In this document: positions 1 through 64,000 of the stretch, one piece after another | How positions within the stretch are numbered: the stretch's first letter is position 1 | How the letters are laid out: each line of letters starts with the position of its first letter | NCBI GenBank assembly: GCA_965115825.1 | Contig: OZ220464.1 | Span: 2,901,945-2,965,944 of the forward strand | Direction: 5' to 3' | DNA length: 64,000 nucleotides | Origin: Dehalococcoidia bacterium | GTDB lineage: Bacteria; Chloroflexota; Dehalococcoidia; Lucifugimonadales; UBA3495 | Notes under the pieces: model-generated | Database searches by the model: none | Told to the model about the DNA's origin: nothing | What the model saw: the letters and a program-made list of their open reading frames with translations, nothing else | Program-made: the position numbers and the translations under genes

Positions 1-2225
1 TGGGCATGGCTACTAATATGCCGCCTCACAACCTGGGCGAAATCTGCGACGCCGTTTGCCACGTCATCGACCATCCCAATACCGACGTTGACCAGCTCAT
101 GGCCATCGTCCCCGGCCCCGACTTCCCTACCTACGGACGCATCCGCGGCATCTCCGGCATCCGCGATATGTACGCCACCGGCCGCGGCCGTGTCATCATG
201 GAATCCGTTACCGAAATCGAAGAAACCCGCAACAACCGCCAGCGCATCATCGTCACCGAACTTCCCTTCCAGGTCAACAAAGCTTCCCTCGTCGAGAAAA
301 TCGCCTCCCTTGTCCGCGATAAAACCCTCGTCGGCATTACCGAAATCCGCGACGAATCCGACCGCCGCGGCATCCGCGTAGTCATCGAACTTTCCCGCAA
401 TGCCCAGGCCACCGTAATCCTCAACAACCTCTATAAGCGCACCGCCCTGCGCTCCTCCTTCAACGCCATCATGCTCGCCCTGGTGGATGGCCAGCCCCAG
501 GAACTTCCCCTCAAAGAACTCATCCGCAACTTCATCACCCACCGCGAAGAGGTCATCCGCCGGCGCACCGAATATCAGCTGGGCCGCGCCCGCGACCGCG
601 CCCACATCGTCGAGGGACTCCTCAAAGCCCTCGACGCCATCGACGCCATCATCGCAACCATCCGCAGCAGCCAAGACGTCGAAACCGCCCGCAACAACCT
701 CGTCCAGCAGTTCGACCTCACCGAAATTCAAGCCCAGGCCATCCTGGATATGCAGCTCCGCCGCCTCGCCGCCCTGGAGCGCCAGCGCCTGGATGAAGAG
801 TACAACGACCTGCTGGCAACCATTGCCCAGCTGGAAGACCTTTTGCAGAACCCCCAGAAAATCCGCAACGAAATCAAGCGCGAAACCCGCGAAGTCAAGC
901 GCAAGCATGCCAATGCCCGCCGCACCGAAATTATCCCTGAAGAACTGCAAGAACAGTCCATCGAACAGTTCATCGTTCAGGAAGACGTTGTAGTCACCCT
1001 CAGCCAGCGCGGCTACATCAAGCGCGTCCCCATCAGCACCTATCGCAACCAGCGACGCGGCGGCAAAGGCGTCCGCGGCGCCAACAATCGCGACGACGAC
1101 GCAGTAATGCAGATCGCCGTCGTCAACACCCACGACCAGCTCCTGTTCTTCACCAACAAGGGCCGCGTGTATCCCCTCAACGTGTACGAAACCCCCAGCG
1201 ACGCCGGCCGCACTGCGCGCGGTACGCTCCTGGTCAACCTTATCCCCCTGCAACCCGGCGAACAGGTGCAGACCATGCTCCCCGCCACCCGCGACGAGTA
1301 CAACCGTCTCTACGTCTTTGCCACCCGCAACGCGCGCGTCAACGCTTTGCGGCCCGGCCAGCTGCAAAACCTCCGCAAGTCCGGCCTCAACGCAATGAAA
1401 GTGCAGGATGGCGACGAAATGATCGCCGTCCGCCCCGTATCCGCCGACGCCTCAATCATTCTCGTTACCGAGCAGGGTCAGGCCCTCCTCTGCCCGGTCG
1501 CCAGCATCCCCGAGCGCAACCGCAACGCCTCCGGCGTAATCGGCATGAAAACAAAGCTCGGAGAGCAGACCGTCACCATGGACCTGGGCAGCGACCGGGT
1601 AGTGGCAATGGATGTGGTAAATGACCCCGAAAACGAGTTCCTCCTCGTGGTCAGCGAAAAAGGCTACGGCAAAGCCACCCCCCTCTACAACAGCAAAGGC
1701 GAAGCAGTCTATCGCGAGACCAACCGTGGCGGCTTGGGCGTCAGAACCTTCGCCGTTGACCAGAGCGACAAACCCACTGGCCCCGTGGTCGACGCCAAAG
1801 TCGTCAACTCCTCCGAAATGAACGAAGAAGAGGGCCACGAAGTCTTTATCATCTCCGCCCACGGCCAGGTGGTTCGCATCAACCTCGCCGAAGTCAAAGT
1901 CGTCAACACCCGGCAGACCAAGGGCGTCATCATCTGGCGCGAACGCGGCGGCGACGACTCCGTCGTATCCATCGCCTGCTTCCGCGCCAACGACTATAGC
2001 CAGGAAGACCCCACCCGCCAGAACGGCGCCGACCCTGCCGCCGCCGGTTCAGCCCTAGCCCAGGCCGAAGCCGTCGCCGCCGAAGCCGACAGCCAATACG
2101 ACGACACGGACGACGCTTCACCTATCCCGGCCGACTCTACCATCGCCGACCCCACGGACAACGATGATGGCGAAGACGATGACGCTCCCGACGCTGCGCT
2201 CAACGGCCAGGCCCCATTGCTCTAA
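1..2225 (+). CDS. gyrA: DNA gyrase subunit A, C-terminal ~740 aa (5' end outside window)
   Basis: ORF open to the window edge. GyrA-box QRRGGKG present (YRNQRRGGKGVRG), QAILDMQLRRL segment, repeated CTD blades, acidic D/E tail. Confidence 0.92.
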   Translation, partial: GMATNMPPHNLGEICDAVCHVIDHPNTDVDQLMAIVPGPDFPTYGRIRGISGIRDMYATGRGRVIMESVTEIEETRNNRQRIIVTELPFQVNKASLVEKIASLVRDKTLVGITEIRDESDRRGIRVVIELSRNAQATVILNNLYKRTALRSSFNAIMLALVDGQPQELPLKELIRNFITHREEVIRRRTEYQLGRARDRAHIVEGLLKALDAIDAIIATIRSSQDVETARNNLVQQFDLTEIQAQAILDMQLRRLAALERQRLDEEYNDLLATIAQLEDLLQNPQKIRNEIKRETREVKRKHANARRTEIIPEELQEQSIEQFIVQEDVVVTLSQRGYIKRVPISTYRNQRRGGKGVRGANNRDDDAVMQIAVVNTHDQLLFFTNKGRVYPLNVYETPSDAGRTARGTLLVNLIPLQPGEQVQTMLPATRDEYNRLYVFATRNARVNALRPGQLQNLRKSGLNAMKVQDGDEMIAVRPVSADASIILVTEQGQALLCPVASIPERNRNASGVIGMKTKLGEQTVTMDLGSDRVVAMDVVNDPENEFLLVVSEKGYGKATPLYNSKGEAVYRETNRGGLGVRTFAVDQSDKPTGPVVDAKVVNSSEMNEEEGHEVFIISAHGQVVRINLAEVKVVNTRQTKGVIIWRERGGDDSVVSIACFRANDYSQEDPTRQNGADPAAAGSALAQAEAVAAEADSQYDDTDDASPIPADSTIADPTDNDDGEDDDAPDAALNGQAPLL

Positions 2226-2231
2226 TCACAG

Positions 2232-2278
2232 GAAGGCAGCGTTGTCAAAGCCTCTGCTTTATGTACAACGCTGCCTTC
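2232..2278 (+). terminator. Stem-loop directly after the gyrA stop (candidate terminator)
   Basis: Perfect 14-bp arms gaaggcagcgttgt (2232-2245) / acaacgctgccttc (2265-2278). The 19-nt loop is long and the T-tail weak (ttctatt). Confidence 0.45.
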
Positions 2279-2368
2279 TATTGACATACAAACGTTCGCG
2301 GGGTATGATACCTGCAAAATCGCAGGCACCCAATGCCTCAAACCAATGGTAGCTTGGAGGGAGTTGAC

Positions 2369-3322
2369 ATGAGCGGCACACTGTATCATGGAGATTGCCG
2401 GGTGATATTCCAAGCGTTCGACCGGGAGAACCGGCGCGAAATCCCCGATAACAGCATAGACTTGGTGGCGATGGATCCTCCGTACTTCATTGACGGCATG
2501 GGGGATGACTGGAACCATAAGCGGCTTGCTGTTCGAAAAGCCAAAGGAGGCGTAGTTAAGGGCCTCCCTACCGGGATGAAGTACGATCGCCGCCAATCTA
2601 AACACCTCTATAAATTTTTCAAACCCGTCGCAGAGTTTTGCTACTCCGTGCTAAAGCCCGGAGCATTTATGTGTGTCTTTGCCCAAGGGAGGCTTTATCA
2701 TGCCGTGGCGATGGCTGCGGAGGAAGCAGGCTTCGAAGTCAAGGACATGATGTCGTGGCGTTATAACCGTCAACCGAAAGGGTTCTCGTTGCGTCATTTT
2801 GTCAAAAAGATGAGCCTGTCGGATAGCGAGAAGGACGATATCATATCAAAAATAGGTGACCGTCGAACTCCACAGCTGCGGCCGCAGTTTGATCCTATAC
2901 TTTTGGCTCAAAAACCTCGCGAGGGTAGTTTTGTCGACAATTACCTCAAATGGAACGTCGGAGTGATTAACCCCAAAGTGGGAGTCGATGGGCACTACCC
3001 TGGGACTGTGATTGATATTAAACCTGAGCCTAACCGCAACATCGACCACATGACTGTGAAGCCAGTGGCTCTTATGGAACGGCTGATTGACACGTTCACT
3101 ACTTCAGAAGACATTACACAGACGGTATTAGATCCGTTTGTTGGATCCGGCACTACCGCTGTGGCAGCCCACAAATTGAGGCGGCACTTCATCGGCATAG
3201 ACACTGAAATTGAATATGTCGATATAGCTCTCCGCCGTCTCAGGGCAATGGGCTGTAGCCCTAGAGTGGTCACTGAATATAGCGGCGTCCTTTTCGACCA
3301 CGTGATGCAGTCCGATCATTAA
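2369..3322 (+). CDS. DNA methyltransferase, beta-class (N6A/N4C family, PF01555-like)
   Basis: DPPY motif IV near the N-terminus (LVAMDPPYF) and SAM motif I near the C-terminus (LDPFVGSGTTAVAA). GGAGG lies 8 nt upstream of ATG 2369. The ORF is also open from ATG 2333. Confidence 0.85.
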   Translation: MSGTLYHGDCRVIFQAFDRENRREIPDNSIDLVAMDPPYFIDGMGDDWNHKRLAVRKAKGGVVKGLPTGMKYDRRQSKHLYKFFKPVAEFCYSVLKPGAFMCVFAQGRLYHAVAMAAEEAGFEVKDMMSWRYNRQPKGFSLRHFVKKMSLSDSEKDDIISKIGDRRTPQLRPQFDPILLAQKPREGSFVDNYLKWNVGVINPKVGVDGHYPGTVIDIKPEPNRNIDHMTVKPVALMERLIDTFTTSEDITQTVLDPFVGSGTTAVAAHKLRRHFIGIDTEIEYVDIALRRLRAMGCSPRVVTEYSGVLFDHVMQSDH

Positions 3323-3539
3323 CGACTTTCCCCTCCTCCTCCAATTTGTCCATTACTGCTGTAACGATGCTATCGTTGAGACGAGGGCCGTTGCCCGCTG
3401 CTTCAGCGCCCCGGTAAATCTGCAATGCTCTACTCATATCGGCGGGGCCAACACCGTTTGGTGATTCGTTTTTGAGAACCTCCATGATTGCTTCCTCCAA
3501 AAGGCGGATGGCATCCTGGGCTTTTTCAACTGGTGTCAT
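3270..3539 (-). CDS. Small winged-helix-like protein (possible R-M controller/regulator)
   Basis: 89-aa ORF with a strong SD (AGGAGG, 7 nt before ATG 3539). It is divergent from the nuclease gene and its 3' end overlaps the MTase 3' end by 53 nt. The helix-rich sequence with a basic tail suggests wHTH. Confidence 0.55.
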   Translation of the reverse strand: MTPVEKAQDAIRLLEEAIMEVLKNESPNGVGPADMSRALQIYRGAEAAGNGPRLNDSIVTAVMDKLEEEGKVVNDRTASRGRKGRRYIQ

Positions 3540-3564
3540 TTACAATCCTCCTGACTTGGAAAAG

Positions 3565-4308
3565 GTGAATATTGTGACAACCACACGACTTGGGATCGAC
3601 GGGCCGCACGTTTATATGTCCACCGATGAAATCAAAAGCCGTTACGATGAACTCACTAGCTTACATCAACAGCATCTCCGGCGATACGACGTAAGAATGC
3701 CGGCCGAAGGCTCGAACAAAGCTCTGCACCTCATATACCTCCACAAGCACGTTAGAAAGTTAGTTCACAAGGACACTGTATCGGCTTTTGTGCGTTCTGT
3801 CAAGCCCAATGCGGGCGCTGATCAGCAAGTGCGCCACTTAGCCGCGGATGGATGGAACGTGCTGAACCGAGGTAATGCTATCGATGAAAATGAGATTGTG
3901 CCACCCGGGTATCATATGCTCAGGGACGTGACAACCGTCAAGCCAGATTTTTTACATAGGCGCCTGCGTCGCGTTGGACGAGTAGCTGCTACCTCATTCG
4001 AGGAACTGAAAGCTGTCTATGATTTTCGCTGCGTTACGTGCGGCAGTAGAGAAGGTGGGCACCTTCCGCTAAACCCGGACGCTATCGTTGAGTTGCAGCA
4101 AGGTCATATGCACCCAAACAGACCGCTCACACTGGACAACACTATTCCGCAATGCCAATACTGCAATCAGACATACCAAGATAATTTTGTGTTTGACCAA
4201 AACGGCCGAGTGCAAGCTTTGTTCAACCCCAATTTCATTTTACGTTCTGAACAAGCGGTGCAAGAAGCGATTTTGCACTTGCTGAGGCAATCATTTCCGG
4301 ATGTCTGA
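3565..4308 (+). CDS. HNH (beta-beta-alpha-Me) type II restriction endonuclease candidate
   Basis: C-terminal CVTCGS...QQGHMHPN...CQYCNQ pattern (CxxC...H.H...CxxCN), adjacent to the MTase. Start uncertain: GTG 3565, GTG 3574 or ATG 3616. Confidence 0.6.
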   Translation: MNIVTTTRLGIDGPHVYMSTDEIKSRYDELTSLHQQHLRRYDVRMPAEGSNKALHLIYLHKHVRKLVHKDTVSAFVRSVKPNAGADQQVRHLAADGWNVLNRGNAIDENEIVPPGYHMLRDVTTVKPDFLHRRLRRVGRVAATSFEELKAVYDFRCVTCGSREGGHLPLNPDAIVELQQGHMHPNRPLTLDNTIPQCQYCNQTYQDNFVFDQNGRVQALFNPNFILRSEQAVQEAILHLLRQSFPDV

Positions 4309-4450
4309 TTTTGTGACGTCCAATATCCGATTTGCCAGAGTCACCGAGTTTTGAGTTGTTACAGCGCAGATTATACTATGAGCATCGGGACATGGTTTTA
4401 CTCATGCAATATTTGACGCAAATTAGCCTTCATGTTCCGGAACATTCACA

Positions 4451-5149
4451 ATGCTAGGACATACCTCCATGCAGCTCCTCATGGTTCACGGCTCCGGCCA
4501 GAACGAACTCACCTATCACTATCAAACCGCACATTTCCCCAACGCCGACGCTGTCAACCTCCCCGGCCACCCTCACGGCCAGCCCAAAGACAGCATCGCC
4601 GGCTACGCGGACTGGCTCCGCGAGTATGCCCTGGCCCAAAACTACCCGCCCTTCGTGTTGTTCGGTCACTCCATGGGTGGCGCCATCGCCTTGGACTACG
4701 CCCTGCGCTTCCCCCAGGACTTGGCCGGGCTGGTTCTCATCGGCGCTGGCGCCAGGCTGCGCGTCCACCCCGATTACCTCAATCGCTGCCTGGACGATGC
4801 CCAATGGCGCGCCGAGGCTCCGGCCTACTACGAAGCCATCAACCCCGAACTCGCCCCCCGGCTGGTCGCCCGCGCCCTCCAATCCGGCCCCTTGGTGGAG
4901 CGCAACGACCTCTCCTGCTGCGACCGGTTCGACGCGATGCAGCGCGTGCGCGAAATCGCCATCCCGTCGTTGGTCATTGTCGGCGCCGACGACGTAATGA
5001 CGCCGGTGCGCTACGCCGAATACCTGGGCCGGGAATTGCAGGACGCCCAGGTCGTGGTCGTCCCCAACTCCGGCCATTTCGTTACCCTGGAACAGCCCGC
5101 CGCTGTCAACGCTGCCATCGCCCGCTTCCTCAATCGGTTAGCCGGCTGA
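4451..5149 (+). CDS. Alpha/beta-fold hydrolase
   Basis: Nucleophile elbow GHSMGG, an HGSG-type N-terminal strand, and a C-terminal SGH motif. Confidence 0.8.
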   Translation: MLGHTSMQLLMVHGSGQNELTYHYQTAHFPNADAVNLPGHPHGQPKDSIAGYADWLREYALAQNYPPFVLFGHSMGGAIALDYALRFPQDLAGLVLIGAGARLRVHPDYLNRCLDDAQWRAEAPAYYEAINPELAPRLVARALQSGPLVERNDLSCCDRFDAMQRVREIAIPSLVIVGADDVMTPVRYAEYLGRELQDAQVVVVPNSGHFVTLEQPAAVNAAIARFLNRLAG

Positions 5150-5206
5150 TTGGCGGCGCCCATTGCTGGTATTATGTGGTCATCCGAGCCTACTCGCTTG
5201 ACCGCA

Positions 5207-7411
5207 ATGGCCACCATCCAATCCTACGCGCCCGACGCTCATCGGCTGGCCGATTCGCTGGCCGCCATCTACGCCGGCCGCTCCGACGCCGAGGGCCTGC
5301 CCGCCGCCCGCCGCATCTCCGCAACCGCAGCCCAACTGTCGGACTCCGCCCCGGCTGCCGACGCTGCAATAATCAACGTGGCGGCGCTTTTCCTCCTCTC
5401 CGGTCGGCCCGACGCTTCCCATCGCTCCCAGCTTTCCGCCGCCATCGTCGACGCTTGGCTGCGCGGCGCCGGCGCCCCTGAGCCTTTTGTCGCCGCCGTG
5501 CGCAGCGTTCTCCTGGACGCTTGGAACCCCGCTCCCAACGCCCACATCGCAAGGCTGCTGTGGCATTCCGCCCAACTGGACCTGGTCTGCGTAGAACGGC
5601 ACGCCCATTACTTGCAGGATACGCCCCCATCCGGACATTGCCGGGAGCAGTACCTGGCCGCCTACCGCCGCGATTGCCTCATGCCTGCCTTGACCCTCCG
5701 CCCGCGCTTGTCAATGCCGGCGGCGGTAGCAATCTACGATGCGCGGATGCCCCTGCTGTCCGCCTGGTTGGACCAACATCCGATGCCGCCGGTTCCCGCC
5801 GACTGGCGCCGCTTGGCCGAAGTGTCCACCATAGAGCAAGGCGTTCAGAGTCTGCTCGCCGGCGAAGACCCGGCGCAAGTCCGCGCCGCAATGCCCGCCC
5901 CCGGCCTACCCTACGCCGAATATCGGGCGCGCCAGCGCGCCATCATCGCCGGCAGCCACCACCGCATCCTGGAGTTGGCCCACGACCGTATCCAAGCCTC
6001 CCGCAACGTCGCCGCCGAAAAATACCTCGAAAGCGACACCATCCACAAACCCGCCGTCGAGGAAAACCTGTTCGCCAGCGCCCGACGCCGCGCCCGTCAG
6101 CTCGGCCTGTCTCCCGAAACCGCCGAAGACATCGCCCGCCTCCTCCTCTCCAACGCCCGCGAAGTGCAGGAACGCACCCTCAACGACATCGCCCAGCGCC
6201 TCAGCCGCCTCCACGGCCAAATCCTGGACGCCGATTCTCCCGAAACCAGCGCCGAAGAAGCCGACATCGCCACCCCTTCCCTAGTTGTGCGCACCGGCGA
6301 CCAGCCCCTGGCCCGCGAAAACGAACTCATCAAGGAACTTCGCGTTACCGGACTCAACGAAGCTTACCCGGAACAGCGTCGCCGCTTTGCCCAGTGGTTT
6401 GATCCTCCTCATCCTTACATACTCACCGGGCAGATTGTCGCCAGCCGCGACGCCGACTTGTTCCTGCAAGCCCTCACCGACGGCCATCCCTGCAAGGTCG
6501 TCGCTGCCATGCCCGCGCACGGCCCGATGCACTTGACCCATGGCGCTCTCGGCAGCCTGCTCACTTACTTCCAGTCACTGGGCGCCGCAATCATCCTCGC
6601 TTTCCGGGACGAGACCCATTCCCGCCCGGAGGCCCGCCGGAATATGCTCGACCGTCTGCTTACCCTGGCCGCCAATGGCCTCGACCTCCGCCGCGCCGAC
6701 GCTTACCTGCAACTCGACCGCCCCGCCATCACGACCGCCGCTTTTGAGCTGGGCCGCGTTACTCCCTTAAGTCTGCTCAACTCGGCCCTCGGCCTCCGCC
6801 TGAACAGCAGCGCCACCGATACCTTTCTCCCCCTCTTGCGCATCGCCGACATCCTCCATATCCAGCAGCCTGAATTCGGCGGCCCCTGCCGCACCCTGGT
6901 CATCGACGGCATCGGCGGCGACGTGTACGTCCGCATGGCCCGCAGCGTCGCCGACCGCTTTGGACTCCTCAAGCCCTCCGCCCTCTACCTCCGCGCCATG
7001 CGCAGCCTCGCCACCTACCACGACCCGACTACCGGCAGCGCCGTGGAAATTATGACCAACGCCGTCCCCCAGGGGCGCATCGCCTACGACGACCATCCTG
7101 ACGACATCCGCCGCCGCATCCGACGCGCCTACACCGGCGGACGTCGCACCTCCGCGGAGCAGCGCGCCAAGGGCGGCAACCCCGACCCCCGCGTTTGCAG
7201 CGTCTCCAGCCTCCACGCCTTCCACGCCACGCCCGAGCCCGACGCCTACGCCGAGCTGCAAAAACGCTGCCGCTCCGGAGACCTCCTCTGTGGCGAATGC
7301 AAAGCCTCCGCCGCCCACAACCTGCTAAAATACTTGCGGCGCAGCCGGCAAACCCGCGACGCCTTGCCCCAATCCGTCCAACTGCGCGCCCGCTCCCTCG
7401 CCGGCCTCTGA
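5207..7411 (+). CDS. Multidomain protein: unknown N-terminal region + AroQ chorismate-mutase-like segment + degenerate TrpRS-like C-terminal domain
   Basis: nt ~5912-6190 fits the CM_2 pattern (R..I..ILELAHDR...S..VAAEK....I..P..EE...A...GLSPE...I...L...S...Q). nt ~6412-7411 aligns by eye with the neighbouring TrpRS, but HLGH is HLTH and KMSKS is replaced by EIMTN. First ATG at 5207; the ORF is open from TTG 5150. Confidence 0.6.
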   Translation: MATIQSYAPDAHRLADSLAAIYAGRSDAEGLPAARRISATAAQLSDSAPAADAAIINVAALFLLSGRPDASHRSQLSAAIVDAWLRGAGAPEPFVAAVRSVLLDAWNPAPNAHIARLLWHSAQLDLVCVERHAHYLQDTPPSGHCREQYLAAYRRDCLMPALTLRPRLSMPAAVAIYDARMPLLSAWLDQHPMPPVPADWRRLAEVSTIEQGVQSLLAGEDPAQVRAAMPAPGLPYAEYRARQRAIIAGSHHRILELAHDRIQASRNVAAEKYLESDTIHKPAVEENLFASARRRARQLGLSPETAEDIARLLLSNAREVQERTLNDIAQRLSRLHGQILDADSPETSAEEADIATPSLVVRTGDQPLARENELIKELRVTGLNEAYPEQRRRFAQWFDPPHPYILTGQIVASRDADLFLQALTDGHPCKVVAAMPAHGPMHLTHGALGSLLTYFQSLGAAIILAFRDETHSRPEARRNMLDRLLTLAANGLDLRRADAYLQLDRPAITTAAFELGRVTPLSLLNSALGLRLNSSATDTFLPLLRIADILHIQQPEFGGPCRTLVIDGIGGDVYVRMARSVADRFGLLKPSALYLRAMRSLATYHDPTTGSAVEIMTNAVPQGRIAYDDHPDDIRRRIRRAYTGGRRTSAEQRAKGGNPDPRVCSVSSLHAFHATPEPDAYAELQKRCRSGDLLCGECKASAAHNLLKYLRRSRQTRDALPQSVQLRARSLAGL

Positions 7412-7473
7412 AGGCCCAACCTGCCGGCGAAGGCTGCCTGCTTGCCCCATCACCTACCCAGGAGACCACCGCC

Positions 7474-8490
7474 ATGTCAGACCTGCAACGCATCCTCACC
7501 GGGATGCGTCCCACCGGACAACTCCACCTCGGCCACTATCTGGGCGCCCTGGAAAACTGGACCCAAATGCAGCATGAATACGACTGCTTCTTCCTCATCG
7601 CCGATTACCAGGCCATGAGCGACCATCTCGACGACATCAGCCTCATCCGCCGCTCAGTATTAGATGTCGCCACCGACTGGCTCGCCGTCGGCCTAGACCC
7701 CGATAAGTCCGCCTTCGTCATTCAAAGCTACGTCCCCGAGCACGCCGAGCTCACCATGTACTTTTCCATGCTCACCCCCCTGAGCCAGCATCAGAAAAAC
7801 CCCACCCTCCGCGCCGAAACCGCGCAGCTCGCAGCCGAGCATCAATCCATAACCCTGGGCTTCTTCAACTACCCCATCAGCCAGGCCGCCGACATCCTTC
7901 TGCCCAAGGCCCACCTGGTTCCCGTCGGCCAGGACCAGGTTCCCCACATCGAATACACCCGCAACGTCGCCCGACGCTTCAACCGCCTCTACGGTGAAGT
8001 CTTCCCTCTCCCCCGCGCCCGCGTCGGTCGTGTTCCCCGCCTCGTTGGCACCGACGGCCAGGCCAAAATGAGCAAGAGCCTCAACAACACCATCTACCTC
8101 GCCGACGACCCGGAAACCGTCGCCAACCGCATCCGCCGCATGGTAACCGATGTCACCGGACAAAACCCCCGCCTCCGGGCCACCGACCCCGGCGTCGTGG
8201 ATCACAACCCCGCCTTCCTCTACCATGACGCATTCAACGACAACCCCGACGAAGTCGCCGAGCTCAAAGAACGTTACGCCGCTGGCTCAGTCAGCGACAG
8301 CGAAGTCAAAAAGCGTCTTACCCATGCCGTCAATCGCTTCCTGGAACCCATCCGCGAACGCCGCGCCTGGTACGAGCGGCATCCGGATTACGTCCGCGAC
8401 GTCCTCCTCGCCGGCACCCAGCGCGAACGCGACGTCGCCCAGCAAACCATGGCCGAAGTCCGCCAGGCCATGCAAGTAATTTACACTTGA
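7474..8490 (+). CDS. trpS: Tryptophan--tRNA ligase
   Basis: ILTGMRPTGQLHLGHYLGAL (HIGH-type) and KMSKS motifs. AGGAGA SD upstream of ATG 7474. Confidence 0.92.
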   Translation: MSDLQRILTGMRPTGQLHLGHYLGALENWTQMQHEYDCFFLIADYQAMSDHLDDISLIRRSVLDVATDWLAVGLDPDKSAFVIQSYVPEHAELTMYFSMLTPLSQHQKNPTLRAETAQLAAEHQSITLGFFNYPISQAADILLPKAHLVPVGQDQVPHIEYTRNVARRFNRLYGEVFPLPRARVGRVPRLVGTDGQAKMSKSLNNTIYLADDPETVANRIRRMVTDVTGQNPRLRATDPGVVDHNPAFLYHDAFNDNPDEVAELKERYAAGSVSDSEVKKRLTHAVNRFLEPIRERRAWYERHPDYVRDVLLAGTQRERDVAQQTMAEVRQAMQVIYT

Positions 8491-8655
8491 CGCCCCGCGC
8501 CCATAGCCGTCCATCACGCAACAAGCATCATCCCCCGCGCGCAAGCCTAATAGCAGCAGCCATCCCCACCGGCGTAGCCGTAACCGTCACCGACCCGCCA
8601 ACGCCGGCTAACCGGAAGAAAAGCCGACATATGCGCAATTTCCCCTCCCCATGGA

Positions 8656-11600
8656 ATGTACATTATGACCGCAGCACAGCCCAACGTAACGGGCTCTCCC
8701 CGCTGGGATTTAGCCCGCGGCATCGTCGCCCAGCTCCGCCAAATGCCCGCAGCCACCGCCGAAGCCGAAATCGAAGTTCGCTTGCACACAGTGTTGGGCT
8801 TTCTCTTCCCTACTCTCAAATATCCCGACCTCGCCACCCAGTACCCATCCGGCGACGGGCCCATCGACATCTACTGCCGCAACGTAGTCTTTGAAACCAA
8901 ACGCCAGGGCCGAAAAGACGACGCCCGCACTAAACCCGACGGCTCTACCGAAACCCCGGAAGAGCAAGCCGTCCGTTACTTGGACGCCCTTACCGTCCAC
9001 CCCACTACGTTTGATGATATCGCCGTCGGCTGGCGCGCCGCCATCACTGACGGCAAAGAATGGAGCTTTTACGATTACCGCCGCAACTCGCCTGATGTGG
9101 GAAATCTGACCCTGATTAACACGCTGCGTTTGAATACGCCCGATGATGACGAAACACTGCTGGCATACCTCTACGATTTCGTCAACCGCACCGCCAAACT
9201 GCTGCCGCCAACCAATAACGCAGAATGGGCCGAGCGACTGGTGCAGCCCTTTATCGCGCTGGCGGCAAGCTACGAAAGCACGTCGGAATACAGCGTTAAG
9301 CAACAGCTTTGGGAAGGCGTCCTGCGCGGCGCATTTATCATCCCGCCCGATGACCCCGACGCCAAACGCGACCTCTTCGCCCGCCACACCATGTTGGTAG
9401 TAATCGCCCGCGCCATCGCTGAAACCCTGCGCCCCCGGGGACTGCGGCAAACCGGACGGGAACCGCTGCATCACACCCTCACCCAAGGCTTCTCGGCATG
9501 GTTGCTTGATGCCGCCGGTAGCGACGGCGAAGCAGCCGTGGCCGCCTTGGTGGAAGAGGTCGATAATTACGCCTGGCTCGCAGCTAACCGGGATACCCTG
9601 AAAGACCTGTACCACATCGTCATCTCCCGCGATATTCGCCATGACTTCGGGGAATATTATACGCCTGACTGGTTGGCTCGGGCAGTCTGCGAAGAGGTTC
9701 TAGATGCGGACTGGCGTAAGGAAACCATCGAGATGGCTGTTGTCGGCCAATTGAATGGTCCCGCAGTTCTGGACCCGTCATGCGGCTCCGGCACATTCCT
9801 GTTTCACGCAACCCAATTACTGCTGGAAGATGCCCGCCAGCACCCCGAGCTGGTGCAAAGCCCTCACGCGCAAGTCGAAATTGTCAACGACTTGGTGGCC
9901 GGCATTGACCTGCACCCGGTCGCAGTAGAACTTTCCAAAGCAACTAAAATGTTGGCATTTGGCGAGCTTGCTGCGTACTACGCCAACATCGCCGACCACG
10001 ACACCGTATATCTGGGTGATAGCCTGCAATGGGAAACCCGCCGCAGTCAGCGAACCGGAGAGATGGGTGGAACTGTGGATATTCCCACCGTCGAGACGGA
10101 CGCGCCCATCCGATTGCCCAACACTATTTTGGGACTGGAACGGTTCCCTCAATTGTTGGCGCAGATATTTGGCCACGCCAATCGCCCGGAAACCCCGGAT
10201 AGCGAATCCAATCTACTGGCGCTGTTGAGCTTAACAAGCCAGTCTGACCAAGAAGCGGCTGTCGAACTCTATCGGCGTATTCGCCAGTACATTGCCAGCG
10301 GCCGCAACAATGTATGGCAGTGGTACGTTGCCAATTTGGTGCAGCCCCTGCGTCTGTCCGAATCGCCGGTTTCACGCTTGGTGGGCAACCCCCCCTGGGT
10401 CGTGTACAACGCAATGTCCAACGAAAGACAGGAGGCTTTTCGGCGTCACGCCATTGACCGCCGCCTCTGGGCCGGAGCTCACTTGGCTACACAGAACGAT
10501 CTGGCGGCCACCTTTGTCGCTACCTGCGTTGATTACTACCTGCAACCGGGTTGCAAATTCGCCTTCGTGCAGCCTTACGCTGCTTTACAAGCGCGTCACT
10601 GGGAACCTTTCCGCTCCGGAGAATGGAGCTTGCCTCCCGAGGCCGGACGCTACCGTACATTAGCAGACCTAAGCTTGGAAGCGTGGGATTTACTCTCCAT
10701 CAACGCCCCACCGTTCCCTCAGGCCAATTCCTCGGTAATCTACGGAACCAAGATCGACGCTACTAATCCCACAACGCCTACACAGCCAGTACCGTTAGGT
10801 AACATTTGGGTTGCCGCCACCACTGAGTCCGTAAATACTCGTATGACATGGGAGGAGGTGAAACCTCTCGTGCAATGGAGCCGCCGTCGGCAATGGCTCA
10901 CCGCGCCCAGCCCTCTTTACTCCACGGCTTTTCGTACTGGAGCGACTCTATTCCCCCAATCGTTGGTTCTTTTCGAGCGCGTCCAATCCCGCGCTCGCGG
11001 CATAGTCTATTTTCACACCAATCAAGGCCGTGGAGCGTATCGGGACACCGACCGCGAGGGCGCAGTCGAGGAGCAGTTTGTTAAGCCCGTTTTGTTTTCT
11101 CAGCTGCTGTTGCCCTTCGGTACGACAGGGAGGTATTACCTCGTCGCTCCATTTACAAAAGATGGGACCGGCCTAATTGACGATTTGCCACCGGGCGCCG
11201 ACGCAGAGAGGTTTCGTCAATACTGGAACGCGGCAAATCAGGAGTATATTGACCGCAAGGGCGCAAGGTCGCCGCTCAATCTAACCGCCCGACTAGACCG
11301 CGGACGCGGCCTCTCATCGCAACTTAATCTACGTAGCGACTCCAAGATAGTGTACAACGGTATCGGAAATTACATTAATGCTTCCGTTGTACCAAGCTCT
11401 GACATAGTCAATCACAATCAGTACTGGTTCGCCCCTGCGGATGCTGACACGAACCACTATTTAGCTGCCATACTGAACGCCAGCTGCTTGTTGCACTTCT
11501 TTCAAGAGGCTTGTCAGCCAACAGATAGAACTTTCATGCTTCTCCCCGTCCAAAACCTCCCCATCCCGGCCTTCAACCACCGAATCCCCCATCATCGCAA

Positions 11601-11775
11601 CCTCACCGCCCAATCCCAACTCGCCCACCGGCGCGTCGCCGCCCTGGTTGCCGAACGTCAAGCCGCCAACCGCCGCATCAACCGCAACGACGTCCTGCAA
11701 GACCACGTCATGCAGCCCATCTTTGCCAGCATCGACCAGTCCGTCCGCGCCATACTCCCCAACTTCTGCTCATAA
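8656..11775 (+). CDS. Single-polypeptide type IIG/IIL-like restriction-modification enzyme (PD-ExK nuclease + gamma-class N6A MTase + large C-terminal region)
   Basis: N-terminal D-X8-E-X-K (PIDIYCRNVVFETKRQG), YYTPDWLA, SAM motif VLDPSCGSGTFLFHA, catalytic LVGNPPWVVYN. No separate R or S gene nearby. Confidence 0.7.
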   Translation: MYIMTAAQPNVTGSPRWDLARGIVAQLRQMPAATAEAEIEVRLHTVLGFLFPTLKYPDLATQYPSGDGPIDIYCRNVVFETKRQGRKDDARTKPDGSTETPEEQAVRYLDALTVHPTTFDDIAVGWRAAITDGKEWSFYDYRRNSPDVGNLTLINTLRLNTPDDDETLLAYLYDFVNRTAKLLPPTNNAEWAERLVQPFIALAASYESTSEYSVKQQLWEGVLRGAFIIPPDDPDAKRDLFARHTMLVVIARAIAETLRPRGLRQTGREPLHHTLTQGFSAWLLDAAGSDGEAAVAALVEEVDNYAWLAANRDTLKDLYHIVISRDIRHDFGEYYTPDWLARAVCEEVLDADWRKETIEMAVVGQLNGPAVLDPSCGSGTFLFHATQLLLEDARQHPELVQSPHAQVEIVNDLVAGIDLHPVAVELSKATKMLAFGELAAYYANIADHDTVYLGDSLQWETRRSQRTGEMGGTVDIPTVETDAPIRLPNTILGLERFPQLLAQIFGHANRPETPDSESNLLALLSLTSQSDQEAAVELYRRIRQYIASGRNNVWQWYVANLVQPLRLSESPVSRLVGNPPWVVYNAMSNERQEAFRRHAIDRRLWAGAHLATQNDLAATFVATCVDYYLQPGCKFAFVQPYAALQARHWEPFRSGEWSLPPEAGRYRTLADLSLEAWDLLSINAPPFPQANSSVIYGTKIDATNPTTPTQPVPLGNIWVAATTESVNTRMTWEEVKPLVQWSRRRQWLTAPSPLYSTAFRTGATLFPQSLVLFERVQSRARGIVYFHTNQGRGAYRDTDREGAVEEQFVKPVLFSQLLLPFGTTGRYYLVAPFTKDGTGLIDDLPPGADAERFRQYWNAANQEYIDRKGARSPLNLTARLDRGRGLSSQLNLRSDSKIVYNGIGNYINASVVPSSDIVNHNQYWFAPADADTNHYLAAILNASCLLHFFQEACQPTDRTFMLLPVQNLPIPAFNHRIPHHRNLTAQSQLAHRRVAALVAERQAANRRINRNDVLQDHVMQPIFASIDQSVRAILPNFCS

Positions 11776-12020
11776 GCCACAACCCACCCACACCGCCATT
11801 CCGCCAAAACCCGCAACCCGCGGCGCAACCCCCATCCTGAAAATCCTAAAATCCCGTAAATCCTGATTCTGACAAATTGATGACATCCAACGCTTGCGAA
11901 ACCGTACGCCAGTACTTTACCCTATCCCCGTCAGGCTCATCCGCCGGCCCCGCGCGAACCGTCGGATAACCGTCCCTGGCCAGGACACCGCCCGACACCA
12001 CAACTGAATAGGAGTCTCAC

Positions 12021-12258
12021 GGGGTTCAGGACATCACGGTCTAATCCGCCGCATCCGTACTGTGCGGCATGTCGGATCCATTGCACCACTGTGGTGCGCC
12101 GGAGGTCGGTCACATTACCCGGCTGGCGCACTCAGCACGGCGGGCGTCACCACCGCTGCGCGAGGACGGGCACTGCGCAAGCAGCCGTTAGCACGCGCAA
12201 GACTAGGACGTAAATAGCAAGCACGCTCTCGGGCCGTAGCGCCGACATCCTGAACCCC
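12021..12258. ncRNA. Candidate structured RNA core of element copy A (strand unresolved)
   Basis: Nested helices: 12021-12031/12248-12258 (11 bp), 12069-12075/12242-12248, hairpin 12048-12053/12063-12068, 12094-12100/12125-12131, 12147-12152/12194-12199. All inter-copy differences fall in predicted loops or junctions. Confidence 0.5.
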
Positions 12259-12311
12259 CAGGAACCCAACCAAAAATCCACCGACCGACCAAAAGGAGAG
12301 AAACAACCACC

Positions 12312-12371
12312 ATGAACACCGCCAACCCCAACCCCACTACCCGCGCCCCTCCCAAAGGCGCCGCAACATAA
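12312..12371 (+). CDS. 19-codon small ORF MNTANPNPTTRAPPKGAAT (conserved in copy B as a 17-codon ORF)
   Basis: Versus copy B: 4 nucleotide differences, all third-position synonymous, plus a 6-nt in-frame indel (NP). AAGGAGAG upstream, although the spacing to ATG (~11-13 nt) is long. Confidence 0.5.
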   Translation: MNTANPNPTTRAPPKGAAT

Positions 12372-12392
12372 GCGAAAGGCCCGATGCTGCGC

Positions 12393-12398
12393 TATAAT
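12393..12398 (+). promoter_or_regulatory. TATAAT -10-like hexamer upstream of the S9 peptidase gene
   Basis: Exact TATAAT 43 nt before ATG 12441. No convincing -35. Confidence 0.25.
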
Positions 12399-12440
12399 GG
12401 CAACGTCTTTCACGTCTTTCCCGCACGGAATGAGATTGCT

Positions 12441-14510
12441 ATGCCGAACCCCATAGGGCCCGACCTCTTTCGCCGCCTGACCACTGCAAGCGACCCCGCC
12501 ATCACGCCGGACGGCCGCCGTTGCGCTTACGTGTTGAACTGGTTTGACGATGCGGTGTCGGAAAGCCGCTCGCGCATCTATTTGGCGCGGCTGGACGCGG
12601 GCGACGGGAACGGTATGCCGCAGTCGTTGCCTTTCACCCGCGGCAACTCCGATACCCACCCCCGCTATTCTCCCGACGGTGCGATGCTGGCCTTTCTGCG
12701 ATCCGACGCACGGGCGTTAGTCCGGCGGCAAGTGTGGCTGATGCCATCGGACGGAGGCGAGGCCGCGCAGCTGACCCATCTGCCCAACGGCGTCCGCGAA
12801 TTCGCCTGGGCTCCGGACTCGGCCCGGCTGGCGGTGGTGGCCGATGTTTGCCCTCATGATGTTCTCCCCGATAAGGACGCCGCCGCCGCGGAGCCGGCAG
12901 TGCGCGAAGTTCGCCGCATCCGCTACCGGCACGACGCATTAGGATGGCGGGGCGACTGCCACTTCCACTTGTTCGTGGTGGACGCGCGCACGGGCGAGGC
13001 TGCGCAAATAACCGATGGCGATTGGGATGACACCGCGCCGGCCTGGTCTCCGGACGGTTGCCGCATCGCATTTATATCGGGACGGTCGGAATCCCGAGAT
13101 GTTACGGCATCTAACGAGGTGTACGTGATGGATGCGCCACCAGCCGGCCAATCCGCGCCGGAGCCGATCCTGTGGTCGCAAGGGCTAACCGACACGGCGG
13201 CGGTCACATGGTCTCCCGACGGGCAGCGACTGTTAGCCGCGGGCGGACACGATGAAGAGCTGATGACGCTGTGGCAAGCCTACCTGTACGTGCTGGAACC
13301 CGGCCAGCCGCCGCGCCGCATCACCAACGACAACATTCGGCCCTGTCTGGGCTATCCCGGCATCTACCCGCCGCTGGAACTGCGCTGGACCGCGGATGAC
13401 GATGGCGGAGATGGCCGCATCTTGTTTCTTGCCGACGCTGCCGGCGAAACGCGGCTGTACACCTTGGAAGCGCCGTCCGGCGACGGCTTGGGCAACCTTA
13501 CGCCGCTTACCTACGGGGGCGAACTGCTGTCGGGAATTTCCATCAATGCGGACGCGCGCCGGGTTGCGCTGACGGCATCCTCCCCCTCCGCGCCTTCGGA
13601 TCTGCACTCTGTCGCAACGGACACCGGCCAACGACGGCGGCTGACCGGGCACAACGACGCCTGGCTGGCGGAGTGCTCGTCGGCAACTATGGAAAAGTTC
13701 ATCGTGGAGCGCGACGACTTTGACGTTGAGTGTCGGCTGTACCATCCGCCGGGCTTTGACGCCGGGCAAAAGTACCCGCTGATATTGGAGATCCACGGCG
13801 GCCCCAACGGAGCATTCTACGACTCTTTCGTCCCCTGGCATCAGGCGCTGGCGGGAGCCGGCTACCTGACCCTGGCGGTGAACCCGCGAGGTTCCTCAAC
13901 CTATGGCGAAGAGTTTGTCAACGCTGTGCTGGGCGATTGGGGCGGCGAAGATTACCGGGACCTCATGGCTGCGTTGGACGCCGTGTGCCAGCGGGATTAC
14001 GTGGACATCCGGCGGTTGGGCGTCCACGGCTATAGCTACGGCGGCTACATGACGACGTGGGCAATTGGGCATACCGCACGGTTCCGCGCCGCAGTAGCCG
14101 GCGCGCCCTGCATCGACCTGTGGAGTATGTACGGCACTTCGGACATCTCCACCGGGTTTGGCGAGACCCAATGGGCCAACCGGCTCGCCGGCGGTATGTC
14201 AGTCAGCCGCCCGCTGGCGGACGAACTGGCCCAGGGAGTGGACAGCCTGGCCTACCGGCTGCTGCAACGCTCCCCCATCACCTTTGCGCCGCAGGTGGAA
14301 ACGCCGGTATTGCTGCTGCACGGAGAGGACGATGCACGCTGTCCCATCGGGCAGAGCGAACAGTATTTTCAGGTGATGAAACGCTTGGGGAAAGAGATTG
14401 AGATGGCGCGATTCCCTGGCTGCAGCCACGGATTCCTGCGAACGGGACACGTGGCTCTGCGGCAAGAGTACCTGGAGCGGATGTTGGAGTGGTTCGGTCG
14501 TTGGCTGTGA
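12441..14510 (+). CDS. S9-family serine peptidase (prolyl oligopeptidase / acylaminoacyl-peptidase type, beta-propeller + alpha/beta hydrolase)
   Basis: GYSYGGYMT nucleophile motif, LLLHGEDDARCP and GCSHGF catalytic Asp/His regions, WD40-like PD40 repeats N-terminally. ATG 12441 preferred over 12384. Confidence 0.88.
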   Translation: MPNPIGPDLFRRLTTASDPAITPDGRRCAYVLNWFDDAVSESRSRIYLARLDAGDGNGMPQSLPFTRGNSDTHPRYSPDGAMLAFLRSDARALVRRQVWLMPSDGGEAAQLTHLPNGVREFAWAPDSARLAVVADVCPHDVLPDKDAAAAEPAVREVRRIRYRHDALGWRGDCHFHLFVVDARTGEAAQITDGDWDDTAPAWSPDGCRIAFISGRSESRDVTASNEVYVMDAPPAGQSAPEPILWSQGLTDTAAVTWSPDGQRLLAAGGHDEELMTLWQAYLYVLEPGQPPRRITNDNIRPCLGYPGIYPPLELRWTADDDGGDGRILFLADAAGETRLYTLEAPSGDGLGNLTPLTYGGELLSGISINADARRVALTASSPSAPSDLHSVATDTGQRRRLTGHNDAWLAECSSATMEKFIVERDDFDVECRLYHPPGFDAGQKYPLILEIHGGPNGAFYDSFVPWHQALAGAGYLTLAVNPRGSSTYGEEFVNAVLGDWGGEDYRDLMAALDAVCQRDYVDIRRLGVHGYSYGGYMTTWAIGHTARFRAAVAGAPCIDLWSMYGTSDISTGFGETQWANRLAGGMSVSRPLADELAQGVDSLAYRLLQRSPITFAPQVETPVLLLHGEDDARCPIGQSEQYFQVMKRLGKEIEMARFPGCSHGFLRTGHVALRQEYLERMLEWFGRWL

Positions 14511-14579
14511 GGCGCTGCAACGCCAGCCAGCGGTGAGCGACCGTGATAGAATAGGAATCAGAGGCAATGGAGCGCGCAA

Positions 14580-15782
14580 ATGACCGTCCATCACGAAATC
14601 GCAACCGTTGAAGACTTGGAACGGATCCTCGACGAGCATCCCGAAATAAGGGAGCGTATCCGTCGCAAGTTGCTCACGGACGAGGAACGCGCACTGCCCG
14701 GCATCGTAGCGCAATTGGCTGAGGAATTGCGACGCCTCACCCAAGTAGTAACCGAAGGCTTTGCCCAAGTGCATCGGGAGCTCGACGAGCTAAGGAGCGG
14801 CCAGCAAGGGCTGCTGGAACGCCAACAGCGGCTGGAAGAAGGTCAGCAAGGGCTGGTGGAAGGCCAGCAAGGGCTGCTGGAGCGCCAACAGCGGCTGGAA
14901 GAAGGTCAGCAAGGGCTGGTGGAAGGCCAGCAAGGGCTGCTGGAGCGCCAAGAGCGGCTGGAAGAAGGCCAGCAAAGCCTAGTGGAAGGCCAGCAAGGGC
15001 TGCTGGAACGCCAAGAGCGGCTGGAAGAAGGTCAGCAAGGGCTGCTGGAACGCCAAGAGCGGCTGGAAGAAGGTCAGCAAGGGCTGGTGGAAGGCCAGCA
15101 AGGGCTGCTGGAACGCCAAGAGCGGCTGGAAGAAGGTCAGCAAGGGCTGGTGGAAGGCCAGCAAGGGCTGCTGGAACGCCAAGAGCGGCTGGAAGAAGGT
15201 CAGCAAGGGCTGGTGGAAGGCCAGCAAGGGCTGCTGGAGCGCCAAGAGCGGCTGGAAGAAGGCCAGCAAGGGCTGGTGGAAGGCCAGCAAGGGCTGCTGG
15301 AACGCCAACAGCGGCTGGAAGAACGCCAACAACAGTTCCACGAGAGCCTCGAAAATCTGCGCGGTACAGTGCTGGAGCAAACTGCCGCTCGCCGGTTGTT
15401 GCCTCGTATCACCCAGGAGCTTCGGCTCCGGCGACCCCAAATCATCAAGAGCTTGGACATGGCTATGCCGGTAACCTTGCTGGACGCTCTGGACAAGGCC
15501 GCGGAAGAAGACCGCATTACAATAGATATGGCCGCCGCCGTGGCCGTAACTGACCTCATAATGCAGGGAGTATCCCGAGACGACGCCACTCCCGTCTATG
15601 TGCTCGCCGAAATATCGGGCACGCTGAACCATCACGACATCGCCCGAGCTCAAGAAAGGGCAGCAGCGTTGGAAACCGCTACCGGCCAACGTACCTTAGC
15701 GGCAGTAGCGGCCGTTGTCATACCGGAGGCTCAGCGAGGCCGCGCAGCGGCTGCCGGCGTATCTACGTACTTGCTGAGCTAG
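14580..15782 (+). CDS. Coiled-coil heptad-repeat protein with a globular C-terminal domain (possibly restriction-endonuclease-like fold)
   Basis: ~25 heptads of LLERQ(Q/E)R-LEEGQQG-LVEGQQG. The C-terminal ~130 aa are non-repetitive (..VTDLIM..VYVLAEISGTLNHHDIARAQERAAAL..). Confidence 0.7.
   Translation: MTVHHEIATVEDLERILDEHPEIRERIRRKLLTDEERALPGIVAQLAEELRRLTQVVTEGFAQVHRELDELRSGQQGLLERQQRLEEGQQGLVEGQQGLLERQQRLEEGQQGLVEGQQGLLERQERLEEGQQSLVEGQQGLLERQERLEEGQQGLLERQERLEEGQQGLVEGQQGLLERQERLEEGQQGLVEGQQGLLERQERLEEGQQGLVEGQQGLLERQERLEEGQQGLVEGQQGLLERQQRLEERQQQFHESLENLRGTVLEQTAARRLLPRITQELRLRRPQIIKSLDMAMPVTLLDALDKAAEEDRITIDMAAAVAVTDLIMQGVSRDDATPVYVLAEISGTLNHHDIARAQERAAALETATGQRTLAAVAAVVIPEAQRGRAAAAGVSTYLLS
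14799..15323 (+). repeat. Tandem coding repeat, 63-nt unit built from three 21-nt sub-units (~8 units, one 42-nt unit)
   Basis: Near-identical units ggccagcaagggctgctggaacgccaa(c/g)agcggctggaagaaggtcagcaagggctggtggaa read directly in the sequence. Confidence 0.9.
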
Positions 15783-15866
15783 CGCCTGTCAGTAGATAAT
15801 GCTGGCGACTGCCATCGGCATCGGCGTGGCGCTTCTGGGAAGGAACAGATGCAAGGAGAAAGATCT

Positions 15867-16088
15867 ATGGACATCCAAGAACTGGCCGACAAACTGCGCG
15901 AAGTGCACGACAGAGCCCCGGACGGAGAGAAAATGCTCCACATGCATCTGTTCGGGATAAAATACGCCGCTGAACTGTCGCGCTTTTCGACCGGAGCCCT
16001 GGTTAAGAAGGCCGGCATTCAGCCTTCTTACAGAGCTGAAATCACCAAAGGGCGGAATTTATCTCAGTACGTTGAACTGAAAAAGTAG
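15867..16088 (+). CDS. Hypothetical small protein (73 aa)
   Basis: AAGGAGAA SD 7 nt upstream of ATG 15867. No family recognised with confidence. Confidence 0.5.
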   Translation: MDIQELADKLREVHDRAPDGEKMLHMHLFGIKYAAELSRFSTGALVKKAGIQPSYRAEITKGRNLSQYVELKK

Positions 16089-16183
16089 AGGGTTCGTTCT
16101 GCCCGACTTGGACTTGAGGGCGCGGCGCCGGTAGCGATATTTCTCTACCCCAACGGGCGATTGAAGCTGCTTCACGGCCTCCG

Positions 16184-16614
16184 GTGCGGAGAATGTTATT
16201 TATGGCGGGTGGAACAAAGGTGCCGCCCGACTTGGAGAACCTGCGCAATGCCGTTGCCAGTCTCGACAAGGCCCTGTCGCTCAGTCAGTATCCGGACTTG
16301 GTCGGTAGATTTGGACGTAGCTCTGGACCCGCTGCTTCGGATCGACGGAATCAAGAAATTTCGAATTCGCCTATGAATTGTCTTGGAAGCTCATCAAGCG
16401 ATGGCTGGAGGTTAATGTCAACCCCAGTGCCGGAGACGGGGTTACCCGGCGCGAGCTTTTCCGGCTAGGAGCTGAGAATCGCTTGCTCGATGACGTTGAC
16501 CGCTGGACGGAGCATCACTCTGCGCGCAACAATACGTTGCACATCTACCGAGAGGCTCTCGCTAACGAAGTTCATGCGGCGATCCCCGCTTTTCTGGTCG
16601 ACGCCCGACTATGA
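16184..16614 (+). pseudogene. HepT-like / HI0074-family nucleotidyltransferase-substrate-binding toxin gene, disrupted by two frameshifts
   Basis: Homology runs through three frames: LENLRNAVASLDKAL..SQYPDL, then DVALDPLLRIDGIK, then NFEFAYELSWKLIKRWLE...ARNNTLHIY. The second shift sits in the aagaaattt A-run. Confidence 0.65.
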
Positions 16615-16721
16615 TTCGAGCGCCAATCAGTCCGCCTTGGTTGGGATGCCGCTGGCTGCGCTCAGAGTACCGGCCCGTCGGTGCGCGATGGATCCTCCGC
16701 ATCTGAGACATAGCTACTTTA

Positions 16722-19202
16722 TCATCTGTCGCTCCGCTCCCTCACCCCATGAGTTTTCGCCCACAGCGCTTTGCCGTCGCTGACGTACTCAATGGTTCCG
16801 TCGCGGGCCGTGAGGAAAACCTGATGGGCGCCAACCGAGGATTCCAGCCTTTCCATAACGTCCGGATGGGGATGGCCAAAGCGATTGTCGCGGCCGGCCG
16901 AAACCGCCGCGCTGCGGGGGCCGACGCCGGCCAGAAACTCCGGCGTGGTGGACGTGCGGCTGCCGTGGTGGGATGCCTTCAGTACGTCGGCGCGAATCTT
17001 GTCGCCGGCGGTTGCCGCCAGACGGCGCTCGGCATCAGCCTCAATATCTCCGGTCAGCAGGAACGAGACGTCGCCATAGTCCAAGCGCATCACCGTGCTG
17101 GCGTCATTGGAGCTGCTGTGTTTGCCCGTCAGCGAGCTGCCAGCCGGAGGATGCAGTACTTCCAGGGTTACGTCTCTCCCCAGCGCTATGCTGTGTCCGG
17201 CGTGGACGGTTGCCGTGGGATGCCCATGACTGTCCAGCACTGCTTGCCATTGCGGATGCAGCGCAGCGTCGGATGTCTGCGCCGCGGTTTGCAGCACTAC
17301 GCCAGTGCGATAACGGGTCAGGACGCCGAGCAGGCCACCAACGTGGTCGCTGTCCAAGTGCGTGGCGGCGACCACGTCCAGCTTGCGATCGCCGGGTGGC
17401 AGCAAAGGGTCCAGAGCCGTCGTTATGCTCTGAGCATCGGGGCCGCCGTCCACCAGCATTTGGCGCCCGTCGGGGGTTATTATGAAAATTGCATCGCCCT
17501 GCCCTACGTCCAGCATATACACGTGGAGCAGTCCGTCCGCTTTCGCGCCGGTCAGCTGTCCGACGAGCAGCAGGATTACAATGGCCGCGACCGGAATTCC
17601 CCCGAACAGCAGCGCCGACAAACCTCCCGGACGCCAACGGGGACGCCGCCGCAATCCGGCGATGGCCAGGCGCATCCGCCGGGATGACGCCAGCGCCGCC
17701 AGCAGCGCCAACCCGCCCAGCCATGCCGCCATCACCTCCGGAGTTAGCCAGGGCGCGGATAGCAGCAGCGGCGGCATAACGTCAGCCACCCACGTGAGCC
17801 AGGCCAGCGGCGCCCAGGCTAACGTTCCCAGCGCAACCGCCGTCAGCATGGCCAGCTGTCCCGCCAGAGCCGTCGCCGCTGCTCCCAGCAACGCGGCCGG
17901 CATGGCCGGCATCGCCAGCACTGTAGCCGGCACGCTCATCAGCGGAATCTCGCCGAAGTGCCAGGCAGTCAGCGGCAGCGTTGCCAGCGTGGTGGTGGTG
18001 GAAACTACTACCGACGCAATCAGCAGCGACAACGCATACTGACCCCATCGGGCCGGCCAGGAGACGGATGCGGACAAGGGAGAGGTCACGGTTGCGGTCA
18101 GCGCGGCAATCATGGGCAGGGCTAGTATCACGCCGGCCATAGCCGTAAAACTGAGCTGGAAGGACAGGCCCGACAACAGCGACGGGTCGATGCCTACCAT
18201 CAGCGCGGCGGCCAGCAGCAGCGCGGTCAAGCCGCGCATCCCTCTCCCCAGCAGCCCCTGCGCTAGAAATAGGCTGCCCATAATGGCGGCCCGGGTCACC
18301 GGCGGGTCAAGCCCGGAGAGGGTAGCGTAGGCCCATATCACCAACAAAGACGCCGCGATGGCAACGGGATGGTTCCGCCCGACTACCGCGGTCGCAGCCC
18401 CCAGCGTCAACGCCATCACAATGCCTACGTGCAGGCCGGAAATCGCCAGCAGATGCGACATTCCCGCATCGCGGAAGGACTCCTTCACCTCGTGAGGCAG
18501 TTCGGTACGGATGCCCAACAGAAGCGCTTGCGCCAACCCCGACTGGGGCGCCGGTATGCCTTTGCCAATGGCCTCCGCCAGCTCGGTTCGGACGCGATGC
18601 AGCGCTGCCATCGCTTTCCAGCCGTCGCCGGTTGAGATTGACTCGACGCGGCGCGCCCACATTACGCCCGCGATTTGCTGGGACTCCAGCCAGGCGGCAT
18701 AGTCGAAATCGCCGATAGGCTGGGGCCGCTCCAGGCTGCCGGACAGTCGCAAGGTATCGCCGTAGCGCAGAAACGGCCGGTCGCGTTGGGAAACCAGCAC
18801 ATCCGGCGGCAAGGCGTGAACCAGCAGGTTGGTTCCGGAGGGGACGTGGCCCGGCCCCTCAGCGGAGTCGGATATTACCTGAGCCCGAAAACGGTAACGG
18901 CCGCCGGAGGGCGCCGGAGCGTCCGTAATCTGCACGGTTGCGTTGACTTCGGAGCCGGTAGGAATCGTCGGCAACGCCGGCGGATGAGCCGCCTCGGCGC
19001 GCCAGAGTCCGAAAAGCAGGGCCACGGCTACCAGCACGGGGCCGGCCGGCACTCGCGACAGTCGCAGGACTACGGCAATCGCTATCGCCGCCAGCATCAG
19101 CAGCAACAGAGGGCGGGCAGAGGCCAGCGGCGTGTCCAGCCACAGGCCAAGGCCGACGCCGGCGACCAGAGCCGCCAGAGCCAGGTCCGGGAACAGCCGC
19201 AT
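16722..19202 (-). CDS. comEC: DNA internalisation competence protein ComEC/Rec2 (with metallo-beta-lactamase domain)
   Basis: Polytopic membrane protein with a C-terminal MBL motif region (DVGQGDAIFI..., ATHLDSDHVGG, ASHHGS). Confidence 0.88.
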   Translation of the reverse strand: MRLFPDLALAALVAGVGLGLWLDTPLASARPLLLLMLAAIAIAVVLRLSRVPAGPVLVAVALLFGLWRAEAAHPPALPTIPTGSEVNATVQITDAPAPSGGRYRFRAQVISDSAEGPGHVPSGTNLLVHALPPDVLVSQRDRPFLRYGDTLRLSGSLERPQPIGDFDYAAWLESQQIAGVMWARRVESISTGDGWKAMAALHRVRTELAEAIGKGIPAPQSGLAQALLLGIRTELPHEVKESFRDAGMSHLLAISGLHVGIVMALTLGAATAVVGRNHPVAIAASLLVIWAYATLSGLDPPVTRAAIMGSLFLAQGLLGRGMRGLTALLLAAALMVGIDPSLLSGLSFQLSFTAMAGVILALPMIAALTATVTSPLSASVSWPARWGQYALSLLIASVVVSTTTTLATLPLTAWHFGEIPLMSVPATVLAMPAMPAALLGAAATALAGQLAMLTAVALGTLAWAPLAWLTWVADVMPPLLLSAPWLTPEVMAAWLGGLALLAALASSRRMRLAIAGLRRRPRWRPGGLSALLFGGIPVAAIVILLLVGQLTGAKADGLLHVYMLDVGQGDAIFIITPDGRQMLVDGGPDAQSITTALDPLLPPGDRKLDVVAATHLDSDHVGGLLGVLTRYRTGVVLQTAAQTSDAALHPQWQAVLDSHGHPTATVHAGHSIALGRDVTLEVLHPPAGSSLTGKHSSSNDASTVMRLDYGDVSFLLTGDIEADAERRLAATAGDKIRADVLKASHHGSRTSTTPEFLAGVGPRSAAVSAGRDNRFGHPHPDVMERLESSVGAHQVFLTARDGTIEYVSDGKALWAKTHGVRERSDR

Positions 19203-19212
19203 TGGGCAGACT

Positions 19213-19947
19213 TTAGCGAGGGCTGACGGTAATCAGGTCAGCAATCTTTTGGTACGTGCCGCTGCCGATGCCGGACACGTCCGTGATGCTGTCGATGGAG
19301 ACGAAAGGCCCGACCTCCTCGCGGTGCCTTACGATGGCATCAGCCCGGACGGCTCCGATGCCGGGCAGCGTGTCGAGACATTCGGCGGTTGCCGTGTTGA
19401 TGTCCAACGGGGCGGCGCAGAGGACGGCGGTAGGTTCGGCGGGTTCCTCCGCAACAGGATTATCGGCGTATGGCGCGGAGTTTACCGGGCTGTCGTCCGT
19501 ATCGTCGGTGGAGGGAATCCGGTAGTGGGCAGCGTCGGTTACATAGACGGCCAGATTGATGCGGTTCAGATCGGCGTGCTGAGTGGGGCCGCCGGCCATT
19601 TTCAGTACGGCGTCAAGACGCTGGTCGGCGGTGGTAACATAGACGCCGGGATTGACCACCGCGCCGGTGATGTACACGGTGATTTCGTCGGGCGGCTCGG
19701 TCGGTCGGGGGCCGGCAGCGGCAGTGTTGGCGGGTGTGTCGACGTCGGCGGGTTCGGCAGTAGAGGATTCGGCGACGGGCGGGATGATGTGAACCGCTCC
19801 GTCAGCCACGATCTCGGCGTCCGAGGCTGCTCCGCTGTCGTTCCCCCAAATCATCCAGGCGGCCAGAGACAAAATGACAACGGCGAGCAACCCCGAAATC
19901 GCTGTTGCCAGAAAACGGCCGGATTTGATGAATGCCATGATAGCCAC
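19213..19947 (-). CDS. comEA: ComEA-type helix-hairpin-helix DNA-binding competence protein
   Basis: N-terminal TM segment, SLBB-like segment (VYITGAVVNPGVY) and C-terminal HhH (INTATAECLDTLPGIGAVRADAIVRHRE..GPF). Lies directly upstream of comEC. Confidence 0.85.
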   Translation of the reverse strand: MAIMAFIKSGRFLATAISGLLAVVILSLAAWMIWGNDSGAASDAEIVADGAVHIIPPVAESSTAEPADVDTPANTAAAGPRPTEPPDEITVYITGAVVNPGVYVTTADQRLDAVLKMAGGPTQHADLNRINLAVYVTDAAHYRIPSTDDTDDSPVNSAPYADNPVAEEPAEPTAVLCAAPLDINTATAECLDTLPGIGAVRADAIVRHREEVGPFVSIDSITDVSGIGSGTYQKIADLITVSPR

Positions 19948-20175
19948 CCTTTGCGCGGCGCATCATAGCGCGGGATGTCGCCAGCGGGATAGAGTTTCGC
20001 GGATTTTAGATAATTTTCGTAGAATAGGCAATCATCGCCGCGCCTTAGCTGTCGCGTGCAAAAGTCCTTTGCACGCGTAACAAGGGCAGCCGACAATGTG
20101 TGCCTGAGCTACGGCCCAGGCCCCTCAAACGCTAATTGCAATACGCTGCTAATTAACAGGACACCGGAGGAAACA

Positions 20176-21048
20176 ATGGCCGATTTCAATACCGGCGAAG
20201 TAAGCGCCAATGGCATCGACTTTCACTACCTGGAGATGGGGGAAGGGCCCTTGGCGATATGCCTGCACGGTTTCCCTGACCACGCCTGGTCGTTCCGGCA
20301 TCTGCTGCCTGACCTGGCAGCGGGGGGATTACGGGCGGTGGCGCCCTTTATGCGAGGATACGCGCCCACCTCGGCGCCGGCGGATGGCCGGTATCACTCG
20401 GCGCTGCTGGCTCGGGACGCGGTGGATCTCATCGGCGCGCTGGGTGCGGAGCAGGCGTATCTCATTGGCAACGACTGGGGCGCCGGAGCCGTGGTTGGCG
20501 CTGCCGCGCTGGCGCCGGAACGGGTCATGAAGCTGGTTACCATCGCAGCAGGGCGGGTCGACCGGGAGTTGAGCCTGGACTTTCACTACCTGCAAGGCAC
20601 CTGGCACGGCTTCTTTTTCCAATTGCCCAACGCCGAGGAAGCAGTGGCGCACAACGATTTTGCGTTTGTAGAAGACTGGTGGCGCTGGGCGTCGCCGGAG
20701 TGGGACATACCGGCGGCGGCGCTGGAAAGCATCCGGTCAACGTTCCGCAAGCCGGGCGTCGTTACGGCGGCCCTGGGCTACTATCGGGCACGCTACGACG
20801 CCGCACAGGTGGATGACGCCGTGCGGGCCGACCAGGCGCGGATTGAGGCCGGCCCCGTCACCGTGCCGACGCTGGCGCTGCACGGCACGCGGGATCGTCC
20901 CAAGCGGTTGGAGTCCTTTGAAAGCGCAGCAATGGACGCCTATTTCACCGGCGGGTTGGAGAAAGTGATTATCCCCGGCGCCGGGCACTTCATGCACCAG
21001 GAGAGGCCGGAGGAAGTGAACCCGCTGATTGTGGGATTTTTGCGCTAA
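20176..21048 (+). CDS. Alpha/beta hydrolase (epoxide hydrolase/haloalkane dehalogenase-like)
   Basis: HGFPD...W motif, NDWGA nucleophile region, C-terminal GHFMHQERPEE. GGAGG SD before ATG 20176. Confidence 0.8.
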   Translation: MADFNTGEVSANGIDFHYLEMGEGPLAICLHGFPDHAWSFRHLLPDLAAGGLRAVAPFMRGYAPTSAPADGRYHSALLARDAVDLIGALGAEQAYLIGNDWGAGAVVGAAALAPERVMKLVTIAAGRVDRELSLDFHYLQGTWHGFFFQLPNAEEAVAHNDFAFVEDWWRWASPEWDIPAAALESIRSTFRKPGVVTAALGYYRARYDAAQVDDAVRADQARIEAGPVTVPTLALHGTRDRPKRLESFESAAMDAYFTGGLEKVIIPGAGHFMHQERPEEVNPLIVGFLR

Positions 21049-22193
21049 GTACGGAAGGGTCGGAAGAACTCGCGGATTTCGTGAGCCAGCAGCTCCGGCT
21101 CTTCAAGGGCGGCGAAGTGGCCGCCGCGGGGCATTTCCTGCCAGCGGCGCACGTCGTAGGAGCGCTCGGCCCACTCTCGGGGCGGCCTGGCGATTTCCTG
21201 GGGGAAAATGGCCATGCCGGCCGGCGTCGGAACTTTCTCGTTTTGTTGCATCACCCACAGGCTGCTCTGGTTTTCCTTGTACATACGCACTGATGAGCCG
21301 ATGGTCTGCGTAACCCAATAGATGGTTACAGTGGTGAGCAGTTCATCCTTGGTATAGCGGCTTTCAACGTCGCCGTTGCAATCGCTCCAGGTGCGGTACT
21401 TTTCCACAATCCAGGCGGCCAGGCCGGCAGGAGAGTCGTTGAGGCCGTAGGAGAGGGTTTGCGGCTTGGTGCCTTGGATATGGCTGTAACCGCCTTCACC
21501 CTGCTGCCAGCGTTCGCGCTGGCCGGAGTGGGCCTGTTCGGCATCGGTGAGGGCGCGCGAGCCGGGGCCGAGGTAAGGAGTGGGGCGGGTGATGGACGTG
21601 AGATGTATGCCAATCATTTTGTCAGGGTGGGCGTAGCCGAGGCGGGCGGTTACGCCGGCGCCGATGTCGCCGCCCTGGGCCGCGAATTTGGAGTAGCCCA
21701 GGTTCTCCGTCATCAGCTTGGCCCACAGATCGGCGACTCGCTGCACTTGCATACCCGGTTCCTGAGCGGCCTGTGAGAAGCCAAAGCCGGGAAGGGAAGG
21801 AGCTACCACGTCGAAGGAATCAGCCGGGTCAGCGCCGTGGCGAGCGGGGTCGGCCAGCAGCGGGATTATTTTGGTCATCTCGAAGAAAGAGCTGGGCCAA
21901 CCGTGGGTTATTACCAGGGGCATGGCGTTGGGGCCGGCGCCTTTTTCCAGGATGAAGTGGACGCTCAACCCGTCCACTGTGGACTGGTAGTGATTGAAAG
22001 CGTTAAGTTTCCGTTCCTGAGCCCGCCAATCGAAACCGGTGCGCCAGTACTCGCAGAGCTCCTTGATGTAATCCAGGTTGGAACCGTAGTCCCAGCCGAC
22101 CCCGGGCATTTCGTCAGGCCAGCGGGTCTGACCCAAGCGGTGACGGAGGTCATCCAGCACGGCGTCGCTGACGGCTATTTCAAAAGGCTGCAT
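21045..22193 (-). CDS. Epoxide hydrolase with N-terminal EHN domain (microsomal type)
   Basis: MQPFEIAVSDAVLDDLRHRL..TRWPDE..W.YG (EHN domain), HGWPSSF, GGDIGA. ATG 22193 preferred over the upstream ORF extension. Confidence 0.8.
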   Translation of the reverse strand: MQPFEIAVSDAVLDDLRHRLGQTRWPDEMPGVGWDYGSNLDYIKELCEYWRTGFDWRAQERKLNAFNHYQSTVDGLSVHFILEKGAGPNAMPLVITHGWPSSFFEMTKIIPLLADPARHGADPADSFDVVAPSLPGFGFSQAAQEPGMQVQRVADLWAKLMTENLGYSKFAAQGGDIGAGVTARLGYAHPDKMIGIHLTSITRPTPYLGPGSRALTDAEQAHSGQRERWQQGEGGYSHIQGTKPQTLSYGLNDSPAGLAAWIVEKYRTWSDCNGDVESRYTKDELLTTVTIYWVTQTIGSSVRMYKENQSSLWVMQQNEKVPTPAGMAIFPQEIARPPREWAERSYDVRRWQEMPRGGHFAALEEPELLAHEIREFFRPFRT

Positions 22194-22522
22194 AAGGTTC
22201 TGCTCTCCGTTTTGGCGGCAACTGCTTTGGCTATACGGGATTATAGCCGAAAATTGCCGGCGCGTTGACAACAGGGGCTTTCGCCGGAACGACGGGGTGG
22301 GGTTGTTGCGTTTGAGGGAGAGTGCGGGCAGCGGGTAGGCGGCGATGGGGTTCGGTGATAAAATCGGGGGCATTCACGGAGCTTCTTCCGCTGTGGGGTT
22401 CGTTTGACTAACCACGGTATGAGGAAGGCCCGTGATATTTTCAGGATTATCTCAAACCGGCGCCATCGGTTGGCAGCGGAACCATAGCGAAGTCATTGCC
22501 GGACAGCTCGGTGTACGATGGT

Positions 22523-23587
22523 ATGAAACTGCATATTGCTACTCCATTGTGGACACGCCGCGCCCTGGGCCGGCTGCGTTCGGTTTCGCTTCTTTTGGTG
22601 GTGCTGGGATTGTGGTTAACGGCGACGGGCTGCTTCGTCGGCGGCTGGTTCGGAGGCGGCGCGCTGCCTTCCGTCGCCTACGTGACCGGCGACGGAGATA
22701 ACGCGCAAGTGTGGATAAGCCGGCCTGACGGAGGTGAGCCGGTCAGAATATCTTCCACCAACGGGCTCGCCCGTTTCCCGAAATGGTCTCCCGAGCAGCG
22801 TTACCTGGCCTGGGTTGCCGGCGGAGACGTACCTCTTTTGATGGTGTATGACGCTGAAGCCGAGGAGACGAAACTCCTGGCCACCGGCATTGACGAGACC
22901 CAGCCGCCGGTCTGGGCGCCGGAGGGCAGCCGGGTAGCATTCGTGTCCGATGCGGACGGTTCTCCCGACGTGTACATGGCTGATCTGGCTACAAGCCGGG
23001 CGACCCGGCTCACGTTCAGCGAGGAGCGAGAAAGGGTGGGCGACTGGTCTCCCGATGCGCAGTGGCTGGTCTTTACTGAAGACGGGTGGGATGGCCTGCT
23101 GCTGCGCAACCCCACCGGCGTCAATCGGATTGAGCTCACCGATGGGGCGGACAGCAACCCGGTATGGTCGCCCAAAGGCGACCGAATTGCGTTCCAACGC
23201 GAAACGGAAAGAGGGTACGACATCTACGTCCTGCGTCCTACCAGATCGGATAACTGGGCGGACGATACTGACGAAATGGCGGTTTCCAACGATGAGTACG
23301 ACGAGCTGGCGCCGGTCTGGTCTGCCGACGGCCGCCGTATTGCTTTCGTCGTAGAGTTCGACGACCAGTCGGACATCTTTACCGTACTGACCGACGGTTC
23401 CGAGCGCCAGCAGTTGACCTATAACACTGTCGACGACCTGATGCCGGTCTGGGCCGGGCACGGCGACAAGATAGCCTTCGTCTCTTTCGCTTACGGGAAC
23501 CCCGAGATCCTCTATATGAACCGGGACGGCACGGAACAGAAGCGTCTCACCACCAACGCGCAGCCGGACACCCACCCCGACTGGTAG
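22523..23587 (+). CDS. TolB-like PD40 beta-propeller protein, probable lipoprotein
   Basis: Signal peptide ending ..LTATGC, with repeated 'P.WSPDG..IAF' PD40 blades. Confidence 0.8.
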   Translation: MKLHIATPLWTRRALGRLRSVSLLLVVLGLWLTATGCFVGGWFGGGALPSVAYVTGDGDNAQVWISRPDGGEPVRISSTNGLARFPKWSPEQRYLAWVAGGDVPLLMVYDAEAEETKLLATGIDETQPPVWAPEGSRVAFVSDADGSPDVYMADLATSRATRLTFSEERERVGDWSPDAQWLVFTEDGWDGLLLRNPTGVNRIELTDGADSNPVWSPKGDRIAFQRETERGYDIYVLRPTRSDNWADDTDEMAVSNDEYDELAPVWSADGRRIAFVVEFDDQSDIFTVLTDGSERQQLTYNTVDDLMPVWAGHGDKIAFVSFAYGNPEILYMNRDGTEQKRLTTNAQPDTHPDW

Positions 23588-23625
23588 GAGCTTCCCGGCA
23601 ATCGTTAGCGCCACTACTGGACTTT

Positions 23626-24240
23626 ATGACAGATATGACCGGCCGGGTTCCGGATATTAACCCTGTGGACGCGGCGCCGCTGTTGAGCGGCCTCAGCGCG
23701 CCCTTGGCCGCCATCTCCACCCGCTCCGGGGATGCAGCCAATGCGCAGATTGCCGTGGCGATAACCGGCGCATCCATAGTCCTGCGCCGACCCAGGCTAA
23801 TCGTGCAGATTTACCGCACCAACTACACGCATGACCTTATCGCCGCCAGCGGTGTCCTGGCCGTCAATTTCCTCAATGGCAGCCAATTGCCCCTCATCTG
23901 GCAGTTGGGTATGCGCTCTGGCCGCGACCGGGACAAGCTGGCGGAGGTCGGCTATTCGGCCGGCGTAACGGGCTGTCCGCTACTGGAGGGCAGTTTCGGT
24001 TATTTGGACTGTCAAGTAGTCAATGCCATGGATGGGGGCGACATGACCGCATTTCTGGTTGAGGTTCTGGCCGCCCAGACCAACGGTGGGGAGCGTATGA
24101 CCTGGCGAGAAGCGCGCCCGCGGCTGCCCCAACGCTGGGCCGATGAATGGGACCGGAAAATAGCGGGCGAGATGGACGTATCGCTGGCCAGCATGGGACG
24201 GATTGACCCGTCGGCATGGGCCGCCCCACCGGATGCATAG
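23626..24240 (+). CDS. Flavin reductase-like FMN-binding split-barrel protein
   Basis: Flavin_Reduct-type pattern (LAVNFL..., GYLDCQVVNAMDGGDMTAFLVEV). Confidence 0.65.
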   Translation: MTDMTGRVPDINPVDAAPLLSGLSAPLAAISTRSGDAANAQIAVAITGASIVLRRPRLIVQIYRTNYTHDLIAASGVLAVNFLNGSQLPLIWQLGMRSGRDRDKLAEVGYSAGVTGCPLLEGSFGYLDCQVVNAMDGGDMTAFLVEVLAAQTNGGERMTWREARPRLPQRWADEWDRKIAGEMDVSLASMGRIDPSAWAAPPDA

Positions 24241-24273
24241 CTGCGGTAGGGTCAAAAATGTTACAATCCTCTT

Positions 24274-25449
24274 ATGAGCGGTCATCCCATTGACACGGTA
24301 ATGGACGATGCCATCGCCGGCGTCGTCGCCAGGATTCATGATATGCCGCAGCAGGCGGTCATAGCGGCTGCCGGAGCCGGCAATTACGCGCTGGCCTGGC
24401 TGCTGGGAGTTGGCGGCGCATCCCGAACCGTGCTGGAAACGCGGGCGCCGTATGGCTACCTGGCGATGACCGATTTTCTGGGGGGATACGCTCCCCAGCA
24501 AACCGTTGCGGCGGATACGGCCCGCCGTATGGCCCGCTCCGCATGGCAGCGAGGCCGAGCCTTGCGTGAGGGCGACGCGCCCATCGTCGGCCTGGGCTGC
24601 ACCGCCACCATCGCTACCGACCGCGCCAAGCGAGGCGACCATCGGGCATATATCGCCGCTTGGGATGATGACGGCGTAACCACCGATGCCATCATCTTGG
24701 AGAAAGGGCTGCGGGAGCGGGCCGGCGAAGAGGATGTGGTGAGCCGTTTAGTCATCGCCGCCCTGGCCCGAGCCTGCGACGTGGACGCTGAGCTTGACCT
24801 GCGGCTCGCTCCATCGGAACGTTTGACTACCGAAACCGGACGGCACGCCGACCCCATCCGGCGGCTGCTGGGCGGCGATGTCCGCTGGGTTACGGTTCAT
24901 CCCGACGGCGCGACGGTCGTTGAGGGAGACGCGCCCCGGGCCTTGTTGCCCGGCTCCTTCAATCCGCTGCACCAGGGACACGTTGAGCTGGCTGCCGCTG
25001 CCGGCAAGGCATTGGGAACGCCGACAGCATATGAACTGTCGGTATTGAATGTGGACAAACCGCCGTTGACGGCGGACGAAGTACGGCGTCGGGTTGCGCA
25101 ATTCCGCGGCGTCGGCGCGGTGATACTGACCGGAGCCGAAACGTTTTACAAGAAAGCGCAGCTGTTCCCCGACTGCGGCTTCGCCATCGGATGGGACACG
25201 GCGGCGCGCTTGATTGAGCCGCGCTACTACGGAGGTTCCGAGACTACGATGCTCACTGCGCTGGCGGAGATGTGGGCATCGGGCTGTCGCTTCGCCGTGG
25301 CCGGGCGTACTGATGACGGCGGCGTATTCCGCACGCTGGCGGAGGTGAACATCCCCGGCGGCTTTCATCCGCTGTTTGTAGCTATCCCCGAAAGAGACTT
25401 CCGGTCCGAGGTGTCGTCAACCGCCATTCGTAGGGGAGGGGGCCAGTAA
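24274..25449 (+). CDS. Fusion of a CinA-C/PncC-like domain and a cytidylyltransferase-like (NadD/NMNAT-type) domain
   Basis: N-terminal half AAGAGNYALAWLLGVGGASR...GLGCTATIATD. C-terminal half has a GSFNPLHQGH (HxGH) nucleotidyltransferase motif. Confidence 0.5.
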   Translation: MSGHPIDTVMDDAIAGVVARIHDMPQQAVIAAAGAGNYALAWLLGVGGASRTVLETRAPYGYLAMTDFLGGYAPQQTVAADTARRMARSAWQRGRALREGDAPIVGLGCTATIATDRAKRGDHRAYIAAWDDDGVTTDAIILEKGLRERAGEEDVVSRLVIAALARACDVDAELDLRLAPSERLTTETGRHADPIRRLLGGDVRWVTVHPDGATVVEGDAPRALLPGSFNPLHQGHVELAAAAGKALGTPTAYELSVLNVDKPPLTADEVRRRVAQFRGVGAVILTGAETFYKKAQLFPDCGFAIGWDTAARLIEPRYYGGSETTMLTALAEMWASGCRFAVAGRTDDGGVFRTLAEVNIPGGFHPLFVAIPERDFRSEVSSTAIRRGGGQ

Positions 25450-25524
25450 CTTACGGGGCGGCACACCAACGGCTACCCTCGGGATATAAGCTATGGTAAG
25501 ATTGTATCGCGCTGCTGAATCCCT

Positions 25525-25639
25525 ATGAAAGCGACGGAACATTTCGTCGATAAGACGCTGCGTGAACGAACTTGAAGATGGCGAAACAGTTCACACTGCG
25601 TTCATCGACGGCCGATTCTCTCGGCGAGGTGCATCATGA
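25525..25639 (+). pseudogene. Possible remnant of a DUF4258-like toxin gene upstream of DUF2283
   Basis: 16-codon ORF MKATEHFVDKTLRERT* followed in another frame by ..NELEDGETVHTAFIDGR..*. Its stop overlaps the DUF2283 start (ATGA at 25636). Far too short for an intact gene. Confidence 0.25.
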
Positions 25640-25875
25640 AATTCCATCATGACCCCGAAACGGACGCTCTGTACATCAATATCGGGGAAGGGCCGAGCGT
25701 GGAGACGCTGGAAGTCCTGAGCGGCTTCAACATCAACCTTAGCGCTTCCAGCGTGGTCATGACCCTTGAATTTGACCACCCGTCCCAATTGGCCAGTGAT
25801 TTAGGCGCCCTGGATGTAGAGGCGCTGCCGTTGCAGCCTGGCGGCTCCGCTCGCCATCTGTCCGACGCAGCATAG
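25636..25875 (+). CDS. DUF2283 domain protein (antitoxin-like)
   Basis: MKFHHDPETDALYINIGEG.. matches the typical DUF2283 'YD.E.DALYI' N-terminus. Confidence 0.7.
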   Translation: MKFHHDPETDALYINIGEGPSVETLEVLSGFNINLSASSVVMTLEFDHPSQLASDLGALDVEALPLQPGGSARHLSDAA

Positions 25876-25901
25876 GCTTCAGGCTATCGTATAAAGTCGT
25901 T

Positions 25902-26315
25902 ATGCTGGACTCCCTACTGCTCCAAACCTTCAACCCCGCCGTTTATGCCGGCAACTGGCTGGCGGTGGTTATTGCCGTCGTCATTGCGCTGGCGGCCGTC
26001 GGCGCCATGTTTGCGGGGTCGCAGCTGTTGTCGGCGCGCCGTCATTCAGCGGAGAAACTGACCACCTACGAGTGTGGCATTCCACCCACGCCCTTCGCGT
26101 GGTCCAACATCAACATCCGCTTCTACATCTTCGCCATCCTGTTTCTGATTTTCGACGTGGAAGCAGTGTTCCTGTTTCCGTGGGCGGTGGTGTTCATCAA
26201 GGAGCAAGCAGCAGGGAACCCAATACCTTTCTACGCGATGATGCTGTTCCTGGCGATGTTGTTCTTTGCGGTAATCTACGGCTGGCGCAAGGGGGTGCTG
26301 GATTGGCAGAAATAA
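25902..26315 (+). CDS. nuoA: NADH-quinone oxidoreductase subunit A
   Basis: 3-TM protein with YECGIPP and FDVE motifs; first gene of the nuo cluster. Confidence 0.9.
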
Positions 26316-26353
26316 AGCTAGAGTCCGGGGACAACGCCGTATCCCCGCTGGCT

Positions 26354-26926
26354 ATGCCGCCCCGGCCTACTGAGGTAACGCTGGGTTCCGGGATAACGCT
26401 GGGTTCCGGCAACCGTCCCGGCCCCAGCCTGCTCAACCAGGCTGCCGACGGTCGGGTTCCCGGCGTCATCACGGCCACTACCGAGCAGCTGTTTGCCATG
26501 GCGCGCAAGTCGTCCCTCTGGACGCTGAGCTTTGGACTGGCCTGCTGCGCGATCGAGATGATTTCCACTTACATGGCCCACCATGACTTTGACCGTTTCG
26601 GCGTCGTAACCTGGCCTTCGCCCCGCCAGTCGGACGTGATGATTGTGGCCGGCACTGTGGTCAAGAAGATGGCCGAACCCATCCGTCTGTTGTACGAGCA
26701 GATGCCGGAGCCCAAGTGGGTTATCGCTATGGGCAGCTGCGCCACCAACGGCGGCCCTTATTATCGGTCGTACTCGGTGGTAATGGGCGTTGACCACATC
26801 ATACCCGTGGACGTGTATGTGCCGGGCTGCCCGCCGCGCCCGGAAGCTCTGCTGTACGGCATCTTGAAGTTGCAGGAAAAAATTATGGCGGACGCAGGAG
26901 AGCATGGCGCCGCGTCCCCGGACTAA
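26354..26926 (+). CDS. nuoB: NADH-quinone oxidoreductase subunit B
   Basis: [26 protein letters not shown] and [10 protein letters not shown] Fe-S motifs. Start uncertain (ATG 26354 chosen). The N-terminal extension contains the duplication [11 protein letters not shown]. Confidence 0.88.
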
Positions 26927-27446
26927 CCGGCCCGGCCATAACGCCGATGACGCCGCGCCGCCGCCCGACCCGGTGGAGTCGCTGTCGCCGTGCCGCCGGG
27001 CTACCCTCGACCGCGCCCTTGACATCTTGAGCGACCGGACGCCAATAGCCGGCGCCTTGGGCGACCTGCCTCAGGTAACGGTGCCGCCGGCGCACATTAA
27101 AGAAGCATGTCGGGCGTGCCGGGACGATAGCGAACTGGACTGCCGGATGTTGCTCTGCCTGGCCTGCGTTGACTATCAGGAACGGTTCGATCTGGTGTAT
27201 TTTCTGCAGTCGCTGGCCCAGGAGCGTACGCTGGTCATCAAGGCTGCGGTGCCATACGACGCGCCACTCCTGCCGTCAGTATCGGAGATCTGGCCGGCCG
27301 CCGACTGGTACGAGCGAGAGGCCCACGACCTCTTTGGCGTGACCTTCAGCGGCCATCCCGACCTGTCGCCTCTACTGCTCTACCCAGAGTTTGAGGGGTT
27401 TCCGGGCCGGAAAGAGTACGATTTCTATGACTATCGGGAGTTTTAG
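26904..27446 (+). CDS. nuoC: NADH-quinone oxidoreductase subunit C
   Basis: 30-kDa subunit pattern (ERFDLVYFL...[16 protein letters not shown]). Overlaps the nuoB 3' end. Confidence 0.85.
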
Positions 27447-27447
27447 G

Positions 27448-27750
27448 ATGTCCGGCCCGGTTGATGCAAAGACGCCGGCCCCTGAGGCCCCAGTGGAGTT
27501 GACCGCCTGCGTCGTGGCTGAAGGCAGCCGCTACGTCGCAACCGTGAAAGGTCTGAATCTGGAAGGAAGCGGACGCACCCCCGACGCTGCGCAGGACGCT
27601 CTGGTGCAGGTCGTGCGCGGCTGGCTGGAGCGGCTGGACACCACCGGCAAGCTGGGAGAAGCTCTGGGCATTGCAGCTCTCGATGAAGAGGCCGAGGTTG
27701 TCCTGAAATTCGTTGACGGCGATGGCCGGATTAGCCAGTCAAGCGACTAG
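27448..27750 (+). CDS. HicB-like/UPF0150-fold small protein 1
   Basis: ..CVVAEGSRYVATVKGLNLEGSGRTPDAAQDALVQVVRGWLERL fits the HicB N-terminal domain pattern. Starts 1 nt after the nuoC stop. Confidence 0.5.
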   Translation: MSGPVDAKTPAPEAPVELTACVVAEGSRYVATVKGLNLEGSGRTPDAAQDALVQVVRGWLERLDTTGKLGEALGIAALDEEAEVVLKFVDGDGRISQSSD

Positions 27751-27753
27751 ATA

Positions 27754-28056
27754 ATGGACCGCATCGTGTATCAAATAGAGGAATCCCGCGCCGGTTCCGG
27801 CTGGTCGTCCCACTGCCCGGAGCTGGAGGTAACCGTTTTCGGCGATACCCGAGACGACGCCAGGCTGGCCCTGCGTCGGCAGGTGGGCGACTACCTGGAA
27901 GACTGCGCCGAATTGGGCATTCTGGAAGACACGCTCATCGAGGCGGGGTTTTACGACAACGGCGAAGTGTGGATGAGCAGCCTCATAGAACCGCCCCAAC
28001 CCAGCATCCGTTTTATCGGATCGCCCTTTCCCGCCAGCGAAAACGCGCTGCAATAA
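27754..28056 (+). CDS. HicB-like/UPF0150-fold small protein 2
   Basis: IVYQIEE...GWSSHCPELEVTVFGDTRDDARLALRRQVGDYLEDCAELG fits the same fold pattern. Starts 3 nt after the previous stop. Confidence 0.5.
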   Translation: MDRIVYQIEESRAGSGWSSHCPELEVTVFGDTRDDARLALRRQVGDYLEDCAELGILEDTLIEAGFYDNGEVWMSSLIEPPQPSIRFIGSPFPASENALQ

Positions 28057-28080
28057 CCGCCGCTGCGCCGGCGCTCCGTC

Positions 28081-29229
28081 ATGCTTGAAGCAACCTCATC
28101 ATTGTCGCCAACCGCCGCCGGCCGCGCCGATTCGCAGCCGGTGGAGATGCTGCTTAACATGGGGCCTCAGCACCCTTCCACTCACGGGGTGTTTCGCATG
28201 GTGCTGTGGGTGGACGGTGAGAAGATTGTTGACGTGGAGCCGCACATTGGCTACCTGCATCGGGGTTCGGAGAAGCTGTGTGAGGGCGAGCAATACCACC
28301 AGGTCGTGACGCTGTTCGATCGGATGGACTACATCGGCAACTTCAACAACGAACTGGCCTACTGCATGGCCGTGGAAAAGCTGATGGGTCTGGAAGTGCC
28401 AGAGCGCGCCGAGTACATCCGCGTCATCCTCTGCGAACTGAACCGCATCGCCAGCCATCTGCTCTATGTGGGCACGATGGGCCTGGACGCTGGAGCCATG
28501 ACGCCGGTAATGTTCTCTTTTCGGGGCCGGGAGAGAGTCCAAGCGCTGTTTGAGGCGGTGTCCGGCGCGCGCTTGATGCACAACTACTTCCGCATCGGTG
28601 GCCTGAAAGAGGACGTGCCGGACAATTTCCGGGAGATGGTCGCTGAGCTGATGCCCCTGCTCCGCGAGGACGTAGAGCAGAGCGACCGCATCCTGACCTT
28701 CAACGAGATTTTCCTGTCGCGGCTCAAAGACGTTAGCCCTATGGGAGCGGAGGAAGCCATCGCGTTGGGATTGACCGGCCCTCTTCTGCGCGCCTGTGGC
28801 TACGAGTACGACGTGCGCAAGGCGCAGCCCTACTCAATCTACGACCGCTTTGACTTTGAGACGCCGGTGGGTTTGGACGGAGACTGTTGGGACAGGCACT
28901 GGGTGCGGGTTCAGGAGATGTATCAGTCGCTGCGCATCGTGGAGCAGGCCATGGCGCAGCTGCCGGAGGGTCCGGTGGCCTCGCCGTTGGGGCGGCGTCT
29001 CATTCGCCCGCCGGCCGGCGAGACTTACGTTCGCGCCGAAAACCCCCGGGGCGAAATCGGCGTCTATCTGGTCAGCGACGGGAGCGACAAACCCTACCGT
29101 CTCAAGGTGCGGCCGCCGTCTTTCTGCAACCTTTCCGCATTGCGCCGTTTGCTGATAGATACCTGGCTGGCCGACAGCGTGGTTGTGCTGGGTTCGCTGG
29201 ACATTGTGTTGGGAGAGGTTGACCGATGA
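28081..29229 (+). CDS. nuoD: NADH-quinone oxidoreductase subunit D
   Basis: NMGPQHPSTHGV, GYLHRGSEK and C-terminal DIVLGEVDR motifs. Confidence 0.92.
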   Translation: MLEATSSLSPTAAGRADSQPVEMLLNMGPQHPSTHGVFRMVLWVDGEKIVDVEPHIGYLHRGSEKLCEGEQYHQVVTLFDRMDYIGNFNNELAYCMAVEKLMGLEVPERAEYIRVILCELNRIASHLLYVGTMGLDAGAMTPVMFSFRGRERVQALFEAVSGARLMHNYFRIGGLKEDVPDNFREMVAELMPLLREDVEQSDRILTFNEIFLSRLKDVSPMGAEEAIALGLTGPLLRACGYEYDVRKAQPYSIYDRFDFETPVGLDGDCWDRHWVRVQEMYQSLRIVEQAMAQLPEGPVASPLGRRLIRPPAGETYVRAENPRGEIGVYLVSDGSDKPYRLKVRPPSFCNLSALRRLLIDTWLADSVVVLGSLDIVLGEVDR

Positions 29230-30338
29230 GCTTCCTGCTCGACCTTGCTTGGAGCGCGTTGGGCTTGGCGGTGATGTTCGCCGTACTCTCCGTCATCGTG
29301 CTGTCACTCACATGGCTGGAGCGCAAGGCGCTGGGCCGGCTCCAACTGCGCTACGGGCCTACGCGCACCGGAAAGTTCGGCCTGCTCCAGCCGATTGCCG
29401 ATGCCGTGAAGCTCATTATCAAAGAGGACATCATCCCCAACGATTCGGAAAAGGCGATTTTCTGGATTGCGCCGGTCATTGTAGTGGTGTCGGCCTTCGT
29501 CATCTGGGTTACGATACCCGGCGGCGATAACGTGGTTATCAAGAACTTGCCCCTGGGCTTGTTCTATATCATCGCATTTGCCGTAATCGGCATTCTCGGC
29601 CTGGTGTTGGCCGGCTGGGGCTCCGCCAACAAGTATGGCATTATGGGCGGCTTGCGGTCGGCGGCGCAGTTGATTTCCTACGAGATTCCGGTGGTGCTGG
29701 TTGCCGCGGCCGTAGCCATTCTGGCCCAATCGCTGGATATGCGGGAAATCGTCGCAGCGCAGTCGGCTTACCCTTATCTGGTGGTGCTGCCCTTGGGTTT
29801 GGTAATCTTCTTCATTGCTGGCTTGGCAGAGGTTGGCCGCACTCCCTTCGACATTTACCACGCCGAGAGCGAGGTCGTAGGCGGCCCCTTTGTGGAGTAC
29901 AGCGGCGCGCACTGGTCGGTTTTCTTTTTGGCCGAATACATCAACACCTTTGCCATCGCCGCATTGACGGCATTGCTGTTTCTGGGCGGTTGGGGCGGCC
30001 CGGCGCTGCCCGATGTGGTATGGTTCCTGTTCAAGACCTATGCCGTGGTGCTGGTGATATTCTGGGTGCGCGGCACGTTCCCACGGCTTCGCATTGACCA
30101 ACTGATGGCATTTGCCTGGAAAGTTATGGTTCCCTTGTCTTTCTACACCGTCATCATCGCCGCCGCCTATCGTTTCTATGGCTTGCCCTGGTGGAGCCTT
30201 ACCATAATGTCCCTGGCGGGGCTGGCAGTGGCCGGCTGGATAATCTACCGCCGCATGACGGCTCCGGCCCGCCGGGTGGTCCGGGTACGGGAGCGCCTGG
30301 CAGCCCAGCGTCGCGCCGCCGCCTCATCGCGCACGTAG
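29226..30338 (+). CDS. nuoH: NADH-quinone oxidoreductase subunit H
   Basis: ERK..GR.Q.R.GP, LAE..R.PFD, EY...F motifs. ATGA overlap with nuoD. Confidence 0.92.
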   Translation: MSFLLDLAWSALGLAVMFAVLSVIVLSLTWLERKALGRLQLRYGPTRTGKFGLLQPIADAVKLIIKEDIIPNDSEKAIFWIAPVIVVVSAFVIWVTIPGGDNVVIKNLPLGLFYIIAFAVIGILGLVLAGWGSANKYGIMGGLRSAAQLISYEIPVVLVAAAVAILAQSLDMREIVAAQSAYPYLVVLPLGLVIFFIAGLAEVGRTPFDIYHAESEVVGGPFVEYSGAHWSVFFLAEYINTFAIAALTALLFLGGWGGPALPDVVWFLFKTYAVVLVIFWVRGTFPRLRIDQLMAFAWKVMVPLSFYTVIIAAAYRFYGLPWWSLTIMSLAGLAVAGWIIYRRMTAPARRVVRVRERLAAQRRAAASSRT

Positions 30339-30384
30339 TCGCCGATGCTGGTATGATATTGGCAGATTGCAGAGAGTTGCCGCC

Positions 30385-30975
30385 ATGATGACCGCTAAAA
30401 CGCGCAAAATCACCGTTGCGGAGTTCTGGGCGATGCCGGAAGAACCCGGCTATCGTTACGAACTGGTGGATGGAGAACCGGTTGACATGGATGGAGCGCC
30501 GCCGCATGGCAGAGTAACGCTCAAGATAGGCCGGCTGCTGGGCGACCATGTGGACGGCGCCGGGTTGCCGTTGGACGTAGGCGTCAGCACGGGTTTTCAG
30601 ATGGATTCTTATACGCTGCGCATTCCTGATGTACACGTGACCACATGGGAGCGAATGGCGGCGTATGATGAAAGCGCCGGCGGTTGGCCTCAATTCGCGC
30701 CTAACGTGGCGATTGAGGTAGCGTCTCCGAGCAATGCGCCGGCGGATTTGGAGCACAAAACCGACGAGTATTTTACCAACGGCGCGCAGGCGGTCTGGAT
30801 TATCGACCCCGGCCCGCGCACGGTGGCGCTCCGTCGCCCCGGCCGGCCGGAGCAGATTTTCGGCGCTGGCGACGTTCTGCGCGGCGACCCGGAAATACCC
30901 GGGTTTGTCTGCTCCGTCGACGACATATTCTCCGTTCTGGACCGTATGGCCCTACCAATTACAGAGGAAAATTAG
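30385..30975 (+). CDS. Uma2 (DUF820) family putative endonuclease, embedded between nuoH and nuoI
   Basis: ITVAEFWAMPEEPGYRYELVDGEPV.., PDV.., IEVASPSN.., K..EY...G....WIIDP pattern. Confidence 0.8.
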   Translation: MMTAKTRKITVAEFWAMPEEPGYRYELVDGEPVDMDGAPPHGRVTLKIGRLLGDHVDGAGLPLDVGVSTGFQMDSYTLRIPDVHVTTWERMAAYDESAGGWPQFAPNVAIEVASPSNAPADLEHKTDEYFTNGAQAVWIIDPGPRTVALRRPGRPEQIFGAGDVLRGDPEIPGFVCSVDDIFSVLDRMALPITEEN

Positions 30976-30977
30976 CG

Positions 30978-31523
30978 ATGCTGGAAAGCCTCAAAGGGAT
31001 GTTGCTTACGCTGGGATCGGCGGTTTCCGGCCTGCGTCGGCCCATTACGCAGCAGTACCCCAAGCAGGCGACGCCGGTGCGTCCGCGCTTTATGGGCTTC
31101 CCCGCCCTGACGTGGGACGCCGAGGTTAGCGAGCCCTACTGTACCGGGTGCATGGTCTGCATCCGCAACTGCCCGACTCAGTGTATGTCCGCCAGCATGA
31201 TGGACAATCCTAAGTACGCCGAGGGCGAAAGCAGCCGGCGCAAGATTGTCGATTACTTTGAAATCAACCTCAACCGTTGTATATTGTGCGGCATCTGCGT
31301 TGAGTACTGCAATTTTGACGCTATCGTAATGAGCCACGAACATGAAATGAGCACCTACGCCCGCAACGGCGACCGCGTTGACTTGCCAGCGCTCCTGCAA
31401 ATCGGCAAAAAATACCAGGACGCTACCCACTGGATTCCACCAACCGTCCTGGCCAAACAAAAATCCGACGCCGCCAAAGCTGCCGAGGCTGCCGAAAAGT
31501 CGGCCGACGCTGCCGCCGAGTAA
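30978..31523 (+). CDS. nuoI: NADH-quinone oxidoreductase subunit I
   Basis: Two 4Fe-4S motifs, CTGCMVCIRNCP and CILCGICVEYCN. Confidence 0.9.
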   Translation: MLESLKGMLLTLGSAVSGLRRPITQQYPKQATPVRPRFMGFPALTWDAEVSEPYCTGCMVCIRNCPTQCMSASMMDNPKYAEGESSRRKIVDYFEINLNRCILCGICVEYCNFDAIVMSHEHEMSTYARNGDRVDLPALLQIGKKYQDATHWIPPTVLAKQKSDAAKAAEAAEKSADAAAE

Positions 31524-31561
31524 CCGCCCGCGCCGCAGCCGCCACCATACCGAGGAACTCC

Positions 31562-31864
31562 GTGCCCAGAGAAGACGAACGCTACCGTAACCTGTCGCCC
31601 ACACACCCGCAGTACTGCACTTGCGTTGAATGCGTGCGGAAGCGACTGGACGGGGAGAACTCTAACCCGGCGCAGCGGGTCGGCGGGCTGGTAGGTAAGT
31701 TGGCTGGCAAGGCCGCCAAAATAGGCCAGGGGAAGGGCAAACGTCGGGGCAAATCCGGCGGTTCCGGCAAAGCCCGCGGCCGTTCCGAAACGATTGGCGA
31801 ACCCGTTCGCAGGCACAAAGCTAACTGCGAGTGCGCGACCTGTACGCTGCTCAAATCCATTTAG
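31562..31864 (+). CDS. Small basic protein with two HxxxCxCxxC motifs flanking a Gly/Lys-rich linker
   Basis: GTG-start 100-aa ORF between nuoI and nuoJ. Carries HPQYCTCVEC (31604-31633) and HKANCECATC (31814-31843). Coding status is inferred only from its position and the motif duplication. Confidence 0.4.
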   Translation: MPREDERYRNLSPTHPQYCTCVECVRKRLDGENSNPAQRVGGLVGKLAGKAAKIGQGKGKRRGKSGGSGKARGRSETIGEPVRRHKANCECATCTLLKSI

Positions 31865-31889
31865 CCGTTGATGAAGAGGATGGATAGCC

Positions 31890-32408
31890 TTGCAGCTGGC
31901 CCTGTTCATCATCGTAGCTATTTTTACCATCGGCGGCGCGCTGGGCGTTGTGGCGACGCGCAACGTGGTACACGCTGCGTTGTTCCTGCTCTTATCCCTG
32001 ATGGGCGGGGCCGGCGTCTATCTCCTGCTATTCGCTGAGTTTCTGGCGCTGGTGCAAGTGCTGATTTACGGCGGGGCGGTTACCATAGTCGTGCTGTTCG
32101 CCGTGATGCTGACCCGTTCCTCGGAATACCCGCGCATAACCGATAACCGGCAATGGCCGCTGGGTCTGCTTGCGGCCCTGGCGCTGTCGGTAGTGTTGGG
32201 CGCGGCTTTTTGGGCGGCTCCTGACACAGCCGCCGAGCCACAAGCGCCGGTGTTCACCGACTTGGCATCGTCGTTGTTCACCAAATGGGCGCTGCCGTTC
32301 GAGATAGCCTCGCTGGTGCTGCTGGTAGCTCTCATCGGAGCCATCATCATTGCGCGGCAGCAGAGCGCGACCGTGGCGGACGATACGCCGCCGCAAGGCG
32401 AGGATTAA
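31890..32408 (+). CDS. nuoJ: NADH-quinone oxidoreductase subunit J
   Basis: 5-TM protein with the typical VLIYGGAVTIVVLF segment. TTG start. Confidence 0.85.
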   Translation: MQLALFIIVAIFTIGGALGVVATRNVVHAALFLLLSLMGGAGVYLLLFAEFLALVQVLIYGGAVTIVVLFAVMLTRSSEYPRITDNRQWPLGLLAALALSVVLGAAFWAAPDTAAEPQAPVFTDLASSLFTKWALPFEIASLVLLVALIGAIIIARQQSATVADDTPPQGED

Positions 32409-32416
32409 ACTCTCCC

Positions 32417-32737
32417 ATGGTTCCGCTGCTGTATTTCCAGCTCCTGAGCGTCGCCCTGTTCGGCATCGGCCTGTATGGGGTGTTGGCGCGGCGTAGCGCG
32501 GTGCTGATTATCCTGTCCATCGAGCTGATGCTGAACGCCGTCAACATCAACCTGATTGCTGCCGCTTCCTACCTCAACGGCAGCGGCCGTTTCGCCGCAT
32601 TCGACGGCCAGATAATCGCAATCTTCGTCATCACTGTGGCCGCCGCCGAAGTGGGGCTCGCCTTCGCCATTGTCCTGCGGATGTACCGGAATCGGGGAAC
32701 CGTCAACGTTGATGAAATCAATATCTTGAAATGGTGA
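32417..32737 (+). CDS. nuoK: NADH-quinone oxidoreductase subunit K
   Basis: ~100-aa 3-TM protein, SIELMLNAVN motif. ATG 32417. Confidence 0.9.
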   Translation: MVPLLYFQLLSVALFGIGLYGVLARRSAVLIILSIELMLNAVNINLIAAASYLNGSGRFAAFDGQIIAIFVITVAAAEVGLAFAIVLRMYRNRGTVNVDEINILKW

Positions 32738-32738
32738 T

Positions 32739-34676
32739 ATGCCGCTAGCCTTCCTGATACCCGTATTGTCGTTCGCCGCCTGTCCGCTGATTATTCTCTT
32801 TCAGCGTTGGCTCCCGCTGCGGGGGGCTCCGCTGGCGATTCTGGCCATCGGCGGCGGCTTTGTGGTGTGGATATTGGCGACGCTGGGCTTTCTGGGCGCG
32901 TCTGCCGACCACCCCTCTTGCGACGTTAGCGCGATAACCCACGCGCTCACCTGCCATTTCAGCACGACCTGGTTCGAGGCTGGCATCCCCGGCGTCAGCG
33001 CCGGCGTTGACCAAGCAATCCATCTGGATTGGGGGATGCTGATTGACCCCCTGACCATCGTTTTGCTGGGGCTGATTACCTTCGTCGCCCTGGGCGTCCA
33101 GCTCTACTCGCTGGCGTACATGAAAGGCGACCCGCGCTTTGGGTGGTATTATGCTTGGCAGGCGTTGTTCGTGGCGGCGATGCTTACGCTGGCGCTGGCC
33201 GATAACTTCCTGCTGCTCTATATTGCCTGGGAGCTGGTTGGGTTGTGTTCCTACCTGCTCATCGGCTTCTGGTTTGAGAACCCCGGCCCGCGCGAGGCTG
33301 CCAAAAAAGCCTTCGTGGTGACGCGCATCGGCGATGTTGGGTTGCTGGTGGGCATCCTGCTGCTGTGGGTGAACGTGGGCAGCTTCAGTATGACCGACGC
33401 TTTCGCGGCGGCGGCTTCCGGCCAGCTTAGCGACGGCGTAATCACCGCCTCCGCCATCCTACTGCTGTTGGGGGCGATGGGCAAATCGGCCCAGTTTCCC
33501 TTCCACGTGTGGCTGCCCGACGCTATGGAAGGCCCCACGCCGGTCAGCGCGCTGATTCACGCCGCCACCATGGTCATCGCCGGCGTTTATCTGGTGGCCC
33601 GGGCTTATCCCATCTTCGCGGCATCGCCGGAGGCCCTGATGGTTGTCGCCAGCATCGGGATGATAACCGCGCTGGGAGCGGCGACGATTGCTCTGGTGTC
33701 CACCGACCTCAAACGCATCCTGGCCTACTCCACCGTATCTCACCTGGGATTGATGATGCTGTCATTGGGTGCGCTGGGATGGACGGCGGCGGTGTTCCAC
33801 CTGATGGCTCACGGTTTCGCCAAGGCCCTGCTGTTCCTGAGCGCCGGCAGCGTGATGCACGGCGTCGGCGCCCATGGCGATGTTGACATCCGACGGGTCG
33901 GCGGGCTGCGCCGGACAATGCCGCTGACGGCGACGGCCTTTTCCATCGGCGCGCTGTCCCTGGGCGGAATACCGATACTATCGGGCTTTTGGAGCAAGGA
34001 TGAGATACTGCTGGCCGTTTCCAACAACCTGCCGATGATTTTTATCGTGCTGACGATGCTGACCGCCTTTTTGAGCGCGCTTTATATGGCTCGCGCCATG
34101 TTCATCGTTTTCTTCGGGCCGGAGGGGGATGACAGCCGCCACGCCCATGAGTCGCCCGTATTGATGACCGGCGTACTGGCCGCGCTGGCCGTGCTGGCAA
34201 TCGGGTTCGGCTGGATTGCTTTCGCCTGGCCGGGTTCTTCCGGCGTTTTCGGCGGCTTCGTTTTTTACGAACACGCGGAGGGGTTCCATTTCAACGTTGC
34301 GCTGGGCGCGTTGAGCATCCTGTTGGCGGTTGGAGCGTTCGCGCTGGCGTGGCTGGTGTATGTGCGCCGGGCGGTGTCCCATGAGTCCTGGCGGGCCAGG
34401 TTCGCTCCGGTGCTGCGGGTAGTGGAGAACCGCTACTATGTGGACGAAACCTACCAGTGGGTGATTGACCGGGTGGTGCTGACCGTGTCCGCTGCGCTGG
34501 CCTTCTTTGACCGGGCCGTCGTGAACGATGTAGGGATCAACGGGCCGGCCGATGTGGTGCGCAAGGCCGGCATCGCCCTGCGCCTCCACGTAACCGGGCA
34601 CGTTTATACCTATGCGCTGGCGGTGGCGCTGGGCGTCATTGCGCTGGCGATTTTCTGGTGGCTGCGCTCGGCTTAG
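32739..34676 (+). CDS. nuoL: NADH-quinone oxidoreductase subunit L
   Basis: Antiporter-like subunit (WELVGLCSYLLIGFW, GKSAQFPFHVWLPDAMEGPTPVSALIHAATMV). Confidence 0.92.
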   Translation: MPLAFLIPVLSFAACPLIILFQRWLPLRGAPLAILAIGGGFVVWILATLGFLGASADHPSCDVSAITHALTCHFSTTWFEAGIPGVSAGVDQAIHLDWGMLIDPLTIVLLGLITFVALGVQLYSLAYMKGDPRFGWYYAWQALFVAAMLTLALADNFLLLYIAWELVGLCSYLLIGFWFENPGPREAAKKAFVVTRIGDVGLLVGILLLWVNVGSFSMTDAFAAAASGQLSDGVITASAILLLLGAMGKSAQFPFHVWLPDAMEGPTPVSALIHAATMVIAGVYLVARAYPIFAASPEALMVVASIGMITALGAATIALVSTDLKRILAYSTVSHLGLMMLSLGALGWTAAVFHLMAHGFAKALLFLSAGSVMHGVGAHGDVDIRRVGGLRRTMPLTATAFSIGALSLGGIPILSGFWSKDEILLAVSNNLPMIFIVLTMLTAFLSALYMARAMFIVFFGPEGDDSRHAHESPVLMTGVLAALAVLAIGFGWIAFAWPGSSGVFGGFVFYEHAEGFHFNVALGALSILLAVGAFALAWLVYVRRAVSHESWRARFAPVLRVVENRYYVDETYQWVIDRVVLTVSAALAFFDRAVVNDVGINGPADVVRKAGIALRLHVTGHVYTYALAVALGVIALAIFWWLRSA

Positions 34677-34685
34677 CGGTTGATA

Positions 34686-36200
34686 ATGGCTAACTTTGAC
34701 CAGGTATCGCTGCTGCTGCTGGTCCTCGTGCCGTTGGCCGGGGCGATACTGGCGATGTTCCTTCCCAGAGACCGGCCCAGGGACGCCTGGCGGTTCGCCA
34801 TCTTGGTGGCGGCGATTTCGTTCGCGCTGTCCGTCGCCGTGTTCGTCCGCTACGACTACGCCGCCGGGGGGGTGCAGTTTCAGCGCGAATATGCCTGGAT
34901 TGGGCACCCGCTGAACATCAGCCTGCACTTCGGGTTGAACGGCATCGGCGCGCCCCTGGTTCTGCTCAACGGCATAGTGCTGCTGGGAGCGGCGCTCATC
35001 AGCCAGACCATAACCCGGCGCACCCGGGATTTCTTCGCGCTGCTGCTGGCCCTGGGCGCGGGAGTGTACGGCGTTTTTATCGTGCGGGACCTGTTCTTCC
35101 TGTTCTTTTTCTATGAGCTGGCCGTGCTGCCCATGTACCTGCTCATCGGAGTTTGGGGAAGCAGCACCGACTTCGGCACATTCCTGCGCACCAAAGAGTA
35201 CGGCGCGATGAAACTCATGCTGGTTCTAGTTGCCGGCAGCGCACTAATCTGGATTGGCATACTTGCCCTTTACGTCACATCATCGCAGGGAGGTAATCCG
35301 ACGTTTAACATTGACTCCCTGGCGGAGATGCAACAGGGTGGCGCGTTTTCCCGCACGTTGGAGCTGTGGGTGTTTCCATTATTCGCTATCGGGTTCGGAG
35401 CGCTGGCCGGCCTGTGGCCCTTTCACACGTGGTCGCCCGACGGCCACGTAGCCGCGCCTACGGGCGTCAGTATGCTCCACGCCGGCGTGTTGATGAAGTT
35501 GGGGGCCTTCGGCATTATTCAGGTAGGGATGCTGCTGACGCCGGCGGGCGCGGAGTTCTGGATGCCCACGCTTATAGGCCTGGGCACCGTCAACGTTATC
35601 TACGGCGCAATCTCCGCGCTGTCGCAGAACGATTTGAAGTATGTCATCGGCTATTCCAGCGTCAGCCACATGGGTTACGTGCTGATGGGCATTGCCACGC
35701 TGCACCCGGTCGGCTTGGCCGGAGCAGTGCTGCAAATGTTCTCTCACGGCATAATGACGGCGCTGATGTTCGCCATGGTCGGCGCGATTTACGAGCGGGC
35801 GCACATCCGCGATTCCCTCATCCTCAACGGCCTGATTAAGCGGATGGGCGTAACCACATTCTTCTTTGCTATCGCCGGCCTGGCCTCGCTGGGCTTGCCC
35901 GGACTCAGCGGGTTCATTGCCGAGTTCATGGTGTTCACCGGGGCATTTCGCACCTACCTGCCGCTGGCGGTGCTGGGCGTCGTCGGCGCGGCGATTACCG
36001 CCGTGTATATCCTGCGGCTGCTGGCACGGTCATTCTTCGGAGAGGCAGACCCGCAGTGGGAGCACCTTACCGACGCCAGTCCGGTTGAAAAAGGCGTTGG
36101 CGCGGCTTTCGTCATCATCCTGATTGTTGTCGGCGTATGGCCGGCGCCTCTGCTGAACGTAATCAACACCGGCGTGGCCGGCGCGCTCTCGGTGTTCTAG
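34686..36200 (+). CDS. nuoM: NADH-quinone oxidoreductase subunit M
   Basis: Antiporter-like subunit (FHTWSPDGHVAAPT..SMLHAGVLMKLG). ATG 34686; the ORF is open from TTG 34680. Confidence 0.9.
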   Translation: MANFDQVSLLLLVLVPLAGAILAMFLPRDRPRDAWRFAILVAAISFALSVAVFVRYDYAAGGVQFQREYAWIGHPLNISLHFGLNGIGAPLVLLNGIVLLGAALISQTITRRTRDFFALLLALGAGVYGVFIVRDLFFLFFFYELAVLPMYLLIGVWGSSTDFGTFLRTKEYGAMKLMLVLVAGSALIWIGILALYVTSSQGGNPTFNIDSLAEMQQGGAFSRTLELWVFPLFAIGFGALAGLWPFHTWSPDGHVAAPTGVSMLHAGVLMKLGAFGIIQVGMLLTPAGAEFWMPTLIGLGTVNVIYGAISALSQNDLKYVIGYSSVSHMGYVLMGIATLHPVGLAGAVLQMFSHGIMTALMFAMVGAIYERAHIRDSLILNGLIKRMGVTTFFFAIAGLASLGLPGLSGFIAEFMVFTGAFRTYLPLAVLGVVGAAITAVYILRLLARSFFGEADPQWEHLTDASPVEKGVGAAFVIILIVVGVWPAPLLNVINTGVAGALSVF

Positions 36201-36212
36201 GCGGCTGCGTAG

Positions 36213-37751
36213 ATGGGAACCGGGCTGACTTCCAACCTGCACCTGCTGACGCCGGAGTTCGCGCTGACGGCGCTGGCGTTTCTGGTGTTCACTGTTGACC
36301 TGTTCCTGCCGGAACGGAGCAAGGAATGGCTGGCCGGCCTGGCCGCGGCGAGCCTGGTGGCCGTCATCGCCATCGCGCTGCTGATGCGGCCGGCCGCTGG
36401 CGCAAGCGTGGAGCTGTACGGCGGCCTGATGGTGGCCGACGGTTTTGGCCTCTTCTTCAAGGTCTTCTTCTGCGCTATCGGCCTGGGCATCATCGCGCTG
36501 TCCGTTGAGTACGGACGGGACCGTTTGCAGCATCGGGGAGAGTTCTACGGGCTGCTGCTGTTCTCCATCGTAGGGATGAACCTGTTGGCGATGTCGCGGG
36601 AGCTGCTGACGGCCTACATATCGCTGGAGCTGCTGTCATTCAGCCTGTACGTGATGGTGGCCTACGGGTTGCGCGAGGCGCGCTCCAACGAGGCTGGCAT
36701 CAAATACATTATCATCGGCGCGCTGTCGTCGGCCATCATGCTTTATGGGTTGAGCAACGTTTATGCAGCGCTGGGCACGACCTACTTCGCCGAAATCGCG
36801 GCTGACCTGTCTACGCCGGCGGGGAGCAGTCCGGTACTGTGGATGGGCGTCGCCTTGTTGGTGGTGGGCTTGGGATTCAAGCTTTCGGCAGCGCCTTTCC
36901 ATATGTGGGCGCCGGACGCCTACGAGGGCGCGCCCTTGCCGGTGACGGCGTATCTGGCGATAGGTTCCAAAGCGGCGGCCTTCGCGTTGACCCTGCGGTT
37001 GTTCGCCGAGGCGATAGTTCCCGCCGCCGTTCGCTGGGATGAGTGGCAGTTGGTTATCGCAGCGCTGGCGGTTTTGACTATGCTGGCCGGCAACCTGGTG
37101 GCCCTGGCCCAGCGGAACCTGAAACGTCTGATGGCTTACAGCAGCATCGGACACGTAGGTTATGCTCTGGCCGGCGTCGCTGTGATGGGCAGCGATTTCG
37201 CCCTGGCCGCCAAGGGCGTGATCTTCTATCTGGTAGTGTACGCCGTAACCAACCTGGTAGTGTTCGCCGGCATTGCCGCCTACTACAACAGGGAAGGGCG
37301 GGACGACATTGCGGACTTGGCGGGCCTGGCCGATCGGCAGCCTTTTGTGGCGGCGGCCATTGCCATTGGGCTGTTTTCGCTGGCGGGCCTGCCCATATTC
37401 GCCGGCTTCACCGCCAAGTTCTACCTGTTTGCGGCGGTTGCCGACGGCGGGATGCTGTGGCTGGCCGGCGTGGCCATCTTCACCAGCTTGATCTCACTGT
37501 ATTACTACCTGCAAGTGATGCGGCAGATGTACATTGAACGGCCGGCCCGCGCCGCTGGCAGCGGCGACTGCGACACCCAAGATTCTCACAACGAGCCGGA
37601 GCCTCCAGTACCGCCGCTGCAACGTCCGTCCATCCTGCTGACAGCGGCTATGGGCGTGGGTTTGGTGGCGGTGGTATGGCTGGGCATCTATCCGGCGCCG
37701 CTGCTGGGGCTGATTGAGGCGGCCAGCGCGGCGATTGTGCCGTTGGGCTAA
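36213..37751 (+). CDS. nuoN: NADH-quinone oxidoreductase subunit N
   Basis: Antiporter-like subunit (FKLSAAPFHMWAPDAYEGAP); last gene of the cluster. Confidence 0.9.
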   Translation: MGTGLTSNLHLLTPEFALTALAFLVFTVDLFLPERSKEWLAGLAAASLVAVIAIALLMRPAAGASVELYGGLMVADGFGLFFKVFFCAIGLGIIALSVEYGRDRLQHRGEFYGLLLFSIVGMNLLAMSRELLTAYISLELLSFSLYVMVAYGLREARSNEAGIKYIIIGALSSAIMLYGLSNVYAALGTTYFAEIAADLSTPAGSSPVLWMGVALLVVGLGFKLSAAPFHMWAPDAYEGAPLPVTAYLAIGSKAAAFALTLRLFAEAIVPAAVRWDEWQLVIAALAVLTMLAGNLVALAQRNLKRLMAYSSIGHVGYALAGVAVMGSDFALAAKGVIFYLVVYAVTNLVVFAGIAAYYNREGRDDIADLAGLADRQPFVAAAIAIGLFSLAGLPIFAGFTAKFYLFAAVADGGMLWLAGVAIFTSLISLYYYLQVMRQMYIERPARAAGSGDCDTQDSHNEPEPPVPPLQRPSILLTAAMGVGLVAVVWLGIYPAPLLGLIEAASAAIVPLG

Positions 37752-37831
37752 TCGTTTTGGCCGGCGGCAGCCACACCACTTGGCCAAAGCGCGACAGGAT
37801 ACCAAAGAGATAACCTGTTGGAGGGGCATTA

Positions 37832-38305
37832 ATGATCTGGTCATTAATTAGCATAATATCACTATTGGGATTGGTTTGGTCCATCCATTGGTCCGCTGGT
37901 ATGGTTGGACCGGCAGAGCGTTCATCACGGTGGCATCGTAATCGACGAGCGACCGTGTCGACCGGCTTGTTTGTGATCGCCGGCAGCGTTTTGATAATAG
38001 CGTTGGTGAACGGCTGCCGCTACCCCTGCCAGCAATGGCAATCTACCGGACTTGACGTCCTTGCGATGTTGGCTTCATTTCTAATGGGTACGATGCTGAC
38101 CCGCATACTCGATAGCGATACGAAGCCTTTCTATTACGTAGTACGAGTGGCAATATGGTTCGGCATCCTTTTACTAGTCACTACTGCTTTGATTTTCAGC
38201 CCCCTAAACGTATCTACCCCGCACAGCATCGCGCTTTTCATCTGGGCGTTGGCGCTGCCGGTATTGGGATGGTGTGGTAAGCAACTTTGGCCATGGCTGT
38301 TTTGA
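37832..38305 (+). CDS. Hypothetical integral membrane protein (4-5 TM), in a visibly AT-richer patch
   Basis: Hydrophobic helices throughout. Local composition differs from the flanks (e.g. atgatctggtcattaattagcataatatcactattggg). Confidence 0.5.
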   Translation: MIWSLISIISLLGLVWSIHWSAGMVGPAERSSRWHRNRRATVSTGLFVIAGSVLIIALVNGCRYPCQQWQSTGLDVLAMLASFLMGTMLTRILDSDTKPFYYVVRVAIWFGILLLVTTALIFSPLNVSTPHSIALFIWALALPVLGWCGKQLWPWLF

Positions 38306-38412
38306 GTGCGCGACTGCTTTGGCTCATGACAGGCCCTGGTACTCAGTCTGCTACTATAACTTCGGATTCATCTAATCAGAAACCAACCGAAGCGTGACGG
38401 AGTAATATCGCA

Positions 38413-38943
38413 ATGATCATCGCAGTTATCGGCAATTTTGACCCGCCGGCCCACGTGTACGCTCTGGCCGAAGCTGTTGGGAAGGAGCTGGCCCGGCGCG
38501 GCGTTACCCTGGTATGCGGAGGGCTTACCGGCGTGATGGAGGCAGTGTGCAAGGGGGCCAAGTCGGAGGGCGGAACGACCATCGGCATCCTGCCCAGCGG
38601 CTCGCCCCACACGGCCAATAAGTACGTGGACATCCCCGTGGCTACCAACATGGGCTACGCGCGGAACGTGGCGGTGGTTAGCACTGGCCGCGCGGCCATC
38701 GCCGTGGGCGGCGCATTCGGCACGCTGTCGGAAATCGCTTACGCGCTTAGTTACGGCATTCCGGTGGTTTCGCTGCACAGCTGGCCGCTCACCGTGCGCG
38801 GCGACGGGCAGCCTGTGGGCGACAACTACATCATTGCCGACGACCCGGTGGACGCGGTGAACAAGGCCATCGCCGCCGCGGAGGCTCGCACCGACGAAAC
38901 CCAAACCGTTCCGTTCTCGGAACCCATCAGCGGAGAAGCCTGA
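38413..38943 (+). CDS. TIGR00725/LOG-like (SLOG superfamily) Rossmann protein
   Basis: IAVIG......A...G..LA..G..LVCGGL.GVMEA...GA...GG.TIGILP....N.....I.T.M...RN........A..A.GG..GTLSEI pattern. Stop overlaps the eno start (TGATG). Confidence 0.7.
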
Positions 38944-40250
38944 TGCCCGAAGTTACGATAGCGTCCATCACCGCCCGCGAAGCCTTGGACTCCCGCGGCA
39001 ACCCTACCGTTGAGGCCGAAGTGTCGCTTACTGACGGCAGCAGCGGCCTGGCCCTGGCGCCTTCCGGGGCCAGCACCGGCAGCTATGAAGCGTTGGAATT
39101 GCGCGACGGCGACATGACCCGGTTCGCCGGGGCGGGTACGCTTACCGCCGTCGCCAACGTGAACGACCGCATCGCGCCGGCCCTGGCTGGCGTACCGCCC
39201 TTTGACCAGGAGGATGTTGACCGCCGCCTTATCGAACTGGACGGCACGGACGACAAGAGCGGCCTGGGCGCCAACGCTATGCTGTCCGTATCTATGGCGA
39301 CGGCCAGGGCTGCGTCGGTCTCCGCCGGCGGCGGTTCGTTGTGGCGACACCTGTCGGATGGCGACGAGGTTTCGCTGCCCGTGCCGCTGCTCAACGTCCT
39401 CAACGGCGGACGGCACGCCTCCAACTCTGCCGATGTGCAGGAGTTCATGGTCGCCCCGGCCGGCTTTGACAGTTTTGCCGACGCCCTGCGCGCCGGAGTA
39501 GAGATTTACCAATCTCTCAAAGCTATCCTGCGCTCCGACGGGCATGGCCTCAACGTGGGCGACGAGGGCGGGTTCGCGCCGAGCCTGCCGTCTAACCGCG
39601 ACGCCATTGAGGTGGTGTTGCGCGCCATTGAGTCTGCCGGCTACCGCCCCGGGGAGCAGGCGCACATTGCCCTGGATGTGGCGGCGTCGGAGCTGTGGAA
39701 CGGCGATACGGGTCGCTACGACCTGGAGCGGGAGGGCGTGTCGCTGACGGCGTCGGAGCTGATTGACCTGTACGCCGGCTGGTGTCGGGAGTACCCTATT
39801 ATCAGCATAGAGGATGGCCTGGACGAAGACGATTGGGATGGCTGGGCGGCCCTGACCCAACGCCTGGGTAATGCCGTCCAGCTGGTGGGCGACGACCTGC
39901 TGGTGACCAACATCGGCCGTCTGCGACGGGGAATTACCGAATCCGCCGGCAACGCTATCCTGCTGAAGCCCAATCAGATAGGCACGTTGTCCGAAACCCG
40001 CGCCGCTCTGAATCTGGCTCGCAACGCCGGCTGGACGGCGGTAATGAGCCATCGCTCCGGCGAAACGGAGGACACGACCATAGCCGACCTGGCCGTAGCG
40101 TGGAACGTGGGTCAAATCAAGACCGGCGCCCCGGCCCGCTCGGAGCGAGTCGCCAAGTACAACCGCCTGCTGCGCATAGAGGGAGAGCTGGGCGCGGCGG
40201 CGCGCTATACGGGGCTGGGCGCGTACCGAAGATTGGCGACGGGTGAATAA
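38943..40250 (+). CDS. eno: Enolase
   Basis: [48 protein letters not shown] motifs. Confidence 0.95.
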
Positions 40251-40341
40251 AAGCCCATCCAGTTGAAGTGGGGGGCTACCAGCGCAAGCTCAGGATAGCA
40301 GGGCTTTCAACTTGACAAACTGCCCAACCCCGCTTTTTCGG

Positions 40342-40350
40342 TGGTATAAT
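40342..40350 (+). promoter_or_regulatory. Extended -10 promoter element (TGgTATAAT) upstream of gap
   Basis: TGGTATAAT lies 60 nt before ATG 40410. A TTGACA at 40312-40317 is 27 nt upstream, so it is not a canonical -35. Confidence 0.35.
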
Positions 40351-40409
40351 CGCCAGCGGCAACCATGCTGACTGCTTGGCCACTATTGAAATGACGGAGG
40401 CGCTTTGAG

Positions 40410-41420
40410 ATGGCGACGCGCATCGGTATCAACGGCTTTGGCCGCATTGGGCGACTGGTGGCTCGCGCGGCCCTTTCACCAACCTATTACGACCGCCTGG
40501 ACCTGGTTGCCGTCAACGGGTTAAGCGAACCTGCTACCGCCGCCCATCTCTTCAAGTACGACAGCACCTATGGGCCTTACGCCGGCACAGTGGGAACCGA
40601 CAACGGCGACCTGGTTATCGACGGCAAGACCATCCGCATGTTTCAGGAACCTGAACCGGCCAACATCCCCTGGTCGGAGATGGGCGTGGATATTGTGGTG
40701 GAGTGCACCGGCCGCTTTACCGACGCCGCCAAAGCCGCCGCCCACATTGACAACGGAGGCGCCGGCAAGGTCATTATCTCAGCCCCGGCACGGGGCGCCG
40801 ACGCCACCATTGTCCTCGGCGTTAACGATGATGCGCTCCGGAATGACCGGCACCGCATCATCTCCAACGCTTCTTGCACTACCAACTGTTTTGCGCCCAT
40901 GGTAAAGGTGCTGCACGATGCCTTTGGCATCGAGCGCGGACTGATGTCAACCATCCATGCTTACACCAACGACCAGAGCATCCTTGACCGCAACCATCGC
41001 GACCTGCGCCGCGCCCGCGCTGCCGCGCAGAACATCATACCCACCAGCACCGGAGCGGCCCGTTCCGTGGGAGTGGTACTGCCTGAGCTGGAAGGCAAGC
41101 TCCACGGCATCGCTTATCGCATCCCTACCTCGGTAGGTTCCGTAACCGACTTCGTGGCGGACTTGAAGCAGAAGGTTACCAAGGACGACGTTAACGCGGC
41201 GTTCAAATCCGCTGCCGCCGGCGCGCTGAAAGGCATCCTGGAATACACCGAAGACCCCATCGTCAGCTCAGACATTCGCGGGAACACCCACAGCTGCATC
41301 CTGGACGGCCTCAGTACGATGGTGCTGGACGATAATATGGTGAAGGTCATGGGGTGGTACGATAACGAATGGGGTTACTCCTGCCGAACGGCCGACCTAT
41401 GCTGCATGGTGGGCGGATAG
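40410..41420 (+). CDS. gap: Type I glyceraldehyde-3-phosphate dehydrogenase
   Basis: INGFGRIGR, SNASCTTNC and WYDNEWGYS motifs. GGAGG SD 9 nt upstream. Confidence 0.95.
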   Translation: MATRIGINGFGRIGRLVARAALSPTYYDRLDLVAVNGLSEPATAAHLFKYDSTYGPYAGTVGTDNGDLVIDGKTIRMFQEPEPANIPWSEMGVDIVVECTGRFTDAAKAAAHIDNGGAGKVIISAPARGADATIVLGVNDDALRNDRHRIISNASCTTNCFAPMVKVLHDAFGIERGLMSTIHAYTNDQSILDRNHRDLRRARAAAQNIIPTSTGAARSVGVVLPELEGKLHGIAYRIPTSVGSVTDFVADLKQKVTKDDVNAAFKSAAAGALKGILEYTEDPIVSSDIRGNTHSCILDGLSTMVLDDNMVKVMGWYDNEWGYSCRTADLCCMVGG

Positions 41421-41438
41421 CCGTCTAATGCGTTCCTC

Positions 41439-44400
41439 GTGAACACGCCGCTGCTACGCATACCCATCCCCCTGCGCCGATTGTGGGGGGGTAATCCTTT
41501 ACTGCTGGCGCTGCTGTTGGCGGCGCTGGCTCTGCGACTTTACGGCATCAACTGGGACGACGGGCACGGCTTCCATCCCGATGAGCGGTCTTTCTATATG
41601 CGCGCTGGCGATATGCTGTGCGTGCTCACTGCGGGCCTCGAAAAAGATGGCCCCCATTGCTCGGCGGAGCACCTGCGCTCGCTGCTGGCCGGCGAGCACC
41701 TTCAGGGTATGGAGCCGGGCCTTCCCAACTTAGGCACAGCCTTTTCCGCCGAGCGCAGTCCGCTTAACCCCCGCTGGTTCCCATTGGGCAGCGCGCCCAT
41801 TTATGCGCTGGTATTGATGAGAACCCTATTGGAGCCGTTCGCAGATTGGGGGGTGATGGAACTGCGGTTCATTGGCCGCACTCTGACCGCCCTAGCTGAT
41901 GTCGCCTCCGTCTGGCTGCTGTACATTATCGGGCGGCGGATGTATGGGCGGTGGGCCGGCATTCTGGCCGCCGCATTCGCCGCATTCGCCGTAACGCATA
42001 TCCAGCATGCCCATTTTTATCGCCCGGAGCCGTTCACCGTGCTGGCGTCGCTGGCCTGCCTGTGGGCGATGCTGCGTTTTATGGAGGGAGGGCGCACCCG
42101 CGACGGCGTGCTGCTGGGCGCGTTGGTTGGGCTGGCCATGGCGCCAAAGGTGTCCGTTGCGCCCATACTGGCGCCGCTGGCGTTGACTTTCCTTTGGGTT
42201 GCCAAAGACAGAGCCGGTCGTACCTGGTCGGAATTGCGTCCCTGGGACATCGCGCGCATTGCGCCGGCGGCGATCCTGGCCGGCTTAGCGGCGCTGGCGA
42301 CTTTTTTCATCACCACGCCCTATGCGTTTCTGGACTTCGCCAACTTTATCTCTGATGTTCGTGAGCAGTTCGGCATGGCCCGGGAGGCCGGACGCTTCCC
42401 ATTCACCTGGCAGTACGCGAATACGCCGGCGTTCATTTACCAGATTCGGCAAACGGCGGTCTGGGGATTAGGTTTGCCCTTAGGCATCGTGGCGTGGCTG
42501 TCGGTTCCGGTTACGGCGTGGCTGGCGTGGCGCGGCGGAATCGCCCAGCGCAGAGACCTGCTGCTGTTGGCGTGGAGTGTTCCCGCCTTCGTGTTCCTGG
42601 AGCTTTTTGAGGTCAAGTTCCTGCGCTACGTGTTCCCTTTGCTGCCCTTCTATATGCTTATGGCGGCGCGGATGATGACGGCTCTGGTCGCTTGGGCCAA
42701 GTCGCAGCGCAAACCTGCTCAGGATGTAATAACGCGCCCTGGCGACGCTCCGTTTTCCGAAGAGTGGCACGCTACGCCGCCCGTGGTGGGCGACGACCTG
42801 ATATTTGACGAACCGCTCTTTGGCGATGATCCCTTTCCCGATACGTCGTTTTCCGAAGAGCGGCACAGCACGCCGCCGCTGGCCGGCGCGTCCGCGTCCG
42901 CAGCAGCCGCGCCGTTGTCGCCCGCGCCCGAATCCGTATCCGGCGGGTGGATGCCCCGGTGGCTTGCCGTCCGACGTCTGGTGAGCCGATTTGCTTACCC
43001 GACCGCCGTGGTTGCGCTGGCGATCATCCTCTCTGCCACCGCGCTCTACGCCATCATGTTCGTCGGCATATACAGCCGGCCGCACACTGCGGTCACTGCC
43101 TCGGAGTGGATTAACGCCAACGTGACGCCGGGGGCGTCCATCATCAATGCCGGCTCCTATTGGGATGAACGCATACCCGGTCTGCATAACTACGACGTCT
43201 GGACGTTCGCGGTCTATCATCCTGACCACGACGCCACGAAAATCCCGGAACTGGCGGAGCGTCTGGCCGATGCGGAGTATCTGATTTTCTACTCCAACCG
43301 CGCCTATGGTTCGGTGTCGCGGCTGCCGGAGCGATTTCCGCAGAGTTCGGCTTTCTTCCGTCTGCTCTTTGCCGGGGAACTGGGCTATCAGCCGGAGCGG
43401 AGCTTTACGTCATACCCTTCGCTGGCCGGGGTATCGCTGCGCGATGACCCTTACGGACGGGCCGGGTTGCCCGCGCCGGCGCTGGCTCCGGACGGCTACG
43501 ACGGGCAGCCATCCGGCGGCATCGTGGTCAATCTTGGTTACGCCGACGAGAATGTCATCGGCTATGATCACCCGCAGGTTCTGGTGTTTCGCAACGCGGA
43601 ACGGCTGCCGGGCGCGGAGATTGAGGAACGCATCGACGATGCTGTGCAGGCGTCTGACGCTGCCCCGCTGATGCTGTCCGAATCAGCCCGGGCTGCCCAG
43701 CAATCCGGGGGCGCTTGGCCGGAGTTGTTCAACCGGGACGGCTGGGCCAGCCGCGCGCCCTGGCTGGCGTGGCTGCTGGTAGTAGAGCTGATGTGTCTGG
43801 CCGCTTTTCCGCTCACGTGGTGGCTGCTGCGCCCTCTGCCGGACAGAGGCTTGCTGCTGGCGCGCGTAGCGGGTCTGCTGCTTACGGCTTGGGTTGCCTG
43901 GTGGCTGGTCAACGCCGGCATTATGCGTTACTCCGTGGAGACAATATGGCTGGCCATCCTGATAGTTGCCTTACCGTCCGCCGTGGTTCTGTGGCAGTGG
44001 TGGCGGGAGATGCTGGCCTGGCTGCGGGAAAAGTGGCGCTTGATAATTATCGCCGAAGCGTTGTTCCTGTTGGCCTACGCCGGGTTCCTGCTTATCCGGG
44101 CCGCGAATCCCGACCTGTGGCACTTCTGGCGCGGCGGCGAGAAGCCTATGGAGTTGGCGTACTTCACCGCGGTGGCGCGTTCCTCGGTAATGCCGCCCTA
44201 CGACCCGTGGTTCAGCGGCGGCTACCTGAATTACTACTACTGGGGCTACTTTATTCTGTCGGTTCCGCTGCGGCTGACCGGCATACCGCCGGCGACGGCG
44301 TTCAACCTGGCGATACCGCTGCTGTTCGCGCTGACGGCTACGGGAATAGGGTCGCTGGCGTACAACATGGCGGCGACGGCCTCTTCCGCCGCGTTACTCC

Positions 44401-46217
44401 CGCGGGGACGTGAAGCCGGGCGGCGCATCAATCTAAAGCGTTGGCTCCCCGGCGGGGCGGCGCTGGCCGGCCTGGGGGCGGCAGTGTTGGCGGTTGTTGC
44501 GGGGAACCTCGACGGCGTGGCGCAGCTTGTCGGTATCGCTCAGCAGAAGCTGCAAGGGATGGACGCGCCCCTGTCCGGCTTTGACTTCTGGAGGAGCAGC
44601 AGGGCTATTCCGGGGATCGACGAGTTCGAGCCGTCGCGGTTAACGCCCTGGCTTGACCCGCGCAATCACAGCGAAACGGCGTCTCATATCACCGAGTTTC
44701 CCTTCTTTACCTTCCTGTTCGGCGATTTGCATGCTCACATGATGACGATGCCCTTCGCTACGTTGTCGCTGGCCCTGGGTTTCGCACTGTTGGCAGGATT
44801 GGGGAATGCCAAGCTGCGCAGCCTTTGGCCCTGGGCCAGCGCCGGAGCGCTGGGCCTGGCGGTAGGCAGTCTGTGGGCCATCAACTCCTGGGAGTATCCG
44901 GCCTACGCGCTGCTGATGCTCGGCTGCATCGGCGGGGCGGTCTGGATGTCGGCCGGCGCGCTGAAAACCCGATTGGCGTTCGCAGGATGTCTCGGCCTGC
45001 TGGCGTTGGCGGTGAGCTATGCCGCTTTTCAGCCTTTCCATGCGGCTATGGAGACTTTCGGAACCGGCATTGAACCTACCCGCTGGCGCACTCCGCTGTC
45101 CAGCTATTTGCTCATCCACGCTTTGCCGCTGCTGGCATCCGTTGCGCTGCTGTATGGAGTGCTACCGCGCAGTTTTGCGCCGTTGCTGGCTTGGCTCAGA
45201 CATGACGCGCAGATGCCGGCAGTCCATCAGTGGCTGTTGCTGGCGGCGCCGTTCGGCGCGCTGCTGGCGGGGTACTGCTGGGCGGCGGGCTACGCAACGG
45301 CGGGGTTGCTTGCGGTCTTGCTCACGCTGACCGTCTGGGCGGCGGCGACAGCGGCGTTGGCATCCGACGATTATCCGCAGAGGCGCTCCGACTTGATGGC
45401 GTTGGCCATGCTGGCCCTGGCCCTGGCTATTGGCATTGGCGTGGACTTCGTGCGAGTTGAAGCCGATATTGGCCGGATGAACACGGTATTCAAGTACTAT
45501 CTGGTTGCGTGGCTGCTTTTCGCTGCGGCGGGCGCGTACGGGCTTTGGCGCGGTTGGACGGCGGCCAGCATCGTCGGAGGCAACGCTTTCGTGCGGCGCA
45601 ACCTCCGCTGGGGAGCCGCCGGGGTGATTGGGCTGGTGGCCGCCGGGACGCTGGTCTATCCGGCCCTGGCGACGCCGGTTCGCATTGCTGACCGTTTAAA
45701 TCCGGCGCCGTTGACGCTGGACGGGGAAACCTGGATGCCTCGCGCCGAGTATCATCCGCCGGACTGGTGCGCGGCCCATCCCAGCAATCTCACGAGTCCT
45801 TTTGCGCTGCGTTGGGATTACGACGCCATCCGCTGGCTGCGGGAGAACGCAGAAGGAAGCCCGGTTGTGCTGGAGGCACACGGCGCGGGGTACTGTTGGA
45901 ACAGCCGGATTTCCCAATACACCGGGCTGCCGACGCTGCTGGGCTATCCCTGGCATCAGCAGCAGCAGCGAGGGGACGGCGACATTGTGCGGAGTCGGGC
46001 GATGGACGTTGCGGACATCTACAACAGCCCCAGCCAGGAGAGAGCCGAAGATCTGTTGGAAAAATACGAGGTTGCCTACATCGTCGTCGGCGACTTGGAA
46101 CGGGCGTATTACGGGCAGACTGGCATCGCCAAGTTCGACGCTATGGCGGATGCCGGCGCGCTGACTCTGGCCTACGCCAATGAGGGCACGCGCATTTACC
46201 GGGTGGCCGGCCGCTGA
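41439..46217 (+). CDS. Giant polytopic membrane protein: GT39/GT83-like glycosyltransferase N-terminal region + DUF2298 ('chlor_Arch_YYY') domain
   Basis: 1592 aa. ArnT/PMT-like N-terminus (FHPDERSF...) and GGYLNYYYWGYF..P signature in the middle. GTG start. Confidence 0.7.
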   Translation: MNTPLLRIPIPLRRLWGGNPLLLALLLAALALRLYGINWDDGHGFHPDERSFYMRAGDMLCVLTAGLEKDGPHCSAEHLRSLLAGEHLQGMEPGLPNLGTAFSAERSPLNPRWFPLGSAPIYALVLMRTLLEPFADWGVMELRFIGRTLTALADVASVWLLYIIGRRMYGRWAGILAAAFAAFAVTHIQHAHFYRPEPFTVLASLACLWAMLRFMEGGRTRDGVLLGALVGLAMAPKVSVAPILAPLALTFLWVAKDRAGRTWSELRPWDIARIAPAAILAGLAALATFFITTPYAFLDFANFISDVREQFGMAREAGRFPFTWQYANTPAFIYQIRQTAVWGLGLPLGIVAWLSVPVTAWLAWRGGIAQRRDLLLLAWSVPAFVFLELFEVKFLRYVFPLLPFYMLMAARMMTALVAWAKSQRKPAQDVITRPGDAPFSEEWHATPPVVGDDLIFDEPLFGDDPFPDTSFSEERHSTPPLAGASASAAAAPLSPAPESVSGGWMPRWLAVRRLVSRFAYPTAVVALAIILSATALYAIMFVGIYSRPHTAVTASEWINANVTPGASIINAGSYWDERIPGLHNYDVWTFAVYHPDHDATKIPELAERLADAEYLIFYSNRAYGSVSRLPERFPQSSAFFRLLFAGELGYQPERSFTSYPSLAGVSLRDDPYGRAGLPAPALAPDGYDGQPSGGIVVNLGYADENVIGYDHPQVLVFRNAERLPGAEIEERIDDAVQASDAAPLMLSESARAAQQSGGAWPELFNRDGWASRAPWLAWLLVVELMCLAAFPLTWWLLRPLPDRGLLLARVAGLLLTAWVAWWLVNAGIMRYSVETIWLAILIVALPSAVVLWQWWREMLAWLREKWRLIIIAEALFLLAYAGFLLIRAANPDLWHFWRGGEKPMELAYFTAVARSSVMPPYDPWFSGGYLNYYYWGYFILSVPLRLTGIPPATAFNLAIPLLFALTATGIGSLAYNMAATASSAALLPRGREAGRRINLKRWLPGGAALAGLGAAVLAVVAGNLDGVAQLVGIAQQKLQGMDAPLSGFDFWRSSRAIPGIDEFEPSRLTPWLDPRNHSETASHITEFPFFTFLFGDLHAHMMTMPFATLSLALGFALLAGLGNAKLRSLWPWASAGALGLAVGSLWAINSWEYPAYALLMLGCIGGAVWMSAGALKTRLAFAGCLGLLALAVSYAAFQPFHAAMETFGTGIEPTRWRTPLSSYLLIHALPLLASVALLYGVLPRSFAPLLAWLRHDAQMPAVHQWLLLAAPFGALLAGYCWAAGYATAGLLAVLLTLTVWAAATAALASDDYPQRRSDLMALAMLALALAIGIGVDFVRVEADIGRMNTVFKYYLVAWLLFAAAGAYGLWRGWTAASIVGGNAFVRRNLRWGAAGVIGLVAAGTLVYPALATPVRIADRLNPAPLTLDGETWMPRAEYHPPDWCAAHPSNLTSPFALRWDYDAIRWLRENAEGSPVVLEAHGAGYCWNSRISQYTGLPTLLGYPWHQQQQRGDGDIVRSRAMDVADIYNSPSQERAEDLLEKYEVAYIVVGDLERAYYGQTGIAKFDAMADAGALTLAYANEGTRIYRVAGR

Positions 46218-46235
46218 TTTTACGGGGTCGTTTTT

Positions 46236-46280
46236 GTCAGAATCCGGATTTACGGGATTTACGGATTTTCAGGATTGGGG
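46236..46280 (+). repeat. Third copy of the phased GGATTT motif (GTCAGAATCCGGATTTACGGGATTTACGGATTTTCAGGATTGGGG)
   Basis: Same ~45-55-nt motif as at 60731-60775 (+) and 11829-11873 (-), here without the structured core. Confidence 0.8.
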
Positions 46281-46617
46281 CGTTCGGTTGCGTCCGGGTT
46301 TCAGCTGTGGCGCGCCTGTCAGGTATGGAAAGCGCCGCTAGCAGCGGCAGAAGGGTTGCAGGCGCATAGGCATAATTGTTTGGGAGGCGGTTTCCGTGGG
46401 AGCGGGCGGGGCGGACGTATAAGCTGAGCCGAGCATCGGCGTCGGTGCGGGGGATGCTGAGGTTGCGATTGGCTCACCGACGGACTCCGGCATGGCGGCC
46501 TGCGGCGGCGCTGCGATTGGCGCTACAACCGCGAAATCGCGGTTCTGGTTATGCCCGCTCCTCTTGCCCATACCCAGGGCTACGTTCATAATGACCCCAT
46601 CAGACAAAGGAGGCCCC

Positions 46618-47274
46618 ATGATGCCTGACTACGCCTATTTTGTTCAGATGGATATCCCTGACGATTGGGAAGCCGAGTTCAACCGGGTGTACGACACCGA
46701 GCACGCCAAATATCTTTGCCGAGCTCCCGGCGTCCGGTCTTGCCATCGCTACCGGCTGCTGTCCACCAACGCCGCCGCCTTCGCCCGCTACGCTGCCTTG
46801 TACGCCGTTGACGACCCCGGCGCGCCCTACTCTGACGGCTGGCGGATTGAGGGCGAAAAGGGCGATTGGGCGTCTAAAATCCGCCCTCACGCGACCAACC
46901 GCACCCACACTATGCTCAAGCGCATCGCCGACGCCGGCGACGCAACGGCCCACGTCGGCTATATCTTTATTGTCCAGACCGACATCCCCGCTGACGTCGA
47001 GGACGAGTTCAATCACCTGTATGATACCGTCCATCTCCCCGGCCTTTGTCGGGTTGACGGGGTGGTCAGCGGTCGCCGCTATCGGGTAGAGTCCACTAAC
47101 CTGGACGGCATCCGGAAGTACGCTGCCGTGTACCGGATTGAAAGCCCGGCAGTCGTTGACTCGGAGATTTGGCAGGCCGCAGCGCAGGACGAATGGACTG
47201 CTAAAATCCGTCCTCACTGTGTTGGCCTGACCCGCACTATGATGCAGCAGGTTGCCCGGCATCCCGCCGAATAG
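46618..47274 (+). CDS. Protein with two tandem ~105-aa ferredoxin-like (Dabb/DUF4286-like) repeats
   Basis: Internal duplication YAYFVQMDIPDDWEAEFNRVYDTEH.. / GYIFIVQTDIPADVEDEFNHLYDTVH... AAAGGAGG SD before ATG 46618. Confidence 0.6.
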   Translation: MMPDYAYFVQMDIPDDWEAEFNRVYDTEHAKYLCRAPGVRSCHRYRLLSTNAAAFARYAALYAVDDPGAPYSDGWRIEGEKGDWASKIRPHATNRTHTMLKRIADAGDATAHVGYIFIVQTDIPADVEDEFNHLYDTVHLPGLCRVDGVVSGRRYRVESTNLDGIRKYAAVYRIESPAVVDSEIWQAAAQDEWTAKIRPHCVGLTRTMMQQVARHPAE

Positions 47275-47307
47275 CCGCCATCACCCGGACGTTGCCAGAA
47301 TTGCCGG

Positions 47308-47844
47308 ATGACATTAGCGCACATGGACGTTGCCATCCATACCGACGGCGCCTGCCTGGGCAATCCCGGCCCCGGCGGATATGGCGTTATTCTCGACTAC
47401 CGGGGCCAGCGGAAAGAACTGTCCGGCGGATATGGACTTACTACCAACAACCGCATGGAGTTGCTGGCGGCTATCATCGGCCTAGAGGCTCTGAAGCGGC
47501 CCTGCCGGGTTACGCTGTACTCCGATTCCCGCTACCTAGTGGACTCCGTGAGCAAGGGCTGGGTTGCCCGGTGGCGCAAAAACGGCTGGATGCGCGACAA
47601 ACGCACGCCGGCCGTCAACTCCGACCTGTGGGAACGCTTGCTCAACCTGATGGAACGGATGGAGGCGTTGGGAGGCGGCGCCGAGTTCCACTGGGTGCGC
47701 GGCCACAGCGGCGACCCGGACAACGAACGCTGCGACGAACTCGCCAGCACCGCCGCGCAACAGCCCAACCTGCCCGCCGATCCCGGCTATCCGCCCGTTG
47801 ACTTCCGAAGGATGCCGATTCGACGCCCGCCGCCGCAGGCGTAA
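47308..47844 (+). CDS. rnhA: Ribonuclease HI
   Basis: HTDGACLGNPGPGGYG, TNNRMEL and W..V.GHSG...NE.CD.LA motifs. Confidence 0.9.
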   Translation: MTLAHMDVAIHTDGACLGNPGPGGYGVILDYRGQRKELSGGYGLTTNNRMELLAAIIGLEALKRPCRVTLYSDSRYLVDSVSKGWVARWRKNGWMRDKRTPAVNSDLWERLLNLMERMEALGGGAEFHWVRGHSGDPDNERCDELASTAAQQPNLPADPGYPPVDFRRMPIRRPPPQA

Positions 47845-47953
47845 ATCGGTATGGGCGTGGATGGAAGGAGCGGCCGGCCCCGAGGGGTAGCCGCTGAAGG
47901 AGCGGCTCGCTGCCGGTCGCTGGCCTGCAATTGTACAGAACCCGGGCCGTTAG

Positions 47954-47983
47954 TTGCAACAGGGCGCGCGGATTCGCTACAAT
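47954..47983 (+). promoter_or_regulatory. Candidate sigma70-type promoter for the EF-G-like gene
   Basis: TTGCAA (47954-47959), 18-nt spacer, TACAAT (47978-47983); ~50 nt upstream of ATG 48035. Confidence 0.4.
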
Positions 47984-48034
47984 CGGGAAATCACACTGCC
48001 CTGATCGATGCACCGACCGAAAGAGGTAATCACC

Positions 48035-50062
48035 ATGGCTGTATCCGCCAGTACCATCCGAAACGTTGCGCTCCTCTCTCACAGCGGCGCTGGCAAGACT
48101 TCCCTTGCCGAAACCATGCTGTTCAATGCCAAAGTGATTAACCGCATTGGGCGAGTGGAAGACGGCAACACCGTCTCCGACTACGAACCCGAAGAAGCGA
48201 AGCGCGCGGCCAGCGTCCAGACGAGCCTGCTCCGCTTCACTGAGGGCGACGACAAGGTCAACCTGCTGGACACGCCCGGCTACGACGAGTTCCTAGGCGA
48301 GGCCATCGCTGCGCTGCGCGTGGTCGAGTCCGCCCTCATTCTGGTGGCTGCGCCCTCCGGCGTGGACGTGGGCACCGAACGGGCATGGGACCTGGCCCGA
48401 GGACGGAAGCTCCCCATTGCCATCCTGCTCAACAAGATGGACCGGGAAAACGCCAGCTTCGAGCGCAACGTCCAGCAAATCCAGGACATTTTCGGGAGCC
48501 AGTGCGTTCCATTCCAGCTGCCCATTGGCGAAGCCCAGGACTTCACCGGACTCGTCAGCGTCATTGACCCGCCGGCCGATATTCCCGATGGCGTAATCGG
48601 AGACTTTGAGGCTGCCCGCGAGCGCATCATCGAGGCCGTGGCCGAATCCGATGACGCTCTGGCCGACAAGTACTTGGAGGGTGAAGAAATCACCGCCGCC
48701 GAAGTAACCGCCGGCGCTCGGGAGGCCATTCGCAACGGCGACCTGACGCCTATCCTAGTATCCTCGGCGACGCAGAACATCGGAGTTGCCGAGCTGGCGC
48801 AGGTCGTCCGCGATTTCCTGCCTTCTCCGGCCGACCTGCCGGCAACCTCCGGCGACGACAGCATCACACCTGACTCCGCCGGCCCGCTGGCGGCCCTGGT
48901 CTTCAAGACTACCTCGGACCCATTCGTGGGCAAGTTGTCAATGTTCCGAGTCTATCGCGGCGTCGCCAACTCCAACGGAGAAGTCTATAACAGCAATAAG
49001 GGAGAATCCGAGCGCCTGGGTCAGCTGTATCTGCCCCAGGGCAAAACCCAGGACAACGTGGCCGAAGTGGTGGCGGGGGACATCGGCGCCATTGGCAAGC
49101 TCAACGCCACTCTAACCGGCGATACGCTGTGCGCCAGCGACAACCGGGTTACGCTGCCCGGCGTCGCTTTCCCGCAAGGTTTCTATTCCCTGGCGGTGAT
49201 GCCGGCCACCCAGGCCGACCTGGACAAGATGTCCACCTCTCTGGCGCGCATTGTTGAGGACGACCCCAGCCTGCAATTCACCCGGAATCCGGAAACCAGC
49301 GAAAGCCTGCTCACCGGCCTGGGGGAGGTGCAGATTGAGGTGGCCCTGGACCGCATCAAGCGCAAGTTCGGCGCGAACCTGAACGTCAAGCTGCCTGTGG
49401 TTCCTTATCGGGAGACCATCACGCAGATTACCAACTCCGAATATCGGCACAAGAAGCAGACCGGCGGCAGCGGCCAGTACGGCCACGTGTTGCTGCGTTT
49501 GGAGCCTATGACCCGCGATGAGGGGTTTGAGTTTGGCAACGAAGTGGTCGGCGGGCGGGTGCCCCGGGAGCTGATTCCGGCGGTGGAAAAGGGCGTGGTC
49601 AACACCTTGAAAGAGGGCGTACTGGCGGGCTTCCCAGTGGTTGACCTGAAGGCCGTCATTTACGATGGCAGCACACACCCGGTGGACGGGAAACCCATCG
49701 CCTTTGAGATTGCCGGCAGCCAGGCGTTGCGGCAGGGTATGCAGAAGGCGTCGCCCGTGCTGCTGGAGCCCATCGTCAGGCTGTACGTTACCGTTCCCGA
49801 AACGTACACCGGGGACATAATCAGCGACCTGAACAGCAAGCGGGGCCGCATTCTGGGCATGAACCCTGAAACGCGCTACACTGTCATTGAGGCGGAGGTA
49901 CCCCATGCCGAAGTGCAGCGCTACTCCCAGGATCTGCGCTCCATGACCGGCGGGCGCGGCTCTTACCGCTATGAGTTCGACCACTACGAGCAAGTCCCGC
50001 AGAATATCGAGCAACGGGTTATTGACACCGCCAAGCAAGCCAAGGAGGCAGCGACGGCGTAA
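48035..50062 (+). CDS. EF-G family translational GTPase (fusA-like, possibly an EF-G2-type paralog)
   Basis: G1 SHSGAGKTSL, DTPGYDEF, NKMD, and domains III-V recognisable (..HPVDGK..). Confidence 0.85.
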   Translation: MAVSASTIRNVALLSHSGAGKTSLAETMLFNAKVINRIGRVEDGNTVSDYEPEEAKRAASVQTSLLRFTEGDDKVNLLDTPGYDEFLGEAIAALRVVESALILVAAPSGVDVGTERAWDLARGRKLPIAILLNKMDRENASFERNVQQIQDIFGSQCVPFQLPIGEAQDFTGLVSVIDPPADIPDGVIGDFEAARERIIEAVAESDDALADKYLEGEEITAAEVTAGAREAIRNGDLTPILVSSATQNIGVAELAQVVRDFLPSPADLPATSGDDSITPDSAGPLAALVFKTTSDPFVGKLSMFRVYRGVANSNGEVYNSNKGESERLGQLYLPQGKTQDNVAEVVAGDIGAIGKLNATLTGDTLCASDNRVTLPGVAFPQGFYSLAVMPATQADLDKMSTSLARIVEDDPSLQFTRNPETSESLLTGLGEVQIEVALDRIKRKFGANLNVKLPVVPYRETITQITNSEYRHKKQTGGSGQYGHVLLRLEPMTRDEGFEFGNEVVGGRVPRELIPAVEKGVVNTLKEGVLAGFPVVDLKAVIYDGSTHPVDGKPIAFEIAGSQALRQGMQKASPVLLEPIVRLYVTVPETYTGDIISDLNSKRGRILGMNPETRYTVIEAEVPHAEVQRYSQDLRSMTGGRGSYRYEFDHYEQVPQNIEQRVIDTAKQAKEAATA

Positions 50063-50108
50063 ATCGAACCTGCCCCGTGGTCATTCCGGGGAAAGACGGA
50101 ATCCGGCA

Positions 50109-50131
50109 GGGGCGGGCTCCAAGCCCGCCCC
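50109..50131. terminator. GC-rich hairpin between convergent genes (candidate bidirectional terminator)
   Basis: ggggcgggc (50109-50117) / gcccgcccc (50123-50131), 5-nt loop. Lies between the EF-G-like stop (50062) and the Uma2 stop (50162). Confidence 0.45.
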
Positions 50132-50161
50132 TTACGCGGCATCGGACAAGTGACAGGCCCT

Positions 50162-50743
50162 TTACCATGGGCCGGTAAATACCTCGGATACCGCAATCGC
50201 CAGGCCGGGTATGGCTATCGTGGTGATAACATCTCTAACAGTGTACAGCCTTTGCGCAGCATACACACCCAGCCCGCCGTTCGTCGTTGGGCCAGAGAGC
50301 CCCAGCACCGTTTCAGCTTCGGTATCCAGAATGTAGTACTCGGGGATGCCATACCGAGCGTACAGCTCTCGCTTTGTCTCTAAGTCTCGAGCGGGATTAG
50401 ATGGGGAGAGTATTTCTGCAACCAAGTTGGGCGGGCCTTCGCAGCCGCGCAGTTTGATGATACGCCTTCGGTCGGGCGCTACGAAGAACATATCCGGCTG
50501 GACAGTGGTTCCGTCTGCCAAAATCAGGTCGGTGGGAGCAAAGAAGAGCTCGCCAGGTTGACTGAATCGGGAAAGGCGAGCCTCAAAAGCGGCAACCCAG
50601 CGTCGCAACGTTCGTTGATGTTTAGTATTTGGAGATGGAGCCATTTTGTACAGCACTCCGTCGATAAGCTCCCACCGCTCGCCCTCCGGCGTGGCGAAAT
50701 AGTCTTTGTAGGTGTACTTGCCTTTCGGTTTTGCGATAGCCAT
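50162..50743 (-). CDS. Uma2 (DUF820) family putative endonuclease
   Basis: YTYKDYFATPEGERWELIDGVLY, VQPDMFFV, VAEILSPSN, K..LYARYGIPEYYILD pattern. Confidence 0.8.
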   Translation of the reverse strand: MAIAKPKGKYTYKDYFATPEGERWELIDGVLYKMAPSPNTKHQRTLRRWVAAFEARLSRFSQPGELFFAPTDLILADGTTVQPDMFFVAPDRRRIIKLRGCEGPPNLVAEILSPSNPARDLETKRELYARYGIPEYYILDTEAETVLGLSGPTTNGGLGVYAAQRLYTVRDVITTIAIPGLAIAVSEVFTGPW

Positions 50744-50787
50744 GACGGCCTCCGGTTTTTGGGCGGTTTCCCGCTTTATTTCAGCGG

Positions 50788-52464
<1,677 letters not shown>

Positions 52465-52488
52465 GGGGAGGCTCCTGTTGGATAAGCG

Positions 52489-53043
52489 TCAGTAAGTGAA
52501 TATGTCGGCAACGGGGCAGCTGAAGCCCGGCAGGACGGGTTCGCAAGTCAAGGTTTCTGCGGGGCCGAACACCTGCACTGCGCCGTCGGGGTGGTGGGCG
52601 CGTATTTCTTGCGGCACGGGATAGACGACCAGAACGAGCCGCACGCCGGCGTCCGGCCACAGGTGAATTTTGCGGTCGACGGACGGCTGCCTATCGTTGG
52701 GGGAGAGAACCTCCACTACCAGGTCGGGGATAACCTGCGCGTAGCCTCGAGGCTGCGGTCGGTTGGCCATTCGCTCGTAGGAGATGTAGGCGTAGTCGGG
52801 AGCGAGGACGGTATCCGGGTCAACTGCGATCCAGAAACCGGTTTCTGCCATCCGGCCTCGACCGAGGCTGTGCTGGTGGGCGAAAGAACTAATTCGCCAA
52901 GACACTTCACTTCCGACAAAACCGTGGTTGTCGCTGGCCGGCGGCATTTCAATCAGTTCTCCCTGGATTAGTTCTCGGCGCATACCGTCGTCAGACATTG
53001 CCAGCAGGTCGGCGGCGGTGAGCAGTTTTTTGGCGGTAATCAT
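52489..53043 (-). CDS. Uma2 (DUF820) family putative endonuclease
   Basis: RRELIQGELIEMPP, LAPDYAYI, PDLVVEVLSPND and K...W...GVRLVLVVYP pattern. Confidence 0.8.
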   Translation of the reverse strand: MITAKKLLTAADLLAMSDDGMRRELIQGELIEMPPASDNHGFVGSEVSWRISSFAHQHSLGRGRMAETGFWIAVDPDTVLAPDYAYISYERMANRPQPRGYAQVIPDLVVEVLSPNDRQPSVDRKIHLWPDAGVRLVLVVYPVPQEIRAHHPDGAVQVFGPAETLTCEPVLPGFSCPVADIFTY

Positions 53044-53110
53044 CGGGAGTCCTCCGGTTCGGGTGGGCGGACGATTGGGGTGAACACAGTATAGCGCAAG
53101 CGGGGTTCAG

Positions 53111-55939
53111 CTATTGGCCGGTTTGCTCGGCCTCTGCCTTGGCGAGGTTCAATGCCAGTAGTCGCTCCAGTATCTCGCCGTCGGCCAAGTCGGGGGGCCA
53201 GCCGTAGGCGTCGGCTACCGCCGCGTCGAGCCTGTCGTGGGCGTGGGCCAGCCAAGTGGGATATTCGTTGTAGAGGTTGGTAAGGGTGCGCCGGCGCAGT
53301 TGGTCGGGGTCAAGTGCCGGATTGCCGAACAGGTCAGTGGGGTTCAGCCAATTTTCCCGCAGCCGGTTCAATTCGTATGCGGCGGTGGCGATAACCTCGC
53401 GCTGTTTGTCGGTTGGCTCCGGGAACGGGAACATCTCAAAGCAGGTGGTGGGCGTGTAACGATTAGCCGATTCGGACTCGCGTAGCTGTGACCCTGCGCC
53501 AGTAGCCCAGAGGGTATGGGTGCGGCTTTGAAGGATGCCGAAGAAGTAGTCGTCATCCCGCGCGAATACGATAACGGTGTTTGCGGGCAGAACGGCACCG
53601 TTGATCCAGGCGAATATCCGGTGCTTGGATACACCGCTAGTTCCGATGTATCGCGGCAATCCGGTTAGAGCCTCCCGCATTTGCTCTCTGGGAATACCTA
53701 AACGCCACCAATTCCTGCTTACCCTGACATCTCGGTGGCTGCCCCGGCCGGGTTTCACTTCCCGGAGAACATATTCAAACGGGGCTTCGTAAAGGGCGGC
53801 GTCCGACTCTGACCTATCCGCGCCAAAGTCGATAATCCACATATCGCTGGGATCCTGGTTAATGTCTCGGCCGTTCAGCCAAGGCTTTACGACGTCGCTG
53901 TTGGGTTTGCCATGGGGGTTAGGCCGACGCAGCATATCTGCTGCGACTTCGTGATCAATTTCAAAAGGGCCGATTTTGGTAATTCCCATAAAGCTGATGC
54001 CGGCGTTTTCGGGGAGGGTTTTGGCGCGGGTCAAGTCGGCGCCGCCGGTGAGGTCGGGGTTGATGTTGTTGACAGGATCGCCGTCCAGCATGCGGGCGGT
54101 CTCGCTGCCGTCGTCGAAGCAGATTATGGAGATATGGACGTTGGCCGGCGGGCGTCCGCCGTATTCATCATTGCTATTGCCGTTGCCGTTTTCGTCGTTA
54201 TCGGGCGGGTCGTTGGGCTTCCATTCCCGGTCGGATACCACGTGAAAGATGTCGCCGGTTGCCTTGATGCGCTCCAGCACCGGGCGATTTGACTGGAAGC
54301 GGATGGCTTGAGTCGCCAAGAGGCCGGCGCGACGAGTATTGCCGGCTTCGATCATGGCGCGCGCCTTTTCAAACCAGTAACAGCATAAGTCGCTGGAGTT
54401 GGGGATACGGTCGCGGTAGAGGGCATAAATCGCGTCGGCGCGTTGGTCGCCCAGGCGTTCCCGGAAAGAAACGTGGCCGAGGAAAGGGGGATTGCCGACG
54501 ATGTAGTCTGCGGCGGGCCATTCGGGTTCCGCCGGCCGCTCCGGGTCTGCGAGGTCGATGATGGCGTCGCGGCGCTGAATGGTGTTCAGAGAGCCCAGCA
54601 CGGGCTCTCTGTTGTATTGGTGGCCGTTTTCAATCAGCCATTGCAGATGGCCAATCCAGAGGGCAGTGCGGGCCAGGTCGCTGGCGTACTCGTTGGTTTC
54701 GATGCCGTAGAACTGGGTCGGAGACACCTCCGGCAGGAAGCCGCGCAGTTCCAAGTCGGCGGCCCGCATCAGCACTCTTTTCTCCAAGTCGTGAATTTGG
54801 CGTAGGGAAACGTAGAGGAAGTTGCCGCTGCCGCAGGCCGGGTCCAGAACGCGCACTGAAGACAGACGGCTCTGGTAGTTCTGCAAGAGCCGGCGGATTT
54901 TGACGTCATCCCGCCGGCCTCCCGGCATCAGCATTACGCCGATGTCGGCTTCGACCTGGTTCCATTCGGCGCGCAATGGGTACATTACCACCGGATCGAC
55001 TACGGTGAGGATGTCGGCTTCGGTGGTGTATTCCGCGCCAATCAGCATTTCCTTGTCGGGGTCAACCACTCGCTCGAACAGCGTGCCGAATATGGAGGGC
55101 GCGATGTGGGCCCAGTTTCGTTCGGTAGCTTCGGCCAGTCGTTCCAGTTCGTAGGGCTCCATGAGAACGGTGTCCGGCTTTTTGAACAGGTCGCCGTTGA
55201 AGTGGCGAATCGGGCTGACGCCAAACCGCCCGCCTTCGTTCATGCGCTGGAACAACTCCTGTACGCCCCGGTCGAACTCGATAGGGCTGGAGAGGTAGTT
55301 TTCGCAAAGTCGGGTAACGACCCGATCCGGAAGCAATCCCACGTCCTGGGCGAAGAAGCAGAAGACCAGTCGGTTAAGGAACCGGGCGACTTCCAGAGAG
55401 TCGATTCCGCGCTGGCGCATGGAACCGGCGATAGCCGCAAAAATGTTGGCGGTCGCCTCAGTGACCTGGCTGGGGGTGATGTCCGGTTCCAGCGAGTCTG
55501 TGTTGTGAAAGAGTCCGTGGAGTATCGCCAGGGATTCGGGCTCGTGCAGGAAATCCAACCGGATCTCGTGGACGATGGGCACCTTGTTGGTGAAGTTGGT
55601 ATGAACCCGGATGGTCTGGAAGTCGGACACTACCAGCAGGGGAGGGTTATTCAGAGCCTCCCGGTAGCGCAGCAGTTGACGATACGCCTCATCCAGATCC
55701 CGGTGCAGCCCCTTGAACTCCCAGGCGAAGTAGCCGTTCTTGTACACGTCGGCGCGGCCTCGGCGTCCAGCGGCTTCGCGGACGGAGCGTTCGAAGGTGT
55801 ACCACTGCTGCCGGGGGTCCATCTCGGCCGGGGTGGGATGTTCCACTACGCGGCAGAGGTCAAGGAACCACTCCTGCGCACCGGCGGATTCCTGGCCGCG
55901 ATTGCGGCGCCACTTGGAGATGAACTCATGGGGGGTCAT
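53111..55939 (-). CDS. MmeI-family type IIL restriction-modification enzyme (nuclease + N6A MTase + TRD in one chain)
   Basis: N-terminus ..YTFERSV...GRADVYKNGYFAWEFKG...LDEAYRQLLRY...NPPLLVVSDFQTIRVHTNF with exact D-X9-E-X-K spacing. Also VLDPACGSGNFLY and IVGNPPFLG. Confidence 0.85.
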   Translation of the reverse strand: MTPHEFISKWRRNRGQESAGAQEWFLDLCRVVEHPTPAEMDPRQQWYTFERSVREAAGRRGRADVYKNGYFAWEFKGLHRDLDEAYRQLLRYREALNNPPLLVVSDFQTIRVHTNFTNKVPIVHEIRLDFLHEPESLAILHGLFHNTDSLEPDITPSQVTEATANIFAAIAGSMRQRGIDSLEVARFLNRLVFCFFAQDVGLLPDRVVTRLCENYLSSPIEFDRGVQELFQRMNEGGRFGVSPIRHFNGDLFKKPDTVLMEPYELERLAEATERNWAHIAPSIFGTLFERVVDPDKEMLIGAEYTTEADILTVVDPVVMYPLRAEWNQVEADIGVMLMPGGRRDDVKIRRLLQNYQSRLSSVRVLDPACGSGNFLYVSLRQIHDLEKRVLMRAADLELRGFLPEVSPTQFYGIETNEYASDLARTALWIGHLQWLIENGHQYNREPVLGSLNTIQRRDAIIDLADPERPAEPEWPAADYIVGNPPFLGHVSFRERLGDQRADAIYALYRDRIPNSSDLCCYWFEKARAMIEAGNTRRAGLLATQAIRFQSNRPVLERIKATGDIFHVVSDREWKPNDPPDNDENGNGNSNDEYGGRPPANVHISIICFDDGSETARMLDGDPVNNINPDLTGGADLTRAKTLPENAGISFMGITKIGPFEIDHEVAADMLRRPNPHGKPNSDVVKPWLNGRDINQDPSDMWIIDFGADRSESDAALYEAPFEYVLREVKPGRGSHRDVRVSRNWWRLGIPREQMREALTGLPRYIGTSGVSKHRIFAWINGAVLPANTVIVFARDDDYFFGILQSRTHTLWATGAGSQLRESESANRYTPTTCFEMFPFPEPTDKQREVIATAAYELNRLRENWLNPTDLFGNPALDPDQLRRRTLTNLYNEYPTWLAHAHDRLDAAVADAYGWPPDLADGEILERLLALNLAKAEAEQTGQ

Positions 55940-55941
55940 GG

Positions 55942-57162
55942 CTATGCTATCAGGCGGAGGAAGCGGCGGCGGCCGGCTCGGATTACGTCGCCGGGGGCCA
56001 GGGTTGGGGTATCTGCGGTTGACACGCTGACTCGCTCGCCGTTGGGGCGGATGATTGCGACGGCGCTCTGGCTAATCAGGCGGCGGGCTTCGGCGTTGCT
56101 GGACGCCAGGCCGGTCTGGGTCAGCACGCGGGTGATGGGCTGTCCGACAACGTCGGCCAGGCTGAGCTCGGGTATATCGTCGGGGAGGTCGCGGCGCTGG
56201 ACTACCCGCTCGAAGTGGGTTTCGGCGGCGTGGGCGGCGTGGGCGTCGTGGAAGGCGGCGGTGATGTGTCGGGCGAGGGCCTTTTTGAAGTCCATGGGGT
56301 TGGCGGTTGCGGAGGCCATGGCTTGCCGCATTTCGGCGATGTCGGCGTCAGGGACGTCGGTGAGGTATTCGTAGTAGGGGGCGATGAGGTCGTCGGGCAG
56401 AGACATTAGCTTGCCGTACATTTCCTGGGGCGGCTCTTCCAGGGCTACGTAGTTGCCCAGGCTCTTGCTCATTTTCTGGACGCCGTCGGTGCCGACGAGG
56501 ATGGGCATCATGAAGCACTGCTGGGGGGGCTGGCCCATCATGCCTTGCAGCTCGCGGCCTACCAGGAGGTTAAACATCTGGTCGGTGCCGCCAAACTCGA
56601 CGTCGGATTTGATGACTACCGAGTCGTAGGCCTGCATCAGGGGATAGAGCAATTCGGTGATGGCGATGGGGCGGTTTTCGGCGTAGCGGTTGGCGAAGTC
56701 TTCACGGTGGAGGAATTGGTTGACGGTGAAGCGGCCGGTCAGTTCGATGACGTTGGCCAGGGTGAACTGTCCGAACCACTGGCTTTGCCATTCGACCTGG
56801 GTACGCTGGCGGTCAACGACTTTGAAGAACTGGCGCATATAGGATTCGGCATTTTCCAGAACTTCAGCGTGGCTGAGCATGTTGCGGGTGGCCGAGCGTC
56901 CGGAGGGGTCGCCGATCTGGGCGGTCCAGTCGCCGACGATGAGGATGACCTGGTGTCCCAAGTCCTGGAGTTGGCGGAGCTTGCGGAGGCCGACAACATG
57001 GCCGAGGTGGATGTCGGGCCGGCTGGGGTCGAAGCCCATTTTGAGACGCAGGGCCCGGCCGCTTTGGAGCATGGCCGTGAACTCGTCTTCGGAGATGATA
57101 CGGCTGACGCCGCGCCGGGTGATGGGGGCGAGGTTTGCGGGGATGTGTACTCGGCTGGTCAC
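55942..57162 (-). CDS. tyrS: Tyrosine--tRNA ligase
   Basis: GFDPSRPDIHLGH, KMSKSLGN and a C-terminal S4-like domain. Confidence 0.92.
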   Translation of the reverse strand: MTSRVHIPANLAPITRRGVSRIISEDEFTAMLQSGRALRLKMGFDPSRPDIHLGHVVGLRKLRQLQDLGHQVILIVGDWTAQIGDPSGRSATRNMLSHAEVLENAESYMRQFFKVVDRQRTQVEWQSQWFGQFTLANVIELTGRFTVNQFLHREDFANRYAENRPIAITELLYPLMQAYDSVVIKSDVEFGGTDQMFNLLVGRELQGMMGQPPQQCFMMPILVGTDGVQKMSKSLGNYVALEEPPQEMYGKLMSLPDDLIAPYYEYLTDVPDADIAEMRQAMASATANPMDFKKALARHITAAFHDAHAAHAAETHFERVVQRRDLPDDIPELSLADVVGQPITRVLTQTGLASSNAEARRLISQSAVAIIRPNGERVSVSTADTPTLAPGDVIRAGRRRFLRLIA

Positions 57163-57210
57163 GCTGCCAACTCCTTGTCATTCCCGGGGGAACGGGAATC
57201 CGCCGGCCGG

Positions 57211-58248
57211 TTATGCGTTGTCCAGCCGGTCGTGCTCTTCAAGTATTCTGCGGGCGTTGTCGACGTCCCGGTTCATCTGGGCGATGAGGGCGTCAATGCC
57301 GTCAAAGGTTTCCTGGCCGCGGAGGCGGGAGACGAACTCCAGGCGGAGGTTGTGGTCGTAGATGTCATCGGAGAAGTCGAGCAGGTAGGCTTCGATGAGG
57401 CGTTGGCTGAGGCCAAAGGTGGGGCGAACGCCGATGCTGGTGGCGGCCGGGCGTCGCACGCCGTTGACGGTGGCGTAGGTGGCGTACACGCCGTCGGCGG
57501 GGATGACGAAGTTGGGCATGGGGGTGATGTTGGCGGTGGGGAAGCCGAGCTGTCGGCCCATTTTGGCGCCGTGGACGACGATGCCGTCGGTGGCATAGGG
57601 GCGTCCGAGGAGGAACTCGGCGCCGTCGACGTTGCCGTCGGCGAGGGCGTTGCGAACGCGGCGGCTGCGCACCGGCGCGCCTTCGAGTTCCAGGGGAGGG
57701 ACGGTTTCAACCCAGAAGCCCATGGCTGCGCCGCGTCGGCGGAGGTAATCCAAGTTGCCGCTGCGGTTCCGCCCCAGGGCGAAATCGGGGCCGGTGACGA
57801 TGCCGCGCATATTCAGGCAGTTGACGAGGAGGTCGGTGAACTCGTTGGCGTCGACGTTGGCAAGTTCGTTGGTGAACTCCAGGCAGATGACGCGGCCGAC
57901 GCCGGCGTCGTAGAGGAGATTTACCTTTTCCTCGGGAGTGATGATTTTATTGACTACGCGGTCGGGGTTGACGACTTCGGCGGGATGGTTGCTGAAGGTG
58001 ATGACGGTGGAGAGCATGGCGGGGTCGGCGCGCTGGAACATGCGGTGGAGCAGGTGGCGGTGTCCGCGATGAACGCCGTCGAAGACGCCGATGGTAATGA
58101 CGGATTCGCTGCCGGGCGGAGGCGTAGCTTCAGCCAGCGCCTGGCGAAAGCCGCCTTTACCAAGGGTCCGGGGGTCAGCGTTTTCCGGGGTGGGCATTGC
58201 TGCTGGATGGCCGGCGAAATTGTGAACGGGACAGGATGATGGTAGCAC
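57211..58248 (-). CDS. ribF: Bifunctional riboflavin kinase / FMN adenylyltransferase
   Basis: IGVFDGVHRGH, GRPY...G.VVHG...GR.LGFPTAN, E..L.DF..D.Y. The true start may be ATG 58197. Confidence 0.88.
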   Translation of the reverse strand: MLPSSCPVHNFAGHPAAMPTPENADPRTLGKGGFRQALAEATPPPGSESVITIGVFDGVHRGHRHLLHRMFQRADPAMLSTVITFSNHPAEVVNPDRVVNKIITPEEKVNLLYDAGVGRVICLEFTNELANVDANEFTDLLVNCLNMRGIVTGPDFALGRNRSGNLDYLRRRGAAMGFWVETVPPLELEGAPVRSRRVRNALADGNVDGAEFLLGRPYATDGIVVHGAKMGRQLGFPTANITPMPNFVIPADGVYATYATVNGVRRPAATSIGVRPTFGLSQRLIEAYLLDFSDDIYDHNLRLEFVSRLRGQETFDGIDALIAQMNRDVDNARRILEEHDRLDNA

Positions 58249-58358
58249 AATCGCCGGCGGACGGGCAAGCAGAGGGGAGTGCGGCGGGCGGTGAAGTGAG
58301 CCCGGCGCGGCTGCTTTAGGATGAGTTAGGTATAGGGAGGCGCGCCGTCGCGTCCGGG

Positions 58359-60110
58359 TTAGCGGCCCATGGCGTAGCCGTCGCGTCGCAGGTCGGCGCC
58401 GGCGTAGATTGCGCCGCTTTCCCGGTCAACCTCAATGGCGCAGAGGGATCCCATGCGGGGAGTCCATTCGTCCCACACGTCGACGTCGTGGCCGCGCTTG
58501 CGGAGGTCGTCGACTACGGAGGGAGCGATGCGGGATTCGACGCCGACGAGGCCGGGGCGGTAAGCGTGGGGCCAGAAGGAATTGGGGAAGCTCCAGGTGG
58601 ATGCGCGGGGGGCTTCGATGGCCTGCTGGACATCCATGCCGAACTCGGCGACGTTGAGGAACAGCTGGGTCATGGATTGGGGCTGGACGTCGCCGCCGGG
58701 GGTGCCGAAGGGTAGCCAGGGTTTGCCGTCCTTGAAGGCGATGGCCGGGTTGGGGGTGAGTCGCGGGCGCTTGCCGGGGGCGAGGCTGCTGGGGTGTTCA
58801 GCGTCCAGCCAGCTTTGGGCGCCGCGGGCGGAGACCATAAAGCCGAGGCCGGGGACGATGGGGGCGCCACCGAAGCCATCGCTAGGAGTAGCGGAGAAGG
58901 CGTTGCCCCAGCGGTCAACGGCGCAGATGTAGGAGGTGTCGGCGGAGAGGGGGCCGGCCATTGCTGCGGGCTGCGGCGCGGCGCGTCCACTGCCGGGTTG
59001 ATAGGCCCAGGGGTTGCCGGCGTCAGGCATTTCGGGGTGGGCCCGGTGGAGGTCAATCTCGCGGCGGCGGCAGTCGGCATACTCGGGGGAGAGGAGGCCG
59101 GTCATGGGGACGTCGACAAAGTCGGGGTCGCCGTAGTAGGCGTGGCGGTCGGCGAAGGCGAGTTTCAGGGCTTCGAGGAGGGTGTGGAGGTAATCAGCGG
59201 AGTTGTGGCCCATGCGTTGGAGGTCGCAGCCTTCGAGGATGCGGAGGGCGTGGAGGAGCATGGGGCCCTGGCACCACGGGCCGCAGGCATATACGTCGAT
59301 GCCTTTGTAGTCAATCATGGGTGGGGCGTCGACGCCGACGGAGAAGTCGGCGAGGTCCTGCATTGAGAGCCAACCGCCCTGGCTGCGGATGAAGGCGACC
59401 ATTTCCTCGGCGATGTCGCCGTGGTAGAAGAGGTCGCGGGCAGCTTGGATGCCGGCTTCGCGGCCACTGCCGTTGACGGACTGCTCGGCGTGGATCATTC
59501 GGCGGAAGGTACGGGCGAGGTCGGTTTGGACGAGGAGGTCGCCGATGTTCAGGGGCTGGCCGCCGGGGTAGAAAATCCGCATGTTACTGGCCCACTGGCT
59601 GGTGTCGCCCTCGTCCAGGATGATGTTGTCGCCGCTGCTGACCAAGGCGCGGTGGAGGGTGGCGGGTATGGGGAAGCCGTGCTGGGCGATTTCCAGGGCG
59701 GGAGTTACCACCTGCTCGAAGGACATGGAACCGTAGCGGGAGAGGGCGGTGAGCCAAGCGTCCGGCGCGGCGGGGGTAACGGTGCGCATGACGCCGTGGG
59801 GCATATCGCCGTCGTGGTGGCGATGGAAGTAGTCGGCGGAGGCTGCGGACGGCCAGCGTCCGAGGCCGCTGATTTCGCGGGTTTCGCCGGTGGAGGCGTG
59901 GTGGACGATGATGGGGGCGACGCCGCCGAAGCTGGTGTACTGGGGGAGGGTAACGTTGATGACGATGCCGGCGGCGACGCCGGCGTCAATGGCGTTGCCG
60001 CCCTGCTCGAGAATTCGGTAGCCGGCAGCGGTGGCCAGGTAGTGTCCGGTACTGATCATGTGGGTGACACCGCCGACCAGGGGGCGATAGCTGCGCAATC
60101 CGATAGCCAT
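58359..60110 (-). CDS. ggt: Gamma-glutamyltransferase
   Basis: GGNA.DA..A, autoprocessing region SADTSYICAVDRWGNAFSATPS, GTPGG. GGAGG SD before ATG 60110. Confidence 0.88.
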   Translation of the reverse strand: MAIGLRSYRPLVGGVTHMISTGHYLATAAGYRILEQGGNAIDAGVAAGIVINVTLPQYTSFGGVAPIIVHHASTGETREISGLGRWPSAASADYFHRHHDGDMPHGVMRTVTPAAPDAWLTALSRYGSMSFEQVVTPALEIAQHGFPIPATLHRALVSSGDNIILDEGDTSQWASNMRIFYPGGQPLNIGDLLVQTDLARTFRRMIHAEQSVNGSGREAGIQAARDLFYHGDIAEEMVAFIRSQGGWLSMQDLADFSVGVDAPPMIDYKGIDVYACGPWCQGPMLLHALRILEGCDLQRMGHNSADYLHTLLEALKLAFADRHAYYGDPDFVDVPMTGLLSPEYADCRRREIDLHRAHPEMPDAGNPWAYQPGSGRAAPQPAAMAGPLSADTSYICAVDRWGNAFSATPSDGFGGAPIVPGLGFMVSARGAQSWLDAEHPSSLAPGKRPRLTPNPAIAFKDGKPWLPFGTPGGDVQPQSMTQLFLNVAEFGMDVQQAIEAPRASTWSFPNSFWPHAYRPGLVGVESRIAPSVVDDLRKRGHDVDVWDEWTPRMGSLCAIEVDRESGAIYAGADLRRDGYAMGR

Positions 60111-60230
60111 GGGAATTACCTCCGCGTGAGCCAGCGCTAACGATAGCATTGCGCTGCTTGACGGCCGGCAGTATAGGGCATTGGGGGCAGGGTTGCCAGA
60201 GGGAGAACGGCCCGCTTGGGACCTTCGCGA

Positions 60231-60284
60231 TTATGTTGCGGCGCCTTTGGGGGGCGCGCGGGTGGTAGGGTTGGCGGTGTTCAT
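60231..60284 (-). CDS. 17-codon small ORF MNTANPTTRAPPKGAAT (copy B of the conserved sORF)
   Basis: Same upstream 55 nt (100% identical) and same peptide as copy A, apart from the absent NP dipeptide. All 4 substitutions are synonymous. Confidence 0.5.
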   Translation of the reverse strand: MNTANPTTRAPPKGAAT

Positions 60285-60337
60285 GGTGGTTGTTTCTCTC
60301 CTTTTGGTCGGTCGGTGGATTTTTGGTTGGGTTCCTG

Positions 60338-60581
60338 GGGGTTCAGGATGTCGGCGCTACGGCCTGAGAGCGTGGCTTGCTATTTACGTCCTAGTCTTGC
60401 GCGTGCTAACGGCTTCCTGCTTACGCAGTGCCCGTCCTCGCGCAGCGGTGGTGACTCCCGCCGTGCTGGGTGCGCCAGCCGGGTAATGTGACCGACCTCC
60501 GGCGCACCTACAGTGGTGCAATGGATCCGACATGCCGCACAGTACGGATGCGGCGGATTAGACCGTGATGTCCTGAACCCC
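60338..60581. ncRNA. Candidate structured RNA core of element copy B (strand unresolved)
   Basis: Closing helix ggggttcagga (60338-60348) / tcctgaacccc (60571-60581), with the same internal helices as copy A. Confidence 0.5.
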
Positions 60582-61018
60582 GTGAGACTCCTATTCAGTT
60601 GTGGTGTCGGGCAGTTGTCCTGGCCTGTGCACTGGGTTGGGACGGTTATACGACGGTTCGCGCGGGGCCGTTGGATGAGCCTGACGGGGATATTGTAGCA
60701 CGGTGGTACGGTTTTGCAAATGGGGTTTTTGTCAGAATCAGGATTTACGGGATTTTGGGATTTACAGGATGGGGGTTGTGGTGTGCGGCGCTGGAGGGGG
60801 GATGGGGGTTGGCGGTGGGGGATTGTCTGAATTGGGATTCATGGGATTTTAGGATTGAGGTAGGTTGCGGCGCAGGGGTGGATGGCGGCTGCGGGGGATT
60901 GGGGGGAGTGGACTGCGGATTGCGGCGGAATGAGGGTTGAGGGAGGGATGTTCTTTTGCCGGAGTGTGGATGGGGATTTCGGGTGAGGTGGGCAGGCGGG
61001 TGGGGAGGAGCTAGCCGA

Positions 61019-61140
61019 TTTCGCTACTCGCGATCCGACCTGCCGGTGGCGGAAAGAGTCCAGCGACGCAACGGATTACGTGATCCGTCACTGAAGCAGT
61101 CTTTTCCTGCTAAGTGCCCGCTGGAATCCGAGTAGCGAAA
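61019..61140 (+). ncRNA. Candidate structured RNA / 5' leader upstream of the LRR lipoprotein gene
   Basis: 12-bp closing helix tttcgctactcg (61019-61030) / cgagtagcgaaa (61129-61140). Inner 7-bp helix 61059-61065/61119-61125 encloses hairpins 61071-61088 and 61095-61111. No known family recognised. Confidence 0.35.
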
Positions 61141-61298
61141 CCGCCTCGGAGGAGAGGTGTGGGAGCGTGGTTGACAGATGGTTGTGAGAGGGATAGTTTT
61201 GGCGTTGCTAGGTGCGGGTTGGTCGTAGGCGGCTGATGGATGTTAGCGTCGGCGCTGCCGGCGGGCAGAGGGGAATGCGCCAGAGGGAAGATTACGCA

Positions 61299-63002
61299 AT
61301 GACCGAGACGACGATGGCGCCGGCGATTAGGGGAAAGTCACTAATGCTGGGGTTCTTTAAAGCGGCAGCGCTACTTGGGCTGATCTGCGCGCTGGCTTGG
61401 GTGGCGGCCGGGTGCGGCGGGCAGTCTCAGGCCGGGCCTACAGCAGCTGATCCACCCGCCAGCGGGGCGACAGGTACGGCTGCTCCGCCAGGCGGCGGGG
61501 CGACAGGTACGGCTGTTCCGCCAGGCGGCGGGGCGACAGGTACGGCTGCTCCGCCTGACGGCGGGTTGACAGGTGCGGCTGCATCCGACCGGGATGCGCT
61601 GGTTGCGTTATACAACGCTACAGGCGGCGATAATTGGGTCGCCAATGACTTCTGGTTGAGCGACGCGCCCCTGGGAGAATGGTACGGCGTAGATACCGAC
61701 GAAAACGGCAGGGTTACAAGTATTGACTTATATCGTAATAGACTAGGCGGCGAGATACCGGCGGAGCTGGGCAGCCTGACGAACTTGAGGGCATTGCGGT
61801 TGGGCGACCTAGTAGGTTGGACATTGGACCTCTACGGCAATCAACTGTCTCCAAGCCCACCTGACCCCTTCGGTAATGGATTGATCGGCGGGATACCCTC
61901 AGAGTTGGATAGCCTGACGAATTTGGAGGTGTCGCATCGCGGCGGCGAGTTGGCTGGCAGGATACCTTCAGAGTTGGGCAACCTGCCGAGAATGGAGACA
62001 GTATATTTCTCAGACAACCGACAGTTTCCAAGTTCACCTGACCCCTTCGGTAATACATTGACGGGAGAGATACCGGCGGAGCTGGGCAACCTGACAAGCT
62101 TAGAGACATTGGGACTCGGCGGCAATTGGTTGACGGGAGAGATACCGGCGGAGCTGGGCAACCTGATGAGCTTGGAGACATTGGGACTCGGCGACAATGA
62201 GTTGACGGGCAGGATACCGACGGAGCTGGGCAACCTGGGGAACTTGGAGACATTGAGTCTTTTTGCCAATCAGCTAACAGAGGAGATACCGACGGAGTTG
62301 GGCAACTTAGAGGACTTGTGGGTGTTGGATCTCTCCGTCAATCAGTTGACGGGCGGGATACCGTTGGAGTTGGGAAACCTGGCGAACTTGCGGATATTAG
62401 CTCTCGCAGATAATAAGTTGACGGGCGGGATACCGGCGGAGCTGGACAACTTGGCAAACTTGGAGGCATTGGATCTCAGCTATAATCAGCTGACAGGGGA
62501 GATACCGTCGGGGTTGATGAACCTAGCGAGCTTGGAGGCGTTGCGTCTCGGCTACATTGGGCTAACGGGGGAGATACCGTCGGGATTAGGCAACCTGACG
62601 AATTTGCGGGAATTGGATCTCTCCGACAATGAGCTAACGGGCAGAATACCGGCGGAGTTGGGCAACGTAGAGAATTTGTGGGAATTGGATCTCTCCGGCA
62701 ATGAGTTGACGGGCGGGATACCGGCGGCGCTGGGGGATCTGTGGCGCCTGGGGATATTGAGCCTTTCTGACAATCAGCTAGTAGGGGAGATACCGGCAGA
62801 GTTGGGGAACCTCGTCGGCTTGCAAGAGTTGCAGCTCAACAACAATCGGTTGACGGGGGAAGTACCGACGGAGTTGGGGAACCTGTGGAACTTGTGGAAA
62901 TTGGATCTCTCCGGCAATGAGTTGATGAGGTGTGTGCCAGCCGCTTTGCGTGATATCTACAAGAATGATTGGGATGAAGTGGGGCTGCCTTTCTGCGACT
63001 AG
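61299..63002 (+). CDS. Leucine-rich-repeat lipoprotein (plant-type 24-aa LRRs)
   Basis: Signal/lipobox ..WVAAGC, PPGGGATGTA repeats, then ~20 LRRs of L..L..L.L..N.LTG.IP.ELGNL. ATG 61299 has an upstream AGAGGGAAG. Confidence 0.8.
   Translation: MTETTMAPAIRGKSLMLGFFKAAALLGLICALAWVAAGCGGQSQAGPTAADPPASGATGTAAPPGGGATGTAVPPGGGATGTAAPPDGGLTGAAASDRDALVALYNATGGDNWVANDFWLSDAPLGEWYGVDTDENGRVTSIDLYRNRLGGEIPAELGSLTNLRALRLGDLVGWTLDLYGNQLSPSPPDPFGNGLIGGIPSELDSLTNLEVSHRGGELAGRIPSELGNLPRMETVYFSDNRQFPSSPDPFGNTLTGEIPAELGNLTSLETLGLGGNWLTGEIPAELGNLMSLETLGLGDNELTGRIPTELGNLGNLETLSLFANQLTEEIPTELGNLEDLWVLDLSVNQLTGGIPLELGNLANLRILALADNKLTGGIPAELDNLANLEALDLSYNQLTGEIPSGLMNLASLEALRLGYIGLTGEIPSGLGNLTNLRELDLSDNELTGRIPAELGNVENLWELDLSGNELTGGIPAALGDLWRLGILSLSDNQLVGEIPAELGNLVGLQELQLNNNRLTGEVPTELGNLWNLWKLDLSGNELMRCVPAALRDIYKNDWDEVGLPFCD
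61464..61583 (+). repeat. 33-nt tandem coding repeat (3.6 units; GATGTA(A/V)PPGG)
   Basis: ggggcgacaggtacggctgctccgccaggcggc repeated head-to-tail. Confidence 0.85.
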
Positions 63003-63178
63003 GGCGACAGCGACCTACGGTGGGAACGGGATTTCGGGTGGAGGTTGGCTTCCGACCATGTACTTTGACAGGGGGCGTGGGCGCCGGCTTCTGGCGGAAT
63101 GGAGGCTGGGTCGTGATGTTTCTTTCTTGACAGGGCGTTGAGGCCGGGCGCATACTGCGGCAACGGGGGAGAGCGCGT

Positions 63179-64000
63179 ATGACTAGACTGAACCTGCGAC
63201 CGGCCCAGCTTGCGATTGGCGGCCGCCACGTCCATTATGCTTGGGTTATCGTAGCGATTACCGCCATGATGCGCCTGGTGTCGTCGTCTTTCCGTATGTC
63301 TTTTCCGGCATTGGTGCCCTTTATCGCCGTGGGCTTTGGCTGGGAAGTCTGGCTCATCACACTGGCCTTTTCCTTGCAGTGGGTGATTTCGGGGGCGTTC
63401 GGGCCGCCGGCTGGCTGGATGGGGGACCGATACGGGGCGCGCTTTACGATGACCGTGGGGGCTTCGCTATACATCGTCGGGATGATTCTCACCGGCTTTA
63501 TGACTGAGATGTGGCACCTGTTTCTGTTTTTTGGGGTCATTCTCAGCGCGTCGATGGGCATTTTTCAGGTTCCGCTTACCGTTGCGGTAACGGCGTGGTT
63601 CCGCCGGCACCTGGGGGTTGGGATGGGCCTGCTGCAATCGTCGCAGGGCTTTGGGCCGGTGGTTGCGCTGCCGATAATGCTGGGCCTGGTAACCTGGTTC
63701 AGCGCCGGCGATGGAAAGGTATGGAGCGAACGTCTGGAGTTTCTGGGAAGCCCGGAGGTTCTGGGCATCCGCATGGCGTTCTGGATTCCCGGCATAATCG
63801 GCGGCATTATTCTGCTGCTGCTCACACGTGTTTTTTACAATACCCCGGAAGATGTGGGTCTGCGGCAGCTGGGCGACGATGGCGGTTCGGCATCCCCGCG
63901 GCGTCGCGTTGCCGCTACCGGACAGGAAGCCAAGGAGCGCGCCAAGTTTTTCCTGCGCAAGGTGCGCCAGACTCCGGCTTTCTGGAACCTGATTGGGATT
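63179..64000 (+). CDS. MFS transporter, N-terminal part (3' end outside window)
   Basis: Not in the ORF track because no stop is reached. My own translation from ATG 63179 is open to the window end and shows TM helices and the MFS loop motif GWMGDRYGARF. Confidence 0.75.
   Translation, partial: MTRLNLRPAQLAIGGRHVHYAWVIVAITAMMRLVSSSFRMSFPALVPFIAVGFGWEVWLITLAFSLQWVISGAFGPPAGWMGDRYGARFTMTVGASLYIVGMILTGFMTEMWHLFLFFGVILSASMGIFQVPLTVAVTAWFRRHLGVGMGLLQSSQGFGPVVALPIMLGLVTWFSAGDGKVWSERLEFLGSPEVLGIRMAFWIPGIIGGIILLLLTRVFYNTPEDVGLRQLGDDGGSASPRRRVAATGQEAKERAKFFLRKVRQTPAFWNLIGI

Follow-up and report, generated by a model that had tools for sequence, protein, structure and literature searches.

The window (the whole stretch of DNA analyzed, 64,000 nt) comes from a marine/sponge Chloroflexi (SAR202) bacterium. 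It contains a single intact ORF, from an ATG at 5207 to a TGA at 7409-7411, which comprises three modules: a predicted HD-like domain (aa 1-200), an AroQ-type chorismate mutase (CM) domain (aa 235-335), and a body resembling tryptophanyl-tRNA synthetase (TrpRS; aa 370-734) (Table 1). A longer version starting at a TTG at position 5150 is not supported by the homologues, since the N-termini of the family read M-[AT]-T-x-Q-[ST]-Y. The same architecture occurs in >120 full-length homologue clusters (66-78% identity) and every relative has an uninterrupted ORF, ruling out two genes or a frameshift artefact. A single conserved protein of three modules is encoded, and the gene retains its place immediately 5' of the genuine trpS. 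NCBI annotates the family as "hypothetical protein", and JGI annotates some members as "tryptophanyl-tRNA synthetase".

Table 1 Features of the fusion gene and of the adjacent trpS, in window coordinates.
Feature	Position	Strand	Details
Whole ORF: HD-like domain, AroQ CM domain, linker, pseudo-TrpRS	5207-7411	+	734 aa + TGA
N-terminal all-alpha domain, predicted degenerate HD-superfamily-like fold	5207-5806	+	aa 1-200; AF2, Foldseek
AroQ-type chorismate mutase domain	5909-6211	+	aa 235-335; Pfam CM_2, profile alignment to 1ecm
Linker and archaeal/eukaryote-type TrpRS N-terminal extension	6212-6406	+	aa 336-400; 87% identity, nearly invariant
Rossmann-fold core of pseudo-TrpRS	6407-7081	+	aa 401-625; Foldseek and phmmer to 3a04
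HIGH remnant, here HLTH	6530-6541	+	fourth-position His in only 44/63 species
GIGGD in place of G-x-D-Q-D (AIDQ motif)	6908-6922	+	DQ dyad 0/63
EIMTN in place of KMSKS/KMSSS	7046-7060	+	KMSKS Lys 0/63
Anticodon-binding helical domain	7082-7408	+	aa 626-734; TGGR, Cys4, K699
YTGGR	7130-7144	+	TGGR 63/63
Cys664	7196-7198	+	63/63
Cys688	7268-7270	+	63/63
CGECK	7289-7303	+	C695, C698, then Lys699; 63/63
Spacer to trpS	7412-7473	+	62 nt; GGAG ribosome-binding site; no recognisable RNA element
Genuine bacterial-type trpS	7474-8490	+	intact HLGH and KMSKS; TIGR00233 299 bits vs cut-off 177

Two Pfam models match above their gathering scores, CM_2 over aa 252-322 (E 4e-8, 33.7 bits vs 27) and tRNA-synt_1b over aa 431-709 (E 3e-7, 30.5 bits vs 21.1), in agreement with the preliminary description of an AroQ CM segment fused to a degenerate TrpRS-like body beside genuine trpS. 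The NCBIfam TrpRS model PRK12285.1-2 covers aa 401-720 with an E value of 1.8e-46, well under its equivalog cut-off. The best NCBIfam TrpRS match of the fusion reaches 158.8 bits vs a cut-off of 451, TIGR00233 gives 85 bits vs 176.75, and the protein falls under all NCBIfam TrpRS cut-offs. Residue conservation was counted over 63 species-level sequences. Across the family, identity is 90% in the CM domain, 87% in the linker, 69% in the Rossmann core, and 54% in the N-terminal domain; the CM domain and linker, the best-conserved part, equal or exceed the adjacent essential TrpS and GyrA (80-92%).

The least conserved module, at the N-terminus, has no Pfam match and is modelled by AF2 at pLDDT 86. 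Its top 14 Foldseek matches all belong to the HD superfamily and are weak (E 2e-3 to 4e-2, TM 0.45-0.71), the HD hydrolases 3dto, 3djb, and 5dqw lying at E about 2e-3 with TM 0.5-0.7. The first 230 residues, previously left unassigned, may thus be described as a degenerate HD-like domain on the basis of the predicted structure. In aa 1-232 of the 63 sequences, no pair of columns shows a His and then an Asp, the likely position being occupied by H/L63-L64, and the H...HD...D metal-binding residues of HD phosphohydrolases were not found. The absence of the dyad rules out an active HD phosphohydrolase.

The family profile of the CM domain aligns without gaps to residues 9-102 of E. coli CM (1ecm), so that R244, R261, K272, E285, and Q321 correspond to R11, R28, K39, E52, and Q88. 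Each of the five is present in 63/63 sequences, and R244, R261, E285, and Q321 are still invariant in relatives at 23-40% identity. The same profile matches the PDB CMs 5ts9, 6cnz, and 1ecm (E 5e-7 to 4e-6) and, weakly, the CM domains of DAHP synthases (5j6f and 5gmu, E 0.3-0.4). With substrate-binding and catalytic residues intact, the domain is apparently a working CM, whose activity could be low or altered because D48, R51, and S84 of the E. coli enzyme are replaced by K281, V284, and A317. The distant fusions P0131, P0152, and P0171 keep R-E at the positions of R51-E52. AF2 predicts three CM helices (236-275, 282-298, 303-341) with a pLDDT of only 25-50 in a monomer model, in which the linker is also of low confidence. 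The linker region (aa 336-400) aligns with the N-terminal segment of archaeal TrpRS, dpWg..dY.rLi.eFGi.

The core of the third module has the fold of TrpRS, with the Aeropyrum pernix enzyme 3a04 matching at TMt 0.79 and E 4e-17 in Foldseek and being the best PDB match in phmmer (E 7e-31); human, yeast, and archaeal TrpRSs match the core at E 1e-12 to 1e-17. A Hadesarchaea TrpRS shares 33% identity with the body (E 1e-50), vs 26% for the product of the neighbouring trpS (E 1e-8 only), and the two neighbours fall into different NCBIfam subfamilies. By sequence, the body is an archaeal/eukaryote-type TrpRS with a putative Cys4 Fe-S motif, and neither a tandem duplicate nor, as first thought, a local paralog of the adjacent gene. 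The block-by-block correspondence with that gene stands in BLASTP for GPMHLTH/GQLHLGH, LRIADIL/SQAADIL, the ARSVADRF/ARRFN region, and EIMTN/KMSKS. The pairing of the ILTG segments does not, as ILTGMRPTG of the neighbour aligns with KVVAAMPAHG (aa 430-439) rather than with YILTGQ (aa 404-408).

While the fold is retained, the ATP and Trp ligands are not. HLTH is unique to the fusion of the studied genome, the family majority being HLGH (41/63), and the fourth-position His is replaced by Q, N, R, D, Y, or E in 19/63 species. About 10 family-specific residues (aa 601-613) are inserted before EIMTN. The AIDQ motif, including D216, binds the ribose and the alpha-amino group in TrpRS (PMC2831299). 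The Trp/AMP ligands Y77, Q111, E116, K117, Q198, and D216 of Pyrococcus horikoshii TrpRS correspond to V432, A465, a deletion, a deletion, R545, and G570, and, of the side chains contacting Trp in that enzyme, only the Asp of ADIL remains, the others being replaced or deleted. The body has lost the residues for binding ATP, adenylate, and the amino-acid backbone, and the earlier doubt about canonical aminoacylation is supported. Free Trp sensing is doubtful as well, because the Trp pocket is largely remodelled, and a sensor acting through the canonical pocket is weakened as a candidate. The former active-site cleft shows good conservation within the clade, where it carries new residues (R545, GIGGD).

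The anticodon-binding domain has been preserved. Human TrpRS contacts C34 and C35 of the anticodon through S378, G380, R381, and K431 (PMC1538984), to which T643-G644-G645-R646 and the universal Lys K699 of the fusion correspond. In Thermotoga maritima TrpRS, the motif C-x(21-24)-C-x6-C-x2-C holds a [4Fe-4S] cluster adjoining C34 (PMC2954223); the fusion has C664-x23-C688-x6-C695-x2-C698, directly followed by K699. All of these residues are invariant, and T643-G644-G645, K699, and the Cys residues are also invariant in distant fusions, down to 23% identity. The body has retained all residues that are known to recognise the CCA anticodon of tRNA-Trp. The scaffold had been called Trp-recognising, a weak designation given that its strictly kept part is the anticodon-binding surface and its Trp-contacting side chains are mostly gone. 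The conserved residues support predicted anticodon binding only, not sensing of the acceptor end. The tRNA-Trp on the host side is of bacterial type (G73, A1:U72), vs the archaeal type of the body.

Gene context analysis confirmed the suggested association with trpS: in 61/62 genomes trpS lies directly downstream of the fusion, including genomes with a different gene order upstream, and genomes with the fusion always have an intact trpS. The spacers between the two genes are unconserved and measure anywhere from 2 to 900 nt, some being as short as 2-24 nt. The fusion is strictly co-located and probably co-transcribed with trpS. A search for transcripts of the locus returned three runs, as assembled contigs of undetermined library type, and the query restricted to RNA returned two of the same, none labelled RNA. 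Promoter and terminator signals upstream of the fusion or before trpS did not exceed chance. A T-box, other leader RNA, or tRNA-like operator in these positions was rejected, with no Rfam match and unconserved spacers.

Distant relatives show further gene contexts: fusion-trpB-trpA-trpS, Trp 2,3-dioxygenase-fusion-MTase-trpS-tRNA-Trp, fusion-trpS with tRNA-Trp about 2 kb off, and an ACT-domain gene overlapping the stop codon of the fusion. On an archaeal-type contig, the fusion is accompanied by tRNA-Trp, two further TrpRS-like genes, and a chorismate-lyase-like gene. In total, tRNA-Trp genes adjoin the fusion in three lineages. Trp dioxygenase, trpBA, and chorismate-lyase-like neighbours are absent from the SAR202 loci and the window, except for a trpA homologue in one locus (L053), and no tRNA gene was found within the window.

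The deep-branching fusions P0127 and P0126 keep HLGH, G-x-D-Q/H-D, and (K/R)MSS, and the Chloroflexota clades show a stepwise decay, from DQ to ER to GG and from KMSSS to VMTAA to VMTN. A profile search of the protein database for further distant fusions returned only P0127 and ordinary TrpRSs, and a scan of metagenome contigs gave one truncated P0126-like locus. The family grades naturally from CM-TrpRS fusions that are nearly intact to others that are fully dead, and shows the conversion of a synthetase into a putative sensor. A literature search for CM fusions with aaRSs or TrpRS, or for SAR202 CM, returned nothing relevant.

We infer that the regulatory or sensor role first proposed for this protein is its best reading. 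More specifically, and tentatively (probability about 0.38), the CM would be coupled to a catalytically dead, tRNA-Trp-binding pseudo-synthetase, such that CM flux follows Trp/tRNA-Trp status. AroQ CMs and TrpRSs are both obligate dimers, so the fusion is probably a homodimer. Its CM domain would convert chorismate into prephenate at the branch point between Trp and Phe/Tyr, and the dead synthetase would serve as a built-in tRNA-Trp receptor, in which the retained Asp of ADIL possibly binds an indole ligand. The N-terminal extension of real archaeal and eukaryotic TrpRSs closes over the active site; in the fusion, receptor occupancy could be relayed to the CM active sites through this extension and the near-invariant linker, and CM flux would then track the Trp/tRNA-Trp status of the cell. 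Candidate ligands are charged or uncharged tRNA-Trp, or Trp, and regulation might go in either direction. The coupling between the two domains is purely inferred, because the CM domain and linker are modelled only at pLDDT 25-50. Co-transcription with trpS is not obviously required of a Phe/Tyr branch-point enzyme, and would suit a function centred on tRNA-Trp at least equally well.

We consider unlikely the reversed logic, in which the CM-like domain, like the regulatory CM domains in some DAHP synthases, senses chorismate or prephenate and the pseudo-synthetase binds, sequesters, or hands over tRNA-Trp (or an mRNA mimic of the anticodon arm), tuning TrpRS or the expression of trpS/trp genes. 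The strict linkage and probable co-transcription with trpS, the tRNA-Trp genes adjacent in three lineages, and the invariance of the anticodon contacts while the catalytic residues decayed are all consistent with it, as is the HD-like fold, which resembles HD domains from a tRNA-processing enzyme complex (3wfq) and from the beta subunit of bacterial GlyRS. However, the whole CM catalytic set is invariant, beyond the binding residues alone, the variable spacers contain no conserved RNA or tRNA-like element, and no DNA- or RNA-binding regulatory domain was detected.

The high conservation of the CM module and the decay of the ATP-site motifs could also indicate a plain constitutive CM, with the TrpRS-like and HD-like parts left over as a dimerisation or stability scaffold without sensing. 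This is distinctly unlikely, as a mere scaffold would not need the anticodon contacts, K699, and the four Cys that are kept throughout the family and its distant relatives, and as trpS, tRNA-Trp, and trpBA are repeatedly found linked to the fusion in genomic settings that are unrelated.

Improbable, and entirely speculative, is a new catalysis on tRNA-Trp or with Trp-tRNA-Trp, such as a prephenate-dependent anticodon modification or a tRNA-dependent transfer, for which the CM domain would supply or bind prephenate or chorismate and the Fe-S anticodon-binding domain would position C34. We consider very improbable its most explicit form, a tRNA-Trp-directed enzyme whose CM makes prephenate on site for use by the Cys4 Fe-S site next to C34 in modifying tRNA-Trp. 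The Cys4 site does adjoin the C34 pocket, one and the same protein also carries a domain that makes prephenate, and the former active-site cleft has acquired conserved new residues. There is precedent in prephenate-dependent RNA hydroxylation, by TrhP (ho5U34, PMC6599085) and by RlhA (ho5C2501, whose formation is iron-dependent, PMC5727448), and in anaerobic ubiquinone synthesis, where prephenate is the oxygen donor (PMC10990095). Nevertheless, the Cys4 motif derives from ordinary TrpRSs of the archaeal/Thermotoga type, themselves plain synthetases, and the fusion does not resemble U32 or any other modification enzyme.

A second active TrpRS with extra domains, a stress- or inhibitor-resistant auxiliary like Deinococcus radiodurans TrpRS II or the indolmycin-resistant TrpRSs, is barely credible: the near-canonical HIGH, GxDQ, and KMSS of P0127 and P0126 and the JGI label of some members point that way, but the clade lacks the KMSKS lysine, the DQ dyad, and the Trp alpha-amino/carboxylate ligands, scores far under all TrpRS cut-offs (159 vs 451 bits), and always has an intact trpS. 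The JGI label would inflate the number of TrpRS genes counted in genomes of SAR202 and sponge symbionts.

Returning to the pseudo-synthetase-coupled CM, the fusion suggests that tRNA-Trp is linked to the branch point of aromatic amino-acid synthesis in a way not described before. If this reading holds, a bacterial aaRS-derived tRNA receptor would be hard-wired to a metabolic branch-point enzyme, and tRNA-Trp status would be reported to aromatic flux without riboswitch, TRAP, or stringent factor. Less exotic than an enzyme that modifies tRNA-Trp, and still novel, would be a metabolic enzyme, CM, gated directly by a specific tRNA.

Several known systems resemble parts of this protein. HisZ is a HisRS paralog that acts as the regulatory subunit of the ATP-phosphoribosyltransferase HisG, and the fusion qualifies as a HisZ-like pseudo-aaRS in having lost the aminoacylation motifs and being joined to a CM domain. 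By analogy, both would be non-aminoacylating paralogs controlling the biosynthesis of a cognate (for the fusion, related) amino acid. Nevertheless, HisZ is of class II, is a separate subunit without anticodon-binding domain, and binds histidine, whereas the fusion is of class Ic, is covalently joined to its enzyme, and keeps the anticodon-binding residues instead of the amino-acid ligands. The HisRS-like domain of GCN2, a sensor of uncharged tRNA, is likewise a catalytically dead synthetase-like domain that binds tRNA and controls a fused catalytic domain, as the fusion may do by analogy; GCN2, however, is eukaryotic, has a kinase output, and has no single-tRNA specificity.

On the CM side, yeast Aro7 and plant CM1 are Trp-activated, and the E. 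coli P- and T-proteins are CMs fused to PDT or PDH and to ACT. They share the AroQ fold and place a branch-point CM under aromatic end-product control through an added site or domain, but they sense free amino acids by an allosteric site or ACT and have no aaRS-like or tRNA-binding module. The AroQ domains fused to DAHP synthases (B. subtilis AroA(Q), Geobacillus/Listeria DAH7PS) bind chorismate or prephenate and signal allosterically; their partner is DAHP synthase, and their matches to the fusion are weak (E 0.3-0.4).

Among TrpRSs, the Fe-S subgroup (T. maritima 2g36, A. pernix 3a04) shares the fold, the C-x(21-24)-C-x6-C-x2-C motif, TGGR, and the universal Lys, but consists of genuine synthetases with HIGH, GxDQ, and KMSKS, which the fusion lacks while adding the CM and HD-like domains. 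D. radiodurans TrpRS II and the antibiotic-resistant second TrpRSs are bacterial-type and catalytically active. TrpRS II resembles the fusion in being a second TrpRS-family gene beside the housekeeping trpS of a bacterium, and differs in its activity, its bacterial type, and its lack of CM and HD-like domains.

The preliminary description had placed a chorismate mutase (CM)-like segment and a TrpRS-like body in one reading frame upstream of a genuine trpS. The fusion is confirmed by matches to Pfam CM_2 (aa 252-322, 33.7 bits) and tRNA-synt_1b (aa 431-709, 30.5 bits), both above the gathering score, and by its top NCBIfam matches, the archaeal/eukaryote-type TrpRS models PRK12285.x (E 1.8e-46, far under their cut-offs); the downstream gene, 62 nt away, likewise proved to be a canonical trpS. 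Protein searching brought up over 120 full-length clusters, 66-78% identical, that share this architecture; where they are named, it is as 'hypothetical protein [Chloroflexi bacterium]' or, by JGI, as 'tryptophanyl-tRNA synthetase'. Scanning one genome per GTDB species gave 62 fusion loci, all in Dehalococcoidia, SAR202 or Chloroflexota MAGs, and isolate names such as IRC4, RHO3 and SB0666 suggest sponge-associated samples for several of them. An exhaustive HMMER search over 1.84 billion cluster representatives yielded only 299 matches at E <= 1e-3. These include the close family, a Chloroflexota clade at 52% identity (P0122/P0124) and P0132. The N-terminal domain is present in all of these and missing from a few shorter fusions (P0126, 41%; P0127, 35%; P0131, P0152 and P0171); the remaining matches are ordinary archaeal-type TrpRSs. 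The same search found P0145 (588 aa), which joins an N-terminal B3/4 domain (PheRS-beta-type, PF03483) to an archaeal-type TrpRS and matches tRNA-synt_1b strongly. The fusion is thus a genuine, conserved protein family, unannotated so far, and no description of a CM-aaRS fusion was found in open-access literature text.

Across 63 species-level sequences, the KMSKS position reads (E/D)(V/I)MTN or similar, with Lys in none, and the G-x-D-Q-D position reads GIGGD, GLGGD or GLERD, with DQ in none. The second His of HIGH is found in 44 of the 63; the previously reported HLTH is correct for the window sequence and does not extend to the family, where HLGH predominates. We mapped the Trp-AMP contacts of P. 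horikoshii TrpRS, which include Y77, Q111, E116, K117, Q198 and D216 of AIDQ (PMC2831299), onto the fusion through sequence alignment: Y77 becomes V432, Q111 A465, Q198 R545 and D216 G570, and E116 and K117 fall in a deletion. The sole remaining contact is the ADIL Asp, D548 (57/63), and the earlier label 'Trp-recognising' is therefore wrong. D548 is the counterpart of D132 of bacterial TrpRS, which binds the indole NH. In the human TrpRS-tRNA complex the anticodon is read by S378, G380, R381 and K431, the last being conserved universally (PMC1538984). Their counterparts in the fusion are T643, G645, R646 and K699, each present in 63/63, as are its four Cys; fusions at 23-40% identity still keep T643-G644-G645, K699 and the Cys without exception. 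The loss of the ATP, adenylate and Trp motifs, together with the invariant anticodon residues, indicates that the TrpRS-like domain has lost amino-acid activation and that its tRNA-Trp anticodon surface is held under strict selection. As evidence drawn from alignments, that for retained tRNA-Trp anticodon binding is unusually clear.

The TrpRS-like body shares 26% identity with the adjacent TrpS (E 1e-8) and 33% with a Hadesarchaea TrpRS (E 1e-50), which marks it, by sequence, as a xenolog rather than the local paralog first proposed. Of the motif pairings offered for that paralogy, the one between 'ILTGQ' and ILTGMRPTG fails, because ILTGMRPTG of TrpS aligns with KVVAAMPAHG. Among solved structures the nearest are those of TrpRS from A. 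pernix (3a04, E 7e-31) and from P. horikoshii (3jxe); superposition of the AF2 model on 3a04 gives a TMt of 0.79. The four Cys (C664-x23-C688-x6-C695-x2-C698) align with those of archaeal TrpRSs; their spacing fits the motif C-x(21-24)-C-x6-C-x2-C, which in T. maritima TrpRS binds a [4Fe-4S] cluster adjoining the anticodon pocket (PMC2954223). In sum, the preliminary interpretation holds in outline, but not as to origin or tryptophan recognition.

A profile built from the family's CM segment can be aligned gap-free with residues 9-102 of E. coli CM (EcCM; 1ecm). R244, R261, K272, E285 and Q321, equivalent to EcCM R11, R28, K39, E52 and Q88, are present in 63/63, and all but K272 are invariant in every fusion found. 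EcCM D48, R51 and S84 are replaced by K, V and A, and the canonical DPxRE is kept by the most distant fusions. Judged by these residues, the CM domain appears to be functional. Measured against the window sequence, identity is 90% for the CM, 87% for the linker/N-terminal extension, 74% for the anticodon domain, 69% for the Rossmann core and 54% for the N-terminal domain; CM-plus-linker conservation is on par with that of the neighbouring TrpS and GyrA (80-92%). The CM domain and linker are not resolved in the AF2 monomer model. For the N-terminal 200 residues AF2 predicts, with confidence (pLDDT 86), an all-helical domain. Its closest PDB matches all belong to the HD-superfamily hydrolases (3dto, 3djb and YpgQ 5dqw; weak, E ~2e-3, TM up to 0.7), and the GlyRS beta HD domain ranks lower. 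The domain has no conserved His-Asp dyad, and we call it, from the model, a putative degenerate HD-like domain; it is confined to Chloroflexota clades.

In 61 of 62 species trpS lies directly downstream of the fusion, including the 52% clade, whose upstream genes (gyrA, hydrolase) differ. The one exception, L048, has no trpS within 8 kb downstream and still has the alpha/beta-hydrolase upstream. The spacer between fusion and trpS is 2-24 nt (operonic) at its shortest and reaches ~400 nt in loci with an inserted small membrane ORF. This conserved ORF of 53-58 aa (MKEFFLNHICTTPPYTVASCEYQY, a hydrophobic helix, then a basic tail) occurs in many SAR202 species, at L001 and ~20 other loci (e.g. L011, L015, L019, L023, L027); the window lacks it. 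The same association recurs in distant fusions against other genomic backgrounds: gene order is fusion-trpB-trpA-trpS in P0283 (P0126 cluster), fusion-trpS with tRNA-Trp ~2 kb off in P0132, and Trp 2,3-dioxygenase-fusion-methyltransferase-trpS-tRNA-Trp in P0288 (P0122 type). The Trp 2,3-dioxygenase gene, located at L077 directly before a P0122-type fusion, was not found in other loci or the window. In P0152, tRNA-Trp with archaeal identity (G1:C72, A73) is followed by the fusion; a chorismate-lyase-like gene comes next, along with two further TrpRS-like genes of archaeal type. The 7.7-kb AT-rich contig L074, presumed to be archaeal from the G1:C72/A73 of its tRNA-Trp, has a chorismate-lyase-like gene and three genes of the TrpRS family: the CM fusion, an archaeal-type TrpRS of 372 aa and a divergent TrpRS-like protein of 487 aa that is extended by ~100 aa at its N-terminus. 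P0127 neighbours a chorismate-lyase-like and a PF02621 (MqnA-type) gene, and an ACT-domain gene overlaps P0171. Since genomes usually hold one tRNA-Trp gene, chance falls far short of explaining why it lies within a few kb of the fusion in three of six independent lineages.

In the window, the order is gyrA, low-GC methylase island, hydrolase, fusion, trpS, MmeI-like enzyme and S9 peptidase, with no further metabolic genes. The island, missing from relatives' syntenic loci, where gyrA adjoins the hydrolase, is probably an inserted restriction-modification cassette. The 1039-aa ORF is likely to be a fused R-M enzyme of type IIL/IIG. Relatives carry thiolase/ChsH2-like genes at its site, which suggests that it is a second insertion bordering the fusion-trpS pair. 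Over window positions 1-12000, plus-strand GC skew stays strongly negative throughout the gyrA-fusion-trpS region, whose genes are on the plus strand, and falls as low as -0.30.

Coordinates of features in the window and in relatives' loci (L numbers)
Sequence	Feature	Position	Strand	Remark
Window	Low-GC island	2333-4308		between gyrA and hydrolase; GC ~0.49-0.55, flanks 0.60-0.68
Window	N6/N4 DNA methylase	2333-3322		in island
Window	Small antisense ORF	3270-3539		in island
Window	278-aa protein	3472-4308		in island; no Pfam match
Window	Alpha/beta-hydrolase	4451-5149		precedes fusion
Window	Fusion ORF	5207-7411	+	ATG to TGA, 734 codons, single ORF
Window	trpS, canonical bacterial	7474-8490		TIGR00233 299 bits; HLGH and KMSKS intact
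Window	1039-aa ORF	8656-11775		directly after trpS; weak MmeI-type methyltransferase match
L001	Small membrane ORF	12226-12393		between fusion and trpS
L077	Trp 2,3-dioxygenase	5332-6447		
L074	TrpRS-family gene	3891-5009	-	
L074	TrpRS-family gene	6063-7526	-	

We infer that an archaeal Fe-S-type TrpRS gained an N-terminal AroQ domain; P0127 and P0126 keep HLGH, G-x-D-(Q/H)-D and (K/R)MSS. The recipient bacteria have their own bacterial-type TrpRS and a G73 tRNA-Trp. After transfer, the adenylation site would have decayed stepwise, from DQ through ER to GG and from KMSSS through VMTAA to VMTN, with the CM site and anticodon surface fixed throughout, and the HD-like domain would have been added.

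Our preferred but tentative reading (probability about 0.38) is that a dimeric CM forms the catalytic part and that tRNA-Trp, perhaps also an indole ligand, occupies the dead TrpRS, this occupancy being relayed to the CM through the invariant linker and N-terminal extension. The main rival, which we consider possible but rather unlikely, reverses the flow: the CM domain would sense chorismate or prephenate, with an output on tRNA-Trp or TrpRS, which accounts better for the trpS operon and less well for a CM site that looks fully catalytic. A plain CM on a relic scaffold is improbable, as the invariance of the anticodon residues contradicts it. New tRNA-directed chemistry using prephenate is speculative and a long shot, even if prephenate chemistry has precedents (PMC6599085, PMC5727448, PMC10990095). 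That the fusion is still an active TrpRS is scarcely credible given the lost motifs. Coupling of CM activity to tRNA-Trp occupancy would follow the same logic as HisZ and GCN2, and as the Trp-activated CMs. We rate the fusion as belonging to the known theme of the pseudo-synthetase as sensor or regulator, with a chorismate mutase as an unusual partner.

Follow-up and report, generated by a model that had tools for sequence, protein, structure and literature searches.

A promoter-bearing, duplicated structured RNA in a Dehalococcoidia genome as a candidate member of a new RNA-gene family

A 64,000-nucleotide stretch of a Dehalococcoidia genome (contig OZ220464.1), here called the window, carries two copies of a sequence of about 240 nt, each upstream of a peptidase-type gene. 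A first-pass annotation, made from the letters alone, had described them as a conserved multi-helix core and suggested a riboswitch-like leader. What is this element: a leader tied to peptidase genes, a known RNA, a repeated DNA element, or an RNA gene in its own right?

The repeated unit and its helices

The two copies lie in inverted orientation, as had been reported: copy A at 12021-12258 on the plus strand and copy B at 60338-60581 on the minus strand. The repeated unit is larger than the core first described, spanning approximately 11826-12372 and 60778-60228 with 89% identity over 550 nt, and similarity between the copies stops at the stop codon of a short open reading frame (sORF). Each unit is made up, in order, of a promoter-like box, a 5' leader, a core of 238 nt (A) or 244 nt (B), a U-free A/C-rich linker, a Shine-Dalgarno-like (SD-like) AAAGGAG and an sORF of 19 (A) or 17 (B) codons. 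The features of copy A are as follows; helices refer to the sORF-sense strand.

11829..11876, plus strand: AAATCC-repeat box upstream of the promoter, 96% identical to the copy-B box
11894..11923, plus strand: promoter-like element (TTGCGA, 18-nt spacer, TACCCT)
11924..12020, plus strand: 5' leader, of which only the last ~25 nt (ACAACTGAATA...TCAC) are conserved between clades
12021..12258, plus strand: structured core, its helices mapped by helix check, hand-curated alignment and pair counts
12021-31/12248-58, plus strand: helix P1
12036-42/12231-37, plus strand: helix PL, long-range, crossing P3
12048-53/12063-68, plus strand: helix P2
12071-75/12242-46, plus strand: helix P3
12089-91 and 12094-100 with 12125-31 and 12133-35, plus strand: helix P4
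12104-09/12119-24, plus strand: helix P5
12138-43/12150-55, plus strand: helix P6, unsupported
12157-62/12194-99, plus strand: helix P7a
12165-69/12185-89, plus strand: helix P7b
12173-76/12181-84, plus strand: GNRA hairpin
12200-12230, plus strand: J8, conserved single strand
12259..12292, plus strand: A/C-rich linker (A 44%, C 41%, G 12%, U 3%)
12293..12300, plus strand: SD-like AAGGAGAG, with GGAG at 12295-12298
12312..12371, plus strand: sORF encoding MNTANPNPTTRAPPKGAAT and a stop, RAPP codons at 12342-12353
12393..12398, plus strand: TATAAT that may serve as a promoter of S9 itself, located between the sORF and the gene for the S9 peptidase

The corresponding features of copy B are:

60728..60778, minus strand: AAATCC-repeat box
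60692..60720, minus strand: promoter-like element (TTGCAA, 16-nt spacer, TACAAT, with TG before the -10)
60582..60691, minus strand: 5' leader
60338..60581, minus strand: structured core, 244 nt, with P1 at 60571-81/60338-48
60304..60337, minus strand: A/C-rich linker, identical to copy A
60296..60303, minus strand: SD-like AAGGAGAG, with GGAG at 60298-60301
60231..60284, minus strand: sORF encoding MNTANPTTRAPPKGAAT and a stop, RAPP codons at 60249-60260

A third, solitary copy of the AAATCC-repeat box is present at 46233-46280.

The segments of the unit are unequally conserved between A and B. Identity reaches 100% over the linker and SD-like box, 99% in paired and 96% in unpaired columns of the core, 88% over the 50 nt 3' of the SD-like box, 84% in the leader and 71% in the promoter, and the core was the best-conserved segment in every paralogue pair compared. 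The core is also less diverged than the adjacent sORF (4 substitutions and a 6-nt indel in ~55 nt), as first noted. About six core differences had been counted between the copies; there are seven, namely four substitutions (T12132C, C12145A, C12178U, G12231A) and three insertions in B (A after 12092, 4 nt after 12184, C near 12222). Six of these seven do fall in loops or junctions, as had been claimed for all of them, and the seventh, G12231A, lies inside the long-range helix PL, which had been missed, and preserves its pair (U.G to U:A). The GNRA loop reads GCAA in A and GUAA in B. A coding core was rejected, as the indels of 1, 4 and 1 nt disrupt every frame. The near-identity of the two cores could partly reflect gene conversion instead of selection.

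Four of the helices proposed at first pair completely: 12021-31/12248-58 (11/11, all Watson-Crick), 12069-75/12242-48 (7/7), 12048-53/12063-68 (6/6) and 12094-100/12125-31 (7/7). For the fifth, 12194-99 does form 6/6 pairs, with TGCGCG at 12157-62 and not with 12147-52, a displacement of 10 nt. Two further pairings were dropped on comparison with homologues: a GCACC/GGTGC hairpin at 12083-97, which is not kept in the more distant copies, and an ATCCG/CGGAT extension of P2, which is not conserved. The minimum free energy of the core had a z-score of -2.2 on both strands, and those of a 321-nt stretch were -0.96 and +0.65. Folding energy alone is weak evidence, and the case beyond chance therefore rests on the homologues.

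Homologues, strand and conserved parts of the unit

Homologues were reached by searching with the translated antisense ORF, which retrieved spurious ORFs sharing GGSGCRRYGQRA...LRVLT...PRAAVV. There were 14 such ORFs, five of them on one 4.55-Mb contig; judged from these matches, there are at least five RNA copies in one 4.55-Mb genome. At the DNA level, we recovered three further copies (loci L014-L016) that are 73-78% identical to copy A and adjoin unrelated genes, as well as a strain-level locus reached by orthologue walking (L004) whose RNA is near-identical to copy A. A profile nhmmer search found copies only in the window (two), at L004 and at L014-L016. Family homology spans the promoter to ~35 nt beyond the SD-like box, the core measures 240-410 nt across the family and the unit about 450-600 nt, and the P7 tip tolerates insertions. 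Between the L014 RNA and alaS, a real convergent gene was considered and dropped (Pfam gave only a sub-threshold DUF7267 match). The invariant blocks TCACCACCGCTGCGCGAGG, AGCACGCGCAA and CACGCTCTCNGGCCGTAGCGCCGACA are usable as search probes, and TCACCACCGCTGCGCGAGG, AGCACGCGCAA and GGCCGTAGCGCCGACA are the seed blocks named for homologue searching. Scanning a metagenome with the 18-mer CTAGGACGTAAATAGCAA and a genome with the 18-mer CATCACGGTCTAATCCGC, both taken from clade-variable segments, gave three chance matches each, those in the metagenome in AT-rich coding DNA. A literature search for a described motif of this kind found none.

To assess covariation, we used five distinct DNA sequences from two clades. 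MAFFT alignments (A5, A7) were put aside, since they misaligned P2 with an inserted 22-nt repeat, and an anchor-based manual alignment was used with gap-containing columns removed; several of the helices had been refined using these very sequences. In this set, eight base pairs changed on both sides (P1 twice, PL, P2, P4 three times, P7b) and eight on one side through G-U. Most of the helices proposed at first hold, and among them P1, P2 and P4 covary. Paired cells made up 94.4% of the total against 88.9 +/- 1.0 in shuffles, and the covariation score was 0.233 against 0.136; neither observed value was reached in any of 500 shuffles. The number of double-change pairs is not by itself significant, being matched in 37 of the 500. 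When helix partners were slid by 1-3 columns, only 31-42% of cells paired and 0-1 compensatory pairs remained. RNAalifold on the curated alignment gave back P1-P7. P3, P6 and P7a are invariant in the DNA set, P6 with a constant C.A mismatch.

The one-sided changes also bear on the strand, which had been left open on the ground that two helices contained G-U pairs only on the opposite strand. That observation did not hold: the helices first proposed are all Watson-Crick, and where the refined helices contain G-U pairs, these are on the sORF-sense strand. Each of the eight one-sided changes can be read as a wobble on that strand only, and G.U cells there number 21 against 3-8 A.C cells. These changes, with the GNRA loop and the conserved promoter, assign the RNA to the sORF-sense strand. 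The fold and strand are supported, though thinly, across two clades, because pairs change in five sequences, the wobbles fit the sense strand only and the promoter lies on the same strand.

The arrangement TTGC..-CCGTAC-N4-GTNC..-TACAMT is common to all five copies. In copy A, the spacer holds GTAC-N4-GTAC at 11904-11915, and the hexamers were too weak to register in a consensus promoter scan. At the other end, the G-poor, C/A-rich linker followed by an sORF is as originally described, and the linker is a conserved family feature. Across five copies it is 34-46 nt long (a rut-site stretch, in comparison, is roughly 60-80 nt), consists of A 42-46%, C 41-43%, G 9-16% and U 0-3%, and has a low predicted pairing probability; in A and B, the base bias runs on through the sORF for ~110 nt. 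In each of the five copies the linker ends in A(A/G)GGAG(A/G), for which little pairing is predicted; an SD-like box conserved in this way is unexpected in an RNA that is purely non-coding. Across the family, promoter, core, linker and SD-like box persist, while the sORF and the peptidase neighbourhood do not.

Leader, arrest peptide, DNA repeat or known RNA

The most credible alternative, in our judgement unlikely though deserving of serious consideration, is that the element is a cis-acting, riboswitch-like 5' leader whose core binds a metabolite, tRNA or protein. A P1/P3-closed form and an alternative state, made by PL or by core-tail pairing, would expose or hide the tail and SD-like box, and thereby govern sORF translation or Rho-dependent read-through into the gene that follows. 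At all five loci, the first annotated gene further along the RNA strand indeed has the same orientation, an SD-like box is kept at the 3' end, and no intrinsic terminator was found at either window copy. PL, one of the covarying helices, crosses P3, and the two might represent alternative states; RNAalifold on A, B and L004 proposes that GGUCGGUC pairs with GACCGACC in the tail. Pairing of the 5' strand of P5 with the tail is perfect in A, compensated in L016 at a shifted position, and mismatched in L014 and L015. Several of the downstream genes (S9 peptidase, GGT, alaS) touch amino-acid supply.

The five downstream genes nevertheless form no conserved class, since they also include a PAC2-family gene and radC, and no fixed position in the 5' UTR of one gene class was seen at the five loci. 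Gaps to these genes range from 70 to 900 nt, and at the alaS, PAC2 and radC loci (L014-L016) they measure 390-900 nt and contain REP-like repeats. S9 and GGT have promoter-like -10 boxes of their own downstream of the module; the S9 start is placed at 12441 from 97% query coverage by homologues, and relatives carry TACACT or TAAACT at the equivalent position upstream of S9. The link to peptidase genes proposed in the first-pass annotation fails in relatives: S9 orthologues (L005-L007) and GGT orthologues (L008-L010), with 80-87% amino-acid identity, lack the element within 10 kb, and the profile nhmmer search found no copy at these loci, so that the orthologous genes manage without it. The placement upstream of two peptidase genes is incidental, because units of this kind occur in several copies, come and go between genomes and lie beside unrelated genes. 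The duplicated unit moreover includes the promoter; the paralogues hardly differ in either helices or loops, a pattern atypical of riboswitch paralogues; and no Rfam riboswitch matched. The predicted accessibility of the SD-like box also counts against this reading, and no SD-sequestering helix could be demonstrated. CUCUC in J8 was dropped as a candidate anti-SD, as it pairs weakly in the L clade and is altered in a third clade (back-translated sequence). Structured leaders with stalling or proline-rich short ORFs and Rho control are known from Salmonella mgtA (mgtL) and E. coli tnaC, and in tna the stalled ribosome masks the Rho loading site. Like the present element, these combine a structured RNA at the 5' end with a stretch rich in C and poor in G and a proline-rich short ORF, but they are single-copy and serve one operon, whereas in the present case the sORF belongs to one lineage, different genes lie downstream and no coupling structure was found.

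A second alternative puts the function in the peptide: a RAPP leader peptide would be the functional element, regulating the peptidase genes by arrest, and the RNA would be only a long, gene-converted 5' UTR. RAPP is a documented EF-P-refractory arrest motif, under-represented in proteomes and over-represented towards the C-terminus of small upstream ORFs (PMC12992588, PMC10951233), and an arrest motif has been defined as RAPP or RGPP in that position (PMC12992588). In A and B, RAPP ends 5 residues before the C-terminus of the sORF. The four substitutions between the two sORFs are all synonymous third-position changes, accompanied by the in-frame 6-nt indel, and A, B and L004 all retain RAPP, the sORF of L004 having one non-synonymous change. 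RAPP upstream ORFs are known to control diverse downstream genes (PMC12992588). A and B share one linker sequence (100% identity), yet that of L004 carries four changes, namely three substitutions and the loss of 1 nt, a hint of concerted evolution. Among the known RAPP-type peptides (ApdA, ApdP, CruR and Streptomyces uORFs; PMC7897499, PMC10951233, PMC12992588), the shared traits are Arg-Ala-Pro-Pro a few residues from the C-terminus and a small ORF upstream of another gene. The ORF here differs in having 17-19 residues, in lacking the signal or transmembrane segment of known monitoring substrates and in not being kept family-wide, and its arrest is putative. Of six loci, only A, B and L004, the last from the same species, have it intact: L015 and L016 have CTA in place of the ATG of copy A, which lies 13 nt from the SD-like box, and L014 has an 8-codon ORF interrupted by a repeat, so the upstream ORF with its motif is not kept at L014-L016. 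The core is conserved and covaries in these very homologues without the sORF, and the end of A/B similarity at the stop codon implies that no common structure joins the sORF to downstream ribosome-binding sites. We regard this reading as very doubtful.

Similarly improbable is a selfish DNA repeat of the MITE, REP or BOX type with an outward-facing promoter, its helices being inverted repeats kept at the DNA level. Structured intergenic repeats such as pneumococcal BOX, Neisseria Correia and REP/BIME elements are likewise multi-copy, intergenic, foldable and patchy among related genomes, and may carry promoters. The element was found in multiple copies with variable flanks and is missing from orthologous loci in related genomes; the host genomes are rich in small repeats, some inserted in the element itself, and an 11-bp inverted repeat bounds the core. 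Conservation extending ~190 nt upstream and ~110 nt downstream, however, makes that repeat internal rather than the end of the unit. No terminal inverted repeats, target-site duplication or flanking direct repeat were seen. Substitutions in the inverted repeats are not strand-symmetric: with all eight one-sided changes being G-U on one strand, the covariation follows a pattern not predicted by DNA-level selection, and compensatory changes occur in many short internal helices. The 550-nt unit had no BLASTN match among plasmids or phages, and scans of viral contigs, some of them with family-invariant blocks, were likewise negative.

A divergent cobalamin riboswitch, tentatively raised from a loose by-eye similarity, can be dismissed on the sequence evidence as wildly improbable: although size range and a P1-closed multi-helix junction are shared, RF00174, RF01482 and RF01689 gave no match even at E <= 10 on either strand of copy A and L014, representing two clades, the supposed B12-box segments are not conserved in L014-L016 (CCACTG becomes CCGCTG, and GCCGGAGGTCGG becomes GCAAAGGCCGG or GCAAAGGCTGG), and no cobalamin transport, synthesis or B12-dependent gene lies downstream at the five loci. 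At gathering score, Rfam gave no relevant family across the whole window and four loci, including T-box, group I introns and other curated RNAs; T-box was also rejected on the absence of UGGN from a conserved bulge. The earlier statement that no tmRNA, RNase P, SRP, 6S or group II intron signature is present agrees with the Rfam result and a negative ARAGORN search, and the presence of at least five copies per genome argues against a housekeeping RNA.

The candidate RNA-gene family

We favour, with a confidence evenly poised between belief and doubt, the interpretation that copies A and B are a pair of members of a previously undescribed RNA-gene family of SAR202/Dehalococcoidia-like Chloroflexota, a self-contained unit with a ribosome- or Rho-engaging tail. 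Each unit would be transcribed from its own sigma-70-like promoter, with CCGTAC-N4-GTNC in the spacer, through a variable 5' leader. On the sORF-sense strand, the core would fold into a P1-closed multi-helix domain (P1-P7 with the long-range, possibly pseudoknotted PL), with function and sequence constraint residing in this folded core. The 34-46-nt tail, unstructured, A/C-rich and U-free, ends in the near-perfect SD-like box and may serve as a landing pad for either the 30S subunit/ribosome or Rho. Its occupant would decide between a transcription stop, yielding a stable P1-closed RNA, and read-through downstream. In this genome, the C-rich tail would additionally have become a translated 17-19-codon sORF, whose RAPP might park a ribosome on the tail at a nascent-chain length of 14 residues, shielding it against Rho and 5'-3' decay and favouring read-through into the S9 and GGT genes.

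Multi-copy sRNA and ncRNA families with their own promoters are known, among them Qrr1-5, the streptococcal csRNAs and the cyanobacterial Yfr2 family. They resemble the present family in their near-identical copies, a conserved promoter on each, intergenic positions beside unrelated genes and a constrained RNA body. The RNA described here is far larger (a 240-410-nt core), is a P1-closed multi-helix domain without an intrinsic terminator, and has a conserved A/C-rich tail with an SD-like box. That box recalls the STAB-SD or 5' stabiliser elements of Gram-positive mRNAs, such as cryIIIA GAAAGGAGG, in which a perfect SD-like box does not need a translation start; L015 and L016 have no start codon behind theirs. 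STAB-SD elements lie near the mRNA 5' end, whereas the box here would follow a structured domain, 330-500 nt downstream of where transcription presumably starts.

SAR202 bacteria and their relatives among the Chloroflexota abound in the ocean and have mostly escaped cultivation, and to our knowledge almost nothing is known of their RNA biology. A promoter-bearing RNA present in several near-identical copies per genome and belonging to no curated family is a candidate new functional RNA class. Later studies gain a transcribed strand, a helix map with covarying pairs and invariant probe blocks, and are spared the false lead of a B12 or peptidase riboswitch. The possibly young RAPP arrest sORF would open the origin of an arrest peptide to test, through comparison of copies that have the ORF with copies that lack it. 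The boldest form of the proposal, which we think unlikely but worth stating, is a new large RNA-gene class, known to date only from SAR202-like Chloroflexota, that joins a pseudoknotted core to a dedicated ribosome-trapping tail, on which a RAPP arrest peptide evolved de novo in one lineage. If true, it would be an example from nature of a non-coding RNA tail giving rise to an arrest-peptide sORF, its ribosome parked against Rho or decay.

Copies in the window and homologues elsewhere

The multi-helix core occurs in the window as two copies, as the first-pass annotation had it; they are inverted and lie within a wider homologous unit (~11826-12372 versus 60778-60228; 89% identity over 550 nt). 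Similarity between copies A and B ends at the stop codon of a small open reading frame (sORF), and their cores show seven differences (four base substitutions, with B carrying three insertions as well) where about six had been counted.

Features of the RNA copies and their surroundings
12021-12258, + strand: RNA core, copy A (window sequence comparison)
60338-60581, - strand: RNA core, copy B, inverted relative to A
5' of the RNA, - strand: copy B promoter, TTGCAA, 16 nt, TACAAT (good promoter-scan match)
11902-11915 and 60698-60711; L014 10766-79, L015 2349-62, L016 9538-51: spacer motif CCGTAC-N4-GT(A/T/G)C, in every copy
3' of copy A, + strand: S9-family peptidase gene (window annotation)
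12393-98, + strand: TATAAT, -10-like box of the S9 gene, behind the RNA module
3' of copy B, - strand: gamma-glutamyltranspeptidase (GGT) gene (window annotation)
60199-60170, - strand: CTGGCA-18-TATACT, promoter-like box of the GGT gene, behind the RNA module
L014 ~10320-10345; L015 1500-1760 and 1960-2100; L016 8800-9000, 9190-9290 and 9700-9990: REP-like repeat sites

Gene callers at times predict spurious ORFs antisense to GC-rich RNA genes. With copy B's 101-aa antisense ORF as the query against 1.8 billion representative proteins, we obtained four matches sharing GGSGCRRYGQRAWLRI.LLGLRVLT...PRAAVV. The contigs of these matches (L014, L015 and L016, the L clade) carried homologues of the RNA, with 73-78% identity to A and on the strand opposite the called ORF. 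A profile search with the antisense ORFs yielded 14 such proteins, five on one 4.55-Mb contig and others representing further clades, which makes the RNA a multi-copy family. The window comes from a 3.27-Mb Chloroflexota contig, whose homologues carry the labels Chloroflexota, SAR202 or Dehalococcoidia, and a same-species assembly (L004) holds a nearly identical copy A. Small repeats of REP-like type abound in the L-clade genomes: GTCATTGCGAGCGCAGCGCGGCAATC, GGGGCGAATAATTATTCGCCCC, CATGGTGAGCCTGTCGAACCATG and one of 22 nt, GTCGAAGATGCGCCTGTGGCGT.

Rfam 15 at gathering thresholds matched no family across the entire window; at E ≤ 10 the sole match around copy A was a chance snoRNA fragment, and a homologue from another clade and four loci likewise gave no relevant family. 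The weak resemblance to a cobalamin riboswitch proposed earlier is not supported, because Rfam gave no relevant match to E ≤ 10; the "B12-box-like" segments also vary among homologues. ARAGORN found neither tRNA nor tmRNA. A metagenome scan and a genome scan with one 18-mer each, both clade-specific, gave chance matches only, and no description of an RNA motif of this kind was found in the literature.

Helices, covariation and strand

We manually aligned five sequences from two clades (A, B, L014, L015 and L016) by anchors, counted pairs per helix, and recounted them with a pair-counting tool on ungapped columns. In this alignment, which was hand-made and in part shaped the helix model itself (P1-P7 and a long-range helix, PL), 94.4% of cells across the 61 tested pairs were paired versus 88.9 ± 1.0% when shuffled (0/500), and the covariation score was 0.233 versus 0.136 (0/500), which lends support to the RNA-like core; slid-partner controls were 31-42% paired. 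RNAalifold recovered P1-P7 from the same curated alignment. Both sides change in eight pairs, a number not significant alone (37/500 shuffles), and a further eight pairs show one-sided change via G-U.

Pairs in which both sides change
P1: A:U to G:C; A:U to U:A
PL: U.G, U:A and A:U
P2: C:G to U:A
P4: G:C to C:G; G:C to A:U; C:G to U:A
P7b: G:C, C:G and U.G

Of the five helices first proposed, four were exact, having 11, 7, 6 and 7 Watson-Crick pairs, and one had been placed 10 nt off, its TGCGCG lying at 12157-62. P3, P6 and P7a are invariant across the set, P6 with a constant C.A mismatch. PL (12036-42/12231-37) crosses P3 (12071-75/12242-46), so that the two would either make up a pseudoknot or represent alternative states. 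Back-translation of two antisense ORF proteins from a third clade (P0259 and P0260) suggests that P7a changes there from TGCGCG to NCCNCG on the 5' side and from CGCGCA to CRTGRA on the 3' side, which would fit G:C to C:G provided that Phe is TTC; this change is not in the pair counts. Folding energy by itself is unremarkable (core MFE z-score -2.2 on either strand; a 321-nt stretch insignificant).

The transcribed strand had been left open. Judging from the sequence pattern, we regard it as settled for the sORF-sense strand, because the one-sided changes are all tolerable on that strand only (21 G.U cells versus 3-8 A.C cells) and the promoter and GNRA loops also lie there. The P7 tip is a GNRA hairpin in A and B (GCAA and GUAA); in L015 and L016 it is expanded by 125-170 nt of inserted 22-nt units, 2-4 in tandem. 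L-clade copies all have one 22-nt unit after P2; since repeats are inserted at these two sites, both are peripheral.

Promoters and genomic neighborhood

Each of the five copies has a promoter-like element (TTGCNN, 16-18 nt, TACAMT) whose spacer contains a conserved motif, CCGTAC-N4-GTNC, found almost exclusively at these RNA promoters. This candidate operator is a perfect palindrome in copy A (GTAC-N4-GTAC) and is one base away from the Gram-positive LexA box, GAAC-N4-GTTC. CCGTAC is found again in the P2 loop. A 48-nt phased AAATCC-repeat box (…GAAAATCCTAAAATCCCGTAAATCCTGATTCTGACAAA) lies 5' of both window RNA promoters (11829-11876 and 60728-60778), with a weaker one at 60819-60869 and a solitary one at 46233-46280 between two + strand genes. 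At ≤1 mismatch, AAATCCNNNAAATCC occurred 5 times versus 0.2 expected.

The first-pass annotation had tied the RNA to the two peptidase genes as a possible leader. No RNA trace was found within 10 kb of S9 orthologues at 80-84% identity (L005-L007) or GGT orthologues at ~87% (L008-L010), profile nhmmer included; therefore, these genes did not have the element as an ancestral leader. RNA-strand neighbors in the homologue loci are alaS (~760 nt away), a PAC2-family gene (~390 nt) and radC (~900 nt), the gaps being filled by REP-like repeats, and both window peptidase genes have their own -10-like box 3' of the module. The longest S9 ORF starts at 12384, and the public gene call (708 aa) takes this longer form, which adds 12384-12440; the start is probably ATG 12441 because all homologues align only from residue ~20. 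Of the rival readings, a cis-acting leader sensing a ligand or factor ranks first but is unlikely, orthologous loci lacking the RNA. The repeated occurrence would suit a selfish element, second in rank, which we consider very improbable; blastn against plasmid and phage collections gave no match, and viral collection scans did not find it.

Directly 3' of the S9 gene, a 400-aa ORF with no Pfam match (14580-15782) contains ~37 tandem 21-nt (7-codon) repeats (14673-15458). Divergent from copy B, the ORF at 61212-63002 encodes a leucine-rich-repeat protein of 72-nt repeats, unusual for bacteria, with 33-nt tandem repeats at 61446-61577. One MmeI-like type IIL restriction-modification gene lies near each RNA copy (8656-11775 and 53111-55939), each near a class-I Trp/Tyr-type aminoacyl-tRNA synthetase gene (7195-8490 and 55942-57162); the two synthetase genes share a 54-nt stretch, 78% complementary.

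The C-rich tail and the sORF

The core is the best-conserved segment of each paralogue pair. The five copies share a variable leader that ends in ACAWCTGAATA..TCAC, and the G-poor, C/A-rich linker first noted in the window (34-46 nt; A 42-46%, C 41-43%, G 9-16%, U 0-3%), which is predicted to be mostly unpaired and ends in a Shine-Dalgarno-like (SD-like) A(A/G)GGAG(A/G). L004 has five differences from copy A in 625 nt, four clustered in the linker and one in the sORF (L004 9900-9960 versus window 12255-12325); the same linker is identical between paralogues A and B, which possibly reflects gene conversion from one to the other.

The sORF of A, B and L004 starts at an ATG 13 nt past GGAG and has 19 or 17 codons, Arg-Ala-Pro-Pro (RAPP) among them. 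The core does diverge less than this short ORF. Within the ORF, A and B differ by an in-frame 6-nt indel and by four substitutions, every one a synonymous change at a third position (~0.012 from codon position alone), with one non-synonymous change in L004 besides. That the A/B substitutions are synonymous only argues for translation in this species. RAPP is an established, EF-P-refractory arrest motif, strongly depleted from proteomes, with Chloroflexota among the phyla analysed, and is enriched close to the C-terminal ends of short ORFs that precede diverse genes (PMC12992588; PMC10951233; PMC7897499). L014 has an ATG at equal spacing that opens only an 8-codon ORF, which extends into an inserted repeat; CTA replaces the ATG in L015 and L016, and nucleotides matching ...ACCCGCGCCCC... 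are still recognisable in both. The sORF is thus not a family-wide feature and looks like a lineage-specific reading of the conserved C-rich tail. A RAPP leader peptide whose UTR was homogenised by gene conversion, which the linker identity and synonymous changes would accommodate, ranks third among the rivals and is highly unlikely.

The robust reading is that these structured RNAs form a new multi-copy family with promoters of their own, neither peptidase-tied nor a cobalamin riboswitch. From the conserved unstructured tail and the SD-like box, we infer that the unit works in part by engaging the 30S subunit or Rho. Whether transcription terminates, with a stable P1-closed RNA as the product, or reads through would depend on that engagement. 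A ribosome parked at RAPP could shield the tail in this genome, much as a ribosome masks the rut site in tnaC, or as the known stalled-ribosome and STAB-SD stabilisers act. The family belongs to a well-known general type, the structured non-coding or leader RNAs of bacteria; it matches no curated family, and literature searches gave no hit. Follow-up is worthwhile, though the covariation data are thin. Unusual features are its size, several copies each with their own promoter, a U-free tail and SD without a conserved ORF, and a RAPP sORF that is possibly new-born.

Follow-up and report, generated by a model that had tools for sequence, protein, structure and literature searches.

A very short open reading frame (sORF) is found twice, once on each strand, in the 64,000-nt stretch of Dehalococcoidia DNA analysed here (the window), and it raises the question of whether the two copies encode a peptide, act as leaders of the genes that follow them or are open by chance. 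Direct reading and alignment bear out what a first-pass annotation had described, namely two ORF copies with four synonymous wobble changes and one 6-nt indel (Table 1). The substitutions lie at positions 12335 (C/T), 12338 (T/C), 12347 (C/G) and 12350 (T/C), all of them at third codon positions (P = 0.0097 for four of four substitutions on the 18 wobble sites among 54). The single indel (12322-12327) falls within a tandem of the 6-nt unit AACCCC, so that slippage alone would keep the frame. Both copies, as well as both of their orthologs in a second strain, contain an exact in-frame RAPP (Arg-Ala-Pro-Pro) five residues from the C terminus. Our preferred though tentative answer is that the ORF is a minimal RAPP-type ribosome-arrest leader, translated and acting in cis; the evidence for its translation is still thin.

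Table 1. Features at and around the two copies of the ORF (positions in the window)
Feature	Position	Strand	Details
sORF copy A, 19 codons + TAA	12312-12371	+	ATG 12312, TAA 12369-12371; encodes MNTANPNPTTRAPPKGAAT; RAPP codons 12342-12353
sORF copy B, 17 codons + TAA	60231-60284	-	ATG 60284, TAA 60233-60231; encodes MNTANPTTRAPPKGAAT; RAPP codons 60249-60260
Repeat unit copy A, whole element	11826-12374	+	Inverted-repeat pairs I1-I6, alignment, blastn; second-strain ortholog L008 9444-9991
Repeat unit copy B, whole element	60228-60778	-	Inverted-repeat pairs I1-I6, alignment, blastn; second-strain ortholog L009 6381-6935
5' module of copy A, 51 nt	11826-11876	+	ATCC/A-tract motifs phased ~9-10 nt; repeat pairs I5, I7, D5
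Promoter-like site in copy B	60692-60719	-	TTGCAA-16-TACAAT with upstream TG; promoter scan; not conserved
Non-coding core, copy A	11990-12231	+	~98-99% identical between copies; local hairpins
Non-coding core, copy B equivalent	60365-60612		
CA-rich, G-poor leader, copy A	12232-12311	+	Shine-Dalgarno AAGGAG 12293-12298; A/B identical in the window
CA-rich, G-poor leader, copy B equivalent	60285-60364		Shine-Dalgarno 60298-60303
S9-family peptidase gene, downstream of copy A	12441-14510	+	Pfam Peptidase_S9 E = 2e-44; own TATAAT 12393-12398
Gamma-glutamyltransferase (GGT) gene, downstream of copy B	58359-60110	-	Pfam G_glu_transpept E = 6e-118; own promoter-like site 60170-60199

The repeat unit that ends in the ORF

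The ORF is no stand-alone unit, being the last 60 nt of an inverted repeat of ~550 nt whose two copies are 88.6% identical over 578 nt with gaps (blastn). Homology between the copies stops 3 nt past the TAA and the sequence beyond is unrelated; hence the ORF is the final conserved feature of the unit. This species-specific module, present as two inverted copies, consists of a 5' phased-repeat block, a non-coding part of ~320 nt with hairpins, an unstructured CA-rich leader of ~80 nt with a Shine-Dalgarno (SD) sequence, and the ORF. Its 5' edge has diverged in the manner of non-coding DNA (a 13-nt indel and dense substitutions), whereas its 3' edge has not. The 51-nt block at the 5' end recurs at 60728-60778 (- strand), partly at 60819-60869 (- strand) and, in the other orientation, at 46230-46280. 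In place of the promoter-like site of copy B, the sequence TTGCGA-18-TACCCT is present in copy A (11894-11923), in its second-strain ortholog (L008) and in the copy B ortholog (L009), and neither promoter scan nor alignment revealed a module promoter common to all four copies. The core differs between A and B by four substitutions only, plus indels of 1, 4 and 1 nt. Since the 1- and 4-nt indels break every frame, the region of ~320 nt upstream of the ORF is non-coding, and the broken frames also imply that the repeat encodes no transposase. An insertion sequence or MITE was rejected as an identity for the unit, because it lacks terminal inverted repeats, occurs in only two full copies in the window and, queried in full by BLASTN, has no match among the plasmid and phage collections.

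The leader directly before the ORF had been credited with 55 identical nucleotides; the identity holds, and its true extent before the ATG is 80 nt (12232-12311 in copy A). Leader and ORF together (12232-12371) have the composition A48 C61 G23 T8, and their 80-nt windows rank in the top 0.3% for C minus G. Both are predicted to be unpaired, and this combination of a C61:G23 bias with a probable lack of pairing is what one expects of a Rho loading site. The spacing from SD to ATG is 12-13 nt, compared with 7-8 nt for the GGT and TyrRS genes of the window.

Searches for known RNA elements returned nothing at the gathering score of Rfam 15 over the whole window, and only a spurious H19_3 match at E <= 10 on 11700-12480. 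No tRNA or tmRNA was detected by ARAGORN, and no terminator-like site was found in or after either copy. Attenuation of the trpL, thrL or hisL type was rejected on three grounds: there are no terminator-like hairpins, the downstream genes are hydrolases, and the post-stop sequence is unrelated between the copies. The unmasking of a downstream ribosome-binding site in the manner of SecM was also rejected, as MFE folds contain local hairpins only and no pairing with the ORF.

Homologs, for which the first-pass annotation had proposed a search of related genomes and metagenomes, were found nowhere beyond the one species in GTDB, JGI, IMG/VR and the plasmid and phage collections. The peptide pattern MNTANP...PPKG had one chance match among the GTDB representative genomes, in a glycosyltransferase-like gene of an Opitutaceae MAG, and the pattern NPTTRAPPKG had one in the JGI metagenomes, antisense to a 1348-aa ORF. 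Neither pattern matched in IMG/VR, and the exact 22-mer of DNA from SD to ATG had no match in the JGI metagenomes.

Constraint on the frame in two strains

Both copies are also present in a second strain of the same species (loci L008 and L009, ~99% identical). The copy A ortholog (L008 9929-9988) encodes MNTTNPNPTTRAPPKGAAT and carries one nonsynonymous change, GCC to ACC (Ala4Thr), while the copy B ortholog (L009 6879-6932) is identical within the ORF. The earlier statement that the copies differ only synonymously or in frame is therefore correct within the window and incorrect across all known copies. Taking the A/B differences and the second strain together, four of five ORF substitutions are at wobble positions (p = 0.045). 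All four sequences keep the ATG, the TAA and the GGAG core, even though L009 has three substitutions between SD and ATG. The leader is the most variable stretch between the strains, and the GGAG core is retained in it (GGAGAG to GGAGGC in L009). Strain-level changes number one in the ORF versus eight in the equally long (57-nt) leader directly upstream (p = 0.02). Moreover, all indels in the adjacent ~330 nt upstream (7/7) are of lengths other than multiples of three, as opposed to the sole ORF indel, which is in frame.

These patterns make a codon-like constraint on the sense frame plausible. The statistics cover two paralogs in two strains of one species, with five substitutions and one indel, and to speak of a classic signature of purifying selection, as was done initially, overstates what five substitutions from one species can carry. 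The differences are also distributed across copies and strains in a mosaic pattern, which indicates gene conversion between A and B, and conversion rather than selection may account for the high identity of the core.

The other frames had been described as not preserved between the copies. This is wrong for one antisense frame, in which GGARVVGL(GL)AVFMVVVS is readable in both. That the antisense strand is the coding one, with a hydrophobic peptide (…AVFMVVVSLLLVGRWIFGWVPGG…) read on the shared wobble positions, seems highly improbable to us. The four A/B substitutions are synonymous there too, but the second strain changes an ATG to ATT (M to I) and a Ser to Cys in L009, and an Ala to Val in L008. 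In addition, a 1-nt indel leads to unlike C termini (50 aa vs 101 aa), and both N termini fall beyond the repeat. The 101-aa ORF, a query that could also reveal spurious gene calls over further copies of the element, matched nothing among 5.8 billion proteins, and the hydrophobicity follows from the GT-rich complement.

Inversion junctions and downstream genes

Synteny with relatives places the two copies at both junctions of a 48-kb inversion. For instance, BNR-MFS is found next to the S9 peptidase gene in three relatives (L002, L003 and L010) and next to copy B in this species. Where inversion breakpoints carry inverted duplications, these are explained either by a staggered-break model or by recombination between inverted repeats. 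The copies described here resemble such duplications in that they are inverted and lie exactly at the ends of the flipped segment, and their mosaic pattern indicates ongoing exchange. The breakpoint-duplication model covers the origin of the second copy, not its function, and fits functional and non-functional readings of the ORF.

Each ORF is followed by a co-directional gene, S9 peptidase after 69 nt and GGT after 120 nt, the latter distance replacing the 117 nt given before. The start of the S9 gene (12441) is supported by its orthologs, which begin MTNPIG... and have a common TATAATGGCA box; the database gene call starts at 12384, 12 nt past the sORF stop. Each of these two genes has its own promoter-like sequence, situated 3' of the ORF. 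Their orthologs in relatives (81-87% aa identity) are of housekeeping type, and neither the element nor the ORF is present at any of the seven orthologous loci, three for S9 (L002, L003, L010) and four for GGT (L004, L005, L006, L011). These seven loci contradict the proposed link to peptide-degrading enzymes, and they also rule out the element as a conserved leader of peptidase genes. Because the copies mark the junctions of the 48-kb inversion, the rearrangement is probably what placed them, as a by-product, before two peptidase-type genes.

It had further been suggested that the ORF is a RiPP-like precursor, and such a peptide could be processed by the neighbouring S9 peptidase or GGT. Some RiPP pathways do employ prolyl-oligopeptidase-family enzymes, and Pro and Thr abound in the short peptide. 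We nevertheless consider a precursor very unlikely: no family was found outside the species, S9 and GGT orthologs lack such an ORF in the seven related loci, no modifying enzyme (radical SAM, YcaO, lanthipeptide synthetase etc.) lies beside either copy, and the adjacency to GGT is explained by the inversion.

A candidate arrest leader and its alternatives

An APPK polyproline-type stall motif had been noted in the peptide. A stall-type leader still is the best functional reading, and the motif is better named an exact RAPP arrest motif. RAPP is a versatile arrest core that is not relieved by EF-P (PMC12992588; PMC10951233), and a related core, RAGP, is that of SecM (PMC10951299). RAPP is strongly excluded from bacterial proteomes, Chloroflexota included (PMC12992588), whereas small upstream ORFs (uORFs), followed by genes of many functions, are enriched in it towards their C termini (PMC12992588; PMC10951233). 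By itself the motif is reported not to suffice unless a suitable region adjoins it on the N-terminal side, yet many N-terminal contexts work (PMC12992588; PMC10951233).

Like ApdA, ApdP and the S. lividans RAPP/RGPP uORFs, the sORF has an exact RAPP near the C terminus of a small uORF with a co-directional gene behind it (PMC7897499; PMC10951233; PMC12992588). Those uORFs are roughly at least 100 aa long, and in nearly all of them the releasing force comes from a signal peptide, TM segments or a sensor domain (PMC7897499; PMC10951233; PMC12992588). Such a domain is usual, not universal, being absent in one of the seven S. lividans RAPP/RGPP examples (PMC12992588). In the sORF, by contrast, only 8-10 residues, MNTANP(NP)TT, precede the motif, and these contain no hydrophobic stretch, signal peptide, TM segment or sensor domain; the difference in length counts against an arrest leader, as do the promoter-like sites after the ORF and the lack of a promoter conserved in all four copies of the module. 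The known RAPP arrest families are also conserved across taxa, whereas the sORF, with 17-19 aa and an arrest proposed from its sequence, is known from one species, and its pairing with a downstream gene is not conserved, three S9 and four GGT loci being without it.

If the ORF is an arrest leader, we infer that a ribosome would initiate at the sORF ATG and be parked on C-rich, G-poor RNA, as in CruR of Bordetella, and that this parked ribosome would determine if the transcript is cut short, by Rho or by RNA decay, ahead of the gene that follows. In CruR, RAPP arrest governs Rho-dependent termination ahead of the next gene (PMC9426467), and pausing at proline motifs is known to uncouple translation from transcription and thereby to give Rho access (PMC5021804). 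No particular downstream sequence would be needed, and hence the arrest mechanism would still work once the module had been copied before an unrelated gene. Candidates for tuning the arrest are the availability of Pro-tRNA or peptides, an ABCF factor and a small molecule. In its most specific form the proposal is that a nascent chain of only 11-13 residues, lacking both sensor and export domains, halts the ribosome where a portable leader RNA of ~450 nt ends and so gates Rho-dependent read-through into any downstream gene, here two peptide/amino-acid salvage enzymes. We think it unlikely that all of these elements hold together; if they did, no natural RAPP arrest unit would be shorter, Chloroflexota would have their first example, and a genome inversion would have spread a regulatory cassette.

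A close parallel for this mechanism is CruR (DUF2946, Bordetella pertussis), with which the sORF would share a C-terminal RAPP arrest that blocks Rho-dependent termination, as well as C-rich, G-poor RNA (PMC9426467). CruR, however, has ~140 aa, is secreted or resides in the membrane, detects copper via CXXC and heads a conserved copper operon (PMC9426467), whereas the sORF has no sensor domain, is followed by unrelated genes with promoter-like sites of their own, and could be connected with Rho only by conjecture. EF-P-dependent coupling has been described for short leader ORFs with proline codons (PMC5021804). The sORF, with its 17-19 codons, richness in proline codons and long leader, is similar to mgtL and mgtP. 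These two ORFs of Salmonella and E. coli (17 codons in mgtL) are rich in proline codons and lie in leaders several hundred nt long, and their output is thought to depend on the speed of the ribosome over the proline codons and on Rho or attenuation. The mgt leaders form defined alternative stem-loops that overlap the ORF and are conserved before Mg2+ transporter genes, while the sORF has no conserved partner gene and, since homology ends at its stop codon, no conserved alternative structures downstream. Short or C-terminal arrest sequences that act in cis are also known from SecM, the Erm leaders and TnaC. Beside the stop codon of TnaC (24 codons), Rho is denied access, and Erm leaders stall with nascent chains of 9-10 residues; both TnaC and Erm require a small-molecule cofactor. 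With SecM and the Erm leaders, the ORF is part of a hairpin through which a ribosome-binding site further downstream becomes unmasked, and no such pairing is predicted for the sORF.

The main alternative to an arrest leader is a chance open frame in non-functional junction DNA, which we regard as rather unlikely and nonetheless as a serious contender. The ~550 nt would have been duplicated in inverted form when the 48-kb segment flipped or before, via staggered breaks or recombination between older copies; gene conversion would then hold the middles of the copies alike while their edges drift, and the wobble pattern and RAPP would be small-sample coincidences in C-rich sequence. Such an origin agrees with the position of the copies exactly at the synteny break, the element missing from the seven orthologous loci, the failure of the searches to find homologs elsewhere and the mosaic of conversion. 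The p-values are only 0.01-0.05, 1.3-2% of dinucleotide-shuffled ORF sequences contain RAPP, SD and ATG are far apart (12-13 nt) and one change is nonsynonymous. What speaks for a coding frame instead is that independent weak signals agree on the sense strand (wobble bias, in-frame indel, fewer strain changes than in the leader, retention of ATG, TAA and GGAG), that the peptide exactly matches one of the most avoided and functionally specific tetrapeptides, and that the repeat has diverged in non-coding style at its 5' edge and not at its 3' edge. Should the ORF prove untranslated, the locus would still illustrate cleanly how inversion breakpoints can carry an inverted duplication whose copies gene conversion keeps alike, and it would warn that two copies with synonymous-only differences give weak grounds for calling a gene.

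Two further explanations appear improbable. One is that the RNA of ~450 nt is functional as a structured ncRNA or cis-regulatory leader, or that the unit is a DNA element, the terminal ORF being incidental. The core is indeed 98-99% identical between the paralogs while the wobble sites of the ORF differ at 4 of 18. Of eight clustered changes in L009, four preserve base pairs in two neighbouring predicted hairpins, and one of these four is fully compensatory (U.G to A-U). An 11-nt perfect long-range complement joins 12021-12031 with 12248-12258. On the other hand, the sequences fold no better than their shuffles (z = -0.13 and -0.20), RNAalifold reports three broken pairs next to one compensatory pair and four one-sided changes that keep pairing, Rfam has no match, nothing similar is found outside the species, and gene conversion explains the high identity; the frame-specific pattern of the ORF would be left unexplained. 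To the other explanation, a translated micro-protein (17-19 aa) that has its own trans-acting function and involves neither programmed arrest nor cis-regulation, we likewise give little credence. It shares with the arrest leader the evidence for coding constraint and the retained SD, ATG and TAA, but the peptide has no homologs elsewhere, is of low complexity (P, T, A, N) and has no recognisable fold or hydrophobic segment. Furthermore, RAPP is strongly counter-selected in ordinary proteins (PMC12992588), so that a generic micro-protein is unlikely to carry it, and a conserved unit without a terminator is not a self-contained gene.

Returning to the arrest leader, an ORF that is translated and stalls would indicate that the RAPP core works in a leader of fewer than 20 residues without export or sensor domain, and the module would offer a compact, portable cassette for gauging the N-terminal context that RAPP needs. 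Genome-wide surveys of RAPP uORFs relied on annotated proteins and were blind to ORFs so short, so that a positive result would suggest that mini-arrest leaders form a class which has stayed hidden. The RAPP of the ORF was recognised post hoc. Six-frame translations of the window and ~100 kb of related loci contain 12 other occurrences of RAPP or RGPP, none in the frame of a called gene; the loci L002-L006 hold 11 matches, all in non-genic frames.

The short ORF and the repeat that carries it

Reading both strands confirmed the two short ORFs (sORFs) that the first-pass annotation had placed at the sites in the table below. A column-by-column comparison likewise bore out its count of exactly four substitutions between copies A and B (12335, 12338, 12347 and 12350), all synonymous and at third codon positions, plus a single 6-nt indel (12322-12327) within an AACCCC AACCCC tandem. 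For all four to land on the 18 wobble sites among 54, P = 0.0097. The identity reported for the 55 nt upstream holds and in fact covers 80 nt before the ATG. The claim that other frames are unpreserved between the copies does not hold for one antisense frame, whose wobble positions coincide with those of the sORF and in which the A/B differences are just as synonymous.

The sORF is the final 60 nt of a far longer inverted repeat, and the similarity of A and B stops 3 nt past its TAA. Every reading frame upstream of the sORF is broken by small indels, indicating that the upstream part is non-coding. The element had no match in Rfam (gathering score or E <= 10), and ARAGORN detected no tRNA or tmRNA in it. 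One copy of the 51-nt module (CCCCATCCTGAAAATCCTAAAATCCCGTAAATCCTGATTCTGACAAA) lies away from the element, right after the stop of a 1592-aa ORF (41439-46217); the module could represent curved DNA, a protein-binding array or a REP-like repeat.

Features of the repeat and its surroundings in the window
Feature	Position	Strand	Remarks
sORF copy A	ATG 12312; TAA 12369-12371	+	product MNTANPNPTTRAPPKGAAT
sORF copy B	ATG 60284; TAA 60233-60231	-	product MNTANPTTRAPPKGAAT
Repeat copy A	11826-12374	+	
Repeat copy B	60228-60778	-	
Part 1, 5' module			51 nt; ATCC/A-tract motifs, phasing ~9-10 nt
Part 2, diverged stretch			~110 nt
Part 3, core	11990-12231		~240 nt; A/B differences: 4 substitutions, indels of 1, 4 and 1 nt
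Part 4, CA-rich leader			80 nt; contains AAGGAG
Part 5, sORF			
51-nt module, four occurrences	11826-11876	+	
	60728-60778	-	
	60819-60869	-	
	46230-46280		other orientation
11-nt perfect complement	12021-12031 / 12248-12258		GGGGTTCAGGA / TCCTGAACCCC
Paralogous-pair region	5150-7411, 7195-8490, 8656-11775	+	
	53111-55939, 55942-57162	-	
7-aa-repeat ORF	14580-15782	+	400 aa; ~23 tandem 21-nt repeats
Leucine-rich-repeat ORF	61212-63002	+	72-nt repeats; preceded by 33-nt repeats (61446-61577)

Variation between strains and the search for relatives

Proteins clustering with the S9 peptidase and with TyrRS led to a second strain of this species, represented by two loci, L008 with the A copy and L009 with the B copy. 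Over ~40 kb these loci match the window at 98-99.5% identity, and both element copies are present in an unchanged arrangement. When these copies were aligned with A and B of the window, the four wobble differences and the 6-nt indel proved to be fixed between A-type and B-type copies. The ATG, the TAA and the GGAG core are retained in all four sequences, and the 330 nt upstream contain seven indels, none a multiple of three. The earlier claim that the copies differ only synonymously or in frame stands for A and B of the window, but the L008 A copy carries a nonsynonymous GCC to ACC change (Ala4Thr). In the L009 B copy the SD-ATG spacer has changed at three positions (GGAGAG to GGAGGC, and C to A at position -1), the sORF at none. 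At the strain level, eight events fall in the 57-nt leader versus one in the sORF (p = 0.02), and wobble sites account for four of the five known sORF substitutions (p = 0.045). The antisense frame suffers M to I, S to C and A to V changes as well as frameshifts, which leaves the sense frame as the sole coding candidate and makes antisense coding highly improbable.

The L009 B copy has A-type sequence in its 5' third, and both paralogs of the second strain have one change in common, indicating that the copies exchange sequence by gene conversion. This process is probably behind the near-identical middle of the repeat and its differing edges. Eight strain-specific changes are clustered within ~60 nt of the otherwise invariant B-copy core (L009 6553-6640, corresponding to window 12011-12070), and four of them preserve pairing within two neighbouring predicted hairpins; the cluster could stem from conversion by an unseen third copy or reflect compensatory evolution. 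The 11-nt complement is unchanged in all four sequences; if paired, it might enclose a ~240-nt domain of the element RNA.

Degenerate peptide patterns gave one match among 185,579 GTDB species genomes and one in the JGI metagenomes; both are inside or antisense to long genes and hence chance matches. The exact SD-ATG 22-mer was not found in the JGI metagenomes, IMG/VR, plasmids and phages yielded no homolog, and the antisense ORF, used as a query for spurious gene calls over other element copies, had no match. So far, the element is known from one species only.

The 48-kb inversion and the neighbouring genes

The first-pass annotation had linked the sORF to peptide-degrading enzymes, an S9-family peptidase downstream of copy A and a gamma-glutamyltransferase (GGT) downstream of copy B. 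This link dissolves on comparison with other species, in which the orthologous proteins are 81-84% (S9) and 85-87% (GGT) identical: no part of the element is present at any of the seven orthologous loci (S9: L002, L003 and L010; GGT: L004, L005, L006 and L011). At the three S9 loci the peptidase gene has a divergent MFS transporter gene upstream, with a BNR gene before the MFS gene in L003 and L010. The orthologs of this BNR-MFS pair in the present species (88-92% amino acid identity) adjoin copy B and GGT, and the S9 gene is found 48 kb away behind copy A; hence the two copies mark both junctions of a 48-kb inversion. The segment between them runs in the opposite orientation to that seen in related species, which could have come about through recombination between pre-existing inverted copies or through staggered breaks that duplicated the junction. 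The two 'peptide-degrading' genes after the sORF are most simply a by-product of the inversion, especially if the breaks were staggered.

Both genes possess promoter-like sites downstream of the sORF, TATAATGGCA at 12393 for S9, common to L003, and CTGGCA-18-TATACT for GGT. According to its orthologs, the S9 gene starts at 12441 (MPNPIGP vs MTNPIGP). The database gene call (P0001 and P0241; 708 aa) begins at an ATG at 12384, 12 nt past the sORF stop, and translational coupling of sORF and peptidase could take place if this start is used.

Class-I TyrRS/TrpRS-like (tRNA-synt_1b) genes and restriction-modification genes of MmeI-like type form paralogous pairs near both copies, and the same region contains an ORF joining a chorismate-mutase (CM_2) domain to a tRNA-synt_1b domain; TyrRS/TrpRS-like, MmeI-like and CM_2 genes are also present in L008. 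The 7-aa-repeat ORF has no Pfam match and varies in length by strain (379 aa in L008), its repeats aligning in several registers. The leucine-rich-repeat ORF, 530 aa in L009, lies between the MFS gene and copy B.

A candidate arrest leader and competing explanations

Five residues before the end of the sORF peptide stands an exact Arg-Ala-Pro-Pro (RAPP) motif, the tetrapeptide that forms the arrest core of ApdA, ApdP and CruR. Arrest at RAPP/RGPP is supported in several unrelated N-terminal contexts and is not relieved by EF-P; these tetrapeptides are among the most strongly excluded from bacterial proteomes, including those of Chloroflexota, and in small upstream ORFs ahead of genes of diverse functions they are enriched close to the C terminus (PMC12992588). 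In CruR the arrested ribosome blocks Rho-dependent termination ahead of the next gene (PMC9426467), and pausing at proline motifs uncouples translation from transcription, upon which Rho acts (PMC5021804). Translated in six frames, the window together with ~100 kb of related loci holds 16 RAPP/RGPP occurrences: two sORF copies in the window, two more in L008/L009, and 12 others, all outside the frames of called genes. For the window's 17,105 genic codons ~0.9 occurrences are expected and none was seen, a difference that is not significant. Dinucleotide shuffles of the sORF yield RAPP in 1.3-2% of cases. Leader and sORF together (C61:G23:A48:T8) are predicted to be unpaired, and by C minus G their 80-nt windows rank within the top 0.3%, a composition such as a Rho loading site would be expected to have.

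We tentatively favour the reading that the sORF may be a minimal RAPP-type arrest leader acting on the transcript before the downstream gene. The module would be transcribed and the sORF translated, the ribosome would arrest at Pro13/Pro14 (copy A) or Pro11/Pro12 (copy B) and, parked on C-rich RNA, would decide the end of the transcript before the downstream gene. As this scheme requires no specific downstream sequence, it would survive duplication ahead of a new gene. Against it, the sample is tiny, one of the five substitutions is nonsynonymous and slippage alone could yield the 6-nt indel. Moreover, the SD spacing is 12-13 nt versus 7-8 nt in neighbouring genes, no promoter is common to the four copies, S9 and GGT carry promoter-like sites of their own, and no pairing is predicted between the sORF and the ribosome-binding sites of the two genes. 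Known RAPP peptides are ~100 aa or longer and have export or sensor domains, whereas here the motif follows just 8-10 residues; on its own the motif is reported to be insufficient, and RAPP was recognised post hoc. A chance ORF in inversion-junction DNA, its copies kept alike by gene conversion, is a somewhat unlikely source of the same pattern.

Translation into a micro-protein without arrest seems improbable, since ordinary proteins avoid RAPP. A structured RNA or DNA element with an incidental sORF draws on one compensatory pair and four pair-preserving changes (RNAalifold) and on the 11-nt long-range complement; however, three pairs are broken in the same analysis and the predicted folding is not more stable than that of shuffled sequence (z = -0.13 and -0.20), and we hold this explanation to be improbable too. 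A RiPP precursor is scarcely to be expected.

The arrest leader that we favour is closest in design to the RAPP-type arrest upstream ORFs, in its Rho logic to CruR and in size to the mgtL, TnaC and Erm-type leader peptides. The sORF agrees with the RAPP class in motif and position and departs from it in the usual sensor domain and in conservation; with arrest itself putative, it is best described as working like this class, with membership unproven. If real, it would be a minimal RAPP leader, in Chloroflexota. As for the wider window, its strand asymmetry is strong: GC skew is ~-0.2 at 1-12000 and ~+0.2 at 56000-64000, with the 48-kb middle near zero, so that in either flank C exceeds G by ~20% on the coding strand.
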